From an uncultured Armatimonadetes bacterium (GTDB taxonomy: Bacteria; Armatimonadota; Hebobacteria; Hebobacterales; Hebobacteraceae), in assembly GCA_963716175.1 (NCBI GenBank), contig OY970296.1, positions 1,440,001-1,504,000 on the forward strand: 64,000 nucleotides of DNA, in the 5' to 3' direction. A model generated the notes under the pieces. That model made no database searches. It was not told the origin of the DNA and saw only the letters and a program-made list of their open reading frames with translations. This document shows positions 1 through 64,000 of this stretch, in pieces (position 1 is the stretch's first letter; every line of letters begins with the position of its first letter). The position numbers were made by a program, and so were the translations under genes.

Positions 1-2
1 AT

Positions 3-896
3 ACCAGGATGGGTCCGATCGGCGATGAGCCGGGCGGCCTCGCCTACGGCCTGGATGCCAGCCACACCTGGCGCAATCCCAGGGGCGAGGACCAGATCTG
101 GGCGGTCGCTTACCAGTCCAGAGAGCGATCCGCCAGCACCGGCGGGGCCTACTCTGCCGGCGGCTACCATGACTGGGGCAGCGGGAACATCAACTACTAC
201 TGGCAGACCCGCTATGCGACCGATGATTTCAAGCCTTCCCTGGGCTACTATCCTGACATTGACAATGCCGGCGCAAGCTTCAGCACCTGGCGGTGGGACC
301 GCTGTCCCAGCGGGCCCATCGAGACGCGCTCCTGGAATGTGGACACCTCCTACTACAGATTCCTGGAGCAGGAGGGGATCTATGAGGCCCGCATCGCGCC
401 TGGTTACTACTGGGGGTGGCGGAATGGTCGCGCTTTCCGGCTTGGTTTCACTCGCGGTCGCCAGCTCAACTTCGACAGCTCGGACGTGAACGCTTACTAC
501 GCCTGGAACGAGAAGGACATGTACCGGCGCGGCAGCGTCAGCCTGCTGAAGGGCAAGCGGGCCGGAGGAGACTACTCCTACCTATCGGTGGACCAGGGAT
601 TCCGGGCAACCGGGCGGATGTCGCTGCGGTTGGGGGTCGAGTATGGGAGCCTGGTTGACGCGCCGGAGGACTCCGGCCGCTACTACCAGGGGGTGGTCAC
701 CTCCTCCTATGACATCACATCGGAGAAGACCGTCGCCGCCCGCCTGATCGCGCGCAACGCCGGGTTCAGCGCCTACGCCGCCTATCGCCAGGTGGTGCGG
801 CGGGGCGTGGACGCCTACGTCATCCTCGGCGACCCCGATCCGGAGCGCACCGGCTTCTCGCCGCGAATTGCCTTCAAGCTGATAAGGACGATGTAG
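3..896 (+). CDS. Outer-membrane beta-barrel-like protein, C-terminal part (DUF5916-like), 5' end outside window
   Basis: Frame open from window start; Tyr/Trp/Gly-rich alternating strands; 'DFKPSLGY' motif; C-terminal 'RIAFKLIRTM'. Confidence 0.55.
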   Translation, partial: TRMGPIGDEPGGLAYGLDASHTWRNPRGEDQIWAVAYQSRERSASTGGAYSAGGYHDWGSGNINYYWQTRYATDDFKPSLGYYPDIDNAGASFSTWRWDRCPSGPIETRSWNVDTSYYRFLEQEGIYEARIAPGYYWGWRNGRAFRLGFTRGRQLNFDSSDVNAYYAWNEKDMYRRGSVSLLKGKRAGGDYSYLSVDQGFRATGRMSLRLGVEYGSLVDAPEDSGRYYQGVVTSSYDITSEKTVAARLIARNAGFSAYAAYRQVVRRGVDAYVILGDPDPERTGFSPRIAFKLIRTM

Positions 897-1003
897 AGTC
901 TATCGCAAAACCCGTTGGGCAGGAGCTTGCTCCTGCCACCCTTGGTCGCGGGGCGCAAGGCTGCGCTCACACCCGAAGGGCGGGCGCTTTTGCGACAGAT
1001 TCT
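895..1003. mobile_element. MITE-like element with 16-bp imperfect terminal inverted repeats and an internal hairpin
   Basis: AGAGTCTATCGCAAAA (895-910) vs TTTTGCGACAGATTCT (988-1003), 14/16 complementary; internal GGCAGGAGC-TT-GCTCCTGCC (918-937). Confidence 0.5.
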
Positions 1004-1148
1004 GTAGGCCGACGGAGCCGTCTCTATGGGAGCCCTGTCCTCGGGGCGATCACGACAAGGAGCGATCCCACATCGCCCGCCGCGCCGCTGCTCCCGCGCC
1101 GCGGCTGCTGGCCTCACTAAGCACCCTCCGATGCGAAAGGCGGGGCCG

Positions 1149-1652
1149 CTACCTACCCAAAACGGTTACCAGAAGGTACAGCCAGGCGGCTGCTCCGAGC
1201 GCAACCAGGATTCGCCACGCCCAGGTTCCCCATGGCACGCGGCGTTGCGGTTGCGTGAGCTCGCTGTCCGGCGCCCCACGTACGACTGCAGCGCTCGCGG
1301 CCGGTATCACCACGAGCGATGTCAGCAACCAGCACAGCGGCCACAGGACCCATGTCACCCTTGTGGTGTCAATGTCGGCAGCTACTGTCAGCAGCAGGGT
1401 CCCGCCCATGCCCACCGCCGCGGCGGTCACCAAATCTGACCGCCTCCATGCCCGCGGGCGCCGCAGGATCGCGCAGACCGCCCCGCTCCCAGCGGCGAGC
1501 ATCCCCGCGACCGGGATTACAAGAAAGATCGCCTCGTGATTGGGACGAATGATCGATAGCTGCAGAGTCGTGAATGCGAACGCGACCACACCCGAAAGCA
1601 GAGCGGTCACGAACATGGCTCCAAGGCGCAGCAGGGTTCTGCCCACTCGCAT
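1149..1652 (-). CDS. Hypothetical membrane protein (about 5 TM helices)
   Basis: Hydrophobic segments; AAGGAGG RBS upstream of ATG 1652. Confidence 0.65.
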   Translation of the reverse strand: MRVGRTLLRLGAMFVTALLSGVVAFAFTTLQLSIIRPNHEAIFLVIPVAGMLAAGSGAVCAILRRPRAWRRSDLVTAAAVGMGGTLLLTVAADIDTTRVTWVLWPLCWLLTSLVVIPAASAAVVRGAPDSELTQPQRRVPWGTWAWRILVALGAAAWLYLLVTVLGR

Positions 1653-1698
1653 CGCCTGCCTCCTTCCCGGGAGAGACTGCAACCCCCGTGGATCACAC

Positions 1699-1744
1699 CT
1701 CGAATCTCAGGGGATAGCTCGGCAGTGGATCGCAAACCCCTCGG
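1699..1744. repeat. 46-bp dispersed repeat, copy 1 (copy 2 at 48426-48471)
   Basis: CTCGAATCTCAGGGGATAGCTCGGCAGTGGATC[G/T]CAAACCCCTCGG, 45/46 identical. Confidence 0.85.
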
Positions 1745-1823
1745 CCCCCTCTTCGTCACCGACCGCGATGCCCCCTGTATCCGCCCCTCAGCGACCAGGC
1801 CGGCCGACCGAAAGAGAACATCC

Positions 1824-2054
1824 TCACCTTGCGAGAAGCGCCCTGAACTCCTCGACGCTCAGGCCCGCGTCTCGGATCAGTCGCCGGAGAGTGCCGGCGT
1901 CAAGGTCCTTGGCCCGGGGAACCGTCAGCAGGAATCTACAGCCCCGCTTCTTCATCGTGACGTGAGAACTCTCTTGCCGTGCTACCACCCAGCCGTCTCG
2001 CGCGAAGGCCGCTATCGCCTGCCTTCCGGAGACCACCGGGAGTCTGGAGCGCAT
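1824..2054 (-). CDS. hicA: HicA-family mRNA interferase toxin
   Basis: 76 aa; 'LPVVSGRQAI..F.RDGW...RQESSHVTM...TVP..KDL..GTLRRLIRDAGLSVEEF'. Confidence 0.9.
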   Translation of the reverse strand: MRSRLPVVSGRQAIAAFARDGWVVARQESSHVTMKKRGCRFLLTVPRAKDLDAGTLRRLIRDAGLSVEEFRALLAR

Positions 2055-2131
2055 TTCATAACCTAGCCTGCTGGCTGGCCGCACCACGCCCTCGCATGAA
2101 ATGCGCCTGCCACGGCCTGACGTTGTGCAGT

Positions 2132-2170
2132 GCTGTTTCATAACCTCCCCTGGGGAGGTTATGAAACAGC
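2132..2170. repeat. Perfect 39-bp palindrome (19-bp arms, 1-nt centre)
   Basis: GCTGTTTCATAACCTCCCC-T-GGGGAGGTTATGAAACAGC. Confidence 0.9.
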
Positions 2171-2276
2171 TTCTAAGGAGCTTCGCCGAATGAAGTAACA
2201 CGGCGAAGCTCAAGAAGCGGCCCAGACAGGCACAGGGCGGTGTTCGCACATTACTTCGTTGTGCGAACATCATTAG

Positions 2277-2921
2277 TCACGCGCCTGCCGCCCTTAGACG
2301 CTTACGGCGCTCACCAGCTTCCTCTTCGGCCATCTCCTGCAACACAGAGAGGTAACTCGCGATCGCCTTTTTCAGATTGGCTTGCGCGTCCTCACGTGTT
2401 CGCCCCTGGGCGACGCAGCCGCGCAAGACGGGGCAGTACCCCACGAAGTATCCGCTCTCGCCAGGCTCCACCACCTCGGGTAGATCGTAATACGCCAGGT
2501 CCTGCGCTTTGGCCTTCGGCAGTTCCTTGCCCACCTCGCGCAGCGCATCTCCCATCGGAACCGTCAGCACCAACTGCCCCTCTGCCAGCACATCCACTAG
2601 CTTGCCGGGATTCGGCGAGAGATAGAAGATGCGCTTGCCGTCCGTGACCAGGGAGAGATCGGCCAGCGGCGCGGCTACTCTGGGCAGAGCTTTGCGCAGC
2701 CAACTCACCGCCCGGCGAATCTTCTGCAAAGAGACCCCAGCCTCGCGCAGCTCACTCATCACGCGCAACTGGACTACCTCGGTAGCTGACCAACCCCGCG
2801 CAGAACCGCTTCCCCGGGCTCCCTGTGTCGGCTTGATAACCATCTGCCTGACCCAGTAGTCCAACTGCCGGTAGGACACCCCAGCAAGCCGGCATGCCTC
2901 CTGCGATGTGTAGGTACGCAT
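2277..2921 (-). CDS. MerR-type HTH protein fused to a C-terminal HicB antitoxin domain
   Basis: N-term 'YTSQEACRLAGVSYRQLDYW'; C-term 'GYFVGYCPVLRGCVAQGRTREDAQANLKKAI'; GGAGGAGG RBS. Confidence 0.85.
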   Translation of the reverse strand: MRTYTSQEACRLAGVSYRQLDYWVRQMVIKPTQGARGSGSARGWSATEVVQLRVMSELREAGVSLQKIRRAVSWLRKALPRVAAPLADLSLVTDGKRIFYLSPNPGKLVDVLAEGQLVLTVPMGDALREVGKELPKAKAQDLAYYDLPEVVEPGESGYFVGYCPVLRGCVAQGRTREDAQANLKKAIASYLSVLQEMAEEEAGERRKRLRAAGA

Positions 2922-3082
2922 AGTCACCTCCTCCCAGTGCTTCCACTCCGTAATTACATCTCCGTAACTATAATACCTTCCATCAGATCTCCCCAATCAT
3001 GTACGGAAGCTGCCCTGCGGCTCTACCCCCCGCCTCTCTCGTCCAGTCCCCCGCCCCTCGCGCCAGTGGCCGGCGGCTCGCC

Positions 3083-3772
3083 TCACATCTTCCCCGCGTC
3101 CTTCAGGGAGACATACCTCCCGTTGCCGATGACGATGTGATCCAGCAGCGGGACCGACATCAGCTCGCCGGCCTGGCGCAGGCGCTGGGTGAGGACGATG
3201 TCCTCCTGGCTGGGGGTCGGGTCTCCGGTGGGGTGGTTGTGGCAGACGATCAAGGCAGCCGAGCCGTGAGCCAGCGCTTCCTTGAAGATCTCCCGGGGAC
3301 GGGCCGGGCTTCCCGAGAGGGTGCCGACAGAGATGGTCTCGACCCTGATCACCTGATTCCTGATGTCCAGGAAGATGGCCACCAGGCACTCCTGCTCGCG
3401 GTAGCGCAGCTCCTCCATCACCAGCCGGGCGGCGTCCGCGGCATTGGCCACCACCGGCCGGGGACCCTCGACGGAGGCGGCGAGGCGCTTGCCCAACTCG
3501 AAGGCGGCCTTCACCTGGGTTGCCTTGGCCAGCCCTATGCCGGGGAGGGCGGAAAGCTGGGGAATGCGCGCCCGGGCAATGCCCACCAGGCCGCCGAACT
3601 GGCTGAGCAGTCGCTCCGCCAGCCGCACCGCGGACTCTCCCCGCGAGCCCACGCGCAGCACGATCGCCAGCAGCTCCGCGGTGGAGAGCGCCTCCGGGCC
3701 ATACTGCTCCATGCGCTCCCTGGGCCGCTCTCCTACCGGCAAATCGCGAATCACCAGCCCGCGCTCGGTCAT
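3083..3772 (-). CDS. radC: RadC-family JAB domain protein
   Basis: 'ERPRER..GPEALST.ELLAI', HhH motif, 'HNHPTGDPTPSQED', 'LLDHIVIG'. Confidence 0.95.
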   Translation of the reverse strand: MTERGLVIRDLPVGERPRERMEQYGPEALSTAELLAIVLRVGSRGESAVRLAERLLSQFGGLVGIARARIPQLSALPGIGLAKATQVKAAFELGKRLAASVEGPRPVVANAADAARLVMEELRYREQECLVAIFLDIRNQVIRVETISVGTLSGSPARPREIFKEALAHGSAALIVCHNHPTGDPTPSQEDIVLTQRLRQAGELMSVPLLDHIVIGNGRYVSLKDAGKM

Positions 3773-3897
3773 GGGTCTCCCCCTCCTCCTGGGTTCAGGC
3801 TGCGTGCGCCGCGCCTGTGCTTCTCCTCGCGCCGGGCCCTACCTGCCTCTCGCTTGTTGGCTTCGGGCCGGTGTGCTAGAATGCTCCAGAGGGACGC

Positions 3898-4275
3898 GTG
3901 TTCGAGCTAACCGTTGACATCCCATTCTCGGCCGCGCATCAGATCTGCGGCCACCCCGGGCCCTGTCCGCGGCTGCACGGGCACAACTACCGCGCGGTGG
4001 TCACGGTCGCGGGGGAGCAGCTCGACGAGCTGGGGATGCTGATCGACTTCGCGGAGCTGAAGCAGATATGCGCGGAGGTGATCGCGCCCCTCGATCACAG
4101 CTACCTCAACGAGCTAGCCGCGTTCGCGGAGGTGAACCCCACGGCGGAGGCCCTGGCTCGCCATATCGCCTCCGGCCTGGCGCCCAGGCTGGCGGCGCGC
4201 TCTGGGGCCGGGGTGCGGGTGTTGCAGGTGACGGTATTCGAATCGGATCGCGCGTTTGCCACCTACCGAGGCTGA
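3898..4275 (+). CDS. queD: 6-carboxy-5,6,7,8-tetrahydropterin synthase
   Basis: 'FSAAH..C.RLHGHNY', 'DF..LK', 'LDHSYLNE', 'PTAE'; extended -10 TGCTAGAAT upstream. Confidence 0.95.
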   Translation: MFELTVDIPFSAAHQICGHPGPCPRLHGHNYRAVVTVAGEQLDELGMLIDFAELKQICAEVIAPLDHSYLNELAAFAEVNPTAEALARHIASGLAPRLAARSGAGVRVLQVTVFESDRAFATYRG

Positions 4276-4279
4276 AGGC

Positions 4280-4972
4280 ATGGCTGCCATCGTGCTACTG
4301 AGCGGGGGTCTGGACTCGACCGTCAACCTCAAGCAAGCCAGGGATGAGGATGGGGTCGCGCTCGCGCTCACCTTCGATTACGGCCAGCGGGCGGCGGCGC
4401 GGGAGGCGGCGTGCGCGCGCTTCATGTGTCAGCAGCTCCAGGTGCCGTTTCGCCTGCTGCAACTCCCCTGGTTGGCCGATATCTGCGCCACTGCTCTGGT
4501 GAACCGTCGGGTGAGCGTGGTGGAGGTGAGGCCGGAACAGCTCGACCAGCCGGCCGTCACTAGCGGGGAGACGGCGCGGGCGGTGTGGGTGCCCAACCGC
4601 AATGGGGTTTTCGCGAATATCGGAGCCGCATTTGCGGAGAGCCTGAGCGCGGACAGCGTCGTAGCCGGGTTCAATGCCGAGGAAGCGATGACTTTCCCGG
4701 ACAACAGCCCCAGCTTCGTGGCCGCGACGAACGCCTGTCTGCGGCTGTCCACCCGCACTGGAGTGCGGCTGCTGAGCTACACGCAGCACCTGGAGAAAGC
4801 CGACATCGTCCGCCTGGGCCGGCGGATAGGGGCTCCTATCCCCTCCATCTGGAGCTGCTACCTGGGGCAAGCCGAGCATTGCGGGCGCTGCGAGTCCTGC
4901 GCCCGGCTGGAGCGGGCATTGCGCCAGGCCGGCGCCTGGGAGTGGTTCCACAGCCAGCGTTGGCTGCCCTGA
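4280..4972 (+). CDS. queC: 7-cyano-7-deazaguanine synthase
   Basis: 'LLSGGLDST', 'FDYGQR', 'VPNRN', 'FPD', 'WSCY..HCGRCESC'. Confidence 0.95.
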   Translation: MAAIVLLSGGLDSTVNLKQARDEDGVALALTFDYGQRAAAREAACARFMCQQLQVPFRLLQLPWLADICATALVNRRVSVVEVRPEQLDQPAVTSGETARAVWVPNRNGVFANIGAAFAESLSADSVVAGFNAEEAMTFPDNSPSFVAATNACLRLSTRTGVRLLSYTQHLEKADIVRLGRRIGAPIPSIWSCYLGQAEHCGRCESCARLERALRQAGAWEWFHSQRWLP

Positions 4973-5098
4973 AGGGCCGGCTGCCCCCGGGCCAAGATAA
5001 GTCCCGGCCCCAGTGCCCAACAGAGCGCACAACCTGCATAGCGCGGTTCCCAGAGCCGGGACTTGTCGGCTGGAAGTGATGGCGACTAGACCTGAGGT

Positions 5099-6031
5099 CT
5101 AGATCAGCCGGTACGGATCCTGCAACGTAGTTTCACTGCGTGCTACGCGATTCCTGCTGAAGGGTATTGGCTCGGGAACCTGGGACGGCTCCGTGCTCAG
5201 CGCGGCTGCCTGGCCAAGCTGGTAGAGACGGCGGCCGAGTTGGTCGGCGGCGGCTCGCAGCAAGGGCAGCCAGCGCCGGATGTTCCGCTCTGTGAACCTG
5301 GCCAGCGGCACTGCCAGGCCCAGGCCTGCCACCACTTTGCCGCTGGCGTTCACCACCGGGACAGCCAGCCCGCAGGCGCCCAGCAGGCCTTCCTGGCGAG
5401 ACAGAGCATAGCCCTGTCTCCTCACCTGCGCCAGCTCCTCTCTCAGCCGCTGCGGGGAGGTGATAGTGTGCGGCGTGGCCGCGGGCAGCCCCTGGCCCAT
5501 CCAGGCCTCCAGTTCGGCCGGGGGAAGGCCGGCGAGGTAGCATTTCCCGGCGGCCACCGCGTGCATGGGCAGAGAGGGCGAGACCCGCGGGTCTACCTGC
5601 ACCGGGTGCCCGGAGAGCGCGGTCGCCACCAATGGCGTCTCTCGCCGGAAGATATCGGGAATGCCCAGCCCAGCGGTCTCGCCGCTGGCCTGGGCCAGTT
5701 GGCGCAGTATCTCCTGCACCTGCTGCGGCTGCGACCGGAGGTGGTCGAGCCGGAAGGCGGCCGCTAGCCACGACATGGGCTCCCAGCGGTAGCGATCATT
5801 GGCTGCTTCTCTGGCCACCATTCCGCTCGCGACCAGGGTGCGGAGCAGCCGCAGCACGGTGGTCTTGTGCAGCCCCAGCTCCCTGCTCAGGTCGGACAGT
5901 TGCCTGCCCTCCGGTGCGACGAGAAGCGACCCCAGGATGCGAACTGCCCGCTCCACGGAGCGCACCAGAGGCATCTTGACATCGCCCGCGCCCACTACCC
6001 GCCCGCCTGCGTTCCCGCTCGCTGCTGGCAT
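5099..6031 (-). CDS. IclR-family transcriptional regulator
   Basis: 'SVERAVRIL..LSRELGLHKTTVLRLL.TL'; effector domain 'AAGKCYLA..TPHTITS..VRRQGYA'. Confidence 0.92.
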   Translation of the reverse strand: MPAASGNAGGRVVGAGDVKMPLVRSVERAVRILGSLLVAPEGRQLSDLSRELGLHKTTVLRLLRTLVASGMVAREAANDRYRWEPMSWLAAAFRLDHLRSQPQQVQEILRQLAQASGETAGLGIPDIFRRETPLVATALSGHPVQVDPRVSPSLPMHAVAAGKCYLAGLPPAELEAWMGQGLPAATPHTITSPQRLREELAQVRRQGYALSRQEGLLGACGLAVPVVNASGKVVAGLGLAVPLARFTERNIRRWLPLLRAAADQLGRRLYQLGQAAALSTEPSQVPEPIPFSRNRVARSETTLQDPYRLI

Positions 6032-6200
6032 CTGTGGTCCCCTCCCGAATTTGCAATGGCGTTTCGTGATTCGGCACGGCCGCTCTCCTCCCTCTTGGGG
6101 CGTGCTGCTGGTGCCAGCGCAGGCTCCGGCCCTTGACCGGCGCCCATGGGCCCTCTATCATGGCCCCGCAGCTCCCGATATTGCCTGCCAAGGTGGGTTC

Positions 6201-9200
6201 ATGACCTCCCGCTGCCTGCTCGCTCTCGCCCTGCTGCTGGGGCTGGCCTCTCCGCGGCCGCGCAGAGAGGCCCAGTCACGGTCGCCGATATCCGCCAGGC
6301 CTCGCCAGCCGAGCAACTGCTGGCCGTCAGTCTCCAGGGCCTGGCGAACCGGCATCCGGAGGGGCCTCAGGTCTTCCTGCTCGCCAACCCGCGCGACGAG
6401 GAGTGGCTCCAGTACTGCCTGCGGCTCTCGCCCGGCCCCACGGAATCGGTCACCGTCGAGCAGCTCTTCCAGCGCCTGCGGCCCGAGCTGAAAGGGCAGA
6501 TCCGGTACGATCCGGCGCAGCCCTATACCATCGATATCGCCACCACCGCGGCCGGGCTGCAGCAGGCGGTGATGGCGGCGGATGATCTTGGCCTGCCCAC
6601 GTTGCTGGATCTGCGGGGCCGGTGGCAGTCGGCCTCCGAGGCCTACGCCTGGGCCGCCTCCGCACTGCTTCCCAAGTGCAACCAGAATCACGCCGCGCTG
6701 CTGCCGGGCCAGGCGGTGGCAATGCGTGACTTCGCCATCCAGGAGCGGATGTTCACTTTCGGCGCACCCGCCTCCCCGGATGACCTGGGCTTCCAGGACA
6801 TCCTGCTGCATCTGGCCCCGGGGGCCGCGATCTACGGGGAGGCTTCGCCTGAGCTGGGCGCGGCGATCAGCAGCAACTCCCATTTTGTGGTGCCGGCGGC
6901 GCAGGCGGCCAATCTCTCGTTCTTGTCCCGCCTCGACCGGGGCCGGCCCTTCTACCAGTACTTCGCCTATGTCGAGCCCACCGCGACGCGCTATCTCACC
7001 CTGATCTTCGACTGCTCCGACCTGAGTTTCGCCGTCAACGATATGCCTCTGATCTGGGAGCGGTTCACCCGCGGCACGCTGCCCCTGGGATGGGCCCTCC
7101 CTGGGGCACTGGCGGAGGCCGCCCCCCCGGTGCTGCACCGCTACTATGGCGATGGCTATCGCTCCGGGATTGACGGGTTTGCGTTGGGCCCCAGCGGGGC
7201 CGGCGAGATGGAGGTCGCGGCTGCCGGCGCGCCCTTCGCCTTCTTCCAGGCCACCGCCCGCGCGGTGGGGACTCTGGACGCTCACACCGCGCTCTTGGCG
7301 CCGCCGGCCGCCTTCGAAGAACTGGGCCCGACCATCACCCGTTTCGCCAGTGAGACCGGGGTGCGAGGGGTGTTCGTGCTCTCCCCACCTGACTTCGAGC
7401 CACTGCTCTATGGCGGCGTTCCGGCGGTGGCCGCGCCCCGGGTGGACAGCGTGGCGGCCGCAGTCTCTTATCTGGACCGCATTCCGCTGGAGCGGCGGTT
7501 TGCCGCGCTGGTGCTGAACCCGCGATGGCTGACGCCGGCCGATGCCGTCCACATTGCAGCTCATGTGGCACGCCGTTTCGCGGTGGTTCCGCCGGAGCAA
7601 CTCGTGGACTTGGTGCGCGTGACGGCTGAGGCCTTGGATTCAGGTGCGTCGCAGGTGGCGGTCACCGCGTTGAGCTACCCGGAGCGGCTGGACCCGAGCC
7701 TGCCGGCCCCGGTGAAGGCGGTGATCCAGGGGCCGGGCGGCGTGGCCTCTGCCGACCTGCTCTACCGCGCCGCAACCTCCCTGGTCTCCTGCTACCAGGT
7801 GATGCTAGCGGGAGAAGACGGCTATCGGGCGGAGCTTCCTCCCCTGCTGTGCGGAGGTGAAATCGGGCTCAGCATCCACACCATTGACGGTGCGGGCCGG
7901 ACTTCCTGGTCACCCGCCGTGAGCATCCAGGTCCCGCGGGCGGATGCCGATGGCGATGGGCTGAGCGACGCCGAGGAGGGCTTCCTGCTCACAGACTCCA
8001 AGGTCGCTGACACCGACGGAGACGGCCTCTTGGATGGGGCCGACCCGGCCCCGCTGCGGCCCGACCGCATCACGGTGACCTACCTGGGGCCGGTGAATCC
8101 GCCCAGCGACCTTCCCTATCTGCCTGATGTCGGCGGGAGCAGCGCCGACCTGGAGGGCCGGCATCTGCAGGCCGGCCAGGGCTGCCTCTACTGGCTCCCA
8201 CTGGCCCAGCTCCCACCAGGAGCCCCCGCGGTGGCAGGGCTGGAGGCTTGGGGTCCGGCCCAGGTGGCCTTCTCCGCTGATGGCGTCGCCTTCTCCGATC
8301 AGTTCAGCGGCGACCTGGCAGGTATCTGGTATAGCGGGGCTCTGTCCGGCGCCTATCCCGGGGGACTCTTTGTGCGCATCACCTGCCCGTCCGGGGCCTC
8401 CCGCGAGCTGCTGATTCATGGGCTAGGCGTCTTCTCGCCGCCGGACGCTCCCTCCATCTGGGCGATCGGGTGCTATCCCCTCCACCCGGGGCCCGAGCAG
8501 GAGATGCTCATCTCCGCCACCATCTTCAGCCCGAAGCAGATTGCCGGGGCCTCGCTCGCCTACCGGGTCAACGCAGGCGGCGAGATCACCATTCCCATGC
8601 TGGCAATCGGTAAGTCTCAGCGCTACCAGGCGCGCCTCCCGGCGCTCGAGAACCGCGACCAATTGGAGTGGTGGGTCAGCGCCCGGGACGGCGAAGGCGA
8701 AGCAGTGGCCACCACGCCCGTGTCTCTGTCCATCGGGGCGCGGGCGCGGGAGACCATCTCGCTGCTGGCCGGGCGGGAGTTCGTCGGCGATTGGTCCTCC
8801 GGCAGCGACTGGGAGGGGGCCGGGCGTGTCGCCCCGGAGGCCGGCCTGCGGGATTCCGCGGCCGTCCATCTCACCGGAGGGCTCTACGCCGTGTGGGTGC
8901 TGGCCGGGGGGCGCGGGCAGGGGATCGGCGTCTACGTGGACGATGGCAGGGCGGGCGGCATTGACCCGGAGAGGCCGGACGGATGGCAGCAGGCGGGCAG
9001 AGTGCGGCTGGAGGCAGGCCGCTATCACGTGCACGTGGTTTCGGAGGCTGGCCCCCGGGCCCCGGCCGGGGCCCAGCCCCGCTATGCGGAGGTGGTGCTG
9101 ACGGCCGACACCTCCTTCCGACCTCCAGTGAATCGGATGGTGGATGTCTACAACTCTCTGGTGCTGCTCGCGCCTCGCCCGGAGGAGACGCTCAGCGGTC

Positions 9201-9415
9201 GAGTGGAGCTGCGGGCCACGGGCGCGGGCAACCTGACCGCAGTCGAGTTCTCGCTGGACGGCCAGCTCCTGCGCCGGGTCAGCGGGCCCCCGTTCCTGTT
9301 CTCCCTGAACACGGAGCGAGTGGCCAATGGCTCCCACCAACTCAAGGTGCAGGCCGTGGATCGCGCCGGGAGCGCCGGGCTCAGTCTGGAGATCCCGGTG
9401 ATGGTGGCGAACTGA
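6201..9415 (+). CDS. Large secreted GxGYxYP-like glycoside-hydrolase-fold protein with Ca-binding DxDGDG repeats and a C-terminal Ig-like domain; frameshift near 6250
   Basis: 'SLQGLANR..PQVFL', 'AANLSFLS', 'PLGWALP', 'GPSGAG'; DADGDGLSD and DTDGDGLLD; signal peptide MTSRCLLALALLLGLA lies in a different frame from the main ORF. Confidence 0.7.
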
Positions 9416-9454
9416 GGCCCACGTCTGGCTCCGCACCCCCGGTGCCACCACCGA

Positions 9455-9466
9455 TTGTGGAATAAC
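9455..9466 (+). promoter_or_regulatory. TTGTGGAATAAC motif, copy 1 of 3
   Basis: Identical 12-mer at 9455, 11375 and 14649, each upstream of a signalling gene. Confidence 0.6.
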
Positions 9467-9550
9467 CCCGACAGCGCGGATCGGCGGGCGCGCGCCTCCC
9501 TTGGCCTGGAGCCAGTGGTGGCGCCTTTGGGCGGGCGGCATACAACTCAG

Positions 9551-11326
9551 ATGACAGCGCTAGCGGGGCAGCAGATTCCTGTCGGCTTCGGCCGGGGCCG
9601 GCAGACGAATAGGATTGTCGTTTTCCGGACCAGCACCGTGCTCTCCGAATCCATCCCGCCGGAGCTCTACCAGTGGGGGCCGGAGGAGCATCTCGACTAC
9701 TGGTCGCAGGCGGCGGTGGATGGGTTCGTCTTCGGTGCGGAGGCTACTGGCTTCGACTTCGTCTGGCGGACCTGGAAGAAGGGCGAGTCACAAGCGAAGG
9801 CCGTGGAAGGTCTGCTCGCGCACGACGCGGTGATCGTGCTGGTCCCGCGAGACGAGGATACCTCCCTGATCCAGCAGCTCGCCGCTTGCGGCCTGCCGGT
9901 GGTGCTGGCCTATGGTCGCCGCCCCGACCCGCGCCTGCCCTGGGTGGCCTGTGACAATGCGGGCGGGATCAGCCAGGCCGTGCGCCACCTGGCGCGCCTG
10001 GGGCACCAGCGGATCGCCTATCTGGGCGGGCCGCCCAACGTCTCCGACTATCACGAGCGCCAACAAGGATATCTGGCCGGCATCGCTGCGGTGGGCCTGC
10101 CTGTTGACCCCGGCCTGATGATTGACCGCGGCGCCACCTATGAACCGGAGGACATGAGGGCGATGGCCTCTCACCTGCTCCGGCAGCACCCTCGCCCCAC
10201 CGCCATGGTCTGCGCCTCGGATTCGATGGCGAGTGCGGTCATCGAGCAGGCCTGGGAGATGGGGCTCAATGTGCCCGGAGACTTGGCCGTGACCGGGTTC
10301 GACGACTCTCAGGAAGCGCTGCAGACCATCCCTCATCTCACTACCATCCGGCAGCCGGTGCTCGAGATCGCCAATCGGGCCATGTACCTGGCGGCCTGCG
10401 CGGCAGTGGGGCAGGAGCCGGGCACCGGGAGCTGGCAGCTCGAGCTGCCGGTGAGCCTGGTGATTCGGGAATCCTGCGGGCCGGCGCCGGGGGCCAAGGC
10501 TCCGGCGGGAGAGCATCCGGCGCCAGAGGCCGGTCCCCAGACCGTGCGCCAGGAGCTGGAGTGGCGGATGCGGCAGTTGGCCGGGATGAACCAGGAGATG
10601 CGGGAGCTGCTCTATGTCGCCTCCCACGATCTGCGGGCGCCGCTGATCACCATTCAGGGTTTCGCCGGCACCCTGGAGCGCAAGTATGGGCAGGCCCTGG
10701 ACGAGCGCGGGAGGGACTACCTGTTCCGCATCCGGCGCAGCGTGGACAACATGCGGGAGCTGATTGACGCCCTGCTGTCCTTGTCCCGCGCCCACAACCA
10801 GCCGCTGGACCTGCGGCCGGTGTCCAGCCGGGAGGTGGTCGAGCGGGTGCTGTCTGACCTGGAGAGCACGATCGCGCAGAAGCGGGCGCGCATGCGCGTC
10901 GCCCGGCACCTGCCGACCGTGGTGGTGGACGAACTGGCGCTGTACCAGGTATTCCTGAACCTGATCGGCAATGCGCTCAAGTATCTGGGAGACCAGCCGG
11001 CCGCGCTTATCTCCATTTCCTACCAGCTCCGGCCGGAGGAGCATGAGTTCTCGGTGCAGGACAACGGGGTGGGGATTGCGCCGGACCACCAGGAGGAAGT
11101 GTTCCAGGCGTTTCGGCGTCTGGGGGAGGTAGAGACGGAAGGCGCGGGGATTGGCCTGACCACGGTGAAGCGCGTCATCCTGCGGCACGGGGGACGGATC
11201 TGGGTTGACTCCCAGAAGGGACAGGGCGCCACTTTCCGCTTCACTCTGCCGCGGAGGGAGGTCAACTATGACCGCGACAGCGCCGATGGCGTCCAGACTC
11301 AACCGCACTCTGGCGTGGCGCGCTAG
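9551..11326 (+). CDS. Cytoplasmic sensor histidine kinase with a LacI/GalR-type ligand-binding domain (copy 1)
   Basis: 'V.CDN.GG..AV.HL..LGH.RIA', 'VPGDLAVTGFDD', 'LTTIRQP'; H-box 'ASHDLRAPL'; N and G boxes 'NLIGNALKY', 'DNGVGI', 'GAGIGL'. Confidence 0.9.
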   Translation: MTALAGQQIPVGFGRGRQTNRIVVFRTSTVLSESIPPELYQWGPEEHLDYWSQAAVDGFVFGAEATGFDFVWRTWKKGESQAKAVEGLLAHDAVIVLVPRDEDTSLIQQLAACGLPVVLAYGRRPDPRLPWVACDNAGGISQAVRHLARLGHQRIAYLGGPPNVSDYHERQQGYLAGIAAVGLPVDPGLMIDRGATYEPEDMRAMASHLLRQHPRPTAMVCASDSMASAVIEQAWEMGLNVPGDLAVTGFDDSQEALQTIPHLTTIRQPVLEIANRAMYLAACAAVGQEPGTGSWQLELPVSLVIRESCGPAPGAKAPAGEHPAPEAGPQTVRQELEWRMRQLAGMNQEMRELLYVASHDLRAPLITIQGFAGTLERKYGQALDERGRDYLFRIRRSVDNMRELIDALLSLSRAHNQPLDLRPVSSREVVERVLSDLESTIAQKRARMRVARHLPTVVVDELALYQVFLNLIGNALKYLGDQPAALISISYQLRPEEHEFSVQDNGVGIAPDHQEEVFQAFRRLGEVETEGAGIGLTTVKRVILRHGGRIWVDSQKGQGATFRFTLPRREVNYDRDSADGVQTQPHSGVAR

Positions 11327-11374
11327 ACGCGGTGCCTGCGCCGCCGCAGGGCCGGTCCGAGGTCGGCATCCGGT

Positions 11375-11386
11375 TTGTGGAATAAC
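11375..11386 (+). promoter_or_regulatory. TTGTGGAATAAC motif, copy 2 of 3
   Basis: Exact repeat 33 bp upstream of ATG 11420. Confidence 0.6.
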
Positions 11387-11419
11387 CGTGGGAATGTCGC
11401 CGACACGAGAGTTCGAGAC

Positions 11420-13198
11420 ATGATCACCCAGCTGGTCTCGCCCCGGGTGCCGGTCGGCTTCGGGCGAGGCCGCGTCACCAATAGGATCGTTGTGCTCGAA
11501 GCCGAGACCGCCGTCTGGCCCCGTGACCCTTCTTTCATCTCCCAATGGGGGCCCGAGGAGCGGCTGGACCCCTGGGAGCTGGCCGCCGCCAACGGCTTCA
11601 TCTACGGCGCCAGGGAAGCCGGATTCGATCTGGCCTGGAAGTTCTGGAGGCAGGAGCAGTCGGCAGAGGAGCTGGCGGCAGCTCTGCTCGGCTACGACGC
11701 CATCATCTTCCCCGCCCCCCATGACGAGCACATGCCGCTGGTTGAGCTGCTGGCGGAGTCGGGCCTGCCCCTGGTGCTGGCCTTCTCCCGCCGTCTGGAC
11801 CCGCGCTGGTGTTGGGTGGCCTGCGACAATCGGGCAGGTATGGCGCAGGTGGTCCGCCATCTGGCGCGCCTGGGTCACAGGCGGATTGCCTTCGTCGGAG
11901 GGCCGCGCAACATCCATGACTTCCGGGAGCGGGAGCAAGGCTACCTCACCGGTATGGCCACTGTCGGTTTGTCGCTCGACCCTGCTCTGATCGTGGCACT
12001 CAACGACTACCGAGAGCCGGCCGAGCTGAACAGCGTCGCCACCGCCTTGCTGGGCCAACCCAACCGCCCGACCGCGGTGGTCTGTGGCGATGATGGCATC
12101 GCCTGCGGGATGATCGAGCAGCTGTCCGCGCTAGGCCTCAGGGTGCCAGAGGATCTGGCGGTCACTGGTTTCGACGACTCTGAGGAGGCACTGCAGACCA
12201 TCCCTCATCTCACTACCATCCGGCAGCCCGTGGTGGAGATCGCAAACCAGGCCTGTTACCTGGCGGCCTGCGCGGTGCTGGGTCAGCAGCCGGCAACGGG
12301 GAGCTGGCAGCTCGAACTGCCGGTGAGCCTGGTGATTCGGGAATCCTGCGGGGCGGCACCGGGGGTCAAGGCTCCGGCGGGAGAGCATCCGGCGCCAGAG
12401 GCCGGCCCCCAGACTGTGCGCCAGGAGCTGGAGTGGCGGATGCGGCAGCTGGCGGCGATGACCCAGGAGATGCAGGAGCTGCTCTATGTCGCCTCCCACG
12501 ATCTGCGGGCCCCGCTGATCACCATTCAGGGTTTCGCCGGCACCCTGGAGCGCAAGTATGGGCAGGCTCTGGATGAGCGCGGGAGGGACTACCTGTTTCG
12601 CATCCGGCGCAGCGTGGACAACATGCGGGAGCTGATTGACGCCCTGCTGTCCTTGTCCCGCGCCCACAACCAGCCGCTGGACCTGCGGCCGGCGTCCAGC
12701 CAGGAGGCGATCGAGCGGGTGCTGTCTGACCTGGAGAGCACGATCGTGGAGAAGGGGGCGCGGGTGCGGGTGGGGCAGAAGATGCCCACGGTGGTGGCGG
12801 ACCAGCTGGCGCTGTACCAAGTGTTCCTGAACCTGGTGGGGAACGCGCTGAAGTACCTTGGGCAGCAGCGGGCGCCGCTGATCGCGATCACCCACCAGCT
12901 CCGGCCGGAGGAGCATGAGTTCTCGGTGCAGGACAACGGGGTGGGGATTGCGCCGGAGCACCAGGAGGAAGTGTTCCAGGCGTTTCGGCGCTTGGGGGAG
13001 GTAGAGACGGAAGGCGCGGGGATTGGCTTGACCACGGTGAAGCGCATTATCTTGCGGCACGGGGGACGGATCTGGGTTGACTCCCAGAAGGGACAAGGCG
13101 CCACTTTCCGCTTCACCCTGCCGCGGAGGGAGGTCAACTATGACAGCGAGAACGCCGACGGCGATCAAACTCAGCGACATCCTCATCATCGAGGATAA
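11420..13198 (+). CDS. Cytoplasmic sensor histidine kinase with a LacI/GalR-type ligand-binding domain (copy 2)
   Basis: Same architecture as 9551-11326; kinase half nearly identical at DNA level. Confidence 0.9.
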   Translation: MITQLVSPRVPVGFGRGRVTNRIVVLEAETAVWPRDPSFISQWGPEERLDPWELAAANGFIYGAREAGFDLAWKFWRQEQSAEELAAALLGYDAIIFPAPHDEHMPLVELLAESGLPLVLAFSRRLDPRWCWVACDNRAGMAQVVRHLARLGHRRIAFVGGPRNIHDFREREQGYLTGMATVGLSLDPALIVALNDYREPAELNSVATALLGQPNRPTAVVCGDDGIACGMIEQLSALGLRVPEDLAVTGFDDSEEALQTIPHLTTIRQPVVEIANQACYLAACAVLGQQPATGSWQLELPVSLVIRESCGAAPGVKAPAGEHPAPEAGPQTVRQELEWRMRQLAAMTQEMQELLYVASHDLRAPLITIQGFAGTLERKYGQALDERGRDYLFRIRRSVDNMRELIDALLSLSRAHNQPLDLRPASSQEAIERVLSDLESTIVEKGARVRVGQKMPTVVADQLALYQVFLNLVGNALKYLGQQRAPLIAITHQLRPEEHEFSVQDNGVGIAPEHQEEVFQAFRRLGEVETEGAGIGLTTVKRIILRHGGRIWVDSQKGQGATFRFTLPRREVNYDSENADGDQTQRHPHHRG

Positions 13199-13613
13199 CG
13201 AGGATCACCTGTCTCTTACGCTAGAGGCCCTGGAGGACGCGGGGCTGCAGAATCCGGTGCAGAGCGCGACCACGCTGGCGCAGGCGCGGGTCTACCTGCG
13301 GGAGTGCGCGGCGAAGGCGCAAGCCGGGGCCGATTCCCTGCCCTGCGTGATTCTGCTGGATGTCCGGCTCCCCGACGGATCGGGGATGGAGGTGCTGCGG
13401 GAGATCAAGCAGGAACCCCTGCTGCGGTCCATCCCGGTGGTGGTGCTCACCAGTTCGGACGACACGCCGGATGTGCAGAGCGCCTACCTGCTGGGGGCCA
13501 ACAGCTATCTGGTGAAACCGATCGCGTTCGAGGATTTCCACCGCAAGGTGCGAGACGCCGGGCTCTACTGGGCGCTGCTGAATCATTGGTGCCAACCCGA
13601 CTCTCGCGGGTAG
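13140..13613 (+). CDS. Single-domain response regulator (Rcp1-like)
   Basis: 'ILIIEDNEDH', 'ILLDVRLP', 'IPVVVLTSS', 'AYLLGANSYLVKP'; GGAGG RBS; overlaps the kinase 3' end. Confidence 0.92.
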   Translation: MTARTPTAIKLSDILIIEDNEDHLSLTLEALEDAGLQNPVQSATTLAQARVYLRECAAKAQAGADSLPCVILLDVRLPDGSGMEVLREIKQEPLLRSIPVVVLTSSDDTPDVQSAYLLGANSYLVKPIAFEDFHRKVRDAGLYWALLNHWCQPDSRG

Positions 13614-13620
13614 AGTTGCC

Positions 13621-14544
13621 ATGGCGAAGGACGGACAGCTACTGCTGCCGACGCGGGCGGTCCCCAGCGACGCTCTCACCATCGCTTTGGTGGAGGACGA
13701 CCCGGACCACGCTCTGCTGGCCTTGGAGGCCTTGGAGGAGCGAGGGCATCGGGTGGTGCTCTATCGCTGCGCCGGCGACGCCCTGGCCGCCTATCGGCCC
13801 CGGGCCTGGGATGCCATCATCCTCGACTACCGCCTTCCCGACATGAGCGGACTGGAGGCGCTGGACCGCTTCCTCTCCAGGCCGGAGCCTCCGCCGGTGG
13901 TGATGATCACCGCCAGCGGAAGTGAGGAGATCGCAGTGGCCGCGATGAAGCGGGGGGCGAAGGACTACGTGGTGAAGACCGGCACCCACGGCATGGACCT
14001 GGCGCGCGCGGTGGAGCTGGCGGCGGCGAAGCAGCGGATGCAGGACGTGGTGTCACTCCACCAGCGGGAGCTGGAGCGGCGGGCCAACACCGATGCCCTC
14101 ACCGGGCTGCTCAACCGCCACCGCCTGGCGGATGAGCTGAGCATCGCCGCCCTCCGCGCCGCCCTCCGCGGCGACCGCTACGCCATCGCCATGCTCGACA
14201 TTGACGGCTTCAAGCATATCAACGACACCTGCGGCCACGCCGCGGGCGACATGCTGCTGGCCGAGTTCGCCGCGCTGCTGCGGAGCTGCACCCGGAAAGA
14301 GGATCTCCTGGCCCGCTATGGCGGGGATGAGTTCGTGGTGGTGATGCCGGGCGTGGACGAGCGGTCCTGCCTGATCGTGATCGAGCGCATCCGCGCCGCC
14401 CTGGGTGATTTCGAGGCCGCTCGCCGCTTGCATTGCGCGATCTCGGTGAGCATCGGGATCGCCGATTGCTCGGCCGGAGACCCGGAGGACGTGCTGGCGG
14501 CGGCCGACAGCGCCATGTACCGGAACAAAGCGGCGCGGGGCTGA
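13621..14544 (+). CDS. REC-GGDEF diguanylate cyclase
   Basis: REC domain 'LVEDD..ILDYRLPDMSG..DYVVK'; 'RKED' I-site and 'YGGDEF'. Confidence 0.93.
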   Translation: MAKDGQLLLPTRAVPSDALTIALVEDDPDHALLALEALEERGHRVVLYRCAGDALAAYRPRAWDAIILDYRLPDMSGLEALDRFLSRPEPPPVVMITASGSEEIAVAAMKRGAKDYVVKTGTHGMDLARAVELAAAKQRMQDVVSLHQRELERRANTDALTGLLNRHRLADELSIAALRAALRGDRYAIAMLDIDGFKHINDTCGHAAGDMLLAEFAALLRSCTRKEDLLARYGGDEFVVVMPGVDERSCLIVIERIRAALGDFEAARRLHCAISVSIGIADCSAGDPEDVLAAADSAMYRNKAARG

Positions 14545-14648
14545 CGTCGTCTTGCCTCCCGCTCGCTCGGCGGCCGCCTGGCGCTCTGCGCCTGACCCCT
14601 CTCGAAGCCCGGCAAGGCTGCTTCTCTGGCCGCCTGCGGCCTGCGTGC

Positions 14649-14660
14649 TTGTGGAATAAC
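14649..14660 (+). promoter_or_regulatory. TTGTGGAATAAC motif, copy 3 of 3
   Basis: Exact repeat just upstream of the membrane diguanylate cyclase. Confidence 0.6.
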
Positions 14661-14664
14661 AGCA

Positions 14665-16266
14665 TTGGCGCCGGCCGGCGGTGCGGCGTCATCTCGGGCG
14701 GAGGCAGTGGCGCTGCGAGCGGAGCTACATCTACTGGGGCCCCGGCAGACGCGCATCATCCGGGGCATCGTGCTGCTCACGGCCGCGGCTACTGGCGGGC
14801 TGGACGCGGTAGCCGAGGGGCACCTGTGGGCCGGCCTGGCCTTGGCCTTGGGGGGGTCGGCCTACGTCGCCATGACCACCCTGGCTCGCGCGGCCGTGGC
14901 AGACGATTCGCCCCATCACATGGCGCTGGCAGCGGTGGACCTGCTCATGATCACCGCCATCGTGTGGGTCACCGGCGGCGTTCGCAGTGAGTATTACCTG
15001 CTCTACTATGGCCCCATCCTTTATGCGGCGCTGCGGCTGCAGGTGCGGGATGGCATTGCCGCCAGCGTACTGGCGGCGGTGCTCTACCTGTTTGTGGCGA
15101 TGGCCGGCCCGGGGCGAGGCGCGGTGGTGACCACGGCCCCACTCCGGGTGCTGGCGGTGGCTGTCTCCGCCGCCATCATGGTGATTTTCTTCGCTCTGCT
15201 GCGGCAGGAAGCGGCGGCCTATGAGAGCCTGCGAGACCACCTCCACGACTCCTTGCGCCGGGTGAGCGCGGTCTACGACGTGGCCCATGCCGCCAACATC
15301 GGGGCCGGCCTGAGCGCGGTGCTGTCGGTGCTGCTGGAGCAGTCGGCTCTGGTCACCGGCGCCGACCGCGGCGCCATCGCTCTGCTGGCATCACGTGATC
15401 AGCTCCAGCTCGCCGCTACTCTGGGGCCAGACCCGGCGGAGACCGCCAGGGAGGCAGTTGCCGAGCCAGCGCTCCGGGCTCTGGCTGCTGGCACCACGGT
15501 CACTCTGGATGAGAATGGCAGGGCCGCGGGGTCCGGAGCCGGCGGGGTAGCGCGGTCGGTGTACGTTCCGCTGATCACGCCTGGGGGCTCGATCGGGGTG
15601 CTCACGCTCCACTCCCGGCCCTCCCGCAAGCTGCGCCGTGCGCACCAGGAGTTCCTGGCCGGCCTCTGCTCGGAGGCGGCCACCGCCATCGAGAACGTGC
15701 AGCTGCGGGCCCAACTTTACCACCTGGCGAGCACCGATCATCTCACCGGGCTGTGCAATCGCCGCGAGATCGAGCGGCTGCTCGGCCTGGAAGCGGACCG
15801 CGCTCATCGCTACCGCCGGCCGATGACGCTGGTGCTGATGGACATTGACAACCTGAAGCACGTGAATGACTGCCATGGGCATTCGGTCGGGGACCAAGTG
15901 CTATCCGCCCTGGGCCGGATGCTGATCACCGCTCTGCGGAGCTCGGACCGAGCCGGGCGCATGGGAGGGGACGAGTTCCTGGTGGTCCTGCCCGAGAGCG
16001 ATGAGTGCGCGGGCGCGGCGCTGGCCGATCGCATCCGGGAGGGATTCAGCCGGGAGCTGCGGGAGCTGGCAGAGTGGCGGGAGCTGGCTATCCCGGTAGG
16101 CCTGAGCGCCGGTGTGGCGGGCAGCAGCGAGGGCGACATGTTGGCCAGTGAGCTGCTGGCGCGCGCGGATCAGGCGCTTTACACCGCGAAGAGAACCGGC
16201 AGGAACCGGACCTGTATGGCTGAGGTCGGGGGCGCGGTGGCGGCCGAGCGCGCAGCTACCTGGTAG
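14665..16266 (+). CDS. Membrane-bound GAF-GGDEF diguanylate cyclase
   Basis: N-terminal TM bundle, GAF domain ('VPLITPGGSIGVL..AIEN'), 'RSSD..MGGDEF'; start uncertain. Confidence 0.9.
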   Translation: MAPAGGAASSRAEAVALRAELHLLGPRQTRIIRGIVLLTAAATGGLDAVAEGHLWAGLALALGGSAYVAMTTLARAAVADDSPHHMALAAVDLLMITAIVWVTGGVRSEYYLLYYGPILYAALRLQVRDGIAASVLAAVLYLFVAMAGPGRGAVVTTAPLRVLAVAVSAAIMVIFFALLRQEAAAYESLRDHLHDSLRRVSAVYDVAHAANIGAGLSAVLSVLLEQSALVTGADRGAIALLASRDQLQLAATLGPDPAETAREAVAEPALRALAAGTTVTLDENGRAAGSGAGGVARSVYVPLITPGGSIGVLTLHSRPSRKLRRAHQEFLAGLCSEAATAIENVQLRAQLYHLASTDHLTGLCNRREIERLLGLEADRAHRYRRPMTLVLMDIDNLKHVNDCHGHSVGDQVLSALGRMLITALRSSDRAGRMGGDEFLVVLPESDECAGAALADRIREGFSRELRELAEWRELAIPVGLSAGVAGSSEGDMLASELLARADQALYTAKRTGRNRTCMAEVGGAVAAERAATW

Positions 16267-16780
16267 CTCCGCCGCCCTCGCCGTAGGCCGCTGCTACTTC
16301 CTGGGCCACCGCTTGCTTCAGGTCGTCCGCAGTCCAGTACCGGCCCATGTCCTGCGAGAAGTCCACCACATAGGGATGAGGCTTGGCCTGGATGGTGTAC
16401 TCCTTCTCGGTGTTGATCATGAGGCCCTGCACCGTCATCTTCGCGTTCTGAAAGGCCTCTTGCCCCTGCGGCGTGCGGAAGTCAATGTACTTGATGTAGA
16501 CCTTTCCCGGGTACTGCTTGACCAAGCTCTTCATCAAGTCAATCAGCGGTTGGTGCTCGCGGTCTATAGGAAAGAAGGCGACGATCCTCACCTTGGCGTT
16601 CGCCGGTCCCTCCTCGATGATGGGCTTCTCGGGGAGCGGGCTGGTGATGGGCTTCTGGGAGGTGGTGACCGCCTTCTGACCCCTGAACTGCTGGCCGGGC
16701 AGTGTCGGTCGGCCGCAGCCAGCAGGTAGGGCGAGGGCGGCCCCCAGGGCGATGATCCAGAGCCAAGTATGGCGACGCAT
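16256..16780 (-). CDS. Lipoprotein with a thioredoxin-like fold lacking CxxC
   Basis: Lipobox 'LPAGC'; 'KVRIVAFFP..H.PLIDLMKSL..QYPGKVYIKYIDF'. Confidence 0.6.
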   Translation of the reverse strand: MRRHTWLWIIALGAALALPAGCGRPTLPGQQFRGQKAVTTSQKPITSPLPEKPIIEEGPANAKVRIVAFFPIDREHQPLIDLMKSLVKQYPGKVYIKYIDFRTPQGQEAFQNAKMTVQGLMINTEKEYTIQAKPHPYVVDFSQDMGRYWTADDLKQAVAQEVAAAYGEGGGATR

Positions 16781-16934
16781 CACAATCCTCCGTCTGGTTC
16801 GGTTCAGTGGGGAGATTCTGCGCTCGCCTGCGTGCCTCCTGTCCAGGTCTCGCCGAGGCGTGGTGGGCCGTGGTGGTTGGTGGTAGAATAGGGCAAGCCG
16901 GCCTGGCGGCCAGGGCGGTCGTGAGGAGAGAGTA

Positions 16935-17765
16935 GTGCGCGGGGAACTCGAGAGCAAGTACCAGAGGCTGAAGGCCCTCCTGTCGGAGACGGGCGGGATG
17001 GTGGTGGCCTACTCGGGGGGCGTGGACAGCACGCTGCTGCTGCGGGTGGCGGTGGAGGTGCTGGGCGAGCGGGCGCTGGCCGTCACGGCCAGCTCGCAGA
17101 CCTATCCCGCGCAGGAGGTGGCGGAGGCGCTCTGCCTGGCCGGGGAGCTGGGGGCGCGGCTGCGGGAGATCCACACCGAGGAGCTGGCTCACGAGGAGTT
17201 CGCGAGCAACCCGCCCGAGCGCTGCTTCTACTGCAAGCAAGAGCTGTTCGGCAAGCTGGTGGAGATGGCGCGGGAGGAGGGGCTGCCGGCGGTGGCGGAT
17301 GGCAGCAATGTGGATGACACCGGCGACTATCGGCCCGGGATGAGGGCGGCGGCGGAGCTGGGGATTCGCAGCCCGCTGCGGGAGGCCGGATTCACCAAGG
17401 CCGACGTTCGCGAGCTGTCGAAGGAGCTGGGGCTGCCAACCTGGGACAAGCCATCTTTCGCTTGCCTCGCCTCGCGATTCCCCTACGGCGAGCGCATCAC
17501 ACCGGAGAACCTGGGGCGAGTCGGCGCGGCCGAGCAGGTGCTGCGCGAGCTGGGATTTCGCCAGGTGCGAGTGCGCCATCACGGAGACAGCGCCCGCATC
17601 GAAGTGGGGCCCGAGGACCTGGGCCGAGCGATCGAGCCCGAGCATCGCGAGCGCATCGTGTCCGAGCTCACGAAACTGGGCTACCTCTACGTGACCCTGG
17701 ACCTGGAGGGGTATCGGACTGGCAGCATGAACAAGCCGCTGGCGCGAGAGCGGCCCTCTCTGTAG
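16935..17765 (+). CDS. larE: ATP-dependent sacrificial sulfur transferase LarE
   Basis: 'VAYSGGVDST', 'NPPERCFYCK', 'DYRPG', 'KPSFACLASRFPYG', 'RVRHH', 'GYRTGSMN'. Confidence 0.93.
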   Translation: MRGELESKYQRLKALLSETGGMVVAYSGGVDSTLLLRVAVEVLGERALAVTASSQTYPAQEVAEALCLAGELGARLREIHTEELAHEEFASNPPERCFYCKQELFGKLVEMAREEGLPAVADGSNVDDTGDYRPGMRAAAELGIRSPLREAGFTKADVRELSKELGLPTWDKPSFACLASRFPYGERITPENLGRVGAAEQVLRELGFRQVRVRHHGDSARIEVGPEDLGRAIEPEHRERIVSELTKLGYLYVTLDLEGYRTGSMNKPLARERPSL

Positions 17766-17891
17766 GGCGGGCGTGTGGCTAGGCCTGCTACGCAGGCCGC
17801 CATGGCGGTCGAAGACTTAGCCACCCACGCCCGGCGGCCCGCCGCCGGCGGGCTTAGGGGCCTCCTCCCACAGGCTGGGAGCCTGTGCTAC
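17762..17891. repeat. Cluster of GTAG-type REP-like palindromes
   Basis: GTAGGGCGGGCGTGT (17762); reverse GTAGCACAGGCTCCCAGCCTGTG (17869-17891); related copies at about 25563-25580 and 25706-25728. Confidence 0.6.
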
Positions 17892-18139
17892 CCGGGGGGG
17901 CGGTGAACACGGGCTTGCCCGCCGCAGCGTTCACATGGGCAGCTCGAAGGAGCACCCACTCGCGGGTCGGCGGCGGGGATGGCGTCGAGCCGCTTCTGGC
18001 GTTCTCGATCTCAGTGCCGAAGGAGCTGATCCGCAAATGACGCGGAGACCTTACTGCCGGAAGGCAAGGCCAAGGCGAGGAAGCTGCAACGCACATCCCC
18101 CACATCGAATCGCAGGAGCAAGTCTAGGGGAATGTCGGG

Positions 18140-19384
18140 TCAGGGCAAGATCACACTCACATCGACATCGCGAATGCCACACTCCGCAAGTGCCTTGCTC
18201 AGAATGGCATTGGCAACCGCGAAGCCAACCGGTACCACTCCATCGGAGTAGAACTCATTAGTCATAGTCACTCCGCCGTAGTCCTCGTGCTTGACGAGCT
18301 TGATGCTGTTTGGCGTCTGCTGGTAGCTCTCCTTGTGAGTCCATCCCCCGCGCTCTCCGACCCTCGCCCTATCTGGGACATGCCTGAGAACGGCGTCGAT
18401 CAGACGCAGCCTGATGTACGGGCAGTATCGAACCTTGTGAAGGTGCACATTCAACTCGTGGGTCATACGCTCTTTGTCGAACCAGAACACGTCATTGCTG
18501 AGGAACCTCCCATACGAGAACCACTCAGCCCACTGTGTCCATTCCATCGACAGCTGCTTGCATCCCCAGAGATTTGGACGCTTCTCTTCTGCACCGAAGC
18601 AGTACTCGACGGGCCTGTATGCTGCGCTCCTTTGCTCCAGGCACCAGAGAAAACCGAATACCTCATCCCAGGGATGTTCCTGCCCATCCACGTAGACCTT
18701 ACGATTGCGCATGCCCTTCAGGCACCTGACTAGCGGCAAGCTGTCGCCGACGTTCCCAGAGGGCCATCCTGCCAGGTACCACCGCTTCTTCTCCCTGAGA
18801 ATCTCCTGGAAAACAGGAGAGGCCTGCGCCTCCACAAGGCCCGCAGCGAAAGAGGCTGCTGTGCTCTCAGGGAACTCGATCGCAACACCAGTGGATGGGT
18901 ACTCAAATGCAAGACTAGTCGGCGCGGCGCTCGCTACTGCTTCGAGTGCTGCTCCGCAGCCCGCGCAGAACTTCGCACCGGGCTGGGCCTGCGCTCCGCA
19001 CTCGGGGCAGGCAACCCCGGCCTGCGCTCTGGCGCGGCTAGCGGCCTCTGCGGTCATTCGATCAATCTGCTCCTGTGTGGCACCGATCTCCCGCGCGAAC
19101 GCGACAATCGCACTTCTCTCGGCGTCCTGCACGCCACCATCTGCGAGTGCCAGGAAGATCATGTCCTCAAGGTTGCCGATCTGTTGGGAATAGCGCCCCC
19201 TTGGGTGCGGCTGGAAAGCCGCATCGCTTGCCCGCGTCCGGGCGGTCTGGAGATCCTTCTTCTTCGCTCCGATCTCCGCAGCTATGCTCGCCAGAGCCGA
19301 TTCCTCTGCAGGGGTGAGGAGTCCGTCAGCTCTGGCAACGAAGATGGTGTTCGCAAGATACTGGGCAACATCATCTGGCTGCAT
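18140..19384 (-). CDS. TerB-like domain plus zinc-ribbon protein with an uncharacterised C-terminal domain
   Basis: 'VARADGLLTPAEE', 'LALADGGVQDAER..FAREIG'; 'CPECG..AKFCAGCG'. Confidence 0.8.
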   Translation of the reverse strand: MQPDDVAQYLANTIFVARADGLLTPAEESALASIAAEIGAKKKDLQTARTRASDAAFQPHPRGRYSQQIGNLEDMIFLALADGGVQDAERSAIVAFAREIGATQEQIDRMTAEAASRARAQAGVACPECGAQAQPGAKFCAGCGAALEAVASAAPTSLAFEYPSTGVAIEFPESTAASFAAGLVEAQASPVFQEILREKKRWYLAGWPSGNVGDSLPLVRCLKGMRNRKVYVDGQEHPWDEVFGFLWCLEQRSAAYRPVEYCFGAEEKRPNLWGCKQLSMEWTQWAEWFSYGRFLSNDVFWFDKERMTHELNVHLHKVRYCPYIRLRLIDAVLRHVPDRARVGERGGWTHKESYQQTPNSIKLVKHEDYGGVTMTNEFYSDGVVPVGFAVANAILSKALAECGIRDVDVSVILP

Positions 19385-19536
19385 CGCGCACTCCTTCCCA
19401 CCATGTGAGCAATGACGTGATATAGAAGGCGTAGCAGACATTCATCGCGGCGGGAGATCCCCCTTTGCTCGTTGGACAGGAGCTCGCTCCTGTCAAGTCC
19501 TCATCGATCTGGGCAACCTGCGGATGCTCGCCTTTC

Positions 19537-21888
19537 CTATATCGGCAGCTCAAAGGCCCGCGCTATGTACACAGCCATCTGGTCGCGGGTGACGGGGTCG
19601 GCGGGATGGTAGAGGCCGTCGAGGTAACCCTGCACTACCGCGTGGTCCACGCAGGCCTTGATAGCGGTGCCGGCCCAGAAGCCGGCGGGGACATCGGGGA
19701 AGACCTGAGGGGCGGTGGTCATGTCATCACCCAGATTCACCCACCCTTTGGCGCGGGCGATGAACACCGCCATCTGGCCGCGATCTACCACCACATCGGG
19801 TTGATAGTGGGTGGCGTCGTAGCCTTGCACCACGCCCTGGGCCACCGCATACTCGATGTACTTGTAGGCCCAGTTGCCAATGGGCACGTCATCGGGGAAG
19901 TCCGGGTTGGCTGGACCACTGGGCACATTCTCATCACCACCCGCCAGGGCGCGGGAGATATAGACCGCCATCTGGTCGCGGGTGACAGAAGCAGCGGGCT
20001 GGTAGGTGCCATCGGTGTAGCCTGCGACGATCCCGGCCGCGAAGCAGGCCTCGATCTGCTGGTAGGCCCAGTAGCCGGGAGTCACATCCGCAAAGGTGAG
20101 ACGAATGAGATGAACCATCTGGCCGTTCTCCGTGTCGGCCACCCAGCAGGAGCCGTCAGTCGGGTTCACGGAGACGGACTCAGGCCAGTGGAAGCCTCCT
20201 CCCCGCCAAAGCTCGGCGCCGTCTGCGCCCAGATGCACCACCTCACTGCCTAGATAGTCGGCCACCCAGCAGGAGCCATCGGTGGGGTTCACCGAGACGG
20301 ACTCCGGCGACTCGAAACCTCCTGCGCGCGAGAGTTCGGCGCCATCCGGTCCCAGGTGCACCACCTGGCTGTTCCCAGTGTCGGCCACCCAGCAGGAGCC
20401 ATCGCTCGGGTTCACGGAGAGCTCGGAGGGGGCGCTGAGGCTCCCTCCGCGCCAGAGTTCGGCGCCGTCCGGTCCCAGGTGCACCACCTGGTTGTTCCCG
20501 TAGTCGGTCACCCAGCAGGAGCTATCGCTCGGGTTCACGCAGACCGACCAGGGCCGCTGGAAGCTTCCTCCGCGCCAGAGTTCGGCGCCATTCGGTCCCA
20601 GGTGGACCACCTGGTCGTTGGCGCTGTCGGCCACCCAGCAGGAGCCGTCGCTGGGGTTCGCGGAGACGCAGGAGGGCGTGTTGAAGCCTCCTCCACGCGA
20701 GAGTTCGGCGCCATTGGCCCCCAGGTGGACCACCTCATTGCTAAAATACTCGGCCACCCAGCAGGAGCCGTCGCTGGGATTCACAGACACTGAGCGAGGT
20801 GTGTTGAAGTCCTTCCCCCGCCAGAGCTGGGATCCGTCGGGCCCCAGGTGGGCCACCTGGTCGTCCATAGTGGCGGCCGCCCAGCAGGAGCCGTCGCTGG
20901 AGTTGACAGAGACGGACCAGGGGTCCTTGGAGTCTCCTCCTCGCGACAGCTCGGCGCCATCGGATCCGAGGTGCACCACCTGGTTGTTGACGGTGTCGGC
21001 CACCCAGCAGGAGCCATCGCTGGAGTTCACGCACACAGAGCGGGGCTGCTTGACGCTCCCCCCTCGCCAGAGCTCAGCCCCACCGGCCCCCAGGTGCACC
21101 ACCTGGCTGTTGCCGCTGTCGGCCACCCAGCAGGAGCCATCGCTGGGGTTCACGGAGACCGACTCAGGTAGGTAGAAGCCTCCTCCACGCGAGAGTTCCG
21201 CCCCGTCGGCCCTCAGGTGCACCACCTCGCCGTTGCCGCTGTCGGCCACCCAGCAGGAACCATCGCTGGGGTTCGCGGAGACGGAGGCGGGCGCACCGAA
21301 GTTCCCTCCTCTCCACAACTGGCCGCCACTGGCCGCCAAGTGCACCACCTGGTAGTTCCCGATGTCGGCCACCCAGCAGGAACCATCGCTGGGGTTCACG
21401 GAGACGGAGTGGGGCGCGTTGAAGCCTCCTCCTCGCCAGAGCTGGGTGCCGTCTGCGCTCAGATGCACTACCTGGTTGTTGCCCCAGTCGGCCACCCAGC
21501 AGGAGCCATCACCGGGGTTGACGGAGACGGAGTGGGGCGAGAAGAAACCACCTCCCCGCCAGAGGGCGAATCCGTTAGCTGCCAGGTGCACCACCTGGTT
21601 GTTCACGGTGTCGGCCACCCAGCAGGAGCCGTCGCTGGAGTTCACGGAGACGAACTGGGGCAACCAGAACTCGTTGGTCTGGCTGAGCGTGGCGCCGTCG
21701 CTGGCCAGGTGCATCACACTGCTTCCCGTCGCTGCCCAGACACTGCCGTCCGCCGGGTTGACCGAGACCGACATGGCCCTGCCGAACGGGCTGCGCCAGG
21801 CCTCGCCGATGGCCTCGGCCGCAGCGCCAGGACGAGCCAGAAGACAGAGGAACGCAGGGAATGCAACAGCCACGACGCGCGCCTTCAT
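19537..21888 (-). CDS. Secreted NHL-like beta-propeller repeat protein with SLH domains
   Basis: Signal peptide; 14 x 41-aa repeats 'PxSVSVNPSDGSCWVADxxNxQVVHL'; three SLH motifs (VTRDQMAVY). Confidence 0.9.
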   Translation of the reverse strand: MKARVVAVAFPAFLCLLARPGAAAEAIGEAWRSPFGRAMSVSVNPADGSVWAATGSSVMHLASDGATLSQTNEFWLPQFVSVNSSDGSCWVADTVNNQVVHLAANGFALWRGGGFFSPHSVSVNPGDGSCWVADWGNNQVVHLSADGTQLWRGGGFNAPHSVSVNPSDGSCWVADIGNYQVVHLAASGGQLWRGGNFGAPASVSANPSDGSCWVADSGNGEVVHLRADGAELSRGGGFYLPESVSVNPSDGSCWVADSGNSQVVHLGAGGAELWRGGSVKQPRSVCVNSSDGSCWVADTVNNQVVHLGSDGAELSRGGDSKDPWSVSVNSSDGSCWAAATMDDQVAHLGPDGSQLWRGKDFNTPRSVSVNPSDGSCWVAEYFSNEVVHLGANGAELSRGGGFNTPSCVSANPSDGSCWVADSANDQVVHLGPNGAELWRGGSFQRPWSVCVNPSDSSCWVTDYGNNQVVHLGPDGAELWRGGSLSAPSELSVNPSDGSCWVADTGNSQVVHLGPDGAELSRAGGFESPESVSVNPTDGSCWVADYLGSEVVHLGADGAELWRGGGFHWPESVSVNPTDGSCWVADTENGQMVHLIRLTFADVTPGYWAYQQIEACFAAGIVAGYTDGTYQPAASVTRDQMAVYISRALAGGDENVPSGPANPDFPDDVPIGNWAYKYIEYAVAQGVVQGYDATHYQPDVVVDRGQMAVFIARAKGWVNLGDDMTTAPQVFPDVPAGFWAGTAIKACVDHAVVQGYLDGLYHPADPVTRDQMAVYIARAFELPI

Positions 21889-22171
21889 CGGACCAGGCCT
21901 CCGAGACAGTGCTCACGGCAGGCTTCCAGCCCTGCCTCATCGGGGTAGCACAATGGGTGAGCGGAACACGTAGACACTGGCTTCGGCGAGGCCGGAGAGA
22001 AGACCTGCCCACGCGCGATCTCACGAGGCCTCGACGCGCGCACCTTGTCTCAGGAGCCCAATCGCGCCCAGAGACAGCCCCGTGCCGGGGCAGCGGTGGG
22101 GGCACCCGACCTGGGGCCGAAACTGCAAGAACGTGGATGGGGTGCCGCGCCTCAATGCTAGGATGTCTTCG

Positions 22172-23359
22172 CTACGGCACATACCTAAGCATGAACGCCA
22201 TCCAGCGCGACCGCCTCCCCAGCATGTCATCGCCGGGGTCCCCACCCGCTCCATAGACCCATCCGTGCTTCTCATCTGCAAACACGACCCGATCCAAGCG
22301 ACTGGAATAGAGGGTCTCCGTTCCCGTCAGCTCACGGCGCCAGGTCTTGCCGCGGTCCGCGGTGTGCCACACTAACGCTTCGTCGCGCCACCCCCTGTCG
22401 TAGAACAGGGTGTACCCGACGACCCATCCCGACTTGGGGGTTGGGAAGGAGCAATCCTGCAGATGCACCTGCATCTGCAGGCCCGGCGGCAGCCTCGTCC
22501 TGCGGGTGCCCTTCTTCCCGGTGGGCACAGGGGAGGGAGGAGTGACCCGCTCCCAAGTCTTCCCCCCATCCGCGGTGTGAAGCAGGGAAGCCGACCACAG
22601 CGTCACCCACCCCTCCCGGCGATTCCGGAACTCCAGTCGGCATTCTCCGGCGGACCCTCCGGGAGCTATGGTGCTCACTGCGAAACTCTTTCCCCCGTTA
22701 GTTGTTCTCAGGAGGAAAACAGGTCGGGCCTCGGCGGCCGCCGGACGGTCCCTCACGACCCGTTCGGCGGCGACAATCCAGCCGTGAGTCTTGTCCACGA
22801 AACGGATCGCCTCCAGGTTCACACCTTGCCGGCTAACCGGATAGCTCACCTCGCTCCAGGTCACCCCGCCATCGATAGTGTGATACAGGCGGTTCCTGGG
22901 AAACATTGGGCCGATGGCCCAGGCTTCACTGGCGGAGACGGCCGCGAGTTCCTGGAGGTCTTGTTTGGCCTTGAGGGGGCTTACCCGCCAGGAGGCTCCT
23001 CCGTCAACGGTAACAGCCGTCTTGCCGGATTGGACGGCCCACCCGACCCGTTCGTTCAGGAAGTCACAACATCCGAGGAAGTCATTGCGCGAGGGAGCGT
23101 ATTGGTCGGTCCAGGTGGAGCCTCCGTCGCTGGTGCGCATCAGAGGTTGAGCCGATTGGCCCAGCCACCCCCGCCTCGCGTCAGTGAAATCCATGTCGCT
23201 GAACGTGCCCGCGTAACCGCGCGCGCCTGGGTCTTTGACCCAGATTCGCTCCCAGTGCGGGGCCTGACAGAAGGAACCCGGGTGTGGGCCAAAGACCGCG
23301 CCGTAGCCCACGAGCAGGGCTATCCCACCCAGCAGCAAGACGACCCCAAGCTCTCGCAT
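22172..23359 (-). CDS. YCF48/BNR (Asp-box) beta-propeller protein
   Basis: N-terminal hydrophobic anchor; repeated 'T.DGG.TW' Asp-boxes. Confidence 0.8.
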   Translation of the reverse strand: MRELGVVLLLGGIALLVGYGAVFGPHPGSFCQAPHWERIWVKDPGARGYAGTFSDMDFTDARRGWLGQSAQPLMRTSDGGSTWTDQYAPSRNDFLGCCDFLNERVGWAVQSGKTAVTVDGGASWRVSPLKAKQDLQELAAVSASEAWAIGPMFPRNRLYHTIDGGVTWSEVSYPVSRQGVNLEAIRFVDKTHGWIVAAERVVRDRPAAAEARPVFLLRTTNGGKSFAVSTIAPGGSAGECRLEFRNRREGWVTLWSASLLHTADGGKTWERVTPPSPVPTGKKGTRRTRLPPGLQMQVHLQDCSFPTPKSGWVVGYTLFYDRGWRDEALVWHTADRGKTWRRELTGTETLYSSRLDRVVFADEKHGWVYGAGGDPGDDMLGRRSRWMAFMLRYVP

Positions 23360-23645
23360 TCCCCAGACCTCCCGGCGCTGCCCAGGAACTCGTCCGACCC
23401 CAGGATGCTCGTGGAGCGCCACCCGTAGCCTTCTCCCTCTTCGTGGTTCCCCCTGTGCTGAGACGCACCGAGGATGGGGAATGCTGCCCCACGAGGAGTG
23501 GAGGCACTGGGAGTTGAAGCCACCTCCGATGGGCGCACTGGTCGCACGCTCCGCGGGCACCTGTTCCCCCTTAGCCGGTAGACCCGTACGTGCCGTTATC
23601 GGCCCACTGCACATGCGCCGTGCTGCAGGCCCGCGCTGACGGGCT

Positions 23646-25499
23646 TCACATCGGTAACTCAAACGCCCTCGCCACATACACCGCCATCTGGTCCCGGGTG
23701 ACGGGGTCGCTGGGGTGGTAGAGGCCATCCAGGTAGCCCTGCACCACTGCGTTGTCTACACAGGCCTTGACCGCGGTGCCGGCCCAGAACCCGGCCGGGA
23801 CATCGGGGAAGACCTGAGGGGCGGTGGTCATGTCATCCCCCAGGTTCACCCATCCCTGGGAGCGAGCGACGAACACCGCCATCTGACCCCGGTCCACCAC
23901 CGCATCAGGGACATAGTGGGTGGGGTCGTAGCCCTGGACCACGTTCCTGGAGACCGCGTACTCGATCTGTTTGTAGGCCCAGTGGGTGCTGGACACATCA
24001 GAGAAGGTGGGTGGCGGCACAGGATCAGGGATGGCCGCATCGCCGGAGGGGATTACCAGGGCGCGGGCGACGTAGACCGCCATCTGGTCGCGGGTCACGG
24101 GCTGTGATGGCTGGTACGTGCCATCTGGATACCCCGTCACGACACCGGCATCCACACAGGCCGATATCTGGCTGAACGCCCAGTTGCTGAAGGGAACGTC
24201 GGAGAAGCCCTCCCGGTCCCGCACGAACACATCCGCGACACCGTTAGTGTCCTCGGCCACCAGGTTGGAGGCAACAGACCCGAAGGCCACGAACCGGCCC
24301 TCAGCGCTGATGACAGGCCACCACGAGCCCCCGTTCCCCTGCTCTCCGGCGCTGCTCACGCTCACCCGCTCCGTGGCCCCGGTCGCCCGGTCGTGCACGA
24401 AGACATCCGCGTCTCCGTTGGTGTCCCCGGCCACCAGGTTGGAGGCATAGGAATCGAAGGCCACGAACCGGCCGTCAGCGCTGATGGCAGGGTACTGCGA
24501 TTCCCCGTTCCCCTGTTCTCCGGCACTGCTCACGCTCACCCGCTCCGTGGCCCCGGTCGCCCGGTCGTGCACGAAGACATCCGCGTCTCCGTTGGTGTCC
24601 CCGGCCACCAGGTTGGAGGCATAGGAATCGAAGGCCACGAACCGGCCGTTAGCGCTGATGGCAGGGTTGATAGAGCCCCAGTTCCCCTGCTCTCCGGCGC
24701 TGCTGACGCTCACCCGCTCGGTGACCCCGGTCACGCGGTCATGCACGAACACATCCGGGACACCGTTGGTGTCCCCGGCCACCAGGTTGGAGGCATAGGA
24801 GTAGAAGGCTACGAACGAGCCGTCAGCGCTGATGACACGCCACCACGAGTCCCCGTTCCCCTGCTCTCCGGCGCTGCTCACGCTCACCCGCTCCGTGGCC
24901 CCGGTCACGCGATCATGCACAAACACATCCCGCCATCCGTTGGTGTCCCCGGCCACCAGGTTGGAGGCATAGGACTCGAAGGCCACGAACCGGCCGTCAG
25001 CGCTGATCGCAGGGTACATAGAGCCCTCGTTCCCCTGCTCTCCGGCGCTGCTCACGCTCACTCGCTCCGTGGCCCCGGTCGCCCGGTCACGGACGAAGAC
25101 ATCCGTGCCTGCGTTGGTGTCCCCGGCCACCAGGTTGGAGGCATAGGAGTAGAAGGCCACGAACCGGCCGTCAGCGCTGATGCCAGGCGACCACGAGTCC
25201 CCGTTCCCCTGCTCTCCGGCGCTGCTCACGCTCACCCGCTCGGTGGCGCCGGTGGCCCGGTTGTGCACGAAGACATCCCGGCATGCGTTGGTGTCCCCGG
25301 CCACGAGGTTGGAGGCAACAGACTGGAAGGCCACGAATCGTCCGTCAGCGCTGATGGCAGTGTACCCAGAGTCTGCGTTCCCCTGCTCTCCGGCGCTGCT
25401 TACGCTTACCCGCTCCGTGGTGCCGGCGGGGGCGGGGGCAGACGCGGAGAGGAGGTACGAGAGAAGGGGGATCGCCGCGAGCCAACAGCGCATTCGCAT
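23646..25499 (-). CDS. Secreted TolB-like beta-propeller repeat protein with SLH domains
   Basis: Signal peptide; 7 x 58-aa repeats 'TERVSVSSAGEQGN..S..P.ISADGRFVAF.S.ASNLVAGDTN..DVFVHDR'; three SLH motifs. Confidence 0.9.
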   Translation of the reverse strand: MRMRCWLAAIPLLSYLLSASAPAPAGTTERVSVSSAGEQGNADSGYTAISADGRFVAFQSVASNLVAGDTNACRDVFVHNRATGATERVSVSSAGEQGNGDSWSPGISADGRFVAFYSYASNLVAGDTNAGTDVFVRDRATGATERVSVSSAGEQGNEGSMYPAISADGRFVAFESYASNLVAGDTNGWRDVFVHDRVTGATERVSVSSAGEQGNGDSWWRVISADGSFVAFYSYASNLVAGDTNGVPDVFVHDRVTGVTERVSVSSAGEQGNWGSINPAISANGRFVAFDSYASNLVAGDTNGDADVFVHDRATGATERVSVSSAGEQGNGESQYPAISADGRFVAFDSYASNLVAGDTNGDADVFVHDRATGATERVSVSSAGEQGNGGSWWPVISAEGRFVAFGSVASNLVAEDTNGVADVFVRDREGFSDVPFSNWAFSQISACVDAGVVTGYPDGTYQPSQPVTRDQMAVYVARALVIPSGDAAIPDPVPPPTFSDVSSTHWAYKQIEYAVSRNVVQGYDPTHYVPDAVVDRGQMAVFVARSQGWVNLGDDMTTAPQVFPDVPAGFWAGTAVKACVDNAVVQGYLDGLYHPSDPVTRDQMAVYVARAFELPM

Positions 25500-25740
25500 C
25501 CTATCCGTCCTCCGAAGCGTATCTGGGCGGGCATGCCCTTCGGCTGCACTCAGGACCAACTCCGACATGCCCGCCCTACAGGAACAGGAGGGATGTGGTG
25601 GCTCAAGGGGAGAGGTGGATAAGCGTTTCGGCGAGGGCGAGGAAACACCTGTCTGCAGTCGGCTGTCGCAGGGAGGTTGGGAGAAAACGGCTCCTGCCCT
25701 ACGACCGCAGGTTGGGAACCTGCGCTACGAAAGATTGGGC

Positions 25741-26970
25741 TCAGAAATCCCAATCCGGCGCGGGCGGCGGGAGGCGGAGGGCCCAGTCGAGTTCATGCAG
25801 CAGGGCTTGCGGGCCGGAGAGGTGATCGGTGACAGCGAGGCCGGTAGCGGGGCGGATGCCGAGCCAGAGGCGGGTGAAGGCGCCGACGCTGGCGGTGAGA
25901 GTGGGCAGCGCGGGGTCGCTGCCCATTGACGCGGCTGACGCGGGGCCGAGCGTGACCAGGTACTGGCCGGCCGCGCCGCGCCAGCCCGACTGCTCGGTAA
26001 GGAAGCGCTCGATGGGATCAGTGAGGTGGAGGTTGAAGCGCAGCTCCGGGCCAGGAAGGTGGGTCTTGGCGAGGCAGGCGGGCAGGTCGCAGATGCGCAT
26101 CTGCCAATAGGCGAAGGCCTCGGTGCCGCTCTCGAACCGGGACCGCTCACGCACCTCGTGGTGCTTGAAGGGCCGGTCCAAGAGGTCCTGGAGCTGGATG
26201 CCCTGTGGCTCCCGCATTCTCACCAGGTGCACCTGGTCGCCGAAGCTCTTGATCAAAGCCATCAGCTCCAGGAATTGCTCCCGAGTGTGAAAGGCCAGCC
26301 AATTCATGCTGTAAGGGCCCTGCTCCAGCCTTTCGGGATGGCACCAGAAGTAGTGGGTGAGTTCAGCGCTGGCTCCATCGCAGTAGCCCAGGCCGAAGCC
26401 GTTTTGCTGGCGCGTCATGTCCGCGCGAGTGAAGCAGGCCGCAGAGAGATTGCAGCCGCCGTGCCCGCGCTTGCGAGCGAGCCGGCCCTGATGGACCATC
26501 TCCCAGTCGTCCGGGCCTAATCGGCGAGGCACCCGCGGCCGGGCTGATACCCTGAGCTGGCTGGGATCGAATGCCACCCAGTGCTCGTAGCCTCCGGTGC
26601 CGAACCCGAGTTGGTCGTAGAAGCCCTGGTCGAAGATGCCCAGCCCGGCAAGCGCCGCTCCCCGCCCCACCGCGTCGGCCAGGGCGGCCGCGATGAGCCG
26701 CTTGGGGAACCCCTGCTTGCGGGCGATGCGGCTGGTGCTGACCCCGCTGATGCAGATGAAGGGCAGGTCCTCCTGCAGGTATCGCACCGAGCCCGGCGCG
26801 GTCTGGATCAGGCACTCCGCCTCGCCATTCAGCTCCGCCACCAGGGCGGGGCCGGCGTCGAGCCACCAGAACATGGGGTCTTCCTTGCCCTGGGGTAACC
26901 AGCCCACCTCATGCCAGATGCGCCGGACTGCTTCGCGGTCGCGGCTGGGATCGTAGCTGCGGAAAACCAT
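25741..26970 (-). CDS. Eis-like GNAT acetyltransferase with a C-terminal SCP2-like domain
   Basis: 'ISGVSTSRIARKQG', 'FYDQLGFG', 'RICDLPACL'. Confidence 0.8.
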   Translation of the reverse strand: MVFRSYDPSRDREAVRRIWHEVGWLPQGKEDPMFWWLDAGPALVAELNGEAECLIQTAPGSVRYLQEDLPFICISGVSTSRIARKQGFPKRLIAAALADAVGRGAALAGLGIFDQGFYDQLGFGTGGYEHWVAFDPSQLRVSARPRVPRRLGPDDWEMVHQGRLARKRGHGGCNLSAACFTRADMTRQQNGFGLGYCDGASAELTHYFWCHPERLEQGPYSMNWLAFHTREQFLELMALIKSFGDQVHLVRMREPQGIQLQDLLDRPFKHHEVRERSRFESGTEAFAYWQMRICDLPACLAKTHLPGPELRFNLHLTDPIERFLTEQSGWRGAAGQYLVTLGPASAASMGSDPALPTLTASVGAFTRLWLGIRPATGLAVTDHLSGPQALLHELDWALRLPPPAPDWDF

Positions 26971-27009
26971 CTCGCGGTTTCCTTCCTTGGAGGCAGAGCG
27001 ACTGGTCGG

Positions 27010-28437
27010 CTAGATGGCAGGCGCCGCCTCGTCGGGAGTGCCGGTGGCGCTCGCCTCCGGCGCCTCCTCCCCGGGCGGCGCGATCTCCTCGGTGACCTGG
27101 GCCTGGTCCACCAGGAACCGGAGGATCTTGCGGTGGTAGACCCGGTTGGCCAGGCGGTTCATCTCGGCGGAGTCGTGCAAGCGCTCCCGGAACCGGTCCG
27201 GGTCCATGTGCTCGGCCTCTGCCAGGCGATGGATCTCGGCCTCGATCTCTTCATCTGTGACCTCGATCTTCTCCCGCTCGCCAATCTCGTCCAGGATCAG
27301 GGCGCGGCGGGCGGTCTGGCGGGCCTCCGCCTCCAGATCGGCGCGCCAGTCCTCGAAGGAGAGGCCGGCCTGGCGCAAGTGCTGTTGGAGACCGAGGCCG
27401 CGCCGCTCCAGGTCCTGGGTGATCTCGTCAATGCGGCGGTCCGTCTCCCGGTCCACGAGCGCCTGCGGGATGTCCAGGGAAGTGGACTCGGAGACCTGGC
27501 GCAGCAATTGGCTCCGGAGGTCTTCCTCGGCGATGGCGCGGCCGATGGTCTCCAGGTTCTGGCGAATGCGATCCCGCAGGGCGGCCATGGTCTCGAGGTC
27601 CGAGACCTGCCGCGCGAATTCGTCATCGAGGTCCGGGAGCTGGCGGCGGCGCACCTGCCTGACCGTGACATGAAAGCGAGCCGTCTTGCCCGCGAGGGAA
27701 GGATCGGAATGCTGCTCCGGGTAGGTGACCTCGAAGTCCCGCGCCTCCTCCGGACGGGCGCCCAGCAGCTCCTTGTTCAGCTCCGGAAAGAGCTGATCTG
27801 CGCCCACCTCCAGGGGATAGCCGGAGGCGCTGGCCTCCTCTCGCTTCTCTCCATCTACGAACATCTCGTAGTCCACGACCGCGAGGTCGCCTGGCGCGAT
27901 GCCCGACTCGGCGGGCAGCTCCGTGAAGTGCGAATGGCGACTGCGGATGCGCTCCAGCTCGGCCTCCACCTGGGAGTCGGTGACAGGAGTGATGTGGCGC
28001 GTGGCCTGGAGGCCTTTGTAGTCACCGAGGGTGATTTCGGGGCGAACGGTAAGGGTAGCCTGGAAGGTGAGCGCGCCCTCCACGGTGAGGTCGGCGTTGG
28101 CGATGCGGGCCAGGTCGAGGGCCTTGATGCCGGCCTTCTCCCGCGCCTGCTCGTAGGCGTCGGTGAGGAGAGCGTCAATGATCTGCTCCTTGAGGGCCTG
28201 CTGATCCACGTAGCGCTCGACCACGGCGCGGGGGGCCTTTCCCCGGCGGAAGCCCGGGATGTTGGCGCGGCGGGCGAACTGGGCCAGCACCTGGTCTCGC
28301 GTCCCGCGCACCGGCTCGGCCGGGACGCGCACGCTGAGCTCGACCTGCCCCCCGGGGAGGGGCTTCACTTCCACCTCCACATCGAGGTGAGGCTTATCCG
28401 GGCTGGCCAAGATACTGCTCCTTGTAGAAACGACCAC
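27010..28437 (-). CDS. tig: Trigger factor
   Basis: Signature 'IPGFRRGKAP'; FKBP domain 'GD.AVVDY..LAGKTARF.VTV'; exact start uncertain. Confidence 0.95.
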   Translation of the reverse strand: MVVSTRSSILASPDKPHLDVEVEVKPLPGGQVELSVRVPAEPVRGTRDQVLAQFARRANIPGFRRGKAPRAVVERYVDQQALKEQIIDALLTDAYEQAREKAGIKALDLARIANADLTVEGALTFQATLTVRPEITLGDYKGLQATRHITPVTDSQVEAELERIRSRHSHFTELPAESGIAPGDLAVVDYEMFVDGEKREEASASGYPLEVGADQLFPELNKELLGARPEEARDFEVTYPEQHSDPSLAGKTARFHVTVRQVRRRQLPDLDDEFARQVSDLETMAALRDRIRQNLETIGRAIAEEDLRSQLLRQVSESTSLDIPQALVDRETDRRIDEITQDLERRGLGLQQHLRQAGLSFEDWRADLEAEARQTARRALILDEIGEREKIEVTDEEIEAEIHRLAEAEHMDPDRFRERLHDSAEMNRLANRVYHRKILRFLVDQAQVTEEIAPPGEEAPEASATGTPDEAAPAI

Positions 28438-28500
28438 CTCGCCGATGGCGCCGGCGAGGTGCTGTCAAGCGGCTGGCCGTGCCTGGGTCCGCTGATCAGG

Positions 28501-28575
28501 TGGAGCGGGAGAAGGGATTTGAACCCTCGACCCTCACCTTGGCAAGGTGACGCTCTACCACTGAGCTACTCCCGC
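28501..28575 (-). tRNA. tRNA-Gly(GCC)
   Basis: GCGGGAGTAGCTCAGTGGTAGAGCGTCACCTTGCCAAGGTGAGGGTCGAGGGTTCAAATCCCTTCTCCCGCTCCA. Confidence 0.97.
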
Positions 28576-28614
28576 CTGCACAAGCTGTTGCTAGCCGCTG
28601 CCGGTGTTGACACG

Positions 28615-28644
28615 GGTGACGCGCTACCACTGAGCTACTCCCGC
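28615..28644 (-). pseudogene. Duplicated 5' 30 nt of tRNA-Gly
   Basis: GCGGGAGTAGCTCAGTGGTAGCGCGTCACC, 29/30 identical to the tRNA-Gly 5' end; no T-arm follows. Confidence 0.8.
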
Positions 28645-28665
28645 GCCTGCCGCTATCACCGCGGC

Positions 28666-28750
28666 TGGTGGGCGAGGGGAGACTCGAACTCCCACGGCTT
28701 TCGCCACAGGATCCTAAATCCGGCGCGTCTACCAGTTCCGCCACTCGCCC
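28666..28750 (-). tRNA. tRNA-Leu(TAG)
   Basis: 85 nt with long variable arm, anticodon loop TTTAGGA, GTTCGAGT T-loop, CCA end. Confidence 0.95.
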
Positions 28751-28818
28751 CTTCGGCAAGCGCTTGCCAGGCCCAATGGGCATGGGTTTGGTCAAACGCG
28801 CGGAGTGCCGCGGGGCCT

Positions 28819-28848
28819 ATGATAGCCGCCCGCCGCGCGGGTTGTCAA
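28819..28848 (-). promoter_or_regulatory. Sigma70-like promoter for tRNA-Leu, tRNA-Gly and tig
   Basis: TTGACA-18-TATCAT. Confidence 0.6.
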
Positions 28849-28876
28849 GGCGGCCGGGGGCGTGCCGGGCGGCGGC

Positions 28877-30250
28877 TCACTGCACGATGATCTCGAGGAA
28901 CGGGGCCTCGGGGATTTGGTTGATGGCGTAGACCGGGGTGCGGGCCGAGTTCACGGTCTTCATCACCTGGAGGTAGGAGTAGCTGCCCTCGGTCCAGATG
29001 CGCACGATGCCGTCGGCGGTGGTGCGCAGCTTCTCCAGCTCATTGGGGGGCACCACGTGGGGGCTGACCATGCCCAGCAGCACGGCCTTGGTGTTGCGTA
29101 TGCTCGCGGCCAGGTTAATGAAGGCCCGGTAGCCGACGGACTCGGGAAAAAGCGAGAACAGCCGGGAGAGATCCACCTGCAGCCGGCGGGGACGGCCGCC
29201 CTCGCCCCGAGTTAGCTGGTCCAGCTCGGCCATGAAGCTCTCGGGGGTGAGAGACTCGGCCTTGGTGCCGGCGGCATGAGTCCAGAGGAACTTGGCTTGG
29301 CCTGCCTCCACCTGCCGCTCCAGAGCCTCCTCGAGGCCGGCCGCCTTCATCAGCGCGCGCCAGCGAGACTGCTCGCTGCGCCCCGCGATGCGGATGTAGA
29401 TGTCCCCGGCCGCCAGCGCCTCTTTGGCGAAGCCAGCGTCGAGGATGTCCTGGTGCAGGGTGGAGTCAATCTCCATGAGGTAGAAGCCACCGTACGGGAT
29501 GCCACCTCCCAGCAGGTCGTCGAGCTGGGCAATCCCGGTAGAGACGGACTCCTCGAAGCGGTAGAAGGGCTTCTGGAACGGGGGCAGCACCCTGATCCCG
29601 GTGTCGGTGAAGAAAAAGAGGCTGGGGATGGGGATGTGGGGGGAGCCGCGGCTCTTCATCACCTCCATGAAGCGCATGTGGGAGTTGCCGACGTAAGTGC
29701 GGCTGAGCACGATCAGGGAGTCGGCGACGAACTCTTCCGGCCCGGTGCCCACTTCCTCCTGCTCGCGCAGTTCCCGCAGCAGCATGGCGGTGAGGGATTC
29801 TCTTTTCAGGGCATTGGCGAGACCGTAGACCGATTCCCGGAAGCGGTAGTGATCATGCTCGGCGTCGTGCAGGTGGGTGATGCTGTCCACCACCACGCGG
29901 CGGGCGCTGATCTCGGCGATCATCTCATTCACCAGGCCCTGATCGCGGACGATGTCCTGCTGCAGCACATCGGGGGAGGTGAACAGCACCTTGAGCTTGC
30001 CCTCCTCCTCCAGGCGGCGGAAATCCCAGCCGAAGCTCTCGGCATCCCGGTAGATGCGCTGCGGGAACTCCTCGAAGGTGATGAAAAGGCCCGCCTCCTG
30101 GTACTTGGTGATGCCATTGTAGAGAAACTGCATGCCCAAGCTGGTCTTGCCCGACCCCGGGGAGCCGGCCACCAGCACCGCGTCCCCCTGCAGGAAACCT
30201 CCGCACAGCAGTTGGTCCAGGCCCTCGATCCCTGTTCTCACCCGCTCCAT
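28877..30250 (-). CDS. KaiC-like double RecA-fold ATPase (second domain degenerate)
   Basis: 'TGIEGLDQLL.GG', Walker A GSPGSGKT, 'FEE', 'VVVDS', 'VMKSRGS'; second 'STGIAQLDDLLGGGIP' repeat has no Walker A. Confidence 0.88.
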   Translation of the reverse strand: MERVRTGIEGLDQLLCGGFLQGDAVLVAGSPGSGKTSLGMQFLYNGITKYQEAGLFITFEEFPQRIYRDAESFGWDFRRLEEEGKLKVLFTSPDVLQQDIVRDQGLVNEMIAEISARRVVVDSITHLHDAEHDHYRFRESVYGLANALKRESLTAMLLRELREQEEVGTGPEEFVADSLIVLSRTYVGNSHMRFMEVMKSRGSPHIPIPSLFFFTDTGIRVLPPFQKPFYRFEESVSTGIAQLDDLLGGGIPYGGFYLMEIDSTLHQDILDAGFAKEALAAGDIYIRIAGRSEQSRWRALMKAAGLEEALERQVEAGQAKFLWTHAAGTKAESLTPESFMAELDQLTRGEGGRPRRLQVDLSRLFSLFPESVGYRAFINLAASIRNTKAVLLGMVSPHVVPPNELEKLRTTADGIVRIWTEGSYSYLQVMKTVNSARTPVYAINQIPEAPFLEIIVQ

Positions 30251-30296
30251 GCGCTCATCTCCTCGCTTGCGGTTGCACTTGGCACCGGCCGCGGCG

Positions 30297-30950
30297 CTAA
30301 CGACGCCGCGGCGGGAGGTATCGGTAGACATCAGCGCCCGGGTAGCTGATCTTCTGGATGAAGCGTCGCTGCTCGAGCAGGTCCAGTTCGTTCTGCACCG
30401 TGTCCACCTCCCGGCCCACCCGGAGCGCGATCTGGCGCGCGGTGTTCACAGTGTAGGGGTTGGCCTCGAGAAAAGAGATCAGCTTCTCCAGCCCTCCCAG
30501 GGAGGCGGCCATGCGCCCCAGCTCTCCGCTCACGCGGTAGGTGCGCAGCCCGCGGCGGATGCGATCGGCCAGTTGATGGAGCTTATCGGAGCGGCCGGCG
30601 GCGAGCTTCTGCAGGTCCGTGTCCGGCATGGAGCCGAGTTCGTCCCGCTCTCGCTCGCGCCGGGCGAGGAAGGTCTCCGCCTCCGTCACTGCTCCCTCCA
30701 GGCTATAGCCCTGGTCGAGCGCCTGCTTGATCAGGCAAACTTTCTCGATGGCCGCATAGTCGTAGCTGCGGCTGCCGCTGCGGTCGGCGGGCCGGATGAT
30801 GCCCTTGTCTGTCCAGTAGGAGAGCTGGCGAATCGAGACCCCACACAGATGGGCCGCCTGACCGATCCCCAACTCCAGCCGTTCCAGGAGCTTGCTGAGG
30901 TCTACCGGTCGCACCGCCGCCGCGCTCCGCTCGCGCGCAACCTCTGGCAT
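30297..30950 (-). CDS. MerR-family HTH regulator with a C-terminal wHTH-like region
   Basis: 'IGQAAHLCGVSIRQLSYWTDKGII..RSYD..GYSL'; upstream TTGACG-17-TAGATT (31057-31029). Confidence 0.85.
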   Translation of the reverse strand: MPEVARERSAAAVRPVDLSKLLERLELGIGQAAHLCGVSIRQLSYWTDKGIIRPADRSGSRSYDYAAIEKVCLIKQALDQGYSLEGAVTEAETFLARRERERDELGSMPDTDLQKLAAGRSDKLHQLADRIRRGLRTYRVSGELGRMAASLGGLEKLISFLEANPYTVNTARQIALRVGREVDTVQNELDLLEQRRFIQKISYPGADVYRYLPPRRR

Positions 30951-31220
30951 ATGCTGCCTCCTTGGGTCCCCAGGGGTGCCCTCAGTCTCCCCGCGCCCTT
31001 ACTTCAACAACGATACCAGCGTGTGGCAAATCTAGCACGCGACTGTGCCCCCGTCAATACATGGTTGGTCCCTAATTTCGCCACGCTGGTCCAGAAGGTC
31101 CTGCTGCGATGTCGTTCGCACATGCCACAGGTGGCAGCCGCCTGGCAGGAAGGAGCCAGCGCCGCGAGAACGCCCCGTCACCGCCCGCTGGGGCGAGACC
31201 ATCGAGGGAGGTGGCTTCCC

Positions 31221-31760
31221 TTGCTGAACTGGCATCCGTCGTTCATGCTCAACGCGCACCCGCTCTTCGTGCACTATCCCATCGCTCTTTGGACGGCGCC
31301 CATCATCCTGGTTGTGCTCGGGCTCATCTTCCGCAAGCCCTGGCTGGAGACCGCGGGCGCGGCCGCCCTGGTGCTGGGAACCGCACTGGCCTTCGTCACC
31401 GCGGGCACCGGGCTGCATGCGGCCTGGACCGCGCCGCACCCGGAGGCCGCCCACGAGATCCTGGAGGACCACGAGACGCTGGCGTTCACCTCCTTCGGCC
31501 TGGCCGCGGTGCTCTCGATCTGGCGCCTCGCGTTCTGGCAGCGGTCGGGCCGGCTGCACTTCCTCTTCCCCGTCGCGCTGCTGGCGCTGTTCGTGCTGGT
31601 TTCCTTCACCGGCGACCGGGGCGGCCGGCTGGTCTATCGCTTCGGCGTGGGCACCACCGCGGTCAAGCTGCCGAGCGAGTGGAGCCACGAGTACGAGGTG
31701 ACGCACGGCGAGAAGGCGGGGCATCCGGCGCAGCCCGAGCCGCCTGCCCAGCATAGGTGA
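31221..31760 (+). CDS. DUF2231-like membrane protein
   Basis: 'HPLFVHYPIAL', 'TAGTG', 'H', 'GG.LVY.FGVG'; four TM helices. Confidence 0.8.
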   Translation: MLNWHPSFMLNAHPLFVHYPIALWTAPIILVVLGLIFRKPWLETAGAAALVLGTALAFVTAGTGLHAAWTAPHPEAAHEILEDHETLAFTSFGLAAVLSIWRLAFWQRSGRLHFLFPVALLALFVLVSFTGDRGGRLVYRFGVGTTAVKLPSEWSHEYEVTHGEKAGHPAQPEPPAQHR

Positions 31761-31916
31761 TGACGAGGATGGCAAGGCACTAGCCGCTGGGGGACAGGGA
31801 GGAGCCGAGCCGGGCCTGCGCCAGCGGTTTACAGAGACTTGCGACGGGGCTATACTCGTACTGCAATGGATGTGGTGTCATACAGCGAGTAGGCGCTGAG
31901 TGGCTGGGCGGAGAGC

Positions 31917-32285
31917 ATGATGGGGCAGAAGGCTGAACGAATCGCATATCCACTAACCTTTCTTCTCCGGCGAGAAGGCGGGCAGTGGTCTTCGCTGGCC
32001 TGCGAGGTAGATGTGGCTTCTTGCGGGGAAACTCTGGAGGAAGCTCGGGAAGGCCTGAAGGAGGCGGTTGGGCTTTACATCTCGGCGATGTTGGAGGAGG
32101 GCAAGAGGGACAGCATCGCCAGGCCTGTGCCGCAGGATGCGCTTCGCGAGTTTATGGCCGAGGGAGACGAGGCCCCGCGCATTGAGTACTATACGCTGAT
32201 CGTCGTACCCGTCCCTGACATGGAGATGGAGTTCGTTCCCTCCGAACTGGCTCCGGCCGGCTCCAGTCTAGCTGCTGCGCACTAG
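31917..32285 (+). CDS. hicB: HicB-family antitoxin
   Basis: 'DVASCGETLEEAREGLKEAVGLY'; promoter TTTACA-17-TATACT (31828-31856). Confidence 0.85.
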   Translation: MMGQKAERIAYPLTFLLRREGGQWSSLACEVDVASCGETLEEAREGLKEAVGLYISAMLEEGKRDSIARPVPQDALREFMAEGDEAPRIEYYTLIVVPVPDMEMEFVPSELAPAGSSLAAAH

Positions 32286-32286
32286 C

Positions 32287-32520
32287 GTGGCCCGCTTCCC
32301 AGGGCGATCCTCTCGACAGATAGAGGAGCTGCTGCTGCACTTCCAGTTCCGGCTGGTTCGGACCAGGGGCGGCCACAACCTCTGGGCCCCGCTGTGGCCG
32401 GGCAAGCCGGTGCCCGTCCCGCGCAACAGGCGGAGCATGCCGGGTGGCACGGTGCAGTCCATTCTCCGTCAGGCCGGCATCTCGCGGGCCCAGGCGCTCG
32501 ACTTCTGGGGAATCCACTGA
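32287..32520 (+). CDS. hicA: HicA-family toxin
   Basis: 'F.LVRTRGGH..VPVP..MPGGTVQSILRQAGIS'. Confidence 0.85.
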   Translation: MARFPGRSSRQIEELLLHFQFRLVRTRGGHNLWAPLWPGKPVPVPRNRRSMPGGTVQSILRQAGISRAQALDFWGIH

Positions 32521-32687
32521 TGCATCTGATCGCCCCGAGGACGAGGCCGCCACAAGGCTCTCGCCTATCTCGACGCAACTGACGGTCGCACTCGCCCATC
32601 CCCGCGGCAGGAAGCCGCTTGACCGACTGGCCCTCGCCTGCGACACTTAGGGCCGCCAGCAGGCGGATCGTTAGGCGGGGGGCGCGG

Positions 32688-35117
32688 TTGAAGGACTTCT
32701 TCATCAGTTACAACAAGGCCGATCGGGAGTGGGCGGAGTGGATTGCCTGGCACCTTGAGGAGGCGGGATACACCACGGTTCTCCAGGCCTGGGATTTCCG
32801 GCCGGGGTCGAACATCGCTCTGAAGATGCACCGCGCCAGCGAAGAAGCCCATCGCACTATCGCGGTGCTGTCTGATGATTACCTGGAAGCGGTCTACACC
32901 CAGCCGGAATGGGCCGCGGCCTTCTGGGCGGACCCCACGGGCGAGAAGGGCACACTACTGCCAGTGCGGGTCCGCACATGCAAGCCGAAGGGCCTGCTAG
33001 GCCCAATCCGCTACATAGACCTCGTGGGGATCGAGGAAGACGCGGCCAGGGAGGCACTGCTCGCGGGAGTTGAGCGAGATAGACCTAAGCCGGCAGTAAG
33101 GCCGGCCTTCCCTGCGGGTGCGGAGCGTTCGCTGGCGGAGCGGCCTGGCTTCCCGGGCGCGCTGCCAGCGGTCTGGAACGTCCCCCACCCCCGCAATCCC
33201 AACTTCACAGGCCGGCAAGGTCTGCTCGAGGCCATCCGAGAGGTGCTGGCCAGGGGGCAGCAGGCCGCGCTGACACAGGCGATTGTGGGGCTGGGCGGAG
33301 TGGGCAAGACCCAGCTCGCGCTGGAGTACGCGTATCGCCATGCGGAAGACTACTCAGTGGTGTGGTGGGCGCGGTCGGAGGAGCCGCCGCAGTTGGCCTG
33401 GGACTACGCCGCGCTCGCCGGCCCGCTGAAGCTCCCGCAAAGAGATGAGGCCGACCAGCGAGCGGCCGTCGAGGCCGTGCGGCGGTGGCTGGGGGGGAAT
33501 GCGGGCTGGCTGCTGATCTTCGACAACGCGCCCAACTTGGCGGCGGTCTATGAGTACCTGCCGCGAGGAGGCGCAGGCCACGTGCTGATTACCTCCCGCG
33601 ACCCTAGCTGGGGAGGAGTGGCGAGGCCGGTTTCTGTGCCCGAGTTCGCGCGGAGCGAGTCGGTTGAGTTCTTCCGTCGGCGCACCGGGCGGGAGGAGGG
33701 CGCGGCCGAGGTGGCCGAGGCCCTCGGGGACCTCCCTCTGGCCCTGGAGCAGGCGGCGGCCTATGTCGAGGCGACGGGCATCACCCTGGCCGGTTACCTG
33801 GCGCTGTTCCAAAGTCGCCGGAGTGAGCTCTGGGGGAAGGAGCGAGCGCCGCAGGCCTATTCCCAGACAGTGGCCACCACCTGGGCCCTGGGGATGGACC
33901 AAGTGCAGCAGCAATGCCCGCCTGCCGCGGACCTGCTGAATCTGTGCGCCTACCTGGGGCCGGATGACATTCCGCTGTCCCTGCTGCGAGAGGTAGCCGG
34001 GCATCTGCGGGCGCGCCTGGCCAAGGCTGCGCTTGATCCGCTGCTGCTCAACGAGGCGGTGGCCGCGCTGCGGCGCTACTCGCTGGTTCGGCTGGAGGGG
34101 GAAACCCTCTCAGTCCACCGGCTGGTGCAAGCGGTGACGCGGGACCGGCTGGGGCAGAAAGCAAGGCCGGAGTGGGCGGCAACGGCCGTGCGAGTGGTCA
34201 ACCAGGCCTTCCCCTTTGAGAGCGATGAAGTCGGAACCTGGCCGGAGTGCGCTCGTCTGCTGCCGCACGCTCTCGCCGCGGCGGGACATGCCGCCGATCT
34301 GGAGGTCGTCAGCGAAGACACCGGCCGCCTCCTCAACCGGACAGGGGGGTACCTCTGGGGCCGCGGCGAGTTCGGGGAGGCGCGGCGGTGCTGTGACCGG
34401 GCGCTAGCCATCAGTGAGAAGGCCTATGGGCCCGACCATCCCGCGGTGGCGGCGGGCCTGAACAACCTGGCCGCTGTGCTTCGGGCCCAGGGCGACCTGG
34501 CTGGGGCGCGGGCGCGCTGTGAGCGGGCGCTGGCCATTGATGAGAGGGTCTATGGGCCCCAGCGTCCAATGGTGGCGATCCGGCTGAACAACCTGGCCGG
34601 TGTGCTTCAGGCCCAGGGCGACCTGGCCGGGGCGCGGGGGTGCCTGGAGCGGGCGCTGGCCACTAGTGAGAAGGCCTATGGGCCCGAGCATCCGGACGTC
34701 GCGATCCGGCTGAGCAACTTGGGCACGGTGCTTCAGGACCTGAGGGACCTGGCCGGGGCGCGGGAGCGCCATGAGCGGGCGCTGGCCATTGATGAGAAGG
34801 TCTATGGGCCCGGGCATCCAACCGTGGCGATCCGGCTGAACAACCTGGGCAATGCGCTTCAGGCCCAGGGCGACCTGGCCGCGGCGCGGGAGCGCTATGA
34901 GCGAGCGCTGGCCATTAGCGAGAAGGTCTATGGGCCCGAGCATCCGCAGGTGGCGGGCGAGCTCAACAACCTCGCCGGCGTGCTTCGGGCCCACGGCGAC
35001 CTGGCCGGGGCGCGAGAGCGCCTGGAGCGGGCGCTGCGGATCTGCACTGCCTTCCTGGGCGAGGACCACCCGAGAACCAGGATCGTCCGAGCTAACCTGG
35101 CGTCTCTGGGTTCATAG
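32688..35117 (+). CDS. TIR - NB-ARC (STAND) - TPR protein (bacterial NLR-like)
   Basis: TIR 'DFFISYN.ADR.WAEWI..YTQPEW'; Walker A GLGGVGKT; Walker B 'WLLIFDNA'; 'LPLALEQA'; 42-aa TPRs 'YGP.HP.VA..LNNL'. Confidence 0.93.
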   Translation: MKDFFISYNKADREWAEWIAWHLEEAGYTTVLQAWDFRPGSNIALKMHRASEEAHRTIAVLSDDYLEAVYTQPEWAAAFWADPTGEKGTLLPVRVRTCKPKGLLGPIRYIDLVGIEEDAAREALLAGVERDRPKPAVRPAFPAGAERSLAERPGFPGALPAVWNVPHPRNPNFTGRQGLLEAIREVLARGQQAALTQAIVGLGGVGKTQLALEYAYRHAEDYSVVWWARSEEPPQLAWDYAALAGPLKLPQRDEADQRAAVEAVRRWLGGNAGWLLIFDNAPNLAAVYEYLPRGGAGHVLITSRDPSWGGVARPVSVPEFARSESVEFFRRRTGREEGAAEVAEALGDLPLALEQAAAYVEATGITLAGYLALFQSRRSELWGKERAPQAYSQTVATTWALGMDQVQQQCPPAADLLNLCAYLGPDDIPLSLLREVAGHLRARLAKAALDPLLLNEAVAALRRYSLVRLEGETLSVHRLVQAVTRDRLGQKARPEWAATAVRVVNQAFPFESDEVGTWPECARLLPHALAAAGHAADLEVVSEDTGRLLNRTGGYLWGRGEFGEARRCCDRALAISEKAYGPDHPAVAAGLNNLAAVLRAQGDLAGARARCERALAIDERVYGPQRPMVAIRLNNLAGVLQAQGDLAGARGCLERALATSEKAYGPEHPDVAIRLSNLGTVLQDLRDLAGARERHERALAIDEKVYGPGHPTVAIRLNNLGNALQAQGDLAAARERYERALAISEKVYGPEHPQVAGELNNLAGVLRAHGDLAGARERLERALRICTAFLGEDHPRTRIVRANLASLGS

Positions 35118-35476
35118 GGTGGCGGGCGCACGCGTGCCCGCGGCACAGATTCTATGCTGAATGTGGCGCGATTGCGCCGTCTCTGTGCACCATAAAAAGC
35201 AAGCAATTTCCTAGCTTTTCCGCCAAAGGTCTTGACAGCGCCTGCTATAATAGAGCTGGCAGCGTGGCCAGATCAGCCTTGGGCTGACCGCTGGCTGGGC
35301 CGGCAGAGCCGGCCGCCATCCCGGCCCTATCGGGCCTAGGGACATCCCGGCCGCCCGAAAGGGCGGACCCAGGGATCTGGAGGTTTGCCCGCCCCTGGTG
35401 GGGAGGCTGCCTCGCTGTTTGCTCAGTTGCATCCGCCGCCCTCGCACCACCGCAGAGAACACGTCGGGGGAGAGCT

Positions 35477-36022
35477 ATGGCCAGCCGATCCAAAGCAGAG
35501 ACCGCAGCCCTGAGGGCAAGGGCGCAGCAGTTGCGCCAGGCAGGCCGTTCGGTGCGGGAAGTGGCGGAGGCGGTGGGGGCGCCGCAGAGCACTGTCCGCC
35601 GCTGGTTGGGAGCCGGGCCGGGCCGGGGCAAAGGGGCCGGGGCGAAGCACCCGGCGGAGGCGATGGCGGAGATGCTGCGGGCGGAGATCCCGGCGGTGAC
35701 GCGGGTGCTGCTGGATCTGGCGAAGGGTGGAGATGTGCGCGCGGCCGGGCTGGTGATGAAGCTGCTGGGCACTCAGCTCTGCCCGGAGGAGAGCGATGCG
35801 GGGGAGTCCGAGGCTGACGCTTCCGACCTGGAGCAAGAGCTCAGCACGCTGCCGGCCGACATCGCTGCCGAGATTGTGGGCTTACTGGCGCAGGCTCAAT
35901 CCGAGGCGACAGGCGGAGCTGGCGCGCCAGGCCGGGCGCCGGATGGGCGAGGGGGACGATCCCGCCGCCTACCTTGGCAGGCGGAGGATCATCCATCCGA
36001 CGAGGGGGCGGATTCGCTTTAG
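35477..36022 (+). CDS. HTH protein, probable terminase small subunit
   Basis: 'GRSVREVAEAVGAPQSTVRRW', 'GDVRAA'; lies upstream of and overlaps the large terminase. Confidence 0.7.
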   Translation: MASRSKAETAALRARAQQLRQAGRSVREVAEAVGAPQSTVRRWLGAGPGRGKGAGAKHPAEAMAEMLRAEIPAVTRVLLDLAKGGDVRAAGLVMKLLGTQLCPEESDAGESEADASDLEQELSTLPADIAAEIVGLLAQAQSEATGGAGAPGRAPDGRGGRSRRLPWQAEDHPSDEGADSL

Positions 36023-37262
36023 CCTTTACCCCTATCAGCGCCGGCTGCTGAGCTCTGCGGCGCCGCAGCGCATCATCGTCAAGGCCCGGCAGGTGGGCGT
36101 CTCCCAGCTGATCGCGGGCGAGGCGCTCTTCCTCGCCAGGCAATTCGAGGGAGTGACGGTGCTGTTCGTCAGCCGCAATCTGCCGGCCGCCCAGCACTTG
36201 CAGCGCATGGTCTACCAACTGATGGACTCGGACCCGAGCGGGCCGCCGGCAGTGCGCAGGAGTGAGACCGATCTGCAACTGGGCAACTACTCCGCGATCC
36301 GCAGCCTCCCGGCGACCGAGGACACCGGGCGCACCTTCGCCGCCACCGCGGTGTATCTGGATGAGTTCGCCCATATGCCGTGGGCGGATCGCATCTACCA
36401 GGCGATCGCGCCCTGCGCCGCCCGCGGGGGGCGAGTGACCGTGGTCTCGACGCCGCGGGGCAAGGCGAGTCCGTTCTACCGGCTCTGGCAGGAGAGCGGG
36501 CTGGGTTTGCGGCCGTTCCAGCGCGTGCGCATCCACTGGGCGGACTGCCCGGAGTACAACCCCGATGGGTTTCATCTCCGCGATCCGGAGGAGCGGCGGC
36601 GGGTCGGGGAGGAGGGAGCATGGTATCGGGGGCAGCGGCCCCGGTTCACCGATGAGCAGTGGGCCCAGGAGTACGAGTGCGACTTCGTGGGGTCGGCGGC
36701 CCTGGTCTACCGGGAGTTCGACCCGGAGCTGCACGTGGGCGAGTTCGCCTATCACCCGGGCTGGCCGGCTTACGCGGGCCAGGACTTCGGGTATGTCAAC
36801 CCCTCGGTGGCGCTGCTGATTCAGGTGAGTCCGTCCGAGGAGGTGTTCGTCTTCGCCGAGCACTATCACAGCAATCGCTCGCTGGCCTCACTGGCCCGCG
36901 AGGTCTACCGGCCCGCCTGCGAGAGATATGGGGTGCGCACCTGGTATTGCGACCCCTCCGGGCGGGCGGAGATGGCGGAGCTGCGGGCGGCCGGCATCCC
37001 GGCCGTGGGCCGGCGCTCGACCATTGACGAGGGAGTGCTCGCCATCCGCAAGCTGCTGCGACCCGCGGGCGGAGAGGCGCCGCGGCTGCACATCGCCCGC
37101 GGCTGCACTCGGCTGATCGCGGAGCTGAGCAGCTACGCTTACCGCGAGGAATCCGACAGCGTGGCGAAAGATCAGAGCGATCACGGGCCGGACGCGCTGC
37201 GCTATTTCGTGGTGAATCACTGGTCGGGCGCGGTGGATGCGGAGTGGATGAGTCTGCGCTGA
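35943..37262 (+). CDS. Phage terminase large subunit
   Basis: 'L.PYQ', 'KARQVGVS', 'VYLDEFAH', 'VSTPRG'; nuclease motifs 'QDFGY', 'CDPS', 'DHGPDALRY'. Confidence 0.92.
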   Translation: MGEGDDPAAYLGRRRIIHPTRGRIRFSLYPYQRRLLSSAAPQRIIVKARQVGVSQLIAGEALFLARQFEGVTVLFVSRNLPAAQHLQRMVYQLMDSDPSGPPAVRRSETDLQLGNYSAIRSLPATEDTGRTFAATAVYLDEFAHMPWADRIYQAIAPCAARGGRVTVVSTPRGKASPFYRLWQESGLGLRPFQRVRIHWADCPEYNPDGFHLRDPEERRRVGEEGAWYRGQRPRFTDEQWAQEYECDFVGSAALVYREFDPELHVGEFAYHPGWPAYAGQDFGYVNPSVALLIQVSPSEEVFVFAEHYHSNRSLASLAREVYRPACERYGVRTWYCDPSGRAEMAELRAAGIPAVGRRSTIDEGVLAIRKLLRPAGGEAPRLHIARGCTRLIAELSSYAYREESDSVAKDQSDHGPDALRYFVVNHWSGAVDAEWMSLR

Positions 37263-37328
37263 CGGGAAACGGCGTTGATCCGCAGATTACGCAGATTGCC
37301 CAGATGAAAAGGCACGCTGAGGTGGACG

Positions 37329-38633
37329 ATGATCCAGCCGACACTGGTGGAACAGGCAATCCTGTCGTTGAGAGAGACGGACTACACGCGCAATCTCCGC
37401 TACCGGCGGAACTGGCGCTATTACCAGAACCTGCCCTATGCCGAGCCGCGGCCGGGGCTCTATGCCAAGATGCGCGGCATCTTCAACCAGGTGACCAAGA
37501 TCGTGGACACGGATGCCCGGTTCGCCATGGGGGAGCGGCTGCAAGTGCAGGCCGAGCCGGAGCTGGAGCAGGCGATCAACCGGCTCTGGCAGTGGAGCGA
37601 TTTCCAGCAGGAGAAGTACCTGCTGGCTCGCTACGGGGCCTGCTGCGGCGATGCCTTCGTCAAGGTGGTGGACAATCGTCCCTGGGAGCTGAACCCGGAG
37701 CCGGACCCGGAGGCGCCGGTAAGGCTGAATGTGCTGCCGCCGGATGCGGTGGCGCCACGCTACGATCCGCACGATCGCCGGCGCATGCTGGCCTGCAAGA
37801 TCGAGTACGTCTACGGGCGCGAGATTCACAAGGAGGTGATCACGCCCCAGGAGATCTTGATCTACGATCCGCGCGATCCGGACCGGGTGGCGGCCAGCTA
37901 CGAGAACCCGCTGGGCTTCATCCCCATCGTGCACATCCGGAACCTGGACATCGGCGAGGAGTTCGGCCTGTGCTCGTTCCACAATCTGATCCCGACCGTG
38001 GACGCGCTGAACGAGATCGCCTCCTTCATGTTCGAGATCGTCAAGCTCTACGCCGACCCGGTGATCATCGGCCGGGGGATGGAGCGGGGCTCGCTGCGCA
38101 AGCAGACCGTGGATGAGGGCGGCCGGCCGGTGGCGACGGTGTGGTGGGTGCCGACCCCGGAGGGTTCGTTCGAGTTCCTGGAGTGGAGGGGCAACCTGCC
38201 GGATGTGCTGGCTTTCCTCGACCGCATTCAGGAGGCGATCGAGCGCAACACGCCGGAGCTGACGCTGTCCGGTCTGCGAGATCGGCAGGACATCAGCGGC
38301 TACTCCACCTCGCTGCATCTCATCGAGCTGGTGCGGAAGGTGAACGAGATGCGGGGCAGCTACTTCACCGGGCTGGAGCGGGCGAACCGGATGGCGCTGC
38401 GCATCCTGGAGATGCAGGGAAACGGCGAGTTCGGCGACGCCACCCATCGCATCATCGCCGACCCGGTGCTGCCAGTGGACGACGAGAGGCAAGTGCGGGT
38501 GCTGCAGATGGAGAACCAGGTGCTCCGCATCAAGTCCCGCGCCACGGTGGCGGCGGAGCGGGGGATAGAGGACGTGCAGGAGGAACTGCGGAAGGCAGAT
38601 GCGGACACGCCGGCGAGGCAAATGGTGGAATGA
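37329..38633 (+). CDS. Phage portal protein (SPP1-like)
   Basis: Follows the terminase; 'GDAFVKV', 'ENPLGFIPIVHIRN', 'DISG'. Confidence 0.85.
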   Translation: MIQPTLVEQAILSLRETDYTRNLRYRRNWRYYQNLPYAEPRPGLYAKMRGIFNQVTKIVDTDARFAMGERLQVQAEPELEQAINRLWQWSDFQQEKYLLARYGACCGDAFVKVVDNRPWELNPEPDPEAPVRLNVLPPDAVAPRYDPHDRRRMLACKIEYVYGREIHKEVITPQEILIYDPRDPDRVAASYENPLGFIPIVHIRNLDIGEEFGLCSFHNLIPTVDALNEIASFMFEIVKLYADPVIIGRGMERGSLRKQTVDEGGRPVATVWWVPTPEGSFEFLEWRGNLPDVLAFLDRIQEAIERNTPELTLSGLRDRQDISGYSTSLHLIELVRKVNEMRGSYFTGLERANRMALRILEMQGNGEFGDATHRIIADPVLPVDDERQVRVLQMENQVLRIKSRATVAAERGIEDVQEELRKADADTPARQMVE

Positions 38634-38643
38634 GTGAAGTGGC

Positions 38644-38988
38644 ATGAGTGAACCCGCGCCGGACAAAACGCAGCACAAGCGGCCGCCGCTGGTGAGTCTG
38701 ATCCCGCGGCTGGCGAAGCTGGTCTACCATCTCGCCCGCGATCCGCGGGTGCCGTGGACGGTGAAGGCGGCACTGGCGGGGACCGCGGTCTATCTCGCCA
38801 GCCCGGTGGACATCATCCCGGACTGGATACCGGGCGCGGGATATCTGGATGATGTGCTGGTGGTGGGGCTGGTGGTGAGTTACGTGCTGGGCCGGGTGCC
38901 GCGGGAGGTGCTGATCGAGCACTGGGGGGAGGATGTGGAGGTGCTGGAGGGGCTGAGCGGGAAGCGGAGGCGGAAGAAGGCCAAGTAG
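38644..38988 (+). CDS. YkvA/DUF1232 membrane protein
   Basis: 'DPRVPW..K..YLASPVDIIPDWIPGAGYLDD'. Confidence 0.9.
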   Translation: MSEPAPDKTQHKRPPLVSLIPRLAKLVYHLARDPRVPWTVKAALAGTAVYLASPVDIIPDWIPGAGYLDDVLVVGLVVSYVLGRVPREVLIEHWGEDVEVLEGLSGKRRRKKAK

Positions 38989-39050
38989 AGATTCGAGATC
39001 GGGGAATAGAGAGGTGATGGCGCGGGCGCCGAAGGCGGCCGCGCTGCTAT

Positions 39051-39074
39051 GTAGGGGCGCCATTCATGGCGCCC
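39051..39074 (+). repeat. GTAG-type REP-like hairpin
   Basis: GTAG-GGGCGCCAT-TC-ATGGCGCCC. Confidence 0.6.
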
Positions 39075-39165
39075 TTTTATCATGGGCGTGATGTCCCTAG
39101 GTCCAAAGGGCCGGGATGGCGGCCGAAGGCCTAGCCAAATCACGCCCCTACACAGGAGATGACCA

Positions 39166-39711
39166 ATGACCGAGACCCCTGAGCGCCCGAACGGGCAGCA
39201 GGAGAGTGAAGGGAACGAGGCGTCGCCGAGCGAGAGCAAGGCGGCGCCTCAGTCTTCGCGCCCGCAGTCGCCCCAAGACAAGCAGGAGTTCTACTGGCGG
39301 CGGCAGGCGGAGAAGCTGGAGAAGGAGCTGGCGGCCCTGCGCGCGGAGCGCGAGGCCGAGGTGCAGCGCGTATCCCACGATCGAGACGAGGCTGCGGCGC
39401 GGGCGACGGAGGCGGAGTGGCGCGCGGAGCGCCTTTCGCTGATCGCCCAGGCTGGCCTGCCCAGCGAGCTGATGGAGCTGGTGCCGGAGGGAGACCCGGA
39501 GCTGGTGTCCGGCTACCTGGAGCGGCTGAAGCCGATCGCGGAGAAGCTGGCGCGGCCCGCCCCGCGGGGCCTGACCAACACCAATCCCCGGAACCCGGCC
39601 GGCTCGGATGATGCCCGGCTGGAGCGCTTGGCCGGAGAGGCGGCGCGAGGAGATCGCCGCGCGCTGCGCGAGTACGCGCACTTGCGGGAGCGTGTGAAGC
39701 CCAAGAGGTAG
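39166..39711 (+). CDS. Probable capsid scaffolding protein
   Basis: Disordered N-terminus, coiled coil, 'AGLP', position directly before the capsid gene. Confidence 0.7.
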   Translation: MTETPERPNGQQESEGNEASPSESKAAPQSSRPQSPQDKQEFYWRRQAEKLEKELAALRAEREAEVQRVSHDRDEAAARATEAEWRAERLSLIAQAGLPSELMELVPEGDPELVSGYLERLKPIAEKLARPAPRGLTNTNPRNPAGSDDARLERLAGEAARGDRRALREYAHLRERVKPKR

Positions 39712-39808
39712 CGCGAAAACGGCCATCCGCCGATGAACGCAGATGAACGCGGATGACCGGCGTGATCCTTCGGCTTCGCCTCAGGATGACAAGAACAAGG
39801 AGAGATGA

Positions 39809-40947
39809 ATGCCTTTCAACGGTTTGGCAACCTACGACAACTTCGAGGGGATTGGAGAGGATGTCTCCGATCTCGTCGCGTTCTGGCCCCCTTCGAGACC
39901 CCGCTGCTGGAGGTGGTGGGCGGGGCCGATCAGCCGGCCACCAACGTCAAGCACGAGTGGCTGGAGGACACGCTGAACCCGACCACGGATATCACCTCCA
40001 CTGGGGTGGCCTCGGCCACCGGGCAGGGGACACTGACGGTGGCCCATGCCAGCTACTTCCGGGCCGGTGACACTATCCAGCTCGACACGGAAGTGATGCT
40101 GGTGAACTCGGTCTCGGACACCAGCACCATCGGCGTCACGCGCGGCTATGGCGCCACCGCGGCGGCCGCGCACAGCGCGGGCGCGGGGATCACCATCATC
40201 GGCAACGCCGCCCTGGAGGGCGAAGACACCGACGAGGATCGCACCACGCGCCAGGTGCGCAAGTCCAACTACTGCCAGATCCTGAAGGTCGGGGTGAAGC
40301 TGTCTGGCACCGCCCAGGCGGTGGGCTGGATCACCACCGGGGATAAGCTGGCGGACGCCAAGGTGATGCGGCTGCGCGAGCTGCTGCGCGACCTGGAGAA
40401 GACCATTCTGCTGGGCCGCACCGATGTCGCCACCATTGGCTCGGACACCGCGCGGCGCACCATGGCTGGCATCGTCTGCTCGCTGGCCACCAATGTGGTG
40501 AGCTGCGGCACGCTCACCGAGAGCGCGCTGGGCAACCTGCTGCAGTCCTGCTACAACCAGGGCAACCGGGATATGGACCTAATCGTGGCTCCGCCCAAGC
40601 AGAAGCGGATCATCTCCGGCTGGAACAGCAGCCGCATCCACGTCACCAATGAGGCCAATGCCTACCGCAACGTGGTGGAGGTGTACGAGAGCGACTTCGG
40701 CAGCCAGCGCGTGATCATGAACCGGTGGCTGCCCGATGACATGGTGCTGACCCTGGACTCCAGCCGAATCAAGGTGGTGCCGCTGGCGGGCCGGTCTTTC
40801 CGCTATGAGGAGCTGGCCAAAGGCGGCGACTACGTGCGCGGGCAGATCGTGGGCGAGTATACGCTCGAGCTGCGGAACGGAAAGCCCCTAAGCCGGCTAC
40901 AGGCGGAAGGTCAGGAGGGGCAGGGAATCGGCCCCGATGACCACTGA
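39809..40947 (+). pseudogene. SU10/DUF5309-type major capsid protein; frameshift near 39880 and foreign C-terminus after about 40878
   Basis: MPFNGLATYDNFEGIGEDVSDLV (frame of 39809) joins 'LAPFETPLL..HEWLED..NYCQI..RTMAGI..YESDFG..LAKGGD..GEYTLELRN' in the adjacent frame. Confidence 0.8.
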
Positions 40948-42366
40948 CTCCAGCAGCTCGCCCAGCAGGCGCCGCTTCTGCTCAAAGGGCACGTCTGACC
41001 GGAGCAGCTCAGCGAGATCCCGGAAGCGCCGGCGCACGGGAATGGCAGAGGGCCGTCGGCGCTGAGACCCGGCAAGGGCGGCCCGCAATCCCTTCTCCTC
41101 GCGCTCGATGCGAGCCTGCTGTTGACGGTAGGCCGGCTCATCGTAGAGCCCGCGCTCGAAGCCCCCGATCAACCTGCGACGCCGGCCGGGGATCTCCTCC
41201 AGGTCCCGGCGGATGCGGGCCACATCGGGCAGTTCGGCCGGACGGTGGGGCAGCTCCCGCAGTTCCTTGGTGGTGGCGCGGGAAAGAGCGCCCAGAGCCT
41301 CGATCACCAGGTTCTCGGCCTTACGGACGCTGACATAGCTCCCCTTACAGCTATCGAGGTGGCTGGCCTTCGCCGCACAGTCGTAGACACCGTACTCGTA
41401 GGGTCTGGAGTGCCGCCGGTAGCGATGCCAATGGCCAGTCATAGGACCTCCGCACAAGCGGCAACGGAGGATGCCCGAGAGCAGGTAACGCTCGGCGACA
41501 CGCACCCGCTTGAGCTGCCCCCGGCGGTGGGTGAGGATGGCATTCGCTCTCTCCCACACCTCCTTCGAGACCAGGGGCTGATGCTTGCCAGGAAGGAGTT
41601 GCCCGTTCCACGGAATCAGGCCCAGGTAGGTGGCCTTGCGCAGCATCCGGTTGATGTCGGTAGCCGACCAGGCGTTGTAACTGGGGCCCGATTGAGTGAT
41701 GGCAGTCAGGCGGCGCCCGCATTCCTGGGTGCCGACCTGGTCGTGTACATACCACAAGAAGACCTGGGCCACGAGCCGGGCGGCTGACCAGCCCTGGTAG
41801 CGCGGTTCCTGATCCGGGACCAACTGCTTATCCACCATCCGGTATCCGAAGGGGGTTCGGCCCACCCACTCGCCGCACTCGGCCTTGTGACGCATCGCTG
41901 CCTTGACGTTGGCGCCGATCATCTTGCGCACCCGGGCCGAGAAGATGGAGCTGATGCCCAGCAGATCGCGCCCGTAGTCGGGGTCGTCATACTGGGGTTC
42001 CGTGGCGGATCGGAAGGCCACGCCGTAGGCGTCCAGCCGCCGCAGGATCTCGTAGATGTCGCCTTCGTCCCGGCTCAGCCGGTCCAGGCGAAAGACCACT
42101 AAGGCGTCGAAGGGCCGGCCCGAAGGCGGGGGAATCCGGGCGCGGGTCTTGGCGCGGCGGCGGACGTAGGGGAGCTGGGAGAGGATGGCCTGAAGGCCCG
42201 GCCGATACCATTCGGCACCGGTCACGCCCTCATCGGCGTAGATGTCGAGCAGGTCCCACCCATGCGAAACACAGTAGCCGGCGATGGCGCGGCGCTGCAC
42301 CTCCAGCGAGAGGCCCTCGCGGGCCTGGTCGTCGGTCGAGACTCGAACATAAGCCACCGCGCGCAT
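40897..42366 (-). CDS. Large serine recombinase (integrase)
   Basis: 'AYVRVSTDDQ', 'RLDRLSR', recombinase domain, Zn ribbon 'LSGILRCRLCG..YDC', coiled coil. Confidence 0.95.
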   Translation of the reverse strand: MRAVAYVRVSTDDQAREGLSLEVQRRAIAGYCVSHGWDLLDIYADEGVTGAEWYRPGLQAILSQLPYVRRRAKTRARIPPPSGRPFDALVVFRLDRLSRDEGDIYEILRRLDAYGVAFRSATEPQYDDPDYGRDLLGISSIFSARVRKMIGANVKAAMRHKAECGEWVGRTPFGYRMVDKQLVPDQEPRYQGWSAARLVAQVFLWYVHDQVGTQECGRRLTAITQSGPSYNAWSATDINRMLRKATYLGLIPWNGQLLPGKHQPLVSKEVWERANAILTHRRGQLKRVRVAERYLLSGILRCRLCGGPMTGHWHRYRRHSRPYEYGVYDCAAKASHLDSCKGSYVSVRKAENLVIEALGALSRATTKELRELPHRPAELPDVARIRRDLEEIPGRRRRLIGGFERGLYDEPAYRQQQARIEREEKGLRAALAGSQRRRPSAIPVRRRFRDLAELLRSDVPFEQKRRLLGELLESVVIGADSLPLLTFRL

Positions 42367-42415
42367 GGGTCGGTCACCGTCCTGAATCAGTAGCGCCTCG
42401 CTGATCGCGCCCGGC

Positions 42416-42712
42416 TCATGGCGCCGCTGTGTCCAAGCGCCCCTCTCTCAACGCCATGAGGTCGTCTACCATCGCTCTCCCGCGCGTCATATCCAAACTA
42501 CCCATGATTGTGTTCAGAAGCTCCAACGCATCCTGTGTCGGCAGCATCAGGGAGGCCTTCAGCTCGCCCGCTTCATCATCCAGCTCTGGCGCCCAGATCC
42601 CAATGCCAACCTTGCTTCCATCCTTGCGGACTATCACCGTAAGAGTGATGGTCTCGAGCGCACCGTCAGATGCACCCGGAGGAAGCCACTGCCCCACAAT
42701 GCTTCTGGCCAT
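42416..42712 (-). CDS. Hypothetical protein
   Basis: 98 aa; GGAGGT RBS; co-oriented upstream of the integrase. Confidence 0.6.
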   Translation of the reverse strand: MARSIVGQWLPPGASDGALETITLTVIVRKDGSKVGIGIWAPELDDEAGELKASLMLPTQDALELLNTIMGSLDMTRGRAMVDDLMALREGRLDTAAP

Positions 42713-43217
42713 CGTACACCTCCGTTATCCGAGCCTGGTTACACGACAGGCCTAGGGCCAAGGAAAGTGGCCCCCGCAGTACGTCCACCGAGGAGCTGGC
42801 AAGCGCCGAAGTGGGTCGCACCACGAGGGCCAAAAGGGGATACCACAGAGTTGCCAGCTCCTCATGCCGAACACTTACCATGTCCGGGCCTCGGTTCCTT
42901 CTTTCCCTGCGCCCGCCCCACCACACCACTAGTCGGGTCGGCCTCCCGGCAGGCTGGGGCCCTGGCCCGATCACCGCCCTCGCGCGGCGCGCCCCCCAGC
43001 GGGTTCCCCTACGGCGGCTCGCGCCATCCGCCAGGATTGCAGTGGCAAGCGCCGAAGTGCTATAATAGCACGGACGACCTCGCCGAGCCCCTTCCGATGA
43101 GTCCCTTATCCTGCGCCTAAGGTGTCTGCGCGTCAGTGCGGCGCATCACTGGGGGGTGTCATTCCCGCGGAACTAGGGAAGCGGGGATCTGACATACTAC
43201 CGGAAGGAGGTCTCCAT

Positions 43218-44135
43218 ATGTCGCACCAATGCCGTAGTGCCATCGTTGTCGCACTCGCCGCTGTACTCCTACTTGCCCTGGCTGGCATGGGCAGCGCTTG
43301 TGTCGGCGCCCGCGCCCTGGCCATGGGCGGAGCGTTCACCGGTCTCGCCGACGACGTGAGCGCCACCTACTGGAACCCGGCCGCACTGCCCTATCTGGAA
43401 GGCAAGGGGGCCACGGTCATGCACGTCTTCAACGAGGACATCAACTACCAGGATTACTTCGCCTATGTGATGCCTCTGGACTTGAAGAGTGCCTTTGGCC
43501 TTAGCTACCTCAAGTTCCAGCTGTTACACCTGGACGTAGCCAATGGGATGTACGAGCCAAGTCTAAGTGCCTCCTGGAATCAGAACTGGTACTGGCTGTC
43601 TTACGGCCTGAAGGTCTCCGACAGGACTTCCCTGGGGGCCAATCTGAAGCTGATTGACGACGACCTCAAAGTCGTGGTGGGTGGAGCGAGGCTCCCTGTA
43701 TCTGCCGATACGGACATGGCCTTCGATTTGGCCGTCTACCACCACGCCAGCGACAATGTGACTGTGGGTCTTCTGGTCCAGAACGTAAACGAGCCCAAGA
43801 CCAAACTGAAAGGTGGAGACATCACGATCCCCGTCGGAGAATGGGGCCGGAACTACCGGCCCGGAGTAGCCGTGCGCGCTCCCGACGGGGTGATCTTCGC
43901 GGCTGAACTGTACGATGCAACCGACGACGGCGATTTGCGTGCGCTAAGAGTCGGCGTTGAGAAGAAGTATGAGGAGCAGCGCTTTGCGCTTCGGGCCGGG
44001 CGCTATGCAGCGGGGGATGCAAGTGGGTTGACCCTCGGTGCCGGTTTGTGGAGCAACACCTGGTCCGCCGACGTGGCGTTCCTAGGAGGTGATCTTGATA
44101 ACACGTGGGTGATGAGCGCCACGGCGAAGTTCTAG
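43218..44135 (+). CDS. PorV/FadL-like outer-membrane beta-barrel protein
   Basis: Signal peptide; 'GARALAMGGAFTGLADDVSATYWNPAAL'; C-terminal Phe; extended -10 TGCTATAAT at about 43058. Confidence 0.85.
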   Translation: MSHQCRSAIVVALAAVLLLALAGMGSACVGARALAMGGAFTGLADDVSATYWNPAALPYLEGKGATVMHVFNEDINYQDYFAYVMPLDLKSAFGLSYLKFQLLHLDVANGMYEPSLSASWNQNWYWLSYGLKVSDRTSLGANLKLIDDDLKVVVGGARLPVSADTDMAFDLAVYHHASDNVTVGLLVQNVNEPKTKLKGGDITIPVGEWGRNYRPGVAVRAPDGVIFAAELYDATDDGDLRALRVGVEKKYEEQRFALRAGRYAAGDASGLTLGAGLWSNTWSADVAFLGGDLDNTWVMSATAKF

Positions 44136-44348
44136 CCCGCGTTCCAGCAGCCCGGGGCGGCAAGGCTTCTTCCTGCCTACTTCCGCCGGGCTCTCCTGCT
44201 TTGGGCAGAGCAATGGCCGCCTTGCTCCGCCCCTCTACCCTATCCCACCGCGAAGCGCCGCTCTCAGCGCGTCCTACGGCGCGCTCCAGATGGCCTTGCC
44301 CTTCTCGTCAGAGAGATCAAGGGATGGGCCAACCTCGGCAACTGACTC

Positions 44349-45053
44349 CTACTGCCCCCTGCTCTGGACGAACTCCTGGATGGCGTCCTCAGTCACCTCC
44401 GGCTCGCTCGTGTGCTTCGGTAGTGCCTTGGCCATGTCATCGAAGATGTAGTTCACCGTGCGGGTCAGCAACCGGCGCTCGACGGCCGTAGCTTTGGCCG
44501 CCCAGAATCCGCTGCCGCCGGAGCCCGTATCCTTAACCCGGCGCCAGTAGAGTATCTCGCCTGTGCCAATGTCCACCACAGCCACTCGGATGTCGATCGC
44601 ACCCACTTTGCGCGTACGAAAGAGGCGCTCGTGCATCTCCGTCTGCAGTCTCTCGACTTCGCCGTAGATCACCCACTGTGCTCCGAGCTTCTTCCCCAAC
44701 CGAATGGCATCTGCCCGACCTATCCGTGCTCCCGGCTCTCTGTCCGGGTCAGCCTTGACAGCCTCATCGGTCTTGACTGCTATCTCGGTAGCGGATGGCG
44801 CTTCCGGTGCCAACTTGAACCCATGTCGCTTCAGGTTCAGGAAGAGACACCCTCGCACTAGTTCGACGTGCCTCTGATCTCTCGCCCAGAACGGCAACAC
44901 CAGTACCGACACCTGGGTGGGCGGCGGCGGCTTGCGTGCGGCCAGATCCTCCCACTTCGATCCCTCTTGCTCGGTTGCCAGGGCCGGCACAGTGCCAGCT
45001 CCGAGCATTACGGCATAGACGGCCAGGATTCCGAGCAACCTGCATCTGCCCAT
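44349..45053 (-). CDS. Secreted CsgG/FlgO-like (TolB-N fold) protein
   Basis: 'VLVLPF', 'A.RLGKKLGAQWVIYGEV', 'VVDIGTGEILY'. Confidence 0.7.
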   Translation of the reverse strand: MGRCRLLGILAVYAVMLGAGTVPALATEQEGSKWEDLAARKPPPPTQVSVLVLPFWARDQRHVELVRGCLFLNLKRHGFKLAPEAPSATEIAVKTDEAVKADPDREPGARIGRADAIRLGKKLGAQWVIYGEVERLQTEMHERLFRTRKVGAIDIRVAVVDIGTGEILYWRRVKDTGSGGSGFWAAKATAVERRLLTRTVNYIFDDMAKALPKHTSEPEVTEDAIQEFVQSRGQ

Positions 45054-45231
45054 CGCCTCCTCCTTCGACTTGGCGCCCCCCTTTCTGCGCCGATCGCCCG
45101 CCCCGATCACCGGGCTGCCCCTCACCGCGTCGCCCTGCCCTTCGCACCTGCGGAGTAAGCCCAATGGTGAGCAGGCCCTTTCCCGGGGCCTCGGCTGCAT
45201 CTGTGGCCGAGGCCCCACAGGCCCACTCCCT

Positions 45232-45684
45232 TCAGGGCTTGCATACCTTGCAGGGGGTATAGCCCCGGGCGATAGCCTCCTCCCGCGATATCGGGATGTC
45301 GCTCTTGGATAGATGACGGCAACCCGCTCGATGGTACTTCGTGCCCGTCCGCGTGATATGGACCTGGTCCTGCACCTTCTGCACGGGCGGCGCAGGCTTC
45401 TGGACAGATGGCGCGGGCGCAGCCGGCGGGCGGCTCACGCTGGCCGATGTAGGCCGCTTTCCAACGTAGACCGCTCTTGCTTGGGGGTCCCATTCCACTG
45501 ACACGCCGAGCGCCTCTGCGACAGCTCGCACGGGCAGGTATGTGACCCCGTTCTGCGCTAACCCGTGCGCGGCAATGGGCCGCCCGTGGACGTAGACGGC
45601 CACCCCGCGACCGGCCGCGACCAGCCCGCCTGTGAGCGCGAGACACAGGACAGCAACCAGCACAGCGACTCTTGTGGACCGCAT
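45232..45684 (-). CDS. Secreted copper-amine-oxidase N-terminal (stalk) domain protein with a C-terminal Cys/His Zn module
   Basis: 'NGVTYLPVRAVAEALGVSVEWD'; 'TGTKYHRAGCRHL..GYTPCKVCKP'. Confidence 0.8.
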   Translation of the reverse strand: MRSTRVAVLVAVLCLALTGGLVAAGRGVAVYVHGRPIAAHGLAQNGVTYLPVRAVAEALGVSVEWDPQARAVYVGKRPTSASVSRPPAAPAPSVQKPAPPVQKVQDQVHITRTGTKYHRAGCRHLSKSDIPISREEAIARGYTPCKVCKP

Positions 45685-45701
45685 ATCTCTCCTCCCGTCC
45701 T

Positions 45702-46481
45702 CTACGGTCTGCACACCTTGCAGGGCGCGTATCCTCGCGCCTCAGCTTCCTTCCGTGAGATGGGGACCGAGCTTCGAGCTAAGTGCCGACAGCCTGCCCG
45801 ATGGTACTTCGTGCCCGTTCTCGTGATGTAGACCGTCTTCGCATCAGCGCCGGGCTTCTTCTCTGCAGGCGCGACCGCGGGCCGGTCTTCGCCGCCTTGC
45901 CCTGCCCCGGTCCGCGGTGCCAGGGGAGCGAAGCGCGCCGCGTCGCTCCACATGCTCTCGAACTGGACAGCGAATGCACCAGCTACCGCGGGCTCCCCGA
46001 TGAACACCACCAGGTTCTCATCGTTCCGCTCGATGGCCGCCTTTGTCCAGTTGAAGCTCCCGGTCGCGATGCTTGCACCATCCGCCACGAGAAACTTGTT
46101 GTGCATCAGCCCCGAGTGCGTGTTCACCAGCACAGAAACCCCGGCGGAAAGCAGTCTGTCGCCCTGGGTCCACGTCTGTGCCCCCTGTCCTCGGTCAAGT
46201 ATCACTCTCACCCGCACGCCCCGCTTCTGCGCCGCCACCAGCTCATCAGCCACCGACTCCAGCGAGAAGGTGTAGCAGGCCGCGTCCAGATACATTCGGG
46301 CCGAGCGCGCCAGGTTGGTGAGTGCCCCCTCAGCTCCTCCTCGCGGCGAGAAGAAGACCTGGACATCGGCGCGAGCACCCATCGCGGCCGTCGCCAACAA
46401 CACCAGTAACACCAGCCTGCACAGCACCCGCCGCGCACCTGGCGCCCTGCCCCGCAAATCATGTGCTGCCACGTTCACCAC
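45702..46481 (-). CDS. Secreted Nuc-type phospholipase D nuclease with a C-terminal Zn module
   Basis: 'FFSP', HKD motif 'MHNKFLVAD..TGSFNWT..N.EN'; same C-terminal module as the neighbouring gene. Confidence 0.88.
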   Translation of the reverse strand: MVNVAAHDLRGRAPGARRVLCRLVLLVLLATAAMGARADVQVFFSPRGGAEGALTNLARSARMYLDAACYTFSLESVADELVAAQKRGVRVRVILDRGQGAQTWTQGDRLLSAGVSVLVNTHSGLMHNKFLVADGASIATGSFNWTKAAIERNDENLVVFIGEPAVAGAFAVQFESMWSDAARFAPLAPRTGAGQGGEDRPAVAPAEKKPGADAKTVYITRTGTKYHRAGCRHLARSSVPISRKEAEARGYAPCKVCRP

Positions 46482-46523
46482 CTCCCGCGAACTTCAGCGC
46501 CCGCCCGAAGCTACGGCGCGCGC

Positions 46524-47684
46524 CTACTTCAACTGCTCCACACGTATCACGTCCTCCACACCTTCCACTTTCATCTTGTAGCCGCCCGCAGTACGATAGA
46601 TGAGGACCTCGGGGCTATAGGCATAGTGGTACGTGTACGCGTATTCCGCCTGTTGCCAGATCTGGCCGTTCTCCAGTTTGAAAATGGTCTCACCAGTCCA
46701 CCCCTCGAAGTCGCCATCTATGTGACTCTCGATAACGTCTGAAGTCCCCAATGGGCCGAACAGCGAAGCACCCAGCCTCGCCCTCGCAGGTGCTTCGGCC
46801 GCCCCTCTGGTGTCTGGTGCACTGAAGATGACCTTCCCCTCGCTGTCAGAGAGAACCAGCTGCGGGCTGCCGTCGGCAAGCAAGGACAGTCTGGCGCGCG
46901 GCTCGCCCTTCTCATCGCGAAGGGAGAGGCCCGTGCCGCTGGCGGGAGGCACCAGCAGCATCGCGCCCCCCTCGCCCTGCTCGGCGAAGAGCGCAAGGGC
47001 CGGGGTGCCGTCGGGAACCACCCTCAGCGCGGCGCGCACCTTGCCCTTCTTGTCGCAAAGCTCAAGGCTCGACCTGCCGTCAGCGTCCAGCCCCAGCCCA
47101 GCGCGCTCCATGCGATTCTCGTCGTAGAGCACCAACTCTGGGTCCTCGGTCGCCCCCAGACGCACACCGAACCGAACCCGGTCCTGCTTGTCCCTTATAG
47201 TGAATTGCGGTTCAGTGCCCCCTGGGCCCACAGACAGTCTGATGACCTCGTTCATGTCTTCACTCGTGAGGCTCAGGTACGCGTTGCCGTCAGTACCCAG
47301 GGCGAACATGGCCCGGTGTTTGCAGTCTGCGTCCAGCAGTGACAGCCCGCTCTCCCCCGATTCCTGCTCATTGACGGAGAGTATAACGCGTGGCGGGCCA
47401 CCCTCCTTGCCCCCCAGGACAATGCTAGGCTGTCCCGCCTGGTCGAGCGCCAGAACTAGCCTTGCTCGGCCGTCCTCGTCAAGCAGCGCAAGGGCCGGGT
47501 GGCCGTCCGCGGCAGAGCGGAAGGTCCCCCGCACCCTCCCCTTCGCGTCCACCAGCTCGAGCCGCTGCGCTCGCAGCACCTCTTGCACCGGCGCGGTCGC
47601 CTGCCCCGCAGCATAGACTATGGCCGCCGCCGTCACTACGAGACACACTGCCGCAATCACCAGCGCCCATCTGCCCCTGCTCAT
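46524..47684 (-). CDS. Secreted beta-repeat hypothetical protein
   Basis: Signal/TM segment; repeats of about 22 aa 'R..L...DG.P.L.L.D..G'; C-terminal 'FKLENGQIWQQ' domain. Confidence 0.7.
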   Translation of the reverse strand: MSRGRWALVIAAVCLVVTAAAIVYAAGQATAPVQEVLRAQRLELVDAKGRVRGTFRSAADGHPALALLDEDGRARLVLALDQAGQPSIVLGGKEGGPPRVILSVNEQESGESGLSLLDADCKHRAMFALGTDGNAYLSLTSEDMNEVIRLSVGPGGTEPQFTIRDKQDRVRFGVRLGATEDPELVLYDENRMERAGLGLDADGRSSLELCDKKGKVRAALRVVPDGTPALALFAEQGEGGAMLLVPPASGTGLSLRDEKGEPRARLSLLADGSPQLVLSDSEGKVIFSAPDTRGAAEAPARARLGASLFGPLGTSDVIESHIDGDFEGWTGETIFKLENGQIWQQAEYAYTYHYAYSPEVLIYRTAGGYKMKVEGVEDVIRVEQLK

Positions 47685-47802
47685 TCCCCGCGCTCCTTGT
47701 GGCGCCGCCCTTTCTGCACCGATGTCTCTGTCCGTTGCCCACCACACGCGGCACAGCCCCGGCCCGGAAAGGCCTACTCAGGCCGCGCTCAGCATCTACG
47801 CC

Positions 47803-48363
47803 CTACCTATCGCCGTCAACGGGAACAGTGATTTCGAGTAAGCGGCTGAGCAATGGGTCTTCCTTTGGCCCGGCTGTAGGTGCTCGCAACGTCTCTGGCC
47901 TGGCCGCGGTAATGCGTGTGGTGTTCCCCTGACTGATCTGATAAGCCAGGAGCTGAACATACCAGTCGCCCACGCGTTGGTACTGCTGGTACTGATCCCA
48001 GGTGATCCTGCCCGCGTTGTAGGCGGCTAAGCCGAAATTCGCCCCGTCGCAATAGGCATTGTCTACAACGAGGACTGCCAGAGCACTTCCGATCACCATC
48101 GTGCGAACTGTGTAGCTTGTCATCTGTTCCCGCGTCACGGGGAGCGCCGGGTTATAACTCCCGTCTCCGAATCCGCTGACGATTCCTGCCTCGTAAGCCC
48201 AGCCGATGTCTTGGTCATGTGGGGACGTTGCGGAGCAGTCGGGGAAGTAACCGGAGCCACCGCGGTGCGTAGCCGTCTGTGCCCACGCGAAGATGAACCC
48301 ACCTAGAATGCTGCCGAGGAACACCAGCGCAACTACCAGCAACCTGCCTGCCACTTTGTTCAT
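47803..48363 (-). CDS. SLH-domain protein
   Basis: 'FPD..I.WAYEAGIVSGFGDGSYNP..VTREQM'. Confidence 0.75.
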   Translation of the reverse strand: MNKVAGRLLVVALVFLGSILGGFIFAWAQTATHRGGSGYFPDCSATSPHDQDIGWAYEAGIVSGFGDGSYNPALPVTREQMTSYTVRTMVIGSALAVLVVDNAYCDGANFGLAAYNAGRITWDQYQQYQRVGDWYVQLLAYQISQGNTTRITAARPETLRAPTAGPKEDPLLSRLLEITVPVDGDR

Positions 48364-48425
48364 CTGTCCCTCCCTGGACTGGTGATCGCTTTCCTTCACG
48401 CCCGCCCGGGCGCGTTGGATCGCAG

Positions 48426-48471
48426 CTCGAATCTCAGGGGATAGCTCGGCAGTGGATCTCAAACCCCTCGG
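48426..48471. repeat. 46-bp dispersed repeat, copy 2 (copy 1 at 1699-1744)
   Basis: 45/46 identity. Confidence 0.85.
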
Positions 48472-48627
48472 GATCCGTCTTCGTCGCCCACCAGGGCGCC
48501 CCTCTACCCCATCCCACTCTCGGAGAGCCCCTCTCAGGTCAACGTGCGCTGCCGTTTTCGGGGTATCCGAGAAATGCAGGCGATTCCTGCCTTTTTCGCC
48601 CCTCGCGGCCCGCGATCACGTCACCGA

Positions 48628-48846
48628 TCAGCAGGCCTCAGCGCCGCCTGCGCCGACATTTCCATCCGCGCCAGCAAGAAGGGTCGGGTCTATGTCAAAC
48701 GTGCAGCAGCCGGGCTGTTCCTCATCACCAGGGGTAAGAAGCGTTCCATCTATGTCGAACGTGCAGCAGCGACGCTGCTGCCCTCCCGCTGGTTCCTTCA
48801 TCCTATCCAGTAGCTCTGAGCATCTCCTGTACCACTCCGGCATCAT
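48628..48846 (-). CDS. Small peptide with two CCTFDID repeats
   Basis: AGGTGA RBS; 60-bp tandem repeat with synonymous variation. Confidence 0.5.
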   Translation of the reverse strand: MMPEWYRRCSELLDRMKEPAGGQQRRCCTFDIDGTLLTPGDEEQPGCCTFDIDPTLLAGADGNVGAGGAEAC

Positions 48847-49139
48847 CAGAGTCACCTATCAACGTCCCGCTAGGTTGTCAGCTCCTCGCCTGTCATCAGC
48901 GCAGGGCCATCGCCCACGTCAGAGCGGGGCGAGCTGCCCGTCGCGCCGGCGCAGCAGCTCCTCGATATCGCGCGCCAGCACCTCCCCGCCATGCTTGCCG
49001 ATCTCCCCGAGGGTCGCGGCCCGGTCGCTCTCGCTCATCCGCGCCAGCACCTCTGCTAAGGCCCGCACATCATGCCTCCGAACCCAGAAGCGCATGAGCT
49101 GCCGCCAGATCGCCAGTCCGAACCTACGGCACGCACCAG

Positions 49140-49907
49140 CTAAAGCCCCATCGCCCCGATCAACTTCTCAAGTTGCTCGCGCGTGACCTCGGGGCCGACC
49201 TCATGCTTGGGCAGTGCCCTGGCGATGTCGTCGAACGCCGTATTGCTCAGACTCACCAGCATACTTCGAGCGATACCCCGATCCTCATCGGTCGCACCGA
49301 ATCCGGTCACGGTGCTGCTCCCGCGGGCTTCGTCCTCCAGGCGGACCCAATAGAACACCTCTCCTGACTTCACATCAGCCAGCACCAGGTGCAGGGAGAG
49401 CCGGAGCTGCTTCTTGACTGGGCGGCGAACGAGCAAGCCCGTCTTCACGCGCAAATCCTGCTGCACAGTCCACTCGCCATAGATCACCCAGTCGGCACCG
49501 AGCCCTTTGCCAGCCTTGAGGGCCTCCTCTTTCCCCCCGCTCAGCCTAAGTTTCTCATCTCTGGTCAGTTGCATTGCCCTGTCGGTCTCTGGCGGGACTT
49601 TCACCAGAGGCTGGGCATCTGGGATGATGCGGAAGTGGTGCCTTTGGAGGTTGAGCAGGGCGCAGGCTCGGGGCATCTCAACTTGGCGTTCGAGTTCGGT
49701 CTGAGAAGCCACCGCGCGGAGGGCCGCGGGCGCAGCGAACGGCATGACGGCCACACCGATCCGTTCAGGAGAAAGAGGCTTCCTTGCCGCCAACTCCTTC
49801 CAGTCAGTGCCTTCTCGTTTCGGCTTCGCCGCGGCATAGGCCACCGCCCCGATCGCCGCCATCGCACACACCACGGCCAGCACCATCACCCACTTGCCTC
49901 TTCGCAT
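49140..49907 (-). CDS. Secreted CsgG/FlgO-like protein, paralogue of 44349-45053
   Basis: Shared 'EG..W..LAARKP', 'LNL.RH.F', 'LGA.WVIYGE', 'ALPKH..PEVT'. Confidence 0.75.
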   Translation of the reverse strand: MRRGKWVMVLAVVCAMAAIGAVAYAAAKPKREGTDWKELAARKPLSPERIGVAVMPFAAPAALRAVASQTELERQVEMPRACALLNLQRHHFRIIPDAQPLVKVPPETDRAMQLTRDEKLRLSGGKEEALKAGKGLGADWVIYGEWTVQQDLRVKTGLLVRRPVKKQLRLSLHLVLADVKSGEVFYWVRLEDEARGSSTVTGFGATDEDRGIARSMLVSLSNTAFDDIARALPKHEVGPEVTREQLEKLIGAMGL

Positions 49908-50005
49908 CTTGCTCCCCTCCTCGCTGTGACGGCGCCTACGGTTTCGCTCTGGTCATTCAGGCCGCGCAAGGCGGCCTCCAAGGCCACGGCCTCCCGGCGC
50001 TGGTA

Positions 50006-50674
50006 CTAGCCCGCTTCATCAAAGACCGACAGGGCAATGCCCTCGCGCCCAGCCACACGGCCCAGATCGAGGGCGCGGATTCGCCTTCGGTCCCGGGAAG
50101 CGACGCGGGCGGCTACCCGGATCTCGGCCCGGTTCCCAGGATTGCTGCCCCCAGGACTGTCGTGCCTCGGCGCGCCGCTTGCAGCCGGCGCCCGCTTACC
50201 TCTCCTCACCGCGCGCGTCGTCAGTGCCCTTCTCTGGGTCCCGTCGCGCCCGCTCCCTCCTGGCAGCGATCGCCTCCGCCCGGCTACACGTTCGGCGGGA
50301 AGCACGAAGACAGGTAGGCGCGTCGCTCGAGGTGGCTGCCGAAATTCCCGCTGCCCGTCTTCCCGCACCCGACAGATCCACGCCACGACTCCCACCACGC
50401 GCAGGTCCGCAGCCTTGACGAAGCCGGCGGCATAGGTGGGGTTGTCGGAGATGAGCCCTACCTGTCCTGCCAGCTCGCCGCCCCACCGGTTGACACAAAC
50501 CTTGCCCCCGCGCTCCACCACGACCATATCCCCGAGCTCAGGAAGCGCGGCCCTCCGCACCCCCAGCGCGTCGCCCGGGGTGAGGGTCGGGCTCATGCAA
50601 TCTCCCACGAGGAGATAGACCTCATCGGCCTGGGCTGCGTGCTCTGCGTCACACTCGAAGGTCTGCTGGTTCAT
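50006..50674 (-). CDS. S24/S26 peptidase-like protein without HTH; C-terminus possibly degraded
   Basis: 'VGDCMSPTL.PGD..GDMVVV..LISDNP.Y..VVGVV'; catalytic Ser and Lys appear to be replaced (C, N). Confidence 0.6.
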   Translation of the reverse strand: MNQQTFECDAEHAAQADEVYLLVGDCMSPTLTPGDALGVRRAALPELGDMVVVERGGKVCVNRWGGELAGQVGLISDNPTYAAGFVKAADLRVVGVVAWICRVREDGQREFRQPPRATRLPVFVLPAERVAGRRRSLPGGSGRDGTQRRALTTRAVRRGKRAPAASGAPRHDSPGGSNPGNRAEIRVAARVASRDRRRIRALDLGRVAGREGIALSVFDEAG

Positions 50675-50874
50675 GGCTCTACCCCACACCTCATCGCCGT
50701 CGCTCGCGCCCGGTCCTTGAGCGCCAGGCCCGCCAACGCCTCCCAGGCCCGCAGCTCATCAGCTCGCAGAGGCCGGAGCTGGCGAGAACCACACCCGCAC
50801 CGCCGGTCCCCCTCCATCACCAGGCCGCATCGCAGGCAGCGCAGCATCAGTGCCCGGTCAGTCAAGGCGATCAT
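50671..50874 (-). CDS. Small zinc-ribbon protein
   Basis: 'CLRCG..CGCGS'; overlaps both neighbours. Confidence 0.5.
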   Translation of the reverse strand: MIALTDRALMLRCLRCGLVMEGDRRCGCGSRQLRPLRADELRAWEALAGLALKDRARATAMRCGVEP

Positions 50875-51973
50875 GGCCGCCTCCGTCAAGCGCCCTGCTC
50901 ACATAGTCCGCCGCGTTGTCGGCGAGGTTCTCGCGCGCCCGGTCGTAGCGCTCGGTGGTGCGCGGGTCCTGGTGGCCCATCGCGTACTGCACCCGGCGCA
51001 AGCTCGCCCCCGCCTCGAGCGCCAGGGTGGCGAAGGTGTGCCGCAGGGCGTGGGGGTGAACCCGCCCCGCCACCTCCGGGGGGAGCGCCGCCCGGGCCCA
51101 CTTGCCCACGATCAGCGCCACCGCCTGGGTGGTGAGGGGCCGCTCATGGCAGAGCCAGCACCCCTGCTCGCCCCGTCCATACTTGCGCACCGGGCAGAAC
51201 ACCGGCGCCTCGGGCCCCGATCGCTGCCGCCCGGCCGTCTCGAGCCAAGCCGCCAGCGCCTCCCAGGTGGGGCCGGCCAGCTTGGCCTGCCGCACCCGTT
51301 CACCCTTGCCCCGGATGGTGGCCACCCGGAAGCCCTGGTCTTCGCCCAGGTCGCCCACCCGCAGGCCCGTCAGCTCGGCCGCCCGCAGGCCGTTGCGCAG
51401 CAGCAAGGCCAGCAGCGCCCGGTCGCGCAGCGCCGGCAGCTCCTCGCCCTGGGGGGCCGCCAGCAGCGCTCGCCCCTGGTCGGGGGTCAAGCCGATGGTG
51501 GGCGAGTGATCGCCGTTCATCTGTAGCCCCTTCAGCCCCGCCGCCGGATTGTCCGGCCGGAAGTTCCCCAGGTGCAGCTCCCGTAGCACCGACCGCACCG
51601 CGGCCATGCGCCGGTTCACGCCGGCCGGCGAAAGCCCAAAGCATTCCCGCAGGTGGGCCCGGAACCCGGTCAGGTCGCCCCGGTCCACCTCACGCAGCAG
51701 GCGCAGCGCCTCCCCCGGGTCGGCCCATGCTTCCTGGAGCAGCGCCGATCGCTCCGCCTTGGACAAGCGCCGCCACTCCCCCGCCGGCAGCACCCGCCCG
51801 GTCTCTTCTCCCCGCAGATAGAGCAGCAGGTGGGCGAGGTCCGTACGGTAGGCGCGCTTGGTGTGCTCCGAGAGCTGCCCGGCCAGCACGCAGGCGAGAG
51901 GATCGCGTGCCCCCAGCTTCCTGCACCCCGCCCGGGTGATCTCAGCGCCCGCTTTCACCAGCTCGCCGGCCAT
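50858..51973 (-). CDS. XerC/D-like tyrosine recombinase
   Basis: 'RDRALL..GLRAAEL', 'GKG', 'HPHALRHTFAT', 'MGHQDPRTTERY'. Confidence 0.93.
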   Translation of the reverse strand: MAGELVKAGAEITRAGCRKLGARDPLACVLAGQLSEHTKRAYRTDLAHLLLYLRGEETGRVLPAGEWRRLSKAERSALLQEAWADPGEALRLLREVDRGDLTGFRAHLRECFGLSPAGVNRRMAAVRSVLRELHLGNFRPDNPAAGLKGLQMNGDHSPTIGLTPDQGRALLAAPQGEELPALRDRALLALLLRNGLRAAELTGLRVGDLGEDQGFRVATIRGKGERVRQAKLAGPTWEALAAWLETAGRQRSGPEAPVFCPVRKYGRGEQGCWLCHERPLTTQAVALIVGKWARAALPPEVAGRVHPHALRHTFATLALEAGASLRRVQYAMGHQDPRTTERYDRARENLADNAADYVSRALDGGGHDRLD

Positions 51974-51993
51974 GCCTCGCTCCCTTCGCCTGT

Positions 51994-52050
51994 GCTTTCA
52001 GTAAGTGTTATTATCACAACCTAATATACCACAGGAAAGGGGAGAGTCAA
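51994..52050 (-). promoter_or_regulatory. Sigma70 promoter followed by a dif-like recombinase site
   Basis: TTGACT-16-TATATT, then GGTTGTGATAA-TAACAC-TTACTGAAAGC (52021-51994). Confidence 0.6.
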
Positions 52051-52059
52051 ACATGCCAA

Positions 52060-52400
52060 CTGTTTCCGCCAAAGCGGTAACTGCCGCCCCATAGCTCTCC
52101 AGGTCGGCCGTCCAGTCCCGCAGCTTGCCCCGCTCGTCGCTGTAGCTCCTCACCGTCACCTTGACCGCCAGCGCCGCCAGGAGCCGCCTCTTCGCCTCCA
52201 GGTCAAGCGCGTCCAGGTTGCCCACCACCTCCAGGGTCCGGGCCGTCCTGTCTATGTTCGCCTCGGCTCGCTCGGCATGGGCGATCTTCGCCGCCAAGTC
52301 CTCGGCCGCGGCCGGCATGGCGTCGTCGTACTGGCGCTTCGTGTCGGTGAAATCCTCCAGGGTGTACAGGCCGGGGCCGCCGGGTCCTCCAGCAGTTCCT
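52060..52400 (-). pseudogene. C-terminal remnant of a serine recombinase
   Basis: 'GLYTLEDF..LDLEAKRRLLAALAVKVTV' resembles a large serine recombinase tail; no catalytic N-terminus. Confidence 0.5.
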
Positions 52401-52539
52401 TCGCCCGGCACAGCCTCGCCTACCAGGCCTTCATTGCCTCGCCGATCTGCGCCACCTCGCTTCTCCACTTCGGCAGGCGTTCGCTCGCCGTCTCCCGCGC
52501 GCAGCGCCGCCGCGGCGTTACCGGCCCGCTGCCACGGGG

Positions 52540-53562
52540 TCAGGGCGAGGATTCGCCGGTTCGTTGTCGCCTTTGCCGTCCTGCCCCTCCTGATCGCTTG
52601 GAGGCTGCGGGAACCGGCTGATCCGACCCTCGGACCGCGACAACCTGGTGCATCTTGATGAATGCAGCCCCGCGATGGTTCTCGATTATCTTGATAGCTG
52701 GCGTTTGGGTAAAGGTGTGCGTCGCTGCATGGAACACAGAGAGAACCAGGTCCTGCAGTTTCTGGTCGTCTTCCAAGTTCCGCACGGTTAGACCGATTTC
52801 CAACGCCTCATCCCGCGAGATATGTCGAGAATGGCTTTTGTACCGGCTGTGATTGGCGAGGGTCCCCGCTGCTCGCCGCGCTTTCTCTTCTGCATCCGCG
52901 GAGCCAACGAACATGTAGGTCTGCAGCCAGGACCTGACAAGCTCCTCAGAAAGGTTCTGTGCGTTCTTGCACTGCATCAGGAGCGCCGGACCATACTGCT
53001 CCAGAATCGGAATCCATGAGCCGAGCCTATCGGGGTCTCTGCACTCCTCCTGGGCATACCGGAACTGGTCGAGGATCGCTTGGGCCGGTGCCTGGACGAA
53101 GCCAGTCGGGGAGCCCATGAGCATCTGCGGATCGACGGGACCCAGGAAGGAATGCTTCCCCATGTAGATGGAGTCTGCACCGCACACCAACATGGTTGCC
53201 GCTGACATCGCCAAGGAGGGCACGAATGCGCGGATGTGCTTGAAGCGGGACCTGAGGTAGCGCATTACGGCATCCGCCGCCTCTGGCGAGCCCCCAGGGC
53301 TATGAATGATCAGATCGAGTTCATCGGTGTCAATCTCGTGTATGACCTCCATCATGCCCTGGAGGTCTTCATCGGTTATGGTCAGAAACTGGGGTCCGAT
53401 CTCCGGGTGCTGCGTGAAGGCCGTGGCGTAGAGGATAACTGCTCGCCCCGTGTGCTTATGAAGCAGCGAAAGGTACTTGCGTCGGACAACGTCCTGAGCA
53501 GACTGACCGTTCGTCGGGTGCGCCTTACCTATCTCTTGGAGCAACTCCCCCCACGTCGGCAT
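52540..53562 (-). CDS. SDH/S49-family ClpP-fold serine protease
   Basis: 'LDLIIHSPGG', 'AMSAATM', 'LGPVDPQ', 'SHSRHI', 'KIIEN'. Confidence 0.9.
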   Translation of the reverse strand: MPTWGELLQEIGKAHPTNGQSAQDVVRRKYLSLLHKHTGRAVILYATAFTQHPEIGPQFLTITDEDLQGMMEVIHEIDTDELDLIIHSPGGSPEAADAVMRYLRSRFKHIRAFVPSLAMSAATMLVCGADSIYMGKHSFLGPVDPQMLMGSPTGFVQAPAQAILDQFRYAQEECRDPDRLGSWIPILEQYGPALLMQCKNAQNLSEELVRSWLQTYMFVGSADAEEKARRAAGTLANHSRYKSHSRHISRDEALEIGLTVRNLEDDQKLQDLVLSVFHAATHTFTQTPAIKIIENHRGAAFIKMHQVVAVRGSDQPVPAASKRSGGAGRQRRQRTGESSP

Positions 53563-53572
53563 GGCACGTGCC

Positions 53573-53785
53573 TTAGGTCCCCGCCGTGTTCGCGCTGCCC
53601 AGGACCTTCACGACTCGCCGATACCCCCGGTACTTCCTCGCAGCAGCCCGGGCACCGACGTAGGCCGTATGCGCAGCAACATAGGTCTCAACGCCGGTGC
53701 GCTGGCGGGCCCGCTGCAACATCACTCGTCGCAATGACTCGAGATCGGTGCCTTGCGTTGCCACCTTGCTGTCGCGCTTATCCAC
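53573..53785 (-). CDS. Small basic hypothetical protein
   Basis: AGGAGG RBS; ends 10 bp before the protease start. Confidence 0.45.
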   Translation of the reverse strand: MDKRDSKVATQGTDLESLRRVMLQRARQRTGVETYVAAHTAYVGARAAARKYRGYRRVVKVLGSANTAGT

Positions 53786-54754
53786 TTGCAGGCCCCTCCT
53801 GTCCGTTTTCCGGCCATTCTATAGTAACTGGTTCCGGTCCTCTCGGCAACCCAAAGAGCCCACACCGCGTCATCAGGGCCGCCCGTAGTCTATGCGCCCG
53901 CCGCCGCGTCAACCCGCCTCTGCCGGGCCACGGAGGCCGCCAGCACGGGAACCGCAGGAACGTTACGAGCCTGGTGCGAAGGTTGACTATCCCAAGGCCC
54001 TGTCAGTGGGAAATCTCCCGGCGTGTTCAGCCACACGCACATGCTCGTCGGGATCGTCGCGGCCGCGGGTTAGGGGCTGCGGCTCAGCATCGCAGAGTCG
54101 TGGGAGCAATGGCCATATCCGCCGCTCGCGAGCGCCGGGCACTATCCCCTCCTCCTGCACCCACTTGGCCATCGTGCCCCCGGCCCCCCTCGCCGAGTCG
54201 CACAATGGGCTATGCCTGGAAAGCGGCCGTCTCCTACACTCGAGCGCGATCGTGTCAGCACCGCTTGTACACTCCCCAAATCGCCGAAGTAAAATGCCCC
54301 ACCCTCGGTAGCCCGACGGTGAGAGTAAGGCGCACTCAAGAGGCATTACAGCGGGAAGAGGTTATAGCACTAACCTCTTGATTGCTGTAACCTGTTGGCG
54401 GGCCAGAGTGAACGCCAGGCAGGAACAGGAAGGCTCTGCGGCACACTGGCCCACCCGCGGACGCTGCAGATAGGCCGAGGGGCATCTGTGCTCTCCACGC
54501 AACGGTAGACCAAGACGCAGGGTCCACCCACAGGCCGCGCGTGAGACCGCAGGCTCGCGTTGTCGGCCGCCGGGTTAGACTGTACCACGCGTAGTCGCCC
54601 CATCTGTACCACCTGATGTTCGGGGGTGGGTACCACCCCATAGTCGGGGGTGGGTACCACCCGGCCGCCGGGGGTGTGGACCACCCCTGAGGCGGTGCTG
54701 GGTCGTTGCCACAAAGAATCCCCTTCTGACCTGGGAGACCGGTCAGGAGGAGAC

Positions 54755-56296
54755 ATGGAGCGACTCAGCGTGCATCTCATCGTGGACATCGTGTATCGGT
54801 TGCGACGCGGCCAGTCCGTGCGGGCGATCTGTCGGGATCTGGGACACTCCCGGGGGACGGTCCGCCGCTATCGGGAGCTGGCGAAGCGGAGAGGCTATCT
54901 GGACCCTTCCCGGCCCTTGCCCGAGCCGGGAGAGGTGCTGGCCCAGCTGGAGCCAGCCCTCTCGGCCCCGGGCAGCAATGTCTCGGGCGTGGAGCCCTAT
55001 CGGGAAGTGGTGGCGGGGCTGCTGGAGCAGGGGGTGGAGATGGTGGCGATCCACCAGCGGCTGGGCCGCCACCATGGCTACCAGGGCAGCTACAGCTCGG
55101 TGCGGCGCTTTGTGAGGCGGCTGCGGCCCCGGCACAAAGAGGTGGTGGTGCGGATCGAGACGCCGCCCGGCCAGCAGGCGCAGGTGGACTTCGGCGGGGC
55201 CGGCAAGATGCGGGACCCAGCCACGGGGAGGCTGCGGCAAGCCTGGTGCTTCGTGATGACACTCTCCTACTCCCGACACCAGTATGTGGAGTTCGTCTTC
55301 GACCAGCGGATGGAGACCTGGATCGGCTGCCACCGGCGCGCCTTCGAGAGCTTTGGGGGCGTCCCCAAAGAGCTGGTGGTCGACAATCTCAAGGCGGCGG
55401 TGCTGCGGGCGGCGCTGGATGATCCCCGGCTGGCGGAGCCCTACCGGAAGCTGGCCCAGCACTACGGCACCCTGGTGCACCCCTGCCGGCCGGGCATGCC
55501 CCAGCACAAAGGCAAAGCCGAGAATGGGGTGCACTACGTGCAGCGCAATCTCCTCGCCGGCGAGGGAGAGCTGGACCTGACCCAAGCGAATCGCCTGGCG
55601 AAAAGCTGGGTGCTGGAGGTGGCCGGCGTGCGTGATCATGGCACCACGCACGTGCCGCCCCTGCGGCGCTTCCGAGAGGAGGAGCAGGCCGCCCTCTTGC
55701 CCCTGCCCGAGGAGCCCTTCTCCCTGCGGGAGGTGCGTTCGGTGACGCTGCACCGGGACTGCCACGTGCAGGTGGAGGGCAGCTACTACTCGGCTCCCTT
55801 CGCCTACGTGGGCCAGCGACTGGACGCCTACCTCTACCAGCACACGGTGCAGCTCTATGACGGGGTGACGCTGCTGGTGACTCATCCTCGCGCGATTCGC
55901 CCCGGCCAGCGGATGACCAAGCTGGAGCACTACCCCGAGGAGAAGTCCTTCTATCTGATCCACACCCGGGAGTACTGCCAAGCGCAGGCGGGGCGGATTG
56001 GGCCCCACTGTGGGCAGGTGGTCAAGCAGCTCTTGGAGGAGCGGCCCCTGGATCGGCTGCGCAGTGTCCAGGGGCTGCTGGGGCTGGCGCGGCGCCACTC
56101 GCCGGCGCGGCTGGAGGCGGCCTGTGCCCGGGCCCTGCACTACGGCGATGCCAGCTACCGTCGCCTCAAGCGCATCCTGGAAGCGGGCCTGGACCAGGTG
56201 CCCCTGGAGCCGGGGTCGGTTCAGCCCCAGTTGCGCCTCTACGAGTACGCCCGGCCCATGAGCGCGTTCTTCGGCGAGGAGGCGGGCACATGCTGA
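54755..56296 (+). CDS. istA: IS21 transposase
   Basis: 'ETPPGQQAQVDFG', 'FGGVP..VDNLK', 'KGKAEN', 'YYSAP'. Confidence 0.95.
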   Translation: MERLSVHLIVDIVYRLRRGQSVRAICRDLGHSRGTVRRYRELAKRRGYLDPSRPLPEPGEVLAQLEPALSAPGSNVSGVEPYREVVAGLLEQGVEMVAIHQRLGRHHGYQGSYSSVRRFVRRLRPRHKEVVVRIETPPGQQAQVDFGGAGKMRDPATGRLRQAWCFVMTLSYSRHQYVEFVFDQRMETWIGCHRRAFESFGGVPKELVVDNLKAAVLRAALDDPRLAEPYRKLAQHYGTLVHPCRPGMPQHKGKAENGVHYVQRNLLAGEGELDLTQANRLAKSWVLEVAGVRDHGTTHVPPLRRFREEEQAALLPLPEEPFSLREVRSVTLHRDCHVQVEGSYYSAPFAYVGQRLDAYLYQHTVQLYDGVTLLVTHPRAIRPGQRMTKLEHYPEEKSFYLIHTREYCQAQAGRIGPHCGQVVKQLLEERPLDRLRSVQGLLGLARRHSPARLEAACARALHYGDASYRRLKRILEAGLDQVPLEPGSVQPQLRLYEYARPMSAFFGEEAGTC

Positions 56297-57060
56297 CCCA
56301 TCCCCTCTTGCCCAAGCTCAAGGAACTGCGGCTCTCCGGGATGCTCCAGAGTCTGGAGGAGCGGTCGGCGCTGGCTCAGGAGCAGCAGCTTTCCCCAGTG
56401 GAGTTCCTGGCCCTGCTGATCGAAGACGAGCTGGAGCGGCGCCATCAGCGCACTCAGGCGCGCCGCCAGAAGCAGGCCGGCTTCGAGTACCTCAAGACCA
56501 TCGCCGACTTCGACTTCGCCGCGGTGCCCACGCTCGATAGGGCCTTGGTGCTGGACATGGCCACCTGCACCTTCATCACGGCCAAGGAGAACTGGTTGAT
56601 CTGCGGCCCGACCGGCGTGGGCAAGAGCCACCTGGCGACGGCCATCGGCTACGAGGCGATCCGGCGGGGGATGAAGGTGCTCTCCTTCGCCACCCACCGG
56701 CTCCTCGCAGAGCTGCTCGCGGCGCGGGCCGACGGGACCCACCACAAGCTGCTCGCCAAGCTGGCCTCGGTGGAGCTGCTCATCATCGACGACTTCGGGC
56801 TGCGGCCTATCAGTGTGCAGGGAGCGGAGGATCTCTACGAGCTCATCGCTCGCCGCTACGAGCGCGGCTCCATCCTGCTCACCTCCAACCGCTCCCCGTC
56901 GGAGTGGACGGAGGTCTTCGGGGACGCGCTCTTGGCCTCTGCCGCGCTGGACCGGCTCACCCACCACGCCCGCCTGACCGTGATCACCGGCGAGAGCTAC
57001 CGCCAGCGCCATCGCCGAAAGGAGGTGAAGCCGACTCCCAAACCGACGAGAAAACAGTGA
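56290..57060 (+). CDS. istB: IS21 helper ATPase
   Basis: 'GPTGVGKSHLA', 'LLIIDDFG', 'TSNR', 'LDRLTHH', 'GESYR'. Confidence 0.95.
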   Translation: MLTHPLLPKLKELRLSGMLQSLEERSALAQEQQLSPVEFLALLIEDELERRHQRTQARRQKQAGFEYLKTIADFDFAAVPTLDRALVLDMATCTFITAKENWLICGPTGVGKSHLATAIGYEAIRRGMKVLSFATHRLLAELLAARADGTHHKLLAKLASVELLIIDDFGLRPISVQGAEDLYELIARRYERGSILLTSNRSPSEWTEVFGDALLASAALDRLTHHARLTVITGESYRQRHRRKEVKPTPKPTRKQ

Positions 57061-57610
57061 TCGTCGATCACTGCCCGCAACGACCCGGAATCACGAAAAG
57101 GTGGTACCCATCAGGCGGCGGCCGGTGGTACAAATGGGGCGGCTATTGACACGCGTCAGCGGCATGGCCGATACAGCGGAGGGCGTTGCTGGGAAGCGGA
57201 GAGGCAGTGAGTCTGAGCGTGGCAGCGCGACCGCGCAACCACCGGAGTGGGCGCCCGCCAAGCTCGGCACCCCTATGCGTCGGTTGGGGGCGGCGGCCCG
57301 CATCGCACTGATTGGCACACTGCTGGCGAAGTGGTCACATGTGCGGCTGCGGTGTGTGGGAGGGAGAGGGCGCAGGGCGGCCGCGCTCGTCGAGGTTGCG
57401 GGCCGGTAGCGCGGCCAATTCGGAGACAGTCCCTGTTTTGACGGCGCGCTGGCTGTGCGCGGGAGGGAAGCACGGAAGGCGCGAGATGGTGAGGGTTGGG
57501 CTAGCACCCTGAGAGGAACGACAAGGCATCCTCGACGCGGCCGCGTCTCTGGTACCTCTGACCCACTTGATGGCACTAGCAGGGATTCAGGCCGATGCAG
57601 CAACGCGACC

Positions 57611-58783
57611 TCAGGCCCCGGGGATCTGAATGCCGCTGATCACGCCTTCGTGCCATGTCTTCCCGTCAATCACCACAGAGCCGATAGGCTCTGTATCTGG
57701 CTCAATGCCCGGATTGCCGGCGAAGGTGAGATGTCGGAGCTGCGTTACAACGTCCGACAACGTCTGGTCGACTTCGAAGGTCGAGTGGACGTTTGGGTCG
57801 AAGCGCATCCTTGCCGACAGGACACAGTCAGCCGTTGGCTCCAGAACTAGGCTTCCACACGGGATTCGCTGCCTCAACTCGAAGTCCGGAAGCAACAGGT
57901 AGTGCGGACGACCGTACTCCTGTAGCGCGTCGGCGAGGCGAAGTAAGAAGCCTAGAGGGTTAGCTTCGAAACCCAGAGTTGTACTGGCAGCATGTGAGCT
58001 GATCGCACAGCACACAAGCCACCAGATGGCGCGCTCACGGTCAGTGGCGGCGTTCTTCTCGGCATGCCGGCATATCTGAATGGAAGTGGGGAGCCCATGG
58101 TTGCTCTGACCCTTCTCGGCCGACACAAGGAACTCGCCAGCACTGAACTGCTCACAGTGGCTGCAGTGCGGCCCCGGGGCCAATCGCAGCCCGGGCATGC
58201 ACGACCCAGGCATAGCAGGCTCGTAGTACCGTCGCGCGGTATCTACAACACTCGCCGTATATGCAAAGCAGTAGCCAAGGTCGTGGAGGAGAGCGGCCCT
58301 CTCACAGGCATCGTCGATGTCACTAGAGGTCAGGACTCCCGGTACCTTGCGCACCTCCATAACCTTCTTGCACCCCGTCAGGAAGGCATCGTCAAACTTC
58401 GGGAGCAGAACGCGAATCTGGGCCATCAGTACGGCCACTGAGAAGGCATGGACAACGTGGTCTCGATACGCCTTGCTGTGGCCAAGTAGCCGGCCAAAAT
58501 AGAGTGCCAACTCGGTGTGCACAAGCTCACGTGAAAGCCGGACCACTTGTGGTGACTGGGAGAACCATTTGTGACACATCATGCATAGGGCTTCGTACGC
58601 GCCGGCTATCTCGCTGCAGCGTTCGCGCCCATACACCGCCTTGACTGCGAACTCATACTTGGGCTCCAATACCCACGGCGTCGAGGTGCCCATCATCGAA
58701 GCCAACGGACCCCCAGGCGGGGCCTCTCTGTTCTTCAGATGAAGGCAGTAGCTCACGGTGTTGTCCAGCGTCAGTGTTGCCAC
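57611..58783 (-). CDS. HD-superfamily phosphohydrolase (HD-CE-like) with an intact metal motif
   Basis: 'YRDHVVHAFSV', 'LLHDLGY', 'NHG', 'AISSH', 'LLRLADALQEYGR'. Confidence 0.8.
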   Translation of the reverse strand: MATLTLDNTVSYCLHLKNREAPPGGPLASMMGTSTPWVLEPKYEFAVKAVYGRERCSEIAGAYEALCMMCHKWFSQSPQVVRLSRELVHTELALYFGRLLGHSKAYRDHVVHAFSVAVLMAQIRVLLPKFDDAFLTGCKKVMEVRKVPGVLTSSDIDDACERAALLHDLGYCFAYTASVVDTARRYYEPAMPGSCMPGLRLAPGPHCSHCEQFSAGEFLVSAEKGQSNHGLPTSIQICRHAEKNAATDRERAIWWLVCCAISSHAASTTLGFEANPLGFLLRLADALQEYGRPHYLLLPDFELRQRIPCGSLVLEPTADCVLSARMRFDPNVHSTFEVDQTLSDVVTQLRHLTFAGNPGIEPDTEPIGSVVIDGKTWHEGVISGIQIPGA

Positions 58784-58798
58784 TTGGCCATCTCCCCT

Positions 58799-59794
58799 CT
58801 AGGTTGAGAAGACTTCCTTCTCCAGCATGTCGAGTATGGTCTGTGGTGCTATCTTGGCAATCCCTGCCGCAGTGAGCTGGGGGTCGTGCCCGCTACGGCC
58901 GCCTCCAAAGGACTGTTCCGCATCAGGGCTGATGTCCAGCATAGTGTGAGAGGCATCGGAGTGCAGCACTGTGTAGTGGAGCCTGCCGCCAAACACCCGT
59001 TTCAGATGGTCAGACCAGACCGCGTACTGGATCTCCGGTCTCTTGAAGTAGTCCTGCAGTGCGGTGAAAAGACTGCCTTCCTGGAGCAGTTCCACACCAG
59101 GACTCTGGTATGCCCGCGGCACTTTGTTGACCACGAACAGCGAACGGCCTTGGCAGCCAGGGAACTCCAATGCCATGAGGTTCACGTCGGTGTAAACTGC
59201 AGCAAAGGATGCTGGCTCCGGTACGAGAACCCAGATCAGCACCGAGTGGGCCCTCGCCTCCGTGTCGTCTAGCTGTGTGGCGCAAAGTGCAAGGTGCGTC
59301 ATGAACCCCATCCCCGGTGGACAGTCGAGGATAGCAAGATCGAATTCTCCAGACTCGCGAAGCTTGGCAATCAGTCGCTGAACACTTGCCCGCACAGAGC
59401 GCGGGTCGTACCAGATGGCCGACATGAGGTTGAGCTTCCGGTTCTTCTCGTCAATGCGGAACTCATCTCCGGCTAGTGGCGGAACCAGCCAGCCGTCGCG
59501 ACCCAGCCACGATGGGAGGACGGAGACGTTGCCGTGGAAGCCCCCGGAAGGCCGAGCCCGAGCCTTCTGCCACTGCTCACATCCTCGCGCGTAGTCAAGC
59601 AGTACCTCGTTGAGGGACATCTCGATAGACTGGACCTTCTCCAGTCCGGTCATGGCGCGAATCCCAGGACCCATCAGATCAAGCTCAATGATGACAGCTT
59701 TTCGCCCGCGTTTCGCCATACCGTCTGCTAACGCGAGGGCGAGCGTCGTCTTACCAACACCTCCTTTGGACGACACCACGATGGCCGTGTACAC
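58799..59794 (-). CDS. MinD/ParA-family ATPase
   Basis: Deviant Walker A 'SKGGVGKTT', 'ELDLMGPG', 'ILDCPPG', 'VVNKV'. Confidence 0.85.
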   Translation of the reverse strand: MYTAIVVSSKGGVGKTTLALALADGMAKRGRKAVIIELDLMGPGIRAMTGLEKVQSIEMSLNEVLLDYARGCEQWQKARARPSGGFHGNVSVLPSWLGRDGWLVPPLAGDEFRIDEKNRKLNLMSAIWYDPRSVRASVQRLIAKLRESGEFDLAILDCPPGMGFMTHLALCATQLDDTEARAHSVLIWVLVPEPASFAAVYTDVNLMALEFPGCQGRSLFVVNKVPRAYQSPGVELLQEGSLFTALQDYFKRPEIQYAVWSDHLKRVFGGRLHYTVLHSDASHTMLDISPDAEQSFGGGRSGHDPQLTAAGIAKIAPQTILDMLEKEVFST

Positions 59795-59815
59795 GACGGT
59801 ATTCCCCCTTCGCCT

Positions 59816-61900
59816 CTAGGTTAGACTCTGAGCGAGTTCCCTGCAGCGCTTCGCAAGCCGCGCCGTCAGCTCGCGCCGTGACTGACGCTCCAGCCCGTCC
59901 AAGACCGCGACTAGGCTCCTCAGAGCAGTGACCGTGGATTCTGCGAGTCGCCGTCGCACCCCTTCCTGGTGGGCCAGATTACCCAGGAAACCCCCTGTGA
60001 GCTGAAGCAAAGCGTCAACAGTTCGTTCGTCGGAGCTGCTCAGGGTGCCAACGACGCGCGTCGCTGTTCTGAGCCAAGCATCTGGGGGCGACGGCGACCA
60101 GTACATGGTGAGTTGGCGCAGGAGACGTATGGTGTCAGATGCCGGGGCTCGCTGGATGTAGGCGTTGACGGCAGGCTCCACGCACTCGTCAATGACGCTT
60201 CCTCGTTCAGCGTCCGCCGGCAACATGCGGGCAAGTATGAGGATAGCGCTCAACCGCTCTGTCTCCTGAGTCACCGTCTCGCTGCTCCCGACCCCGGCTG
60301 CAAGACGCTGGATGAGCTCTCGGAGGACTTCCTCGGGATTGTGCTCCTCCCGTACTGCGCCATGGAGAGCGATAACCAATGCCGCAAGCTCTTCAGCTAC
60401 GGCCGACCGCAGCAACTCAACGACGCGACGCCTCAAGCTGGGGCAACCTTTGCGCCCAAGCACGGTCGGCCGACCTAGTATGGTCTCTGCCGCTACGGTT
60501 TGCCAGGCACTGCTGTCATTGCACCAGTCTGTGAAGAACTCATCAGAGAGATCGGGAGGCAACTCGCAACGTCCGCTTCTGATAAGGTCTGCTATCGCAG
60601 CCGCAGCCTGCCTACCGAATGCCTCTTCTCGCTTCTCAGAATACCGTCTGGGACTAACTGCAAGCCTCACGGCGGACCGGTGCAGCGCCCTGCTGGCCCT
60701 TGCTGTCTTGACAGCCGCGGATCGCAACGAGTCCCAATCCCACGACTCGCCACTACAGAGAACTGCCGTGAGCGGGTCTGGGCTATCCTTTGGGAGCGCG
60801 TCGCACATTTCTTGTGGCGCTATGTAGTTCACTATCGCCCACTGACAGCTCGCCCGGAACAAGCTCACCGGCGCGTCATTTGCAGTCAGTAGTCTGCGTA
60901 GAACGACGACACGTTCCTGGTTACGAGTTCGGCAAGACGGCCATCGGACAAGCTGCCCCCGCGGGAACCATTGCTTGACCTGATCTTCTCGCCCAGGGTG
61001 CTCAACCCAGGAGAGCCTGGCAGAGACCCGTCCGAGTCCGACCTCAGTTGATCCCTGGCATACAGCGTCAAGGTATCGAGTCAACCACTCCTCCGCCTCG
61101 CGCCGACGAGGCTCTGGTGCCCACCACTTGACAAGCAGTCGCCAACCACCACGTTCGTCTGGCGACTCGCGCAGAACCTTGACGTCTCGAATGCATAGGT
61201 GTGGCAGCATGAGCCACTCCGGGACGGCCGGCCGCCGCCCTGCCGCCAGAGCTACCGCCTCCCAGCGATGCACGCCGGTATCCAGGAGGTTGCCGAACAC
61301 CAGCGCCGCGCCGATCAAACGACATCGGATTCGCTCAGGACGCCAGTCGTGGACCTGCGCGATATCGGATAAGGAGACCACCGTTATCAGCGACGCCAGG
61401 ACGGCCGCCTCTTCGTCAGAGAGGTTGAGGTTTGCACCATTCGCGAGGACGAAATCGGTTGCGGCACATCGCTGCTCTTCGTCTGAGCCCTCTGGGCGCA
61501 GCATGGCACCGATGTCGTGTAGATAGCAGAGGACGCCCAGGATCATGGTCTCAATCGGACTAAGGCCGAGATCCGGATCAGTGCCCTCTGGTGCCTCGAC
61601 CGAAGCCACAGCCTTCAGCGCCCGTGAGTGCTCTGCCAGGAACACATCCAGTCTGCGCGACATGGAAAGGCTGTGGCGCTGGCCGAATATGTGGCTGATC
61701 TCTGGTGGGACAGAGAGCGCTTGCGGAACGCCTTCTCCGCTGAGCCGATCCGCGAGGTACAGCTTCAATGAGTGGCTGCTGAACCAGTCATTGGCCGAAC
61801 GCCAGTCCCCACGGTCGCCCTCCTGGCGTCCCAGGCACTCGCGATCCAAGAGCCGCCGGAACAGCGGATTCTGCTCGCGCAGTGCCGCGGTTCTACTCAT
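59816..61900 (-). CDS. Degenerate HD-CE-like domain fused to a helical C-terminal region
   Basis: 'RHS', 'E..ILG..CYLHDIG', 'IRCRLIGAALVFGNLLD..R', 'H..I.DV'; start uncertain (ORF open to 62059). Confidence 0.7.
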   Translation of the reverse strand: MSRTAALREQNPLFRRLLDRECLGRQEGDRGDWRSANDWFSSHSLKLYLADRLSGEGVPQALSVPPEISHIFGQRHSLSMSRRLDVFLAEHSRALKAVASVEAPEGTDPDLGLSPIETMILGVLCYLHDIGAMLRPEGSDEEQRCAATDFVLANGANLNLSDEEAAVLASLITVVSLSDIAQVHDWRPERIRCRLIGAALVFGNLLDTGVHRWEAVALAAGRRPAVPEWLMLPHLCIRDVKVLRESPDERGGWRLLVKWWAPEPRRREAEEWLTRYLDAVCQGSTEVGLGRVSARLSWVEHPGREDQVKQWFPRGQLVRWPSCRTRNQERVVVLRRLLTANDAPVSLFRASCQWAIVNYIAPQEMCDALPKDSPDPLTAVLCSGESWDWDSLRSAAVKTARASRALHRSAVRLAVSPRRYSEKREEAFGRQAAAAIADLIRSGRCELPPDLSDEFFTDWCNDSSAWQTVAAETILGRPTVLGRKGCPSLRRRVVELLRSAVAEELAALVIALHGAVREEHNPEEVLRELIQRLAAGVGSSETVTQETERLSAILILARMLPADAERGSVIDECVEPAVNAYIQRAPASDTIRLLRQLTMYWSPSPPDAWLRTATRVVGTLSSSDERTVDALLQLTGGFLGNLAHQEGVRRRLAESTVTALRSLVAVLDGLERQSRRELTARLAKRCRELAQSLT

Positions 61901-62178
61901 CGTGGACAGGGCTTCGTCAGACAGCCCCTGTCCCGTATGTTCCACAGTTGCCTCCGCAACTGAAGAGACTCTGGGCACCCCACGTCCGGCACGGTGCCAC
62001 CGCGCGAACAACCGCCTGGATAGGGCCGCCTTTGATCTGCCGCCACATGCCCGCAGCACAGGCTCTCAGGCGTTCAGACCGCTTCTGTCTACCACTTACA
62101 GACAGCACCTTACAACCCTGCAGGGCCTACCCTTGGCCGCCAGAGTGGTTCGCCGGCCGGTGTCTGACCCCTCGCGCC

Positions 62179-62607
62179 CTAGTCGCAAAGTACGTGCCAG
62201 AGCAGGCAGCAATTGTCGCACTCTGGCCCAGCCACACCGGCGGCCGACCTCCAGTCACCGAGCGCGGTCTCGAAGCATGTCTTGGCGATCACGTCGCGGT
62301 ACAAGCCGAGAAGAGAACGAGCGGGCCGCTCGGCTTCTGGGGCGGTGCGTAGCTGAGAGAACACCCAGGAGAACACCTGCTCCATCCTCGGTGGGCGGTG
62401 GCCCAGTATGTCAGTGGCGAAGTGTTCGCGAACATGCCGGGCCACGGTTTCCAGGTCGGCTGTAAGGCCGACATTCCTCGCCCGCTGGAAGAAATCCGTA
62501 TCCGATGGCGGCCGCCTCGTGGGCGCAACCTGCCGGGAAGCCGCCTCGGCGACTGTGGCACCCGCGCCAAACACCACGACGAGCGGCCCGGCAAGAGGCT
62601 CGATCAC
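62179..62607 (-). pseudogene. Truncated SIR2-like protein (N-terminus only)
   Basis: 'VVVFGAGAT..PP.D.DFF'; ends before any TxNYD or HG motif. Confidence 0.6.
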
Positions 62608-62698
62608 AGGTCACTCCCATCCGTCGTGCGCCCTTCGAGCGCGGATGCGAGACTGGAGCTAATCGGGCGCGTTCGCCGCTCTTTGGTGACAGCCCAGA

Positions 62699-63322
62699 TC
62701 ACGATGCCGGCCGTTCCTGCCGGAGCTTGCGCCAGCCTGGGACGCTCCGAGGCACCTCTTTCCCTTCCGCCAACCAGCGGCGTCCAGCAGAGGTGATCTC
62801 CCAGACCCCTCGCTTGGAGTTGGCACTCAGCAGGCCCTCCTTGACGAGGTAGAAGCGCACAAACGCCGCCCGATTGCGCCAGGTAGGTTCGCCGCTGCTA
62901 ATCGGATGTTGGTCGTGTGGAGTGAGAGAACTCGCCATTAGCGCGCCGACCTTGCCCACTACGGCCGACTTGTCGGCGGCACCGCCCAACTCAACCAAAG
63001 CCTCCAGTATCGGTCGGCAGAAAGCCGCGTGGGGGGTTAGTAGGCCCCGCGGTGTGCGAGCGCCCTTTGCCACCTGATTGCTCTGCCGTTGGGTCTTCTT
63101 CGGACGAGCCGAGCCGGAGATCAGCCGTTTCCATTCTTTCTGCTTTGCACGCAGGTCAGCGAGGAACCCTTTGACCGCCTCGGCTCGCGCTGTGAGCGCG
63201 CGCACGGTGGCGCTATCGCCGCGTCGGAAGGCCTGGGCGCCGGCCTCGCGGATTGCCGCCAGCGCCTTAGTGACCTCGCTCAACAGCAGCTCGAATGCGT
63301 CCGCCACGTCCTTGTGTCGCAT
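62699..63322 (-). CDS. Coiled-coil plus Mrr N-terminal winged-helix protein
   Basis: 'F.RPILEALVELGG', 'D...SSGEPTWRNRAAF.R..LVKEGLL..S.RGVWEITSAGR'. Confidence 0.8.
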   Translation of the reverse strand: MRHKDVADAFELLLSEVTKALAAIREAGAQAFRRGDSATVRALTARAEAVKGFLADLRAKQKEWKRLISGSARPKKTQRQSNQVAKGARTPRGLLTPHAAFCRPILEALVELGGAADKSAVVGKVGALMASSLTPHDQHPISSGEPTWRNRAAFVRFYLVKEGLLSANSKRGVWEITSAGRRWLAEGKEVPRSVPGWRKLRQERPAS

Positions 63323-63345
63323 GGTCCCCTCTCTCTTTGCAGGTG

Positions 63346-63774
63346 TCAGGCCATCCCGGTCTCCACCCCCATCCACGCCACCAACTGGACCTCGCCCTCG
63401 TCAATGACTGGCAGCGGCTGCGGCGCTTCGTAGGGGCGGAGGCCGAGCTCGCGGACCTTCTGGACGAGGGCCCGCGAGACGCCCTGCGCGTCGAGTTCCT
63501 CGGAGTCCAGCACTTCGCGCAGTTGCTTCGCCGCGCGGCCGCCGTGAAGGGCCACCAACAGGAGGGGGACGGCCCGGCCGCCGTGGCGCCGCTTCCAGGC
63601 CTTCTGAAGACCCGCCCGGCCGGGCTGCCGCGCTGCCTCCACGATCACGACTTCCAGCGGCTGCCTTCCCTGGCCAAGGACAAGCCCGCGCGGACGCAGG
63701 CCTTCAGCCCCCTCCAGCGTCACAGGGCGCAGTTCGTGGTCAGCCAGGAACTCCGCTCGCTCACTGAACGGCAC
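63346..63774 (-). pseudogene. Chimeric remnant: N-terminus of an Eco57I-like methylase joined to the C-terminus of a helicase-like protein
   Basis: 'LEVVIVEA..P...LQKAWKRRHGGRAVPLLLV' followed abruptly by 'PYEAPQPLPVIDEGEVQLVAWMGV'; family assignment from recall. Confidence 0.5.
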
Positions 63775-63799
63775 TTGGCCGTGTCTCCCCTCTCATGCC

Positions 63800-64000
63800 T
63801 CACCCGTCCGCCAGGCCGCCATAAGATGTCGACAGTCTGGCCGGACTCTCTGGGAGCCCTGCTCTCGCTCTCATGGCGATGGGTTCACTGAGGTTGTCGC
63901 CAGTCCTGCCATACAGGACGGTCTCCGGCGCTTTCGCGTCGTCGGGCACGAAGTCGCGCAGTTCGTTCGTGGGGATGTTCGCGCGCTTGTCTTTGTGGCG
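63800..64000 (-). pseudogene. Truncated type III RM Mod-like methyltransferase N-terminus
   Basis: Reads RHKDKRANIPTNELRDFVPDDAKAPETVLY, then loses similarity and stops at 63800. Confidence 0.55.

Follow-up and report, generated by a model that had tools for sequence, protein, structure and literature searches.

Do three tightly spaced genes in the genome of an uncultured Armatimonadetes bacterium encode an immune-type module, or a function of another kind? The genes, here A, B and C, are on the minus strand near one end of the 64,000-nucleotide stretch of contig OY970296.1 that was analyzed (the window; Table 1). A preliminary description from the letters of the sequence had them co-oriented with gaps of 21 and 15 bp, and the same open reading frames and gaps were recovered. 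The existence of a single operon-like unit is supported, and the junction sequence has both A and B ending at TAG. The listed frame of A extends from 59816 to 62059 on the minus strand (747 amino acids), and initiation at the GTG at 61945, which has a GGAGG box just 5′ to it and would yield 709 amino acids, is at least as likely as initiation at the ATG at 61900, which would yield 694.

Table 1. Positions in the window of the cassette genes, their junctions and a neighboring remnant
Feature	Position	Strand	Description
Gene A	59816-61945 (GTG start) or 59816-61900 (ATG start)	minus	HD-CE-like domain and helical tail
Gene B	58799-59794	minus	331 aa; ParA/MinD-class (deviant Walker A) ATPase
Gene C	57611-58783	minus	390 aa; predicted divergent HD/PDEase-superfamily phosphohydrolase
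A-B junction	59795-59815	minus	21 nt; Shine-Dalgarno-like box AAGGGGGAA, then GTG start of B
B-C junction	58784-58798	minus	15 nt; Shine-Dalgarno-like box AGGGGAGA, then GTG start of C
Mrr_N-only remnant	62699-63376		Confirmed

The composition of the cassette is foreign. GC content across 57-62 kb is 0.595-0.631, compared with about 0.65-0.71 elsewhere, and the lower GC noted earlier extends to GC3, which at 0.70 for C and 0.69 for B contrasts with 0.83-0.91 for core genes; the GC3 of A is under 0.68, the filter used in that comparison. Foreign origin, as judged from composition, and a location among defense genes are both supported.

Also supported is the reading of A as a degenerate protein of HD-CE-like type that ends in a helical tail. 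The HD-CE-like domain comprises the N-terminal ~300 amino acids, and the remaining ~400, described before as a long helical tail, are all-helical. H76 and H128-D129 are retained (numbering from ATG 61900) and the later ligand sites are occupied by V174-V175-S176 and G203-N204, as the preliminary description had recognized from its ‘VV’ and ‘GN’. The loss is conserved, with both known proteins, A and its sole distant homolog P0131 (28% identity over 512 amino acids, E 2e-45), having the same residues at the kept and at the degenerate positions. The first ~50 positions of the Pfam HD-CE model (PF24391), which bear the H and HD motifs, are matched by the A N-terminus, but the score is about the cut-off (24 bits with a cut-off of 27 for residues 126-202 of the 747-amino acid frame; 27.2 bits at model positions 8-55 of 263 in a six-frame search), less than a quarter of the model is covered and the later ligand positions are lost. 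AlphaFold modeling of A gave a mostly helical structure of low confidence (pLDDT 49.6). As leads only, residues ~26-303 of the Atlas model of P0131 align with HD-type folds, and the nearest ESM-Atlas clusters for homologs of A and C are HD-CE or HD with scores of 0.88-0.93. PADLOC 2023, NCBIfam, PHROGs and Pfam have no model naming A, and its family is absent from all 400 other genomes of the phylum searched.

C is a different HD protein with no match to PF24391. Its motif and model support assignment as a probable hydrolase of the HD/PDEase superfamily with an intact ligand set, in a family not previously described. The full H..HD..H..H..D set credited to it earlier is kept among the 14 family members, where H109, H112, H167-D168, H229, H264 and D285, along with an R-D-H-x-x-H motif, are invariant or nearly so: H167, D168, Y171, H229, H264, D285 and R292 are present in all 14, and H109 and H112 in every one of the 13 with coverage there. 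Such an arrangement is the pattern of binuclear HD phosphodiesterases. There is an extra N-terminal helical region and, at ~294-386, a C-terminal beta-rich region. The family is very rare, with five proteins at E<=0.001 among 1.84 billion representatives, and C has no match to families in Pfam, NCBIfam, PADLOC or PHROGs.

The predicted structure of C (pLDDT 76.4, pTM 0.82) has an HD fold. Most of the 50 matches listed in a VIA-align wide search with it are to the HD/PDEase superfamily, with Z of 10.1-6.2, and as the search tool calls a Z of 10 or less common among helical proteins, the fold call leans on the motif and on the uniformity of the matches. Those listed include PPX/GppA domain III (Z 10.1), class I cyclic-nucleotide phosphodiesterases (PDE1B, 9.1), YhaM (9.0), HD-GYP proteins (PA4781, 8.1), SAMHD1 and Cas3-HD (6.3). 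C shares its ligand pattern with HD phosphodiesterases and nucleases that have histidine-rich sites, but identity to known examples is 8-19%, Pfam and PDB sequence searches are below threshold, no subfamily stands out and there is no GYP-type motif; Pfam HD_5 (HD-GYP) matches none of the 14 family members. The parallel with stand-alone anti-phage (SAMHD1-like) dGTPase and dNTPase genes lies in the theme of an HD hydrolase that may serve as an effector by depleting nucleotides. The structural match of the C model to SAMHD1 is middling (Z 7.2 and 6.8), and since PADLOC and Pfam give no match, C is not SAMHD1-like by sequence.

B is supported as a ParA/MinD ATPase in which every catalytic motif is conserved. 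It shares with ParA, MinD and Soj the KGGxxGK[ST] Walker A, the switch aspartates, the DxPPG Walker B and the NK motif; K10-GGVG-K15, D39, D157-x-P-P and N223 are invariant in all four B-type proteins. An insert of ~70 amino acids follows switch I, there is a C-terminal extension, and a crude test did not reveal a basic C-terminal membrane helix. Three Pfam families match above cut-off (ParA, 53.4 bits; AAA_31, 49.9; CbiA, 35.7), and the widest NCBIfam match is a KGGVGR-variant ParA-like ATPase. The closest non-self relative, P0007, is 39% identical (E 4e-47), with the runner-up at E 1e-9. According to Kaur et al. (2020; PMC7159879), MinD/ParA-like domains are often found in NTP-dependent conflict systems, where they are described as inactive, in contrast to B in which both lysines are retained.

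The best PHROGs match of B is ‘ParA-like partition protein’, annotations of its relatives on plasmids read ParA, Soj or RepA, and recombinases, an integrase and an IS21 element surround the cassette. This raises the possibility of an island maintenance or partition module with B as a bona fide ParA-class motor and A or C as an unorthodox substitute for ParB. Such a role is improbable. The earlier remark that no ParB partner is visible was borne out, as no ParB-type domain was found among the neighboring ORFs scanned, nor was an HTH or RHH partner, MinE, or any iterated centromere-like repeat array. Among 72,556 plasmid and 50,697 phage records there is no relative of A or C, B aligns with plasmid ParAs across roughly half its length at only 26-31% identity, and a full catalytic HD site in C would be superfluous for an adaptor. 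Further, a housekeeping gene, hpt, precedes a related cassette (L002, below).

The top Pfam match of B is to the Mrp/NUBPL-type ‘ParA’ family, C is ligand-rich, and a PDB sequence search with the C profile gave a single match, weak at E 0.08, to the HD oxygenase PhnZ. B could then be a maturation factor, a SIMIBI-class metal-insertion ATPase (CooC or Mrp/NBP35-like) that fills the binuclear site of C; C would be an HD oxygenase or an HD enzyme of metabolism, and A an accessory protein. This is quite improbable, as the Mrp-type match is limited to the P-loop of B (residues 5-55), the four B-type proteins have no conserved cysteine motif (two have T or S in place of the DCPPG cysteine), metabolic genes are not conserved around the B-C pair and the PhnZ match disappears with a larger C profile.

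The cassette recurs in a small number of unrelated bacteria, a point on which the immune-type proposal had been made to depend. The exact triad is present on a distant metagenome locus, L002, whose A, B and C homologs (28, 39 and 34% identity) are all recorded on one 9038-bp contig, with the start of the C homolog overlapping the stop of the B homolog by ATGA. Contigs of run X5, from another sample, span 57295-62349 with about 87-90% DNA identity. The B-C pair is found in two further genomes, G286 (locus L018, with the genes overlapping) and G255 (locus L019), and so at 4 of the 10 C-family loci with visible surroundings. The large protein encoded upstream varies among these loci, and for L018 and L019 it has no detectable similarity to A. 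A is not a constant member, as the upstream protein at two of the four B-C loci is unrelated to it in sequence. Distribution is patchy: a C-family gene occurs in 8 of the 400 other phylum members searched, in none of 14 genomes of the same taxonomic family and in none of 30 others in the class of G286.

In the genome analyzed, the cassette is near genes for TIR-STAND-TPR, PLD (DrmC-like) and GmrSD-like proteins and type III restriction-modification, with an Mrr_N remnant and a prophage remnant. The Mrr_N remnant and restriction-modification genes of the island proposed earlier were found, the latter just outside the window, where a GmrSD-like gene is found together with type III Res and Mod genes, the Mod gene being divided between two ORFs. 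The proposed SIR2 gene was not: no ORF scanned in the window has a Pfam or PADLOC match to SIR2, and ORF 62179-62607 has just a ‘VVFGAGA’-type motif and no significant match. In G255 the pair is preceded by a ThsA-like SIR2-TPR-PIN giant and an HmaC/DUF499 gene is downstream. At L002, where only 860 nt including hpt are visible upstream, and at L018, which has an aminotransferase gene downstream, obvious defense genes are lacking. Their lack at two of the four B-C loci counts against an immune reading.

With remnants as neighbors, and an IS21 insertion about 460 nt downstream of C, the cassette might be decaying island cargo whose function is gone. The chance of this is very slight, as none of the three frames is broken, loci with 20-40% identity retain the catalytic residues, the X5 relative spans the whole cassette at about 88-90% DNA identity, and IS21 is outside A, B and C, where the sole ORF it interrupts has non-coding composition.

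A signaling function has to be kept in mind. At L023 one gene encodes both a C-type HD domain and a Pfam-supported receiver domain and adjoins a GAF-histidine kinase gene, at L018 a receiver-domain gene is 55 nt 3′ of the C-type gene, and a third family member, L006, has an N-terminus that is receiver-like by eye, with no Pfam match. As a C-type HD domain also occurs as a response-regulator output, C as a phosphodiesterase for a nucleotide second messenger, acting as HD-GYP or other HD output domains do, localized or regulated by A and B and in an island by chance, is a live rival. Its ligand pattern, and the cyclic-nucleotide phosphodiesterases and HD-GYP proteins among its structural neighbors (Z 7-9, within the range common for helical proteins), are in accord. 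This alternative is nevertheless unlikely given the HD_5 result, the sporadic distribution, the foreign composition and the defense-rich surroundings here and in G255; inside or adjoining the cassettes of this genome and L002 there is no receiver, cyclase or sensor-kinase gene.

No named system in PADLOC 2023, Pfam, NCBIfam or PHROGs matches the cassette. The L018 B-type protein matches the PADLOC candidate PDC-M28B (3.3e-16 over 155 residues), but the match is partial and other PDC-M28 components give none. The absence of PADLOC models for A and C fits novelty, but also a non-defense function. It is plausible that the cassette is a new immune-type module, and the probability that it is a rare, horizontally acquired three-gene module of the conflict kind is put at about 0.5. 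Of the earlier interpretation, the three domain calls, the operon, foreign origin and the setting among defense genes stand, and the triad recurs elsewhere; A is not a constant component, and the SIR2 neighbor was not confirmed.

In this conflict module the core would be the B ATPase followed directly by the C phosphohydrolase, catalytically intact by its ligand set. A, with two later metal-ligand positions lost and its helical region of ~400 residues, would be the upstream partner in this lineage, perhaps a scaffold or sensor with no catalysis of its own. B may be an ATP-dependent dimerization switch, like ParA/MinD proteins, and C an effector cleaving a phosphoester of a nucleotide, a nucleotide signal or nucleic acid. 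A would then sense, B would gate C, and C may be nucleotide-degrading; physical interaction of the three, a trigger, a substrate for C and an effect on phages or plasmids are presumed in this scheme, in which the cassette may serve defense or abortive infection. The immune and signaling readings can both be true if the immune system uses a nucleotide signal.

The cassette is real, conserved and very rare, and its three genes (A, an HD-CE-like protein with a helical tail; B, a ParA/MinD ATPase; C, an HD hydrolase) form a translationally close-packed operon on the minus strand. Gaps of 21 nt between A and B and 15 nt between B and C separate them, and the two junctions are built alike, with a TAG stop, a purine-rich Shine-Dalgarno-like box and a GTG codon. 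The co-orientation, narrow gaps and lower GC remarked on in the preliminary description are all there in the reading frames and base composition: GC is 0.595-0.631 across 57-62 kb against about 0.65-0.71 for most of the window, and with a GC3 of 0.69-0.70 in B and C as against 0.83-0.91 for core genes and IS21, the cassette is compositionally foreign. Horizontal mobility is one of its properties. The operon contains A, B and C only. A 223-aa reading frame that crosses the downstream junction after in-silico removal of the IS21 copy was considered as a fourth gene, and its Ser/Ala/Pro/Arg-rich make-up and GC by codon position (0.65/0.69/0.64) argue against its being a real one. A promoter and terminator scan gave counts not above those in shuffled sequence, Rfam had no match at E<=0.1 over 53000-64000 and no tRNA lies near the cassette.

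There are two start candidates for A, the ATG at 61900 chosen in the preliminary description and a GTG at 61945 with GGAGG just before it, and the GTG is the likely start. The gene calls on record begin much later. That for A, P0005 (562 aa), starts at Met186 of the long frame, past the HD motif, and that for B, P0006 (284 aa), starts past the P-loop, or Walker A motif. Judged by homologues the longer N-termini are real, and since the calls start too late the database hides A's HD motif and B's Walker A, a practical annotation problem in that automatic annotation misses both domains.

Coordinates of the cassette genes and of features in the surrounding island and just past the window end
Feature	Position in window	Strand	Remarks
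A	59816..62059 (longest frame)	minus	747 aa; ORF listing
B	58799..59794	minus	331 aa; ORF listing
C	57611..58783	minus	390 aa; ORF listing
Cassette	57611-61945	minus	
TIR-STAND-TPR gene	32619-35117		832 aa; TIR_2, DUF7779, many TPR models; weak PADLOC bSEFIR match
Phage terminase, portal, capsid	35796-40947		terminase large subunit, SPP1-type portal, SU10-type major capsid
Large serine recombinase	40897-42366	opposite to terminase, portal and capsid genes	
PLD nuclease (DrmC-like)	45702-46481		
S24 peptidase	50006-50689		
Tyrosine integrase	50858-51973		
SDH-type serine protease, ClpP-like	52540-53562		between integrase and IS21; no PADLOC match
IS21	54556-57151		complete; IstA 54650-56296, IstB 56290-57060
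Mrr_N-only remnant	62699-63376		
GmrSD-like gene, DnaB-like helicase, type III Res, type III Mod in two ORFs	just past window end		

Co-occurrence of the three genes elsewhere had been proposed as a check, and the exact triad does recur twice. Contigs of the sediment sequencing run X5 span 57295-62349 at about 87-90% DNA identity, and at the distant metagenome locus L002 an hpt fragment is followed by homologues of A, of B (39%) and of C, the last with its first 28 codons seen, an identity of 34% overall and an ATG that overlaps the B stop. The three homologous proteins, P0131, P0007 and P0004, are recorded together on one 9038-bp contig. A-type proteins are absent from all 400 other genomes of the phylum that were sampled.

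Enzymes of the HD fold with H..HD..H..H..D sites are metal-dependent phosphoester hydrolases, acting on nucleotides, cyclic nucleotides or nucleic acids. C has no family match in Pfam, NCBIfam, PADLOC or PHROGs. A word-indexed search gave one relative and exhaustive phmmer, run over 1.84 billion representatives, five proteins at E<=0.001; these finds, with members from genomes, make up an alignment of 14 sequences at 16-30% identity to C. The full H..HD..H..H..D set earlier read in this last gene holds throughout: H167-D168, H229, H264 and D285, along with Y171, P276, L281 and R292, are invariant in 14/14 members, and H109 and H112 occur in each of the 13 sequences covering those columns, so that C has the superfamily ligand pattern H...HD...D with extra histidines. 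The protein itself (P0003) does not match Pfam PF01966 (HD), five of the 14 members match it weakly (best E 0.0022) and none at the cut-off, and none of the 14 matches PF13487 (HD_5, HD-GYP).

The AlphaFold model of C built from this alignment is good (pLDDT 76.4, pTM 0.82). Foldseek against the PDB with that model gave nothing at E<=0.001, and in an exhaustive VIA-align wide search most of the 50 best matches listed are HD/PDEase-superfamily chains, with Z running from 10.1 (rmsd 3.2, 162 aligned), which is middling for a helical protein such as C, down to 6.2. They include domain III of PPX/GppA (Z 10.1), PDE1B (9.1), YhaM (9.0), the HD-GYP protein PA4781 (8.1) and Cas3-HD (6.3), and no HD subfamily stands out. 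Because the structural matches are uniform and the motif is invariant, C can, despite the middling Z, safely be assigned by motif and predicted fold to the metal-dependent phosphohydrolases of the HD superfamily. Its residues ~294-386 form a beta-rich region. A sequence-profile search of the PDB matched PhnZ alone and weakly (E 0.08), and a larger profile gave no match. An identity as an anti-phage dGTPase or SAMHD1-like dNTPase was considered and rejected, as there is no PADLOC or Pfam match and SAMHD1-type chains reach only Z 7.2 and 6.8 among many other HD folds.

The second gene had been called a MinD/ParA ATPase, and three Pfam models agree, all above their cut-offs: ParA at 53.4 bits (cut-off 27.1), AAA_31 at 49.9 (27) and CbiA at 35.7 (25.4). 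None of the NCBIfam equivalog models attains its cut-off on B, the broadest NCBIfam match being to the KGGVGR-variant ParA-like ATPases, below cut-off, and of the three cassette proteins PHROGs matched this one and neither A nor C. The deviant Walker A motif of these SIMIBI ATPases, xKGGxxGK[ST], takes the form SSKGGVGKT, with signature and catalytic lysines both in place. In an alignment of the four B-type proteins K10-GGVG-K15 (K10, G11-G14, K15), D39, D157-x-P-P and N223 are invariant in all four, for which reason B is predicted to be an active ATPase. An insert of ~70 residues follows switch I.

ATPases of the ParA/MinD class dimerise as ATP-dependent sandwiches, which take up partners and let them go, and are best known from the partition of chromosomes and plasmids and from placement of the division site. 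As had been remarked of the genes beside B, there is no ParB partner: no ParB, HTH or RHH family occurs in A, C or the scanned neighbouring ORFs. The operon has no centromere-like iterated repeats near it, just short two-copy ones, and without a ParB-type partner and centromere repeats B does not qualify as part of a ParABS-type partition system. Partition is a less likely explanation of the cassette, and the same applies to maturation of a metal centre and to gene decay. MinD proper has a basic amphipathic membrane-targeting helix at its C-terminus, whereas in all four B-type proteins this helix is, by a crude hydrophobic-moment test, amphipathic but neutral or acidic; no min genes occur among the neighbouring ORFs, and lacking both features B is not MinD proper either.

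The first gene had been described as degenerate, with HD kept, 'VV' and 'GN' at the later ligand positions and a helical tail, and this holds for A, the changes at the ligand positions being shared by its sole distant relative P0131 (28% identity over 512 residues, E 2e-45). The match of A to Pfam PF24391 (HD-CE) is marginal, at 24 bits by protein scan and 27.2 by six-frame genome search with a cut-off of 27, and covers model positions 8-65 of 263 only, the first quarter with its H and HD motifs. R75-H76, H91 and H128-D129 are kept in both proteins, and at the later ligand positions, set in A by HD motif spacing and not by confident structure (model pLDDT 49.6), both have V174-V175-S176 and G203-N204; the complete HD ligand set is absent from A. 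Because VVS and GN are identical in the two, the loss is old and conserved, as is expected of a pseudoenzyme under selection. The AlphaFold model of A is poor overall (pTM 0.35) and nearly all helical past residue ~400. As leads only, the clusters closest to P0131 in ESM Atlas are HD-CE ones (0.88-0.89), and residues ~26-303 of its Atlas model align to HD-type folds. When A was compared with the C family by hhalign the HD motif alone aligned, at a probability of 6%, and by sequence A and C are not close paralogues.

Beyond the exact triad, it is B and C that are found together. The B-C pair is present in 4/10 C-family loci with visible surroundings, the other six being L021, L006, L007, L020, L022 and L023, and the partnership is ancient, kept at 20-40% identity. 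In genome G286 (locus L018) the ParA-like and the C-type gene overlap, and upstream of them the contig end truncates a larger gene, of which the helical C-terminus remains. In genome G255 (L019, 884-14683) a 1414-aa ThsA-like SIR2-TPR-PIN protein is followed by a helical protein of 934 aa that belongs to no known family, then by a ParA-like protein and a C-type HD protein. An HmaC/DUF499 gene comes after this four-gene set, which is perhaps an enlarged relative of the present system. Among the six, L021 has merely 312 nt visible upstream of its C-type gene and in L007 that gene is alone. At L006 (genome G024, 47-4529) the 994-aa P0133, which has a phosphoribosyltransferase-like 'ILILDDAVASGRTA' motif and no Pfam match, comes immediately before a C-type HD protein of 509 aa, receiver-like by eye at its N-terminus, and an IS21 copy follows; L022, near a DNA methylase, has a 714-aa C-type fusion with a 971-aa partner. 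By hhalign and BLAST A has no similarity to the upstream proteins of L019, L018 or L006, nor has P0133 any to the upstream protein of L022.

C-type proteins occur in none of 14 genomes of the same family, 2/40 relatives, 8/400 genomes of the phylum sample and 0/30 others in the class of G286, a patchy pattern typical of accessory genes. A tblastn search of plasmids and phages gave no match to A or C, and pattern scans of genome contigs and viral contigs with the A and C alignments gave no relatives.

At L023 (genome G221, 5338-9215) a GAF-GAF-histidine kinase gene precedes one for a 555-aa protein in which a Pfam-supported receiver is fused to a C-type HD domain, and there the family serves as a two-component output domain. 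That the cassette is itself a signalling module is a reading to which this arrangement lends weight, as do a receiver gene directly downstream of the C-type gene in L018 and the presence of cyclic-nucleotide phosphodiesterases and HD-GYP proteins among the fold neighbours of C; it is the main rival of the defence reading, at a rather low probability. A system that uses or destroys a nucleotide signal would fit both readings.

Neither A nor C has a PADLOC (2023) match in any of the loci, even at E<=1. The PADLOC model PDC-M28B does match B (2.5e-8 over 45 residues) and the B-type protein of L018 (3.3e-16 over 155 residues), and the cassette was set aside as an instance of the candidate system PDC-M28 as its B component alone matches; a literature search found no description of that candidate, and none of a named defence system combining ParA and HD. 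A matches HD-CE marginally, in the first quarter of the model, and lacks the complete ligand set. Neither an ORC/Cdc6-like ATPase nor a DNA methylase in the same operon is part of the cassette, B being of the ParA class, and the nearest methylase is a separate type III Mod about 10 kb off. Where the account of NTP-dependent conflict systems by Kaur et al. (2020, PMC7159879) deals with MinD/ParA-like domains, they are frequent but inactive parts of such systems, whereas B looks active from its motifs and stands alone. The cassette is a variation on a known theme, an NTPase switch with a hydrolase effector; the B-C core and the C-type HD family are undescribed in Pfam, NCBIfam, PADLOC (2023) and PHROGs.

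The window is mobile and defence-rich from about 32 kb on, and defence-rich neighbourhoods surround 2/4 of the B-C loci. The TIR-STAND-TPR gene at the island edge is likely an NLR-type immune gene. A prophage remnant occupies 35796-42366, with terminase, portal and capsid genes and then the serine recombinase. The IS21 copy lies some 460 nt downstream from C; the 5-bp direct repeat CGCGT flanks it on either side, and its left end contains a 24-nt tandem repeat. It breaks no credible gene, and since 54555 and 57152 adjoin in a contig of X5, showing the empty site, the insertion, which the direct repeat also marks, is recent. Of the neighbours listed in the preliminary description, the Mrr-N and restriction-modification remnants are present. 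The type III Mod, just past the window end (L008, 10515-13414), is spread over two overlapping ORFs, one aligning to positions 78-576 and the other to 604-982 of a single PADLOC MTase_III model, and is therefore probably frameshifted; the Res gene beside it looks intact and the GmrSD-like gene also adjoins. The SIR2 gene was not recovered, there being no SIR2 match in the scanned window ORFs. Just upstream of A a 142-aa ORF at 62179-62607 begins with a 'LVVVFGAGA'-type motif, as in SIR2-like proteins. It has no Pfam or PADLOC match and does not significantly resemble the L019 SIR2 domain; this may be the gene that was meant, which would then be a fragment.

What the preliminary description made of this, a candidate undescribed defence system, survives in part, in that the conserved triad is real, the domain calls are sound and PADLOC matches neither A nor C; its SIR2 neighbour does not. 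The probability that the cassette is a conflict or defence module can be put at about one half. Large variable helical proteins are often sensors in immune systems. In such a module A would sense or scaffold, B would switch and C would execute. A bolder proposal, and a tentative one, is of an unrecognised immune architecture, in which an active ParA/MinD switch would gate an HD/PDEase effector of a new family and a fast-evolving helical partner would sense the invader, a dead HD-CE having been recruited here, perhaps as decoy or as sensor of the effector's substrate, with the same HD family doubling as response-regulator output. If this were true, one enzyme family would link two-component signalling with anti-phage nucleotide or phosphoester chemistry.

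Should the cassette protect against phages or plasmids, the known defence architectures would gain one based on a ParA/MinD-type switch, an HD/PDEase family absent from Pfam, NCBIfam, PADLOC and PHROGs would receive its first function, and A and C would be a clean pseudoenzyme-plus-enzyme pair for studying how sensors arise from dead catalytic domains. Should its role lie in signalling instead, the cassette would still define a new family of HD output domains with a conserved ATPase as partner.
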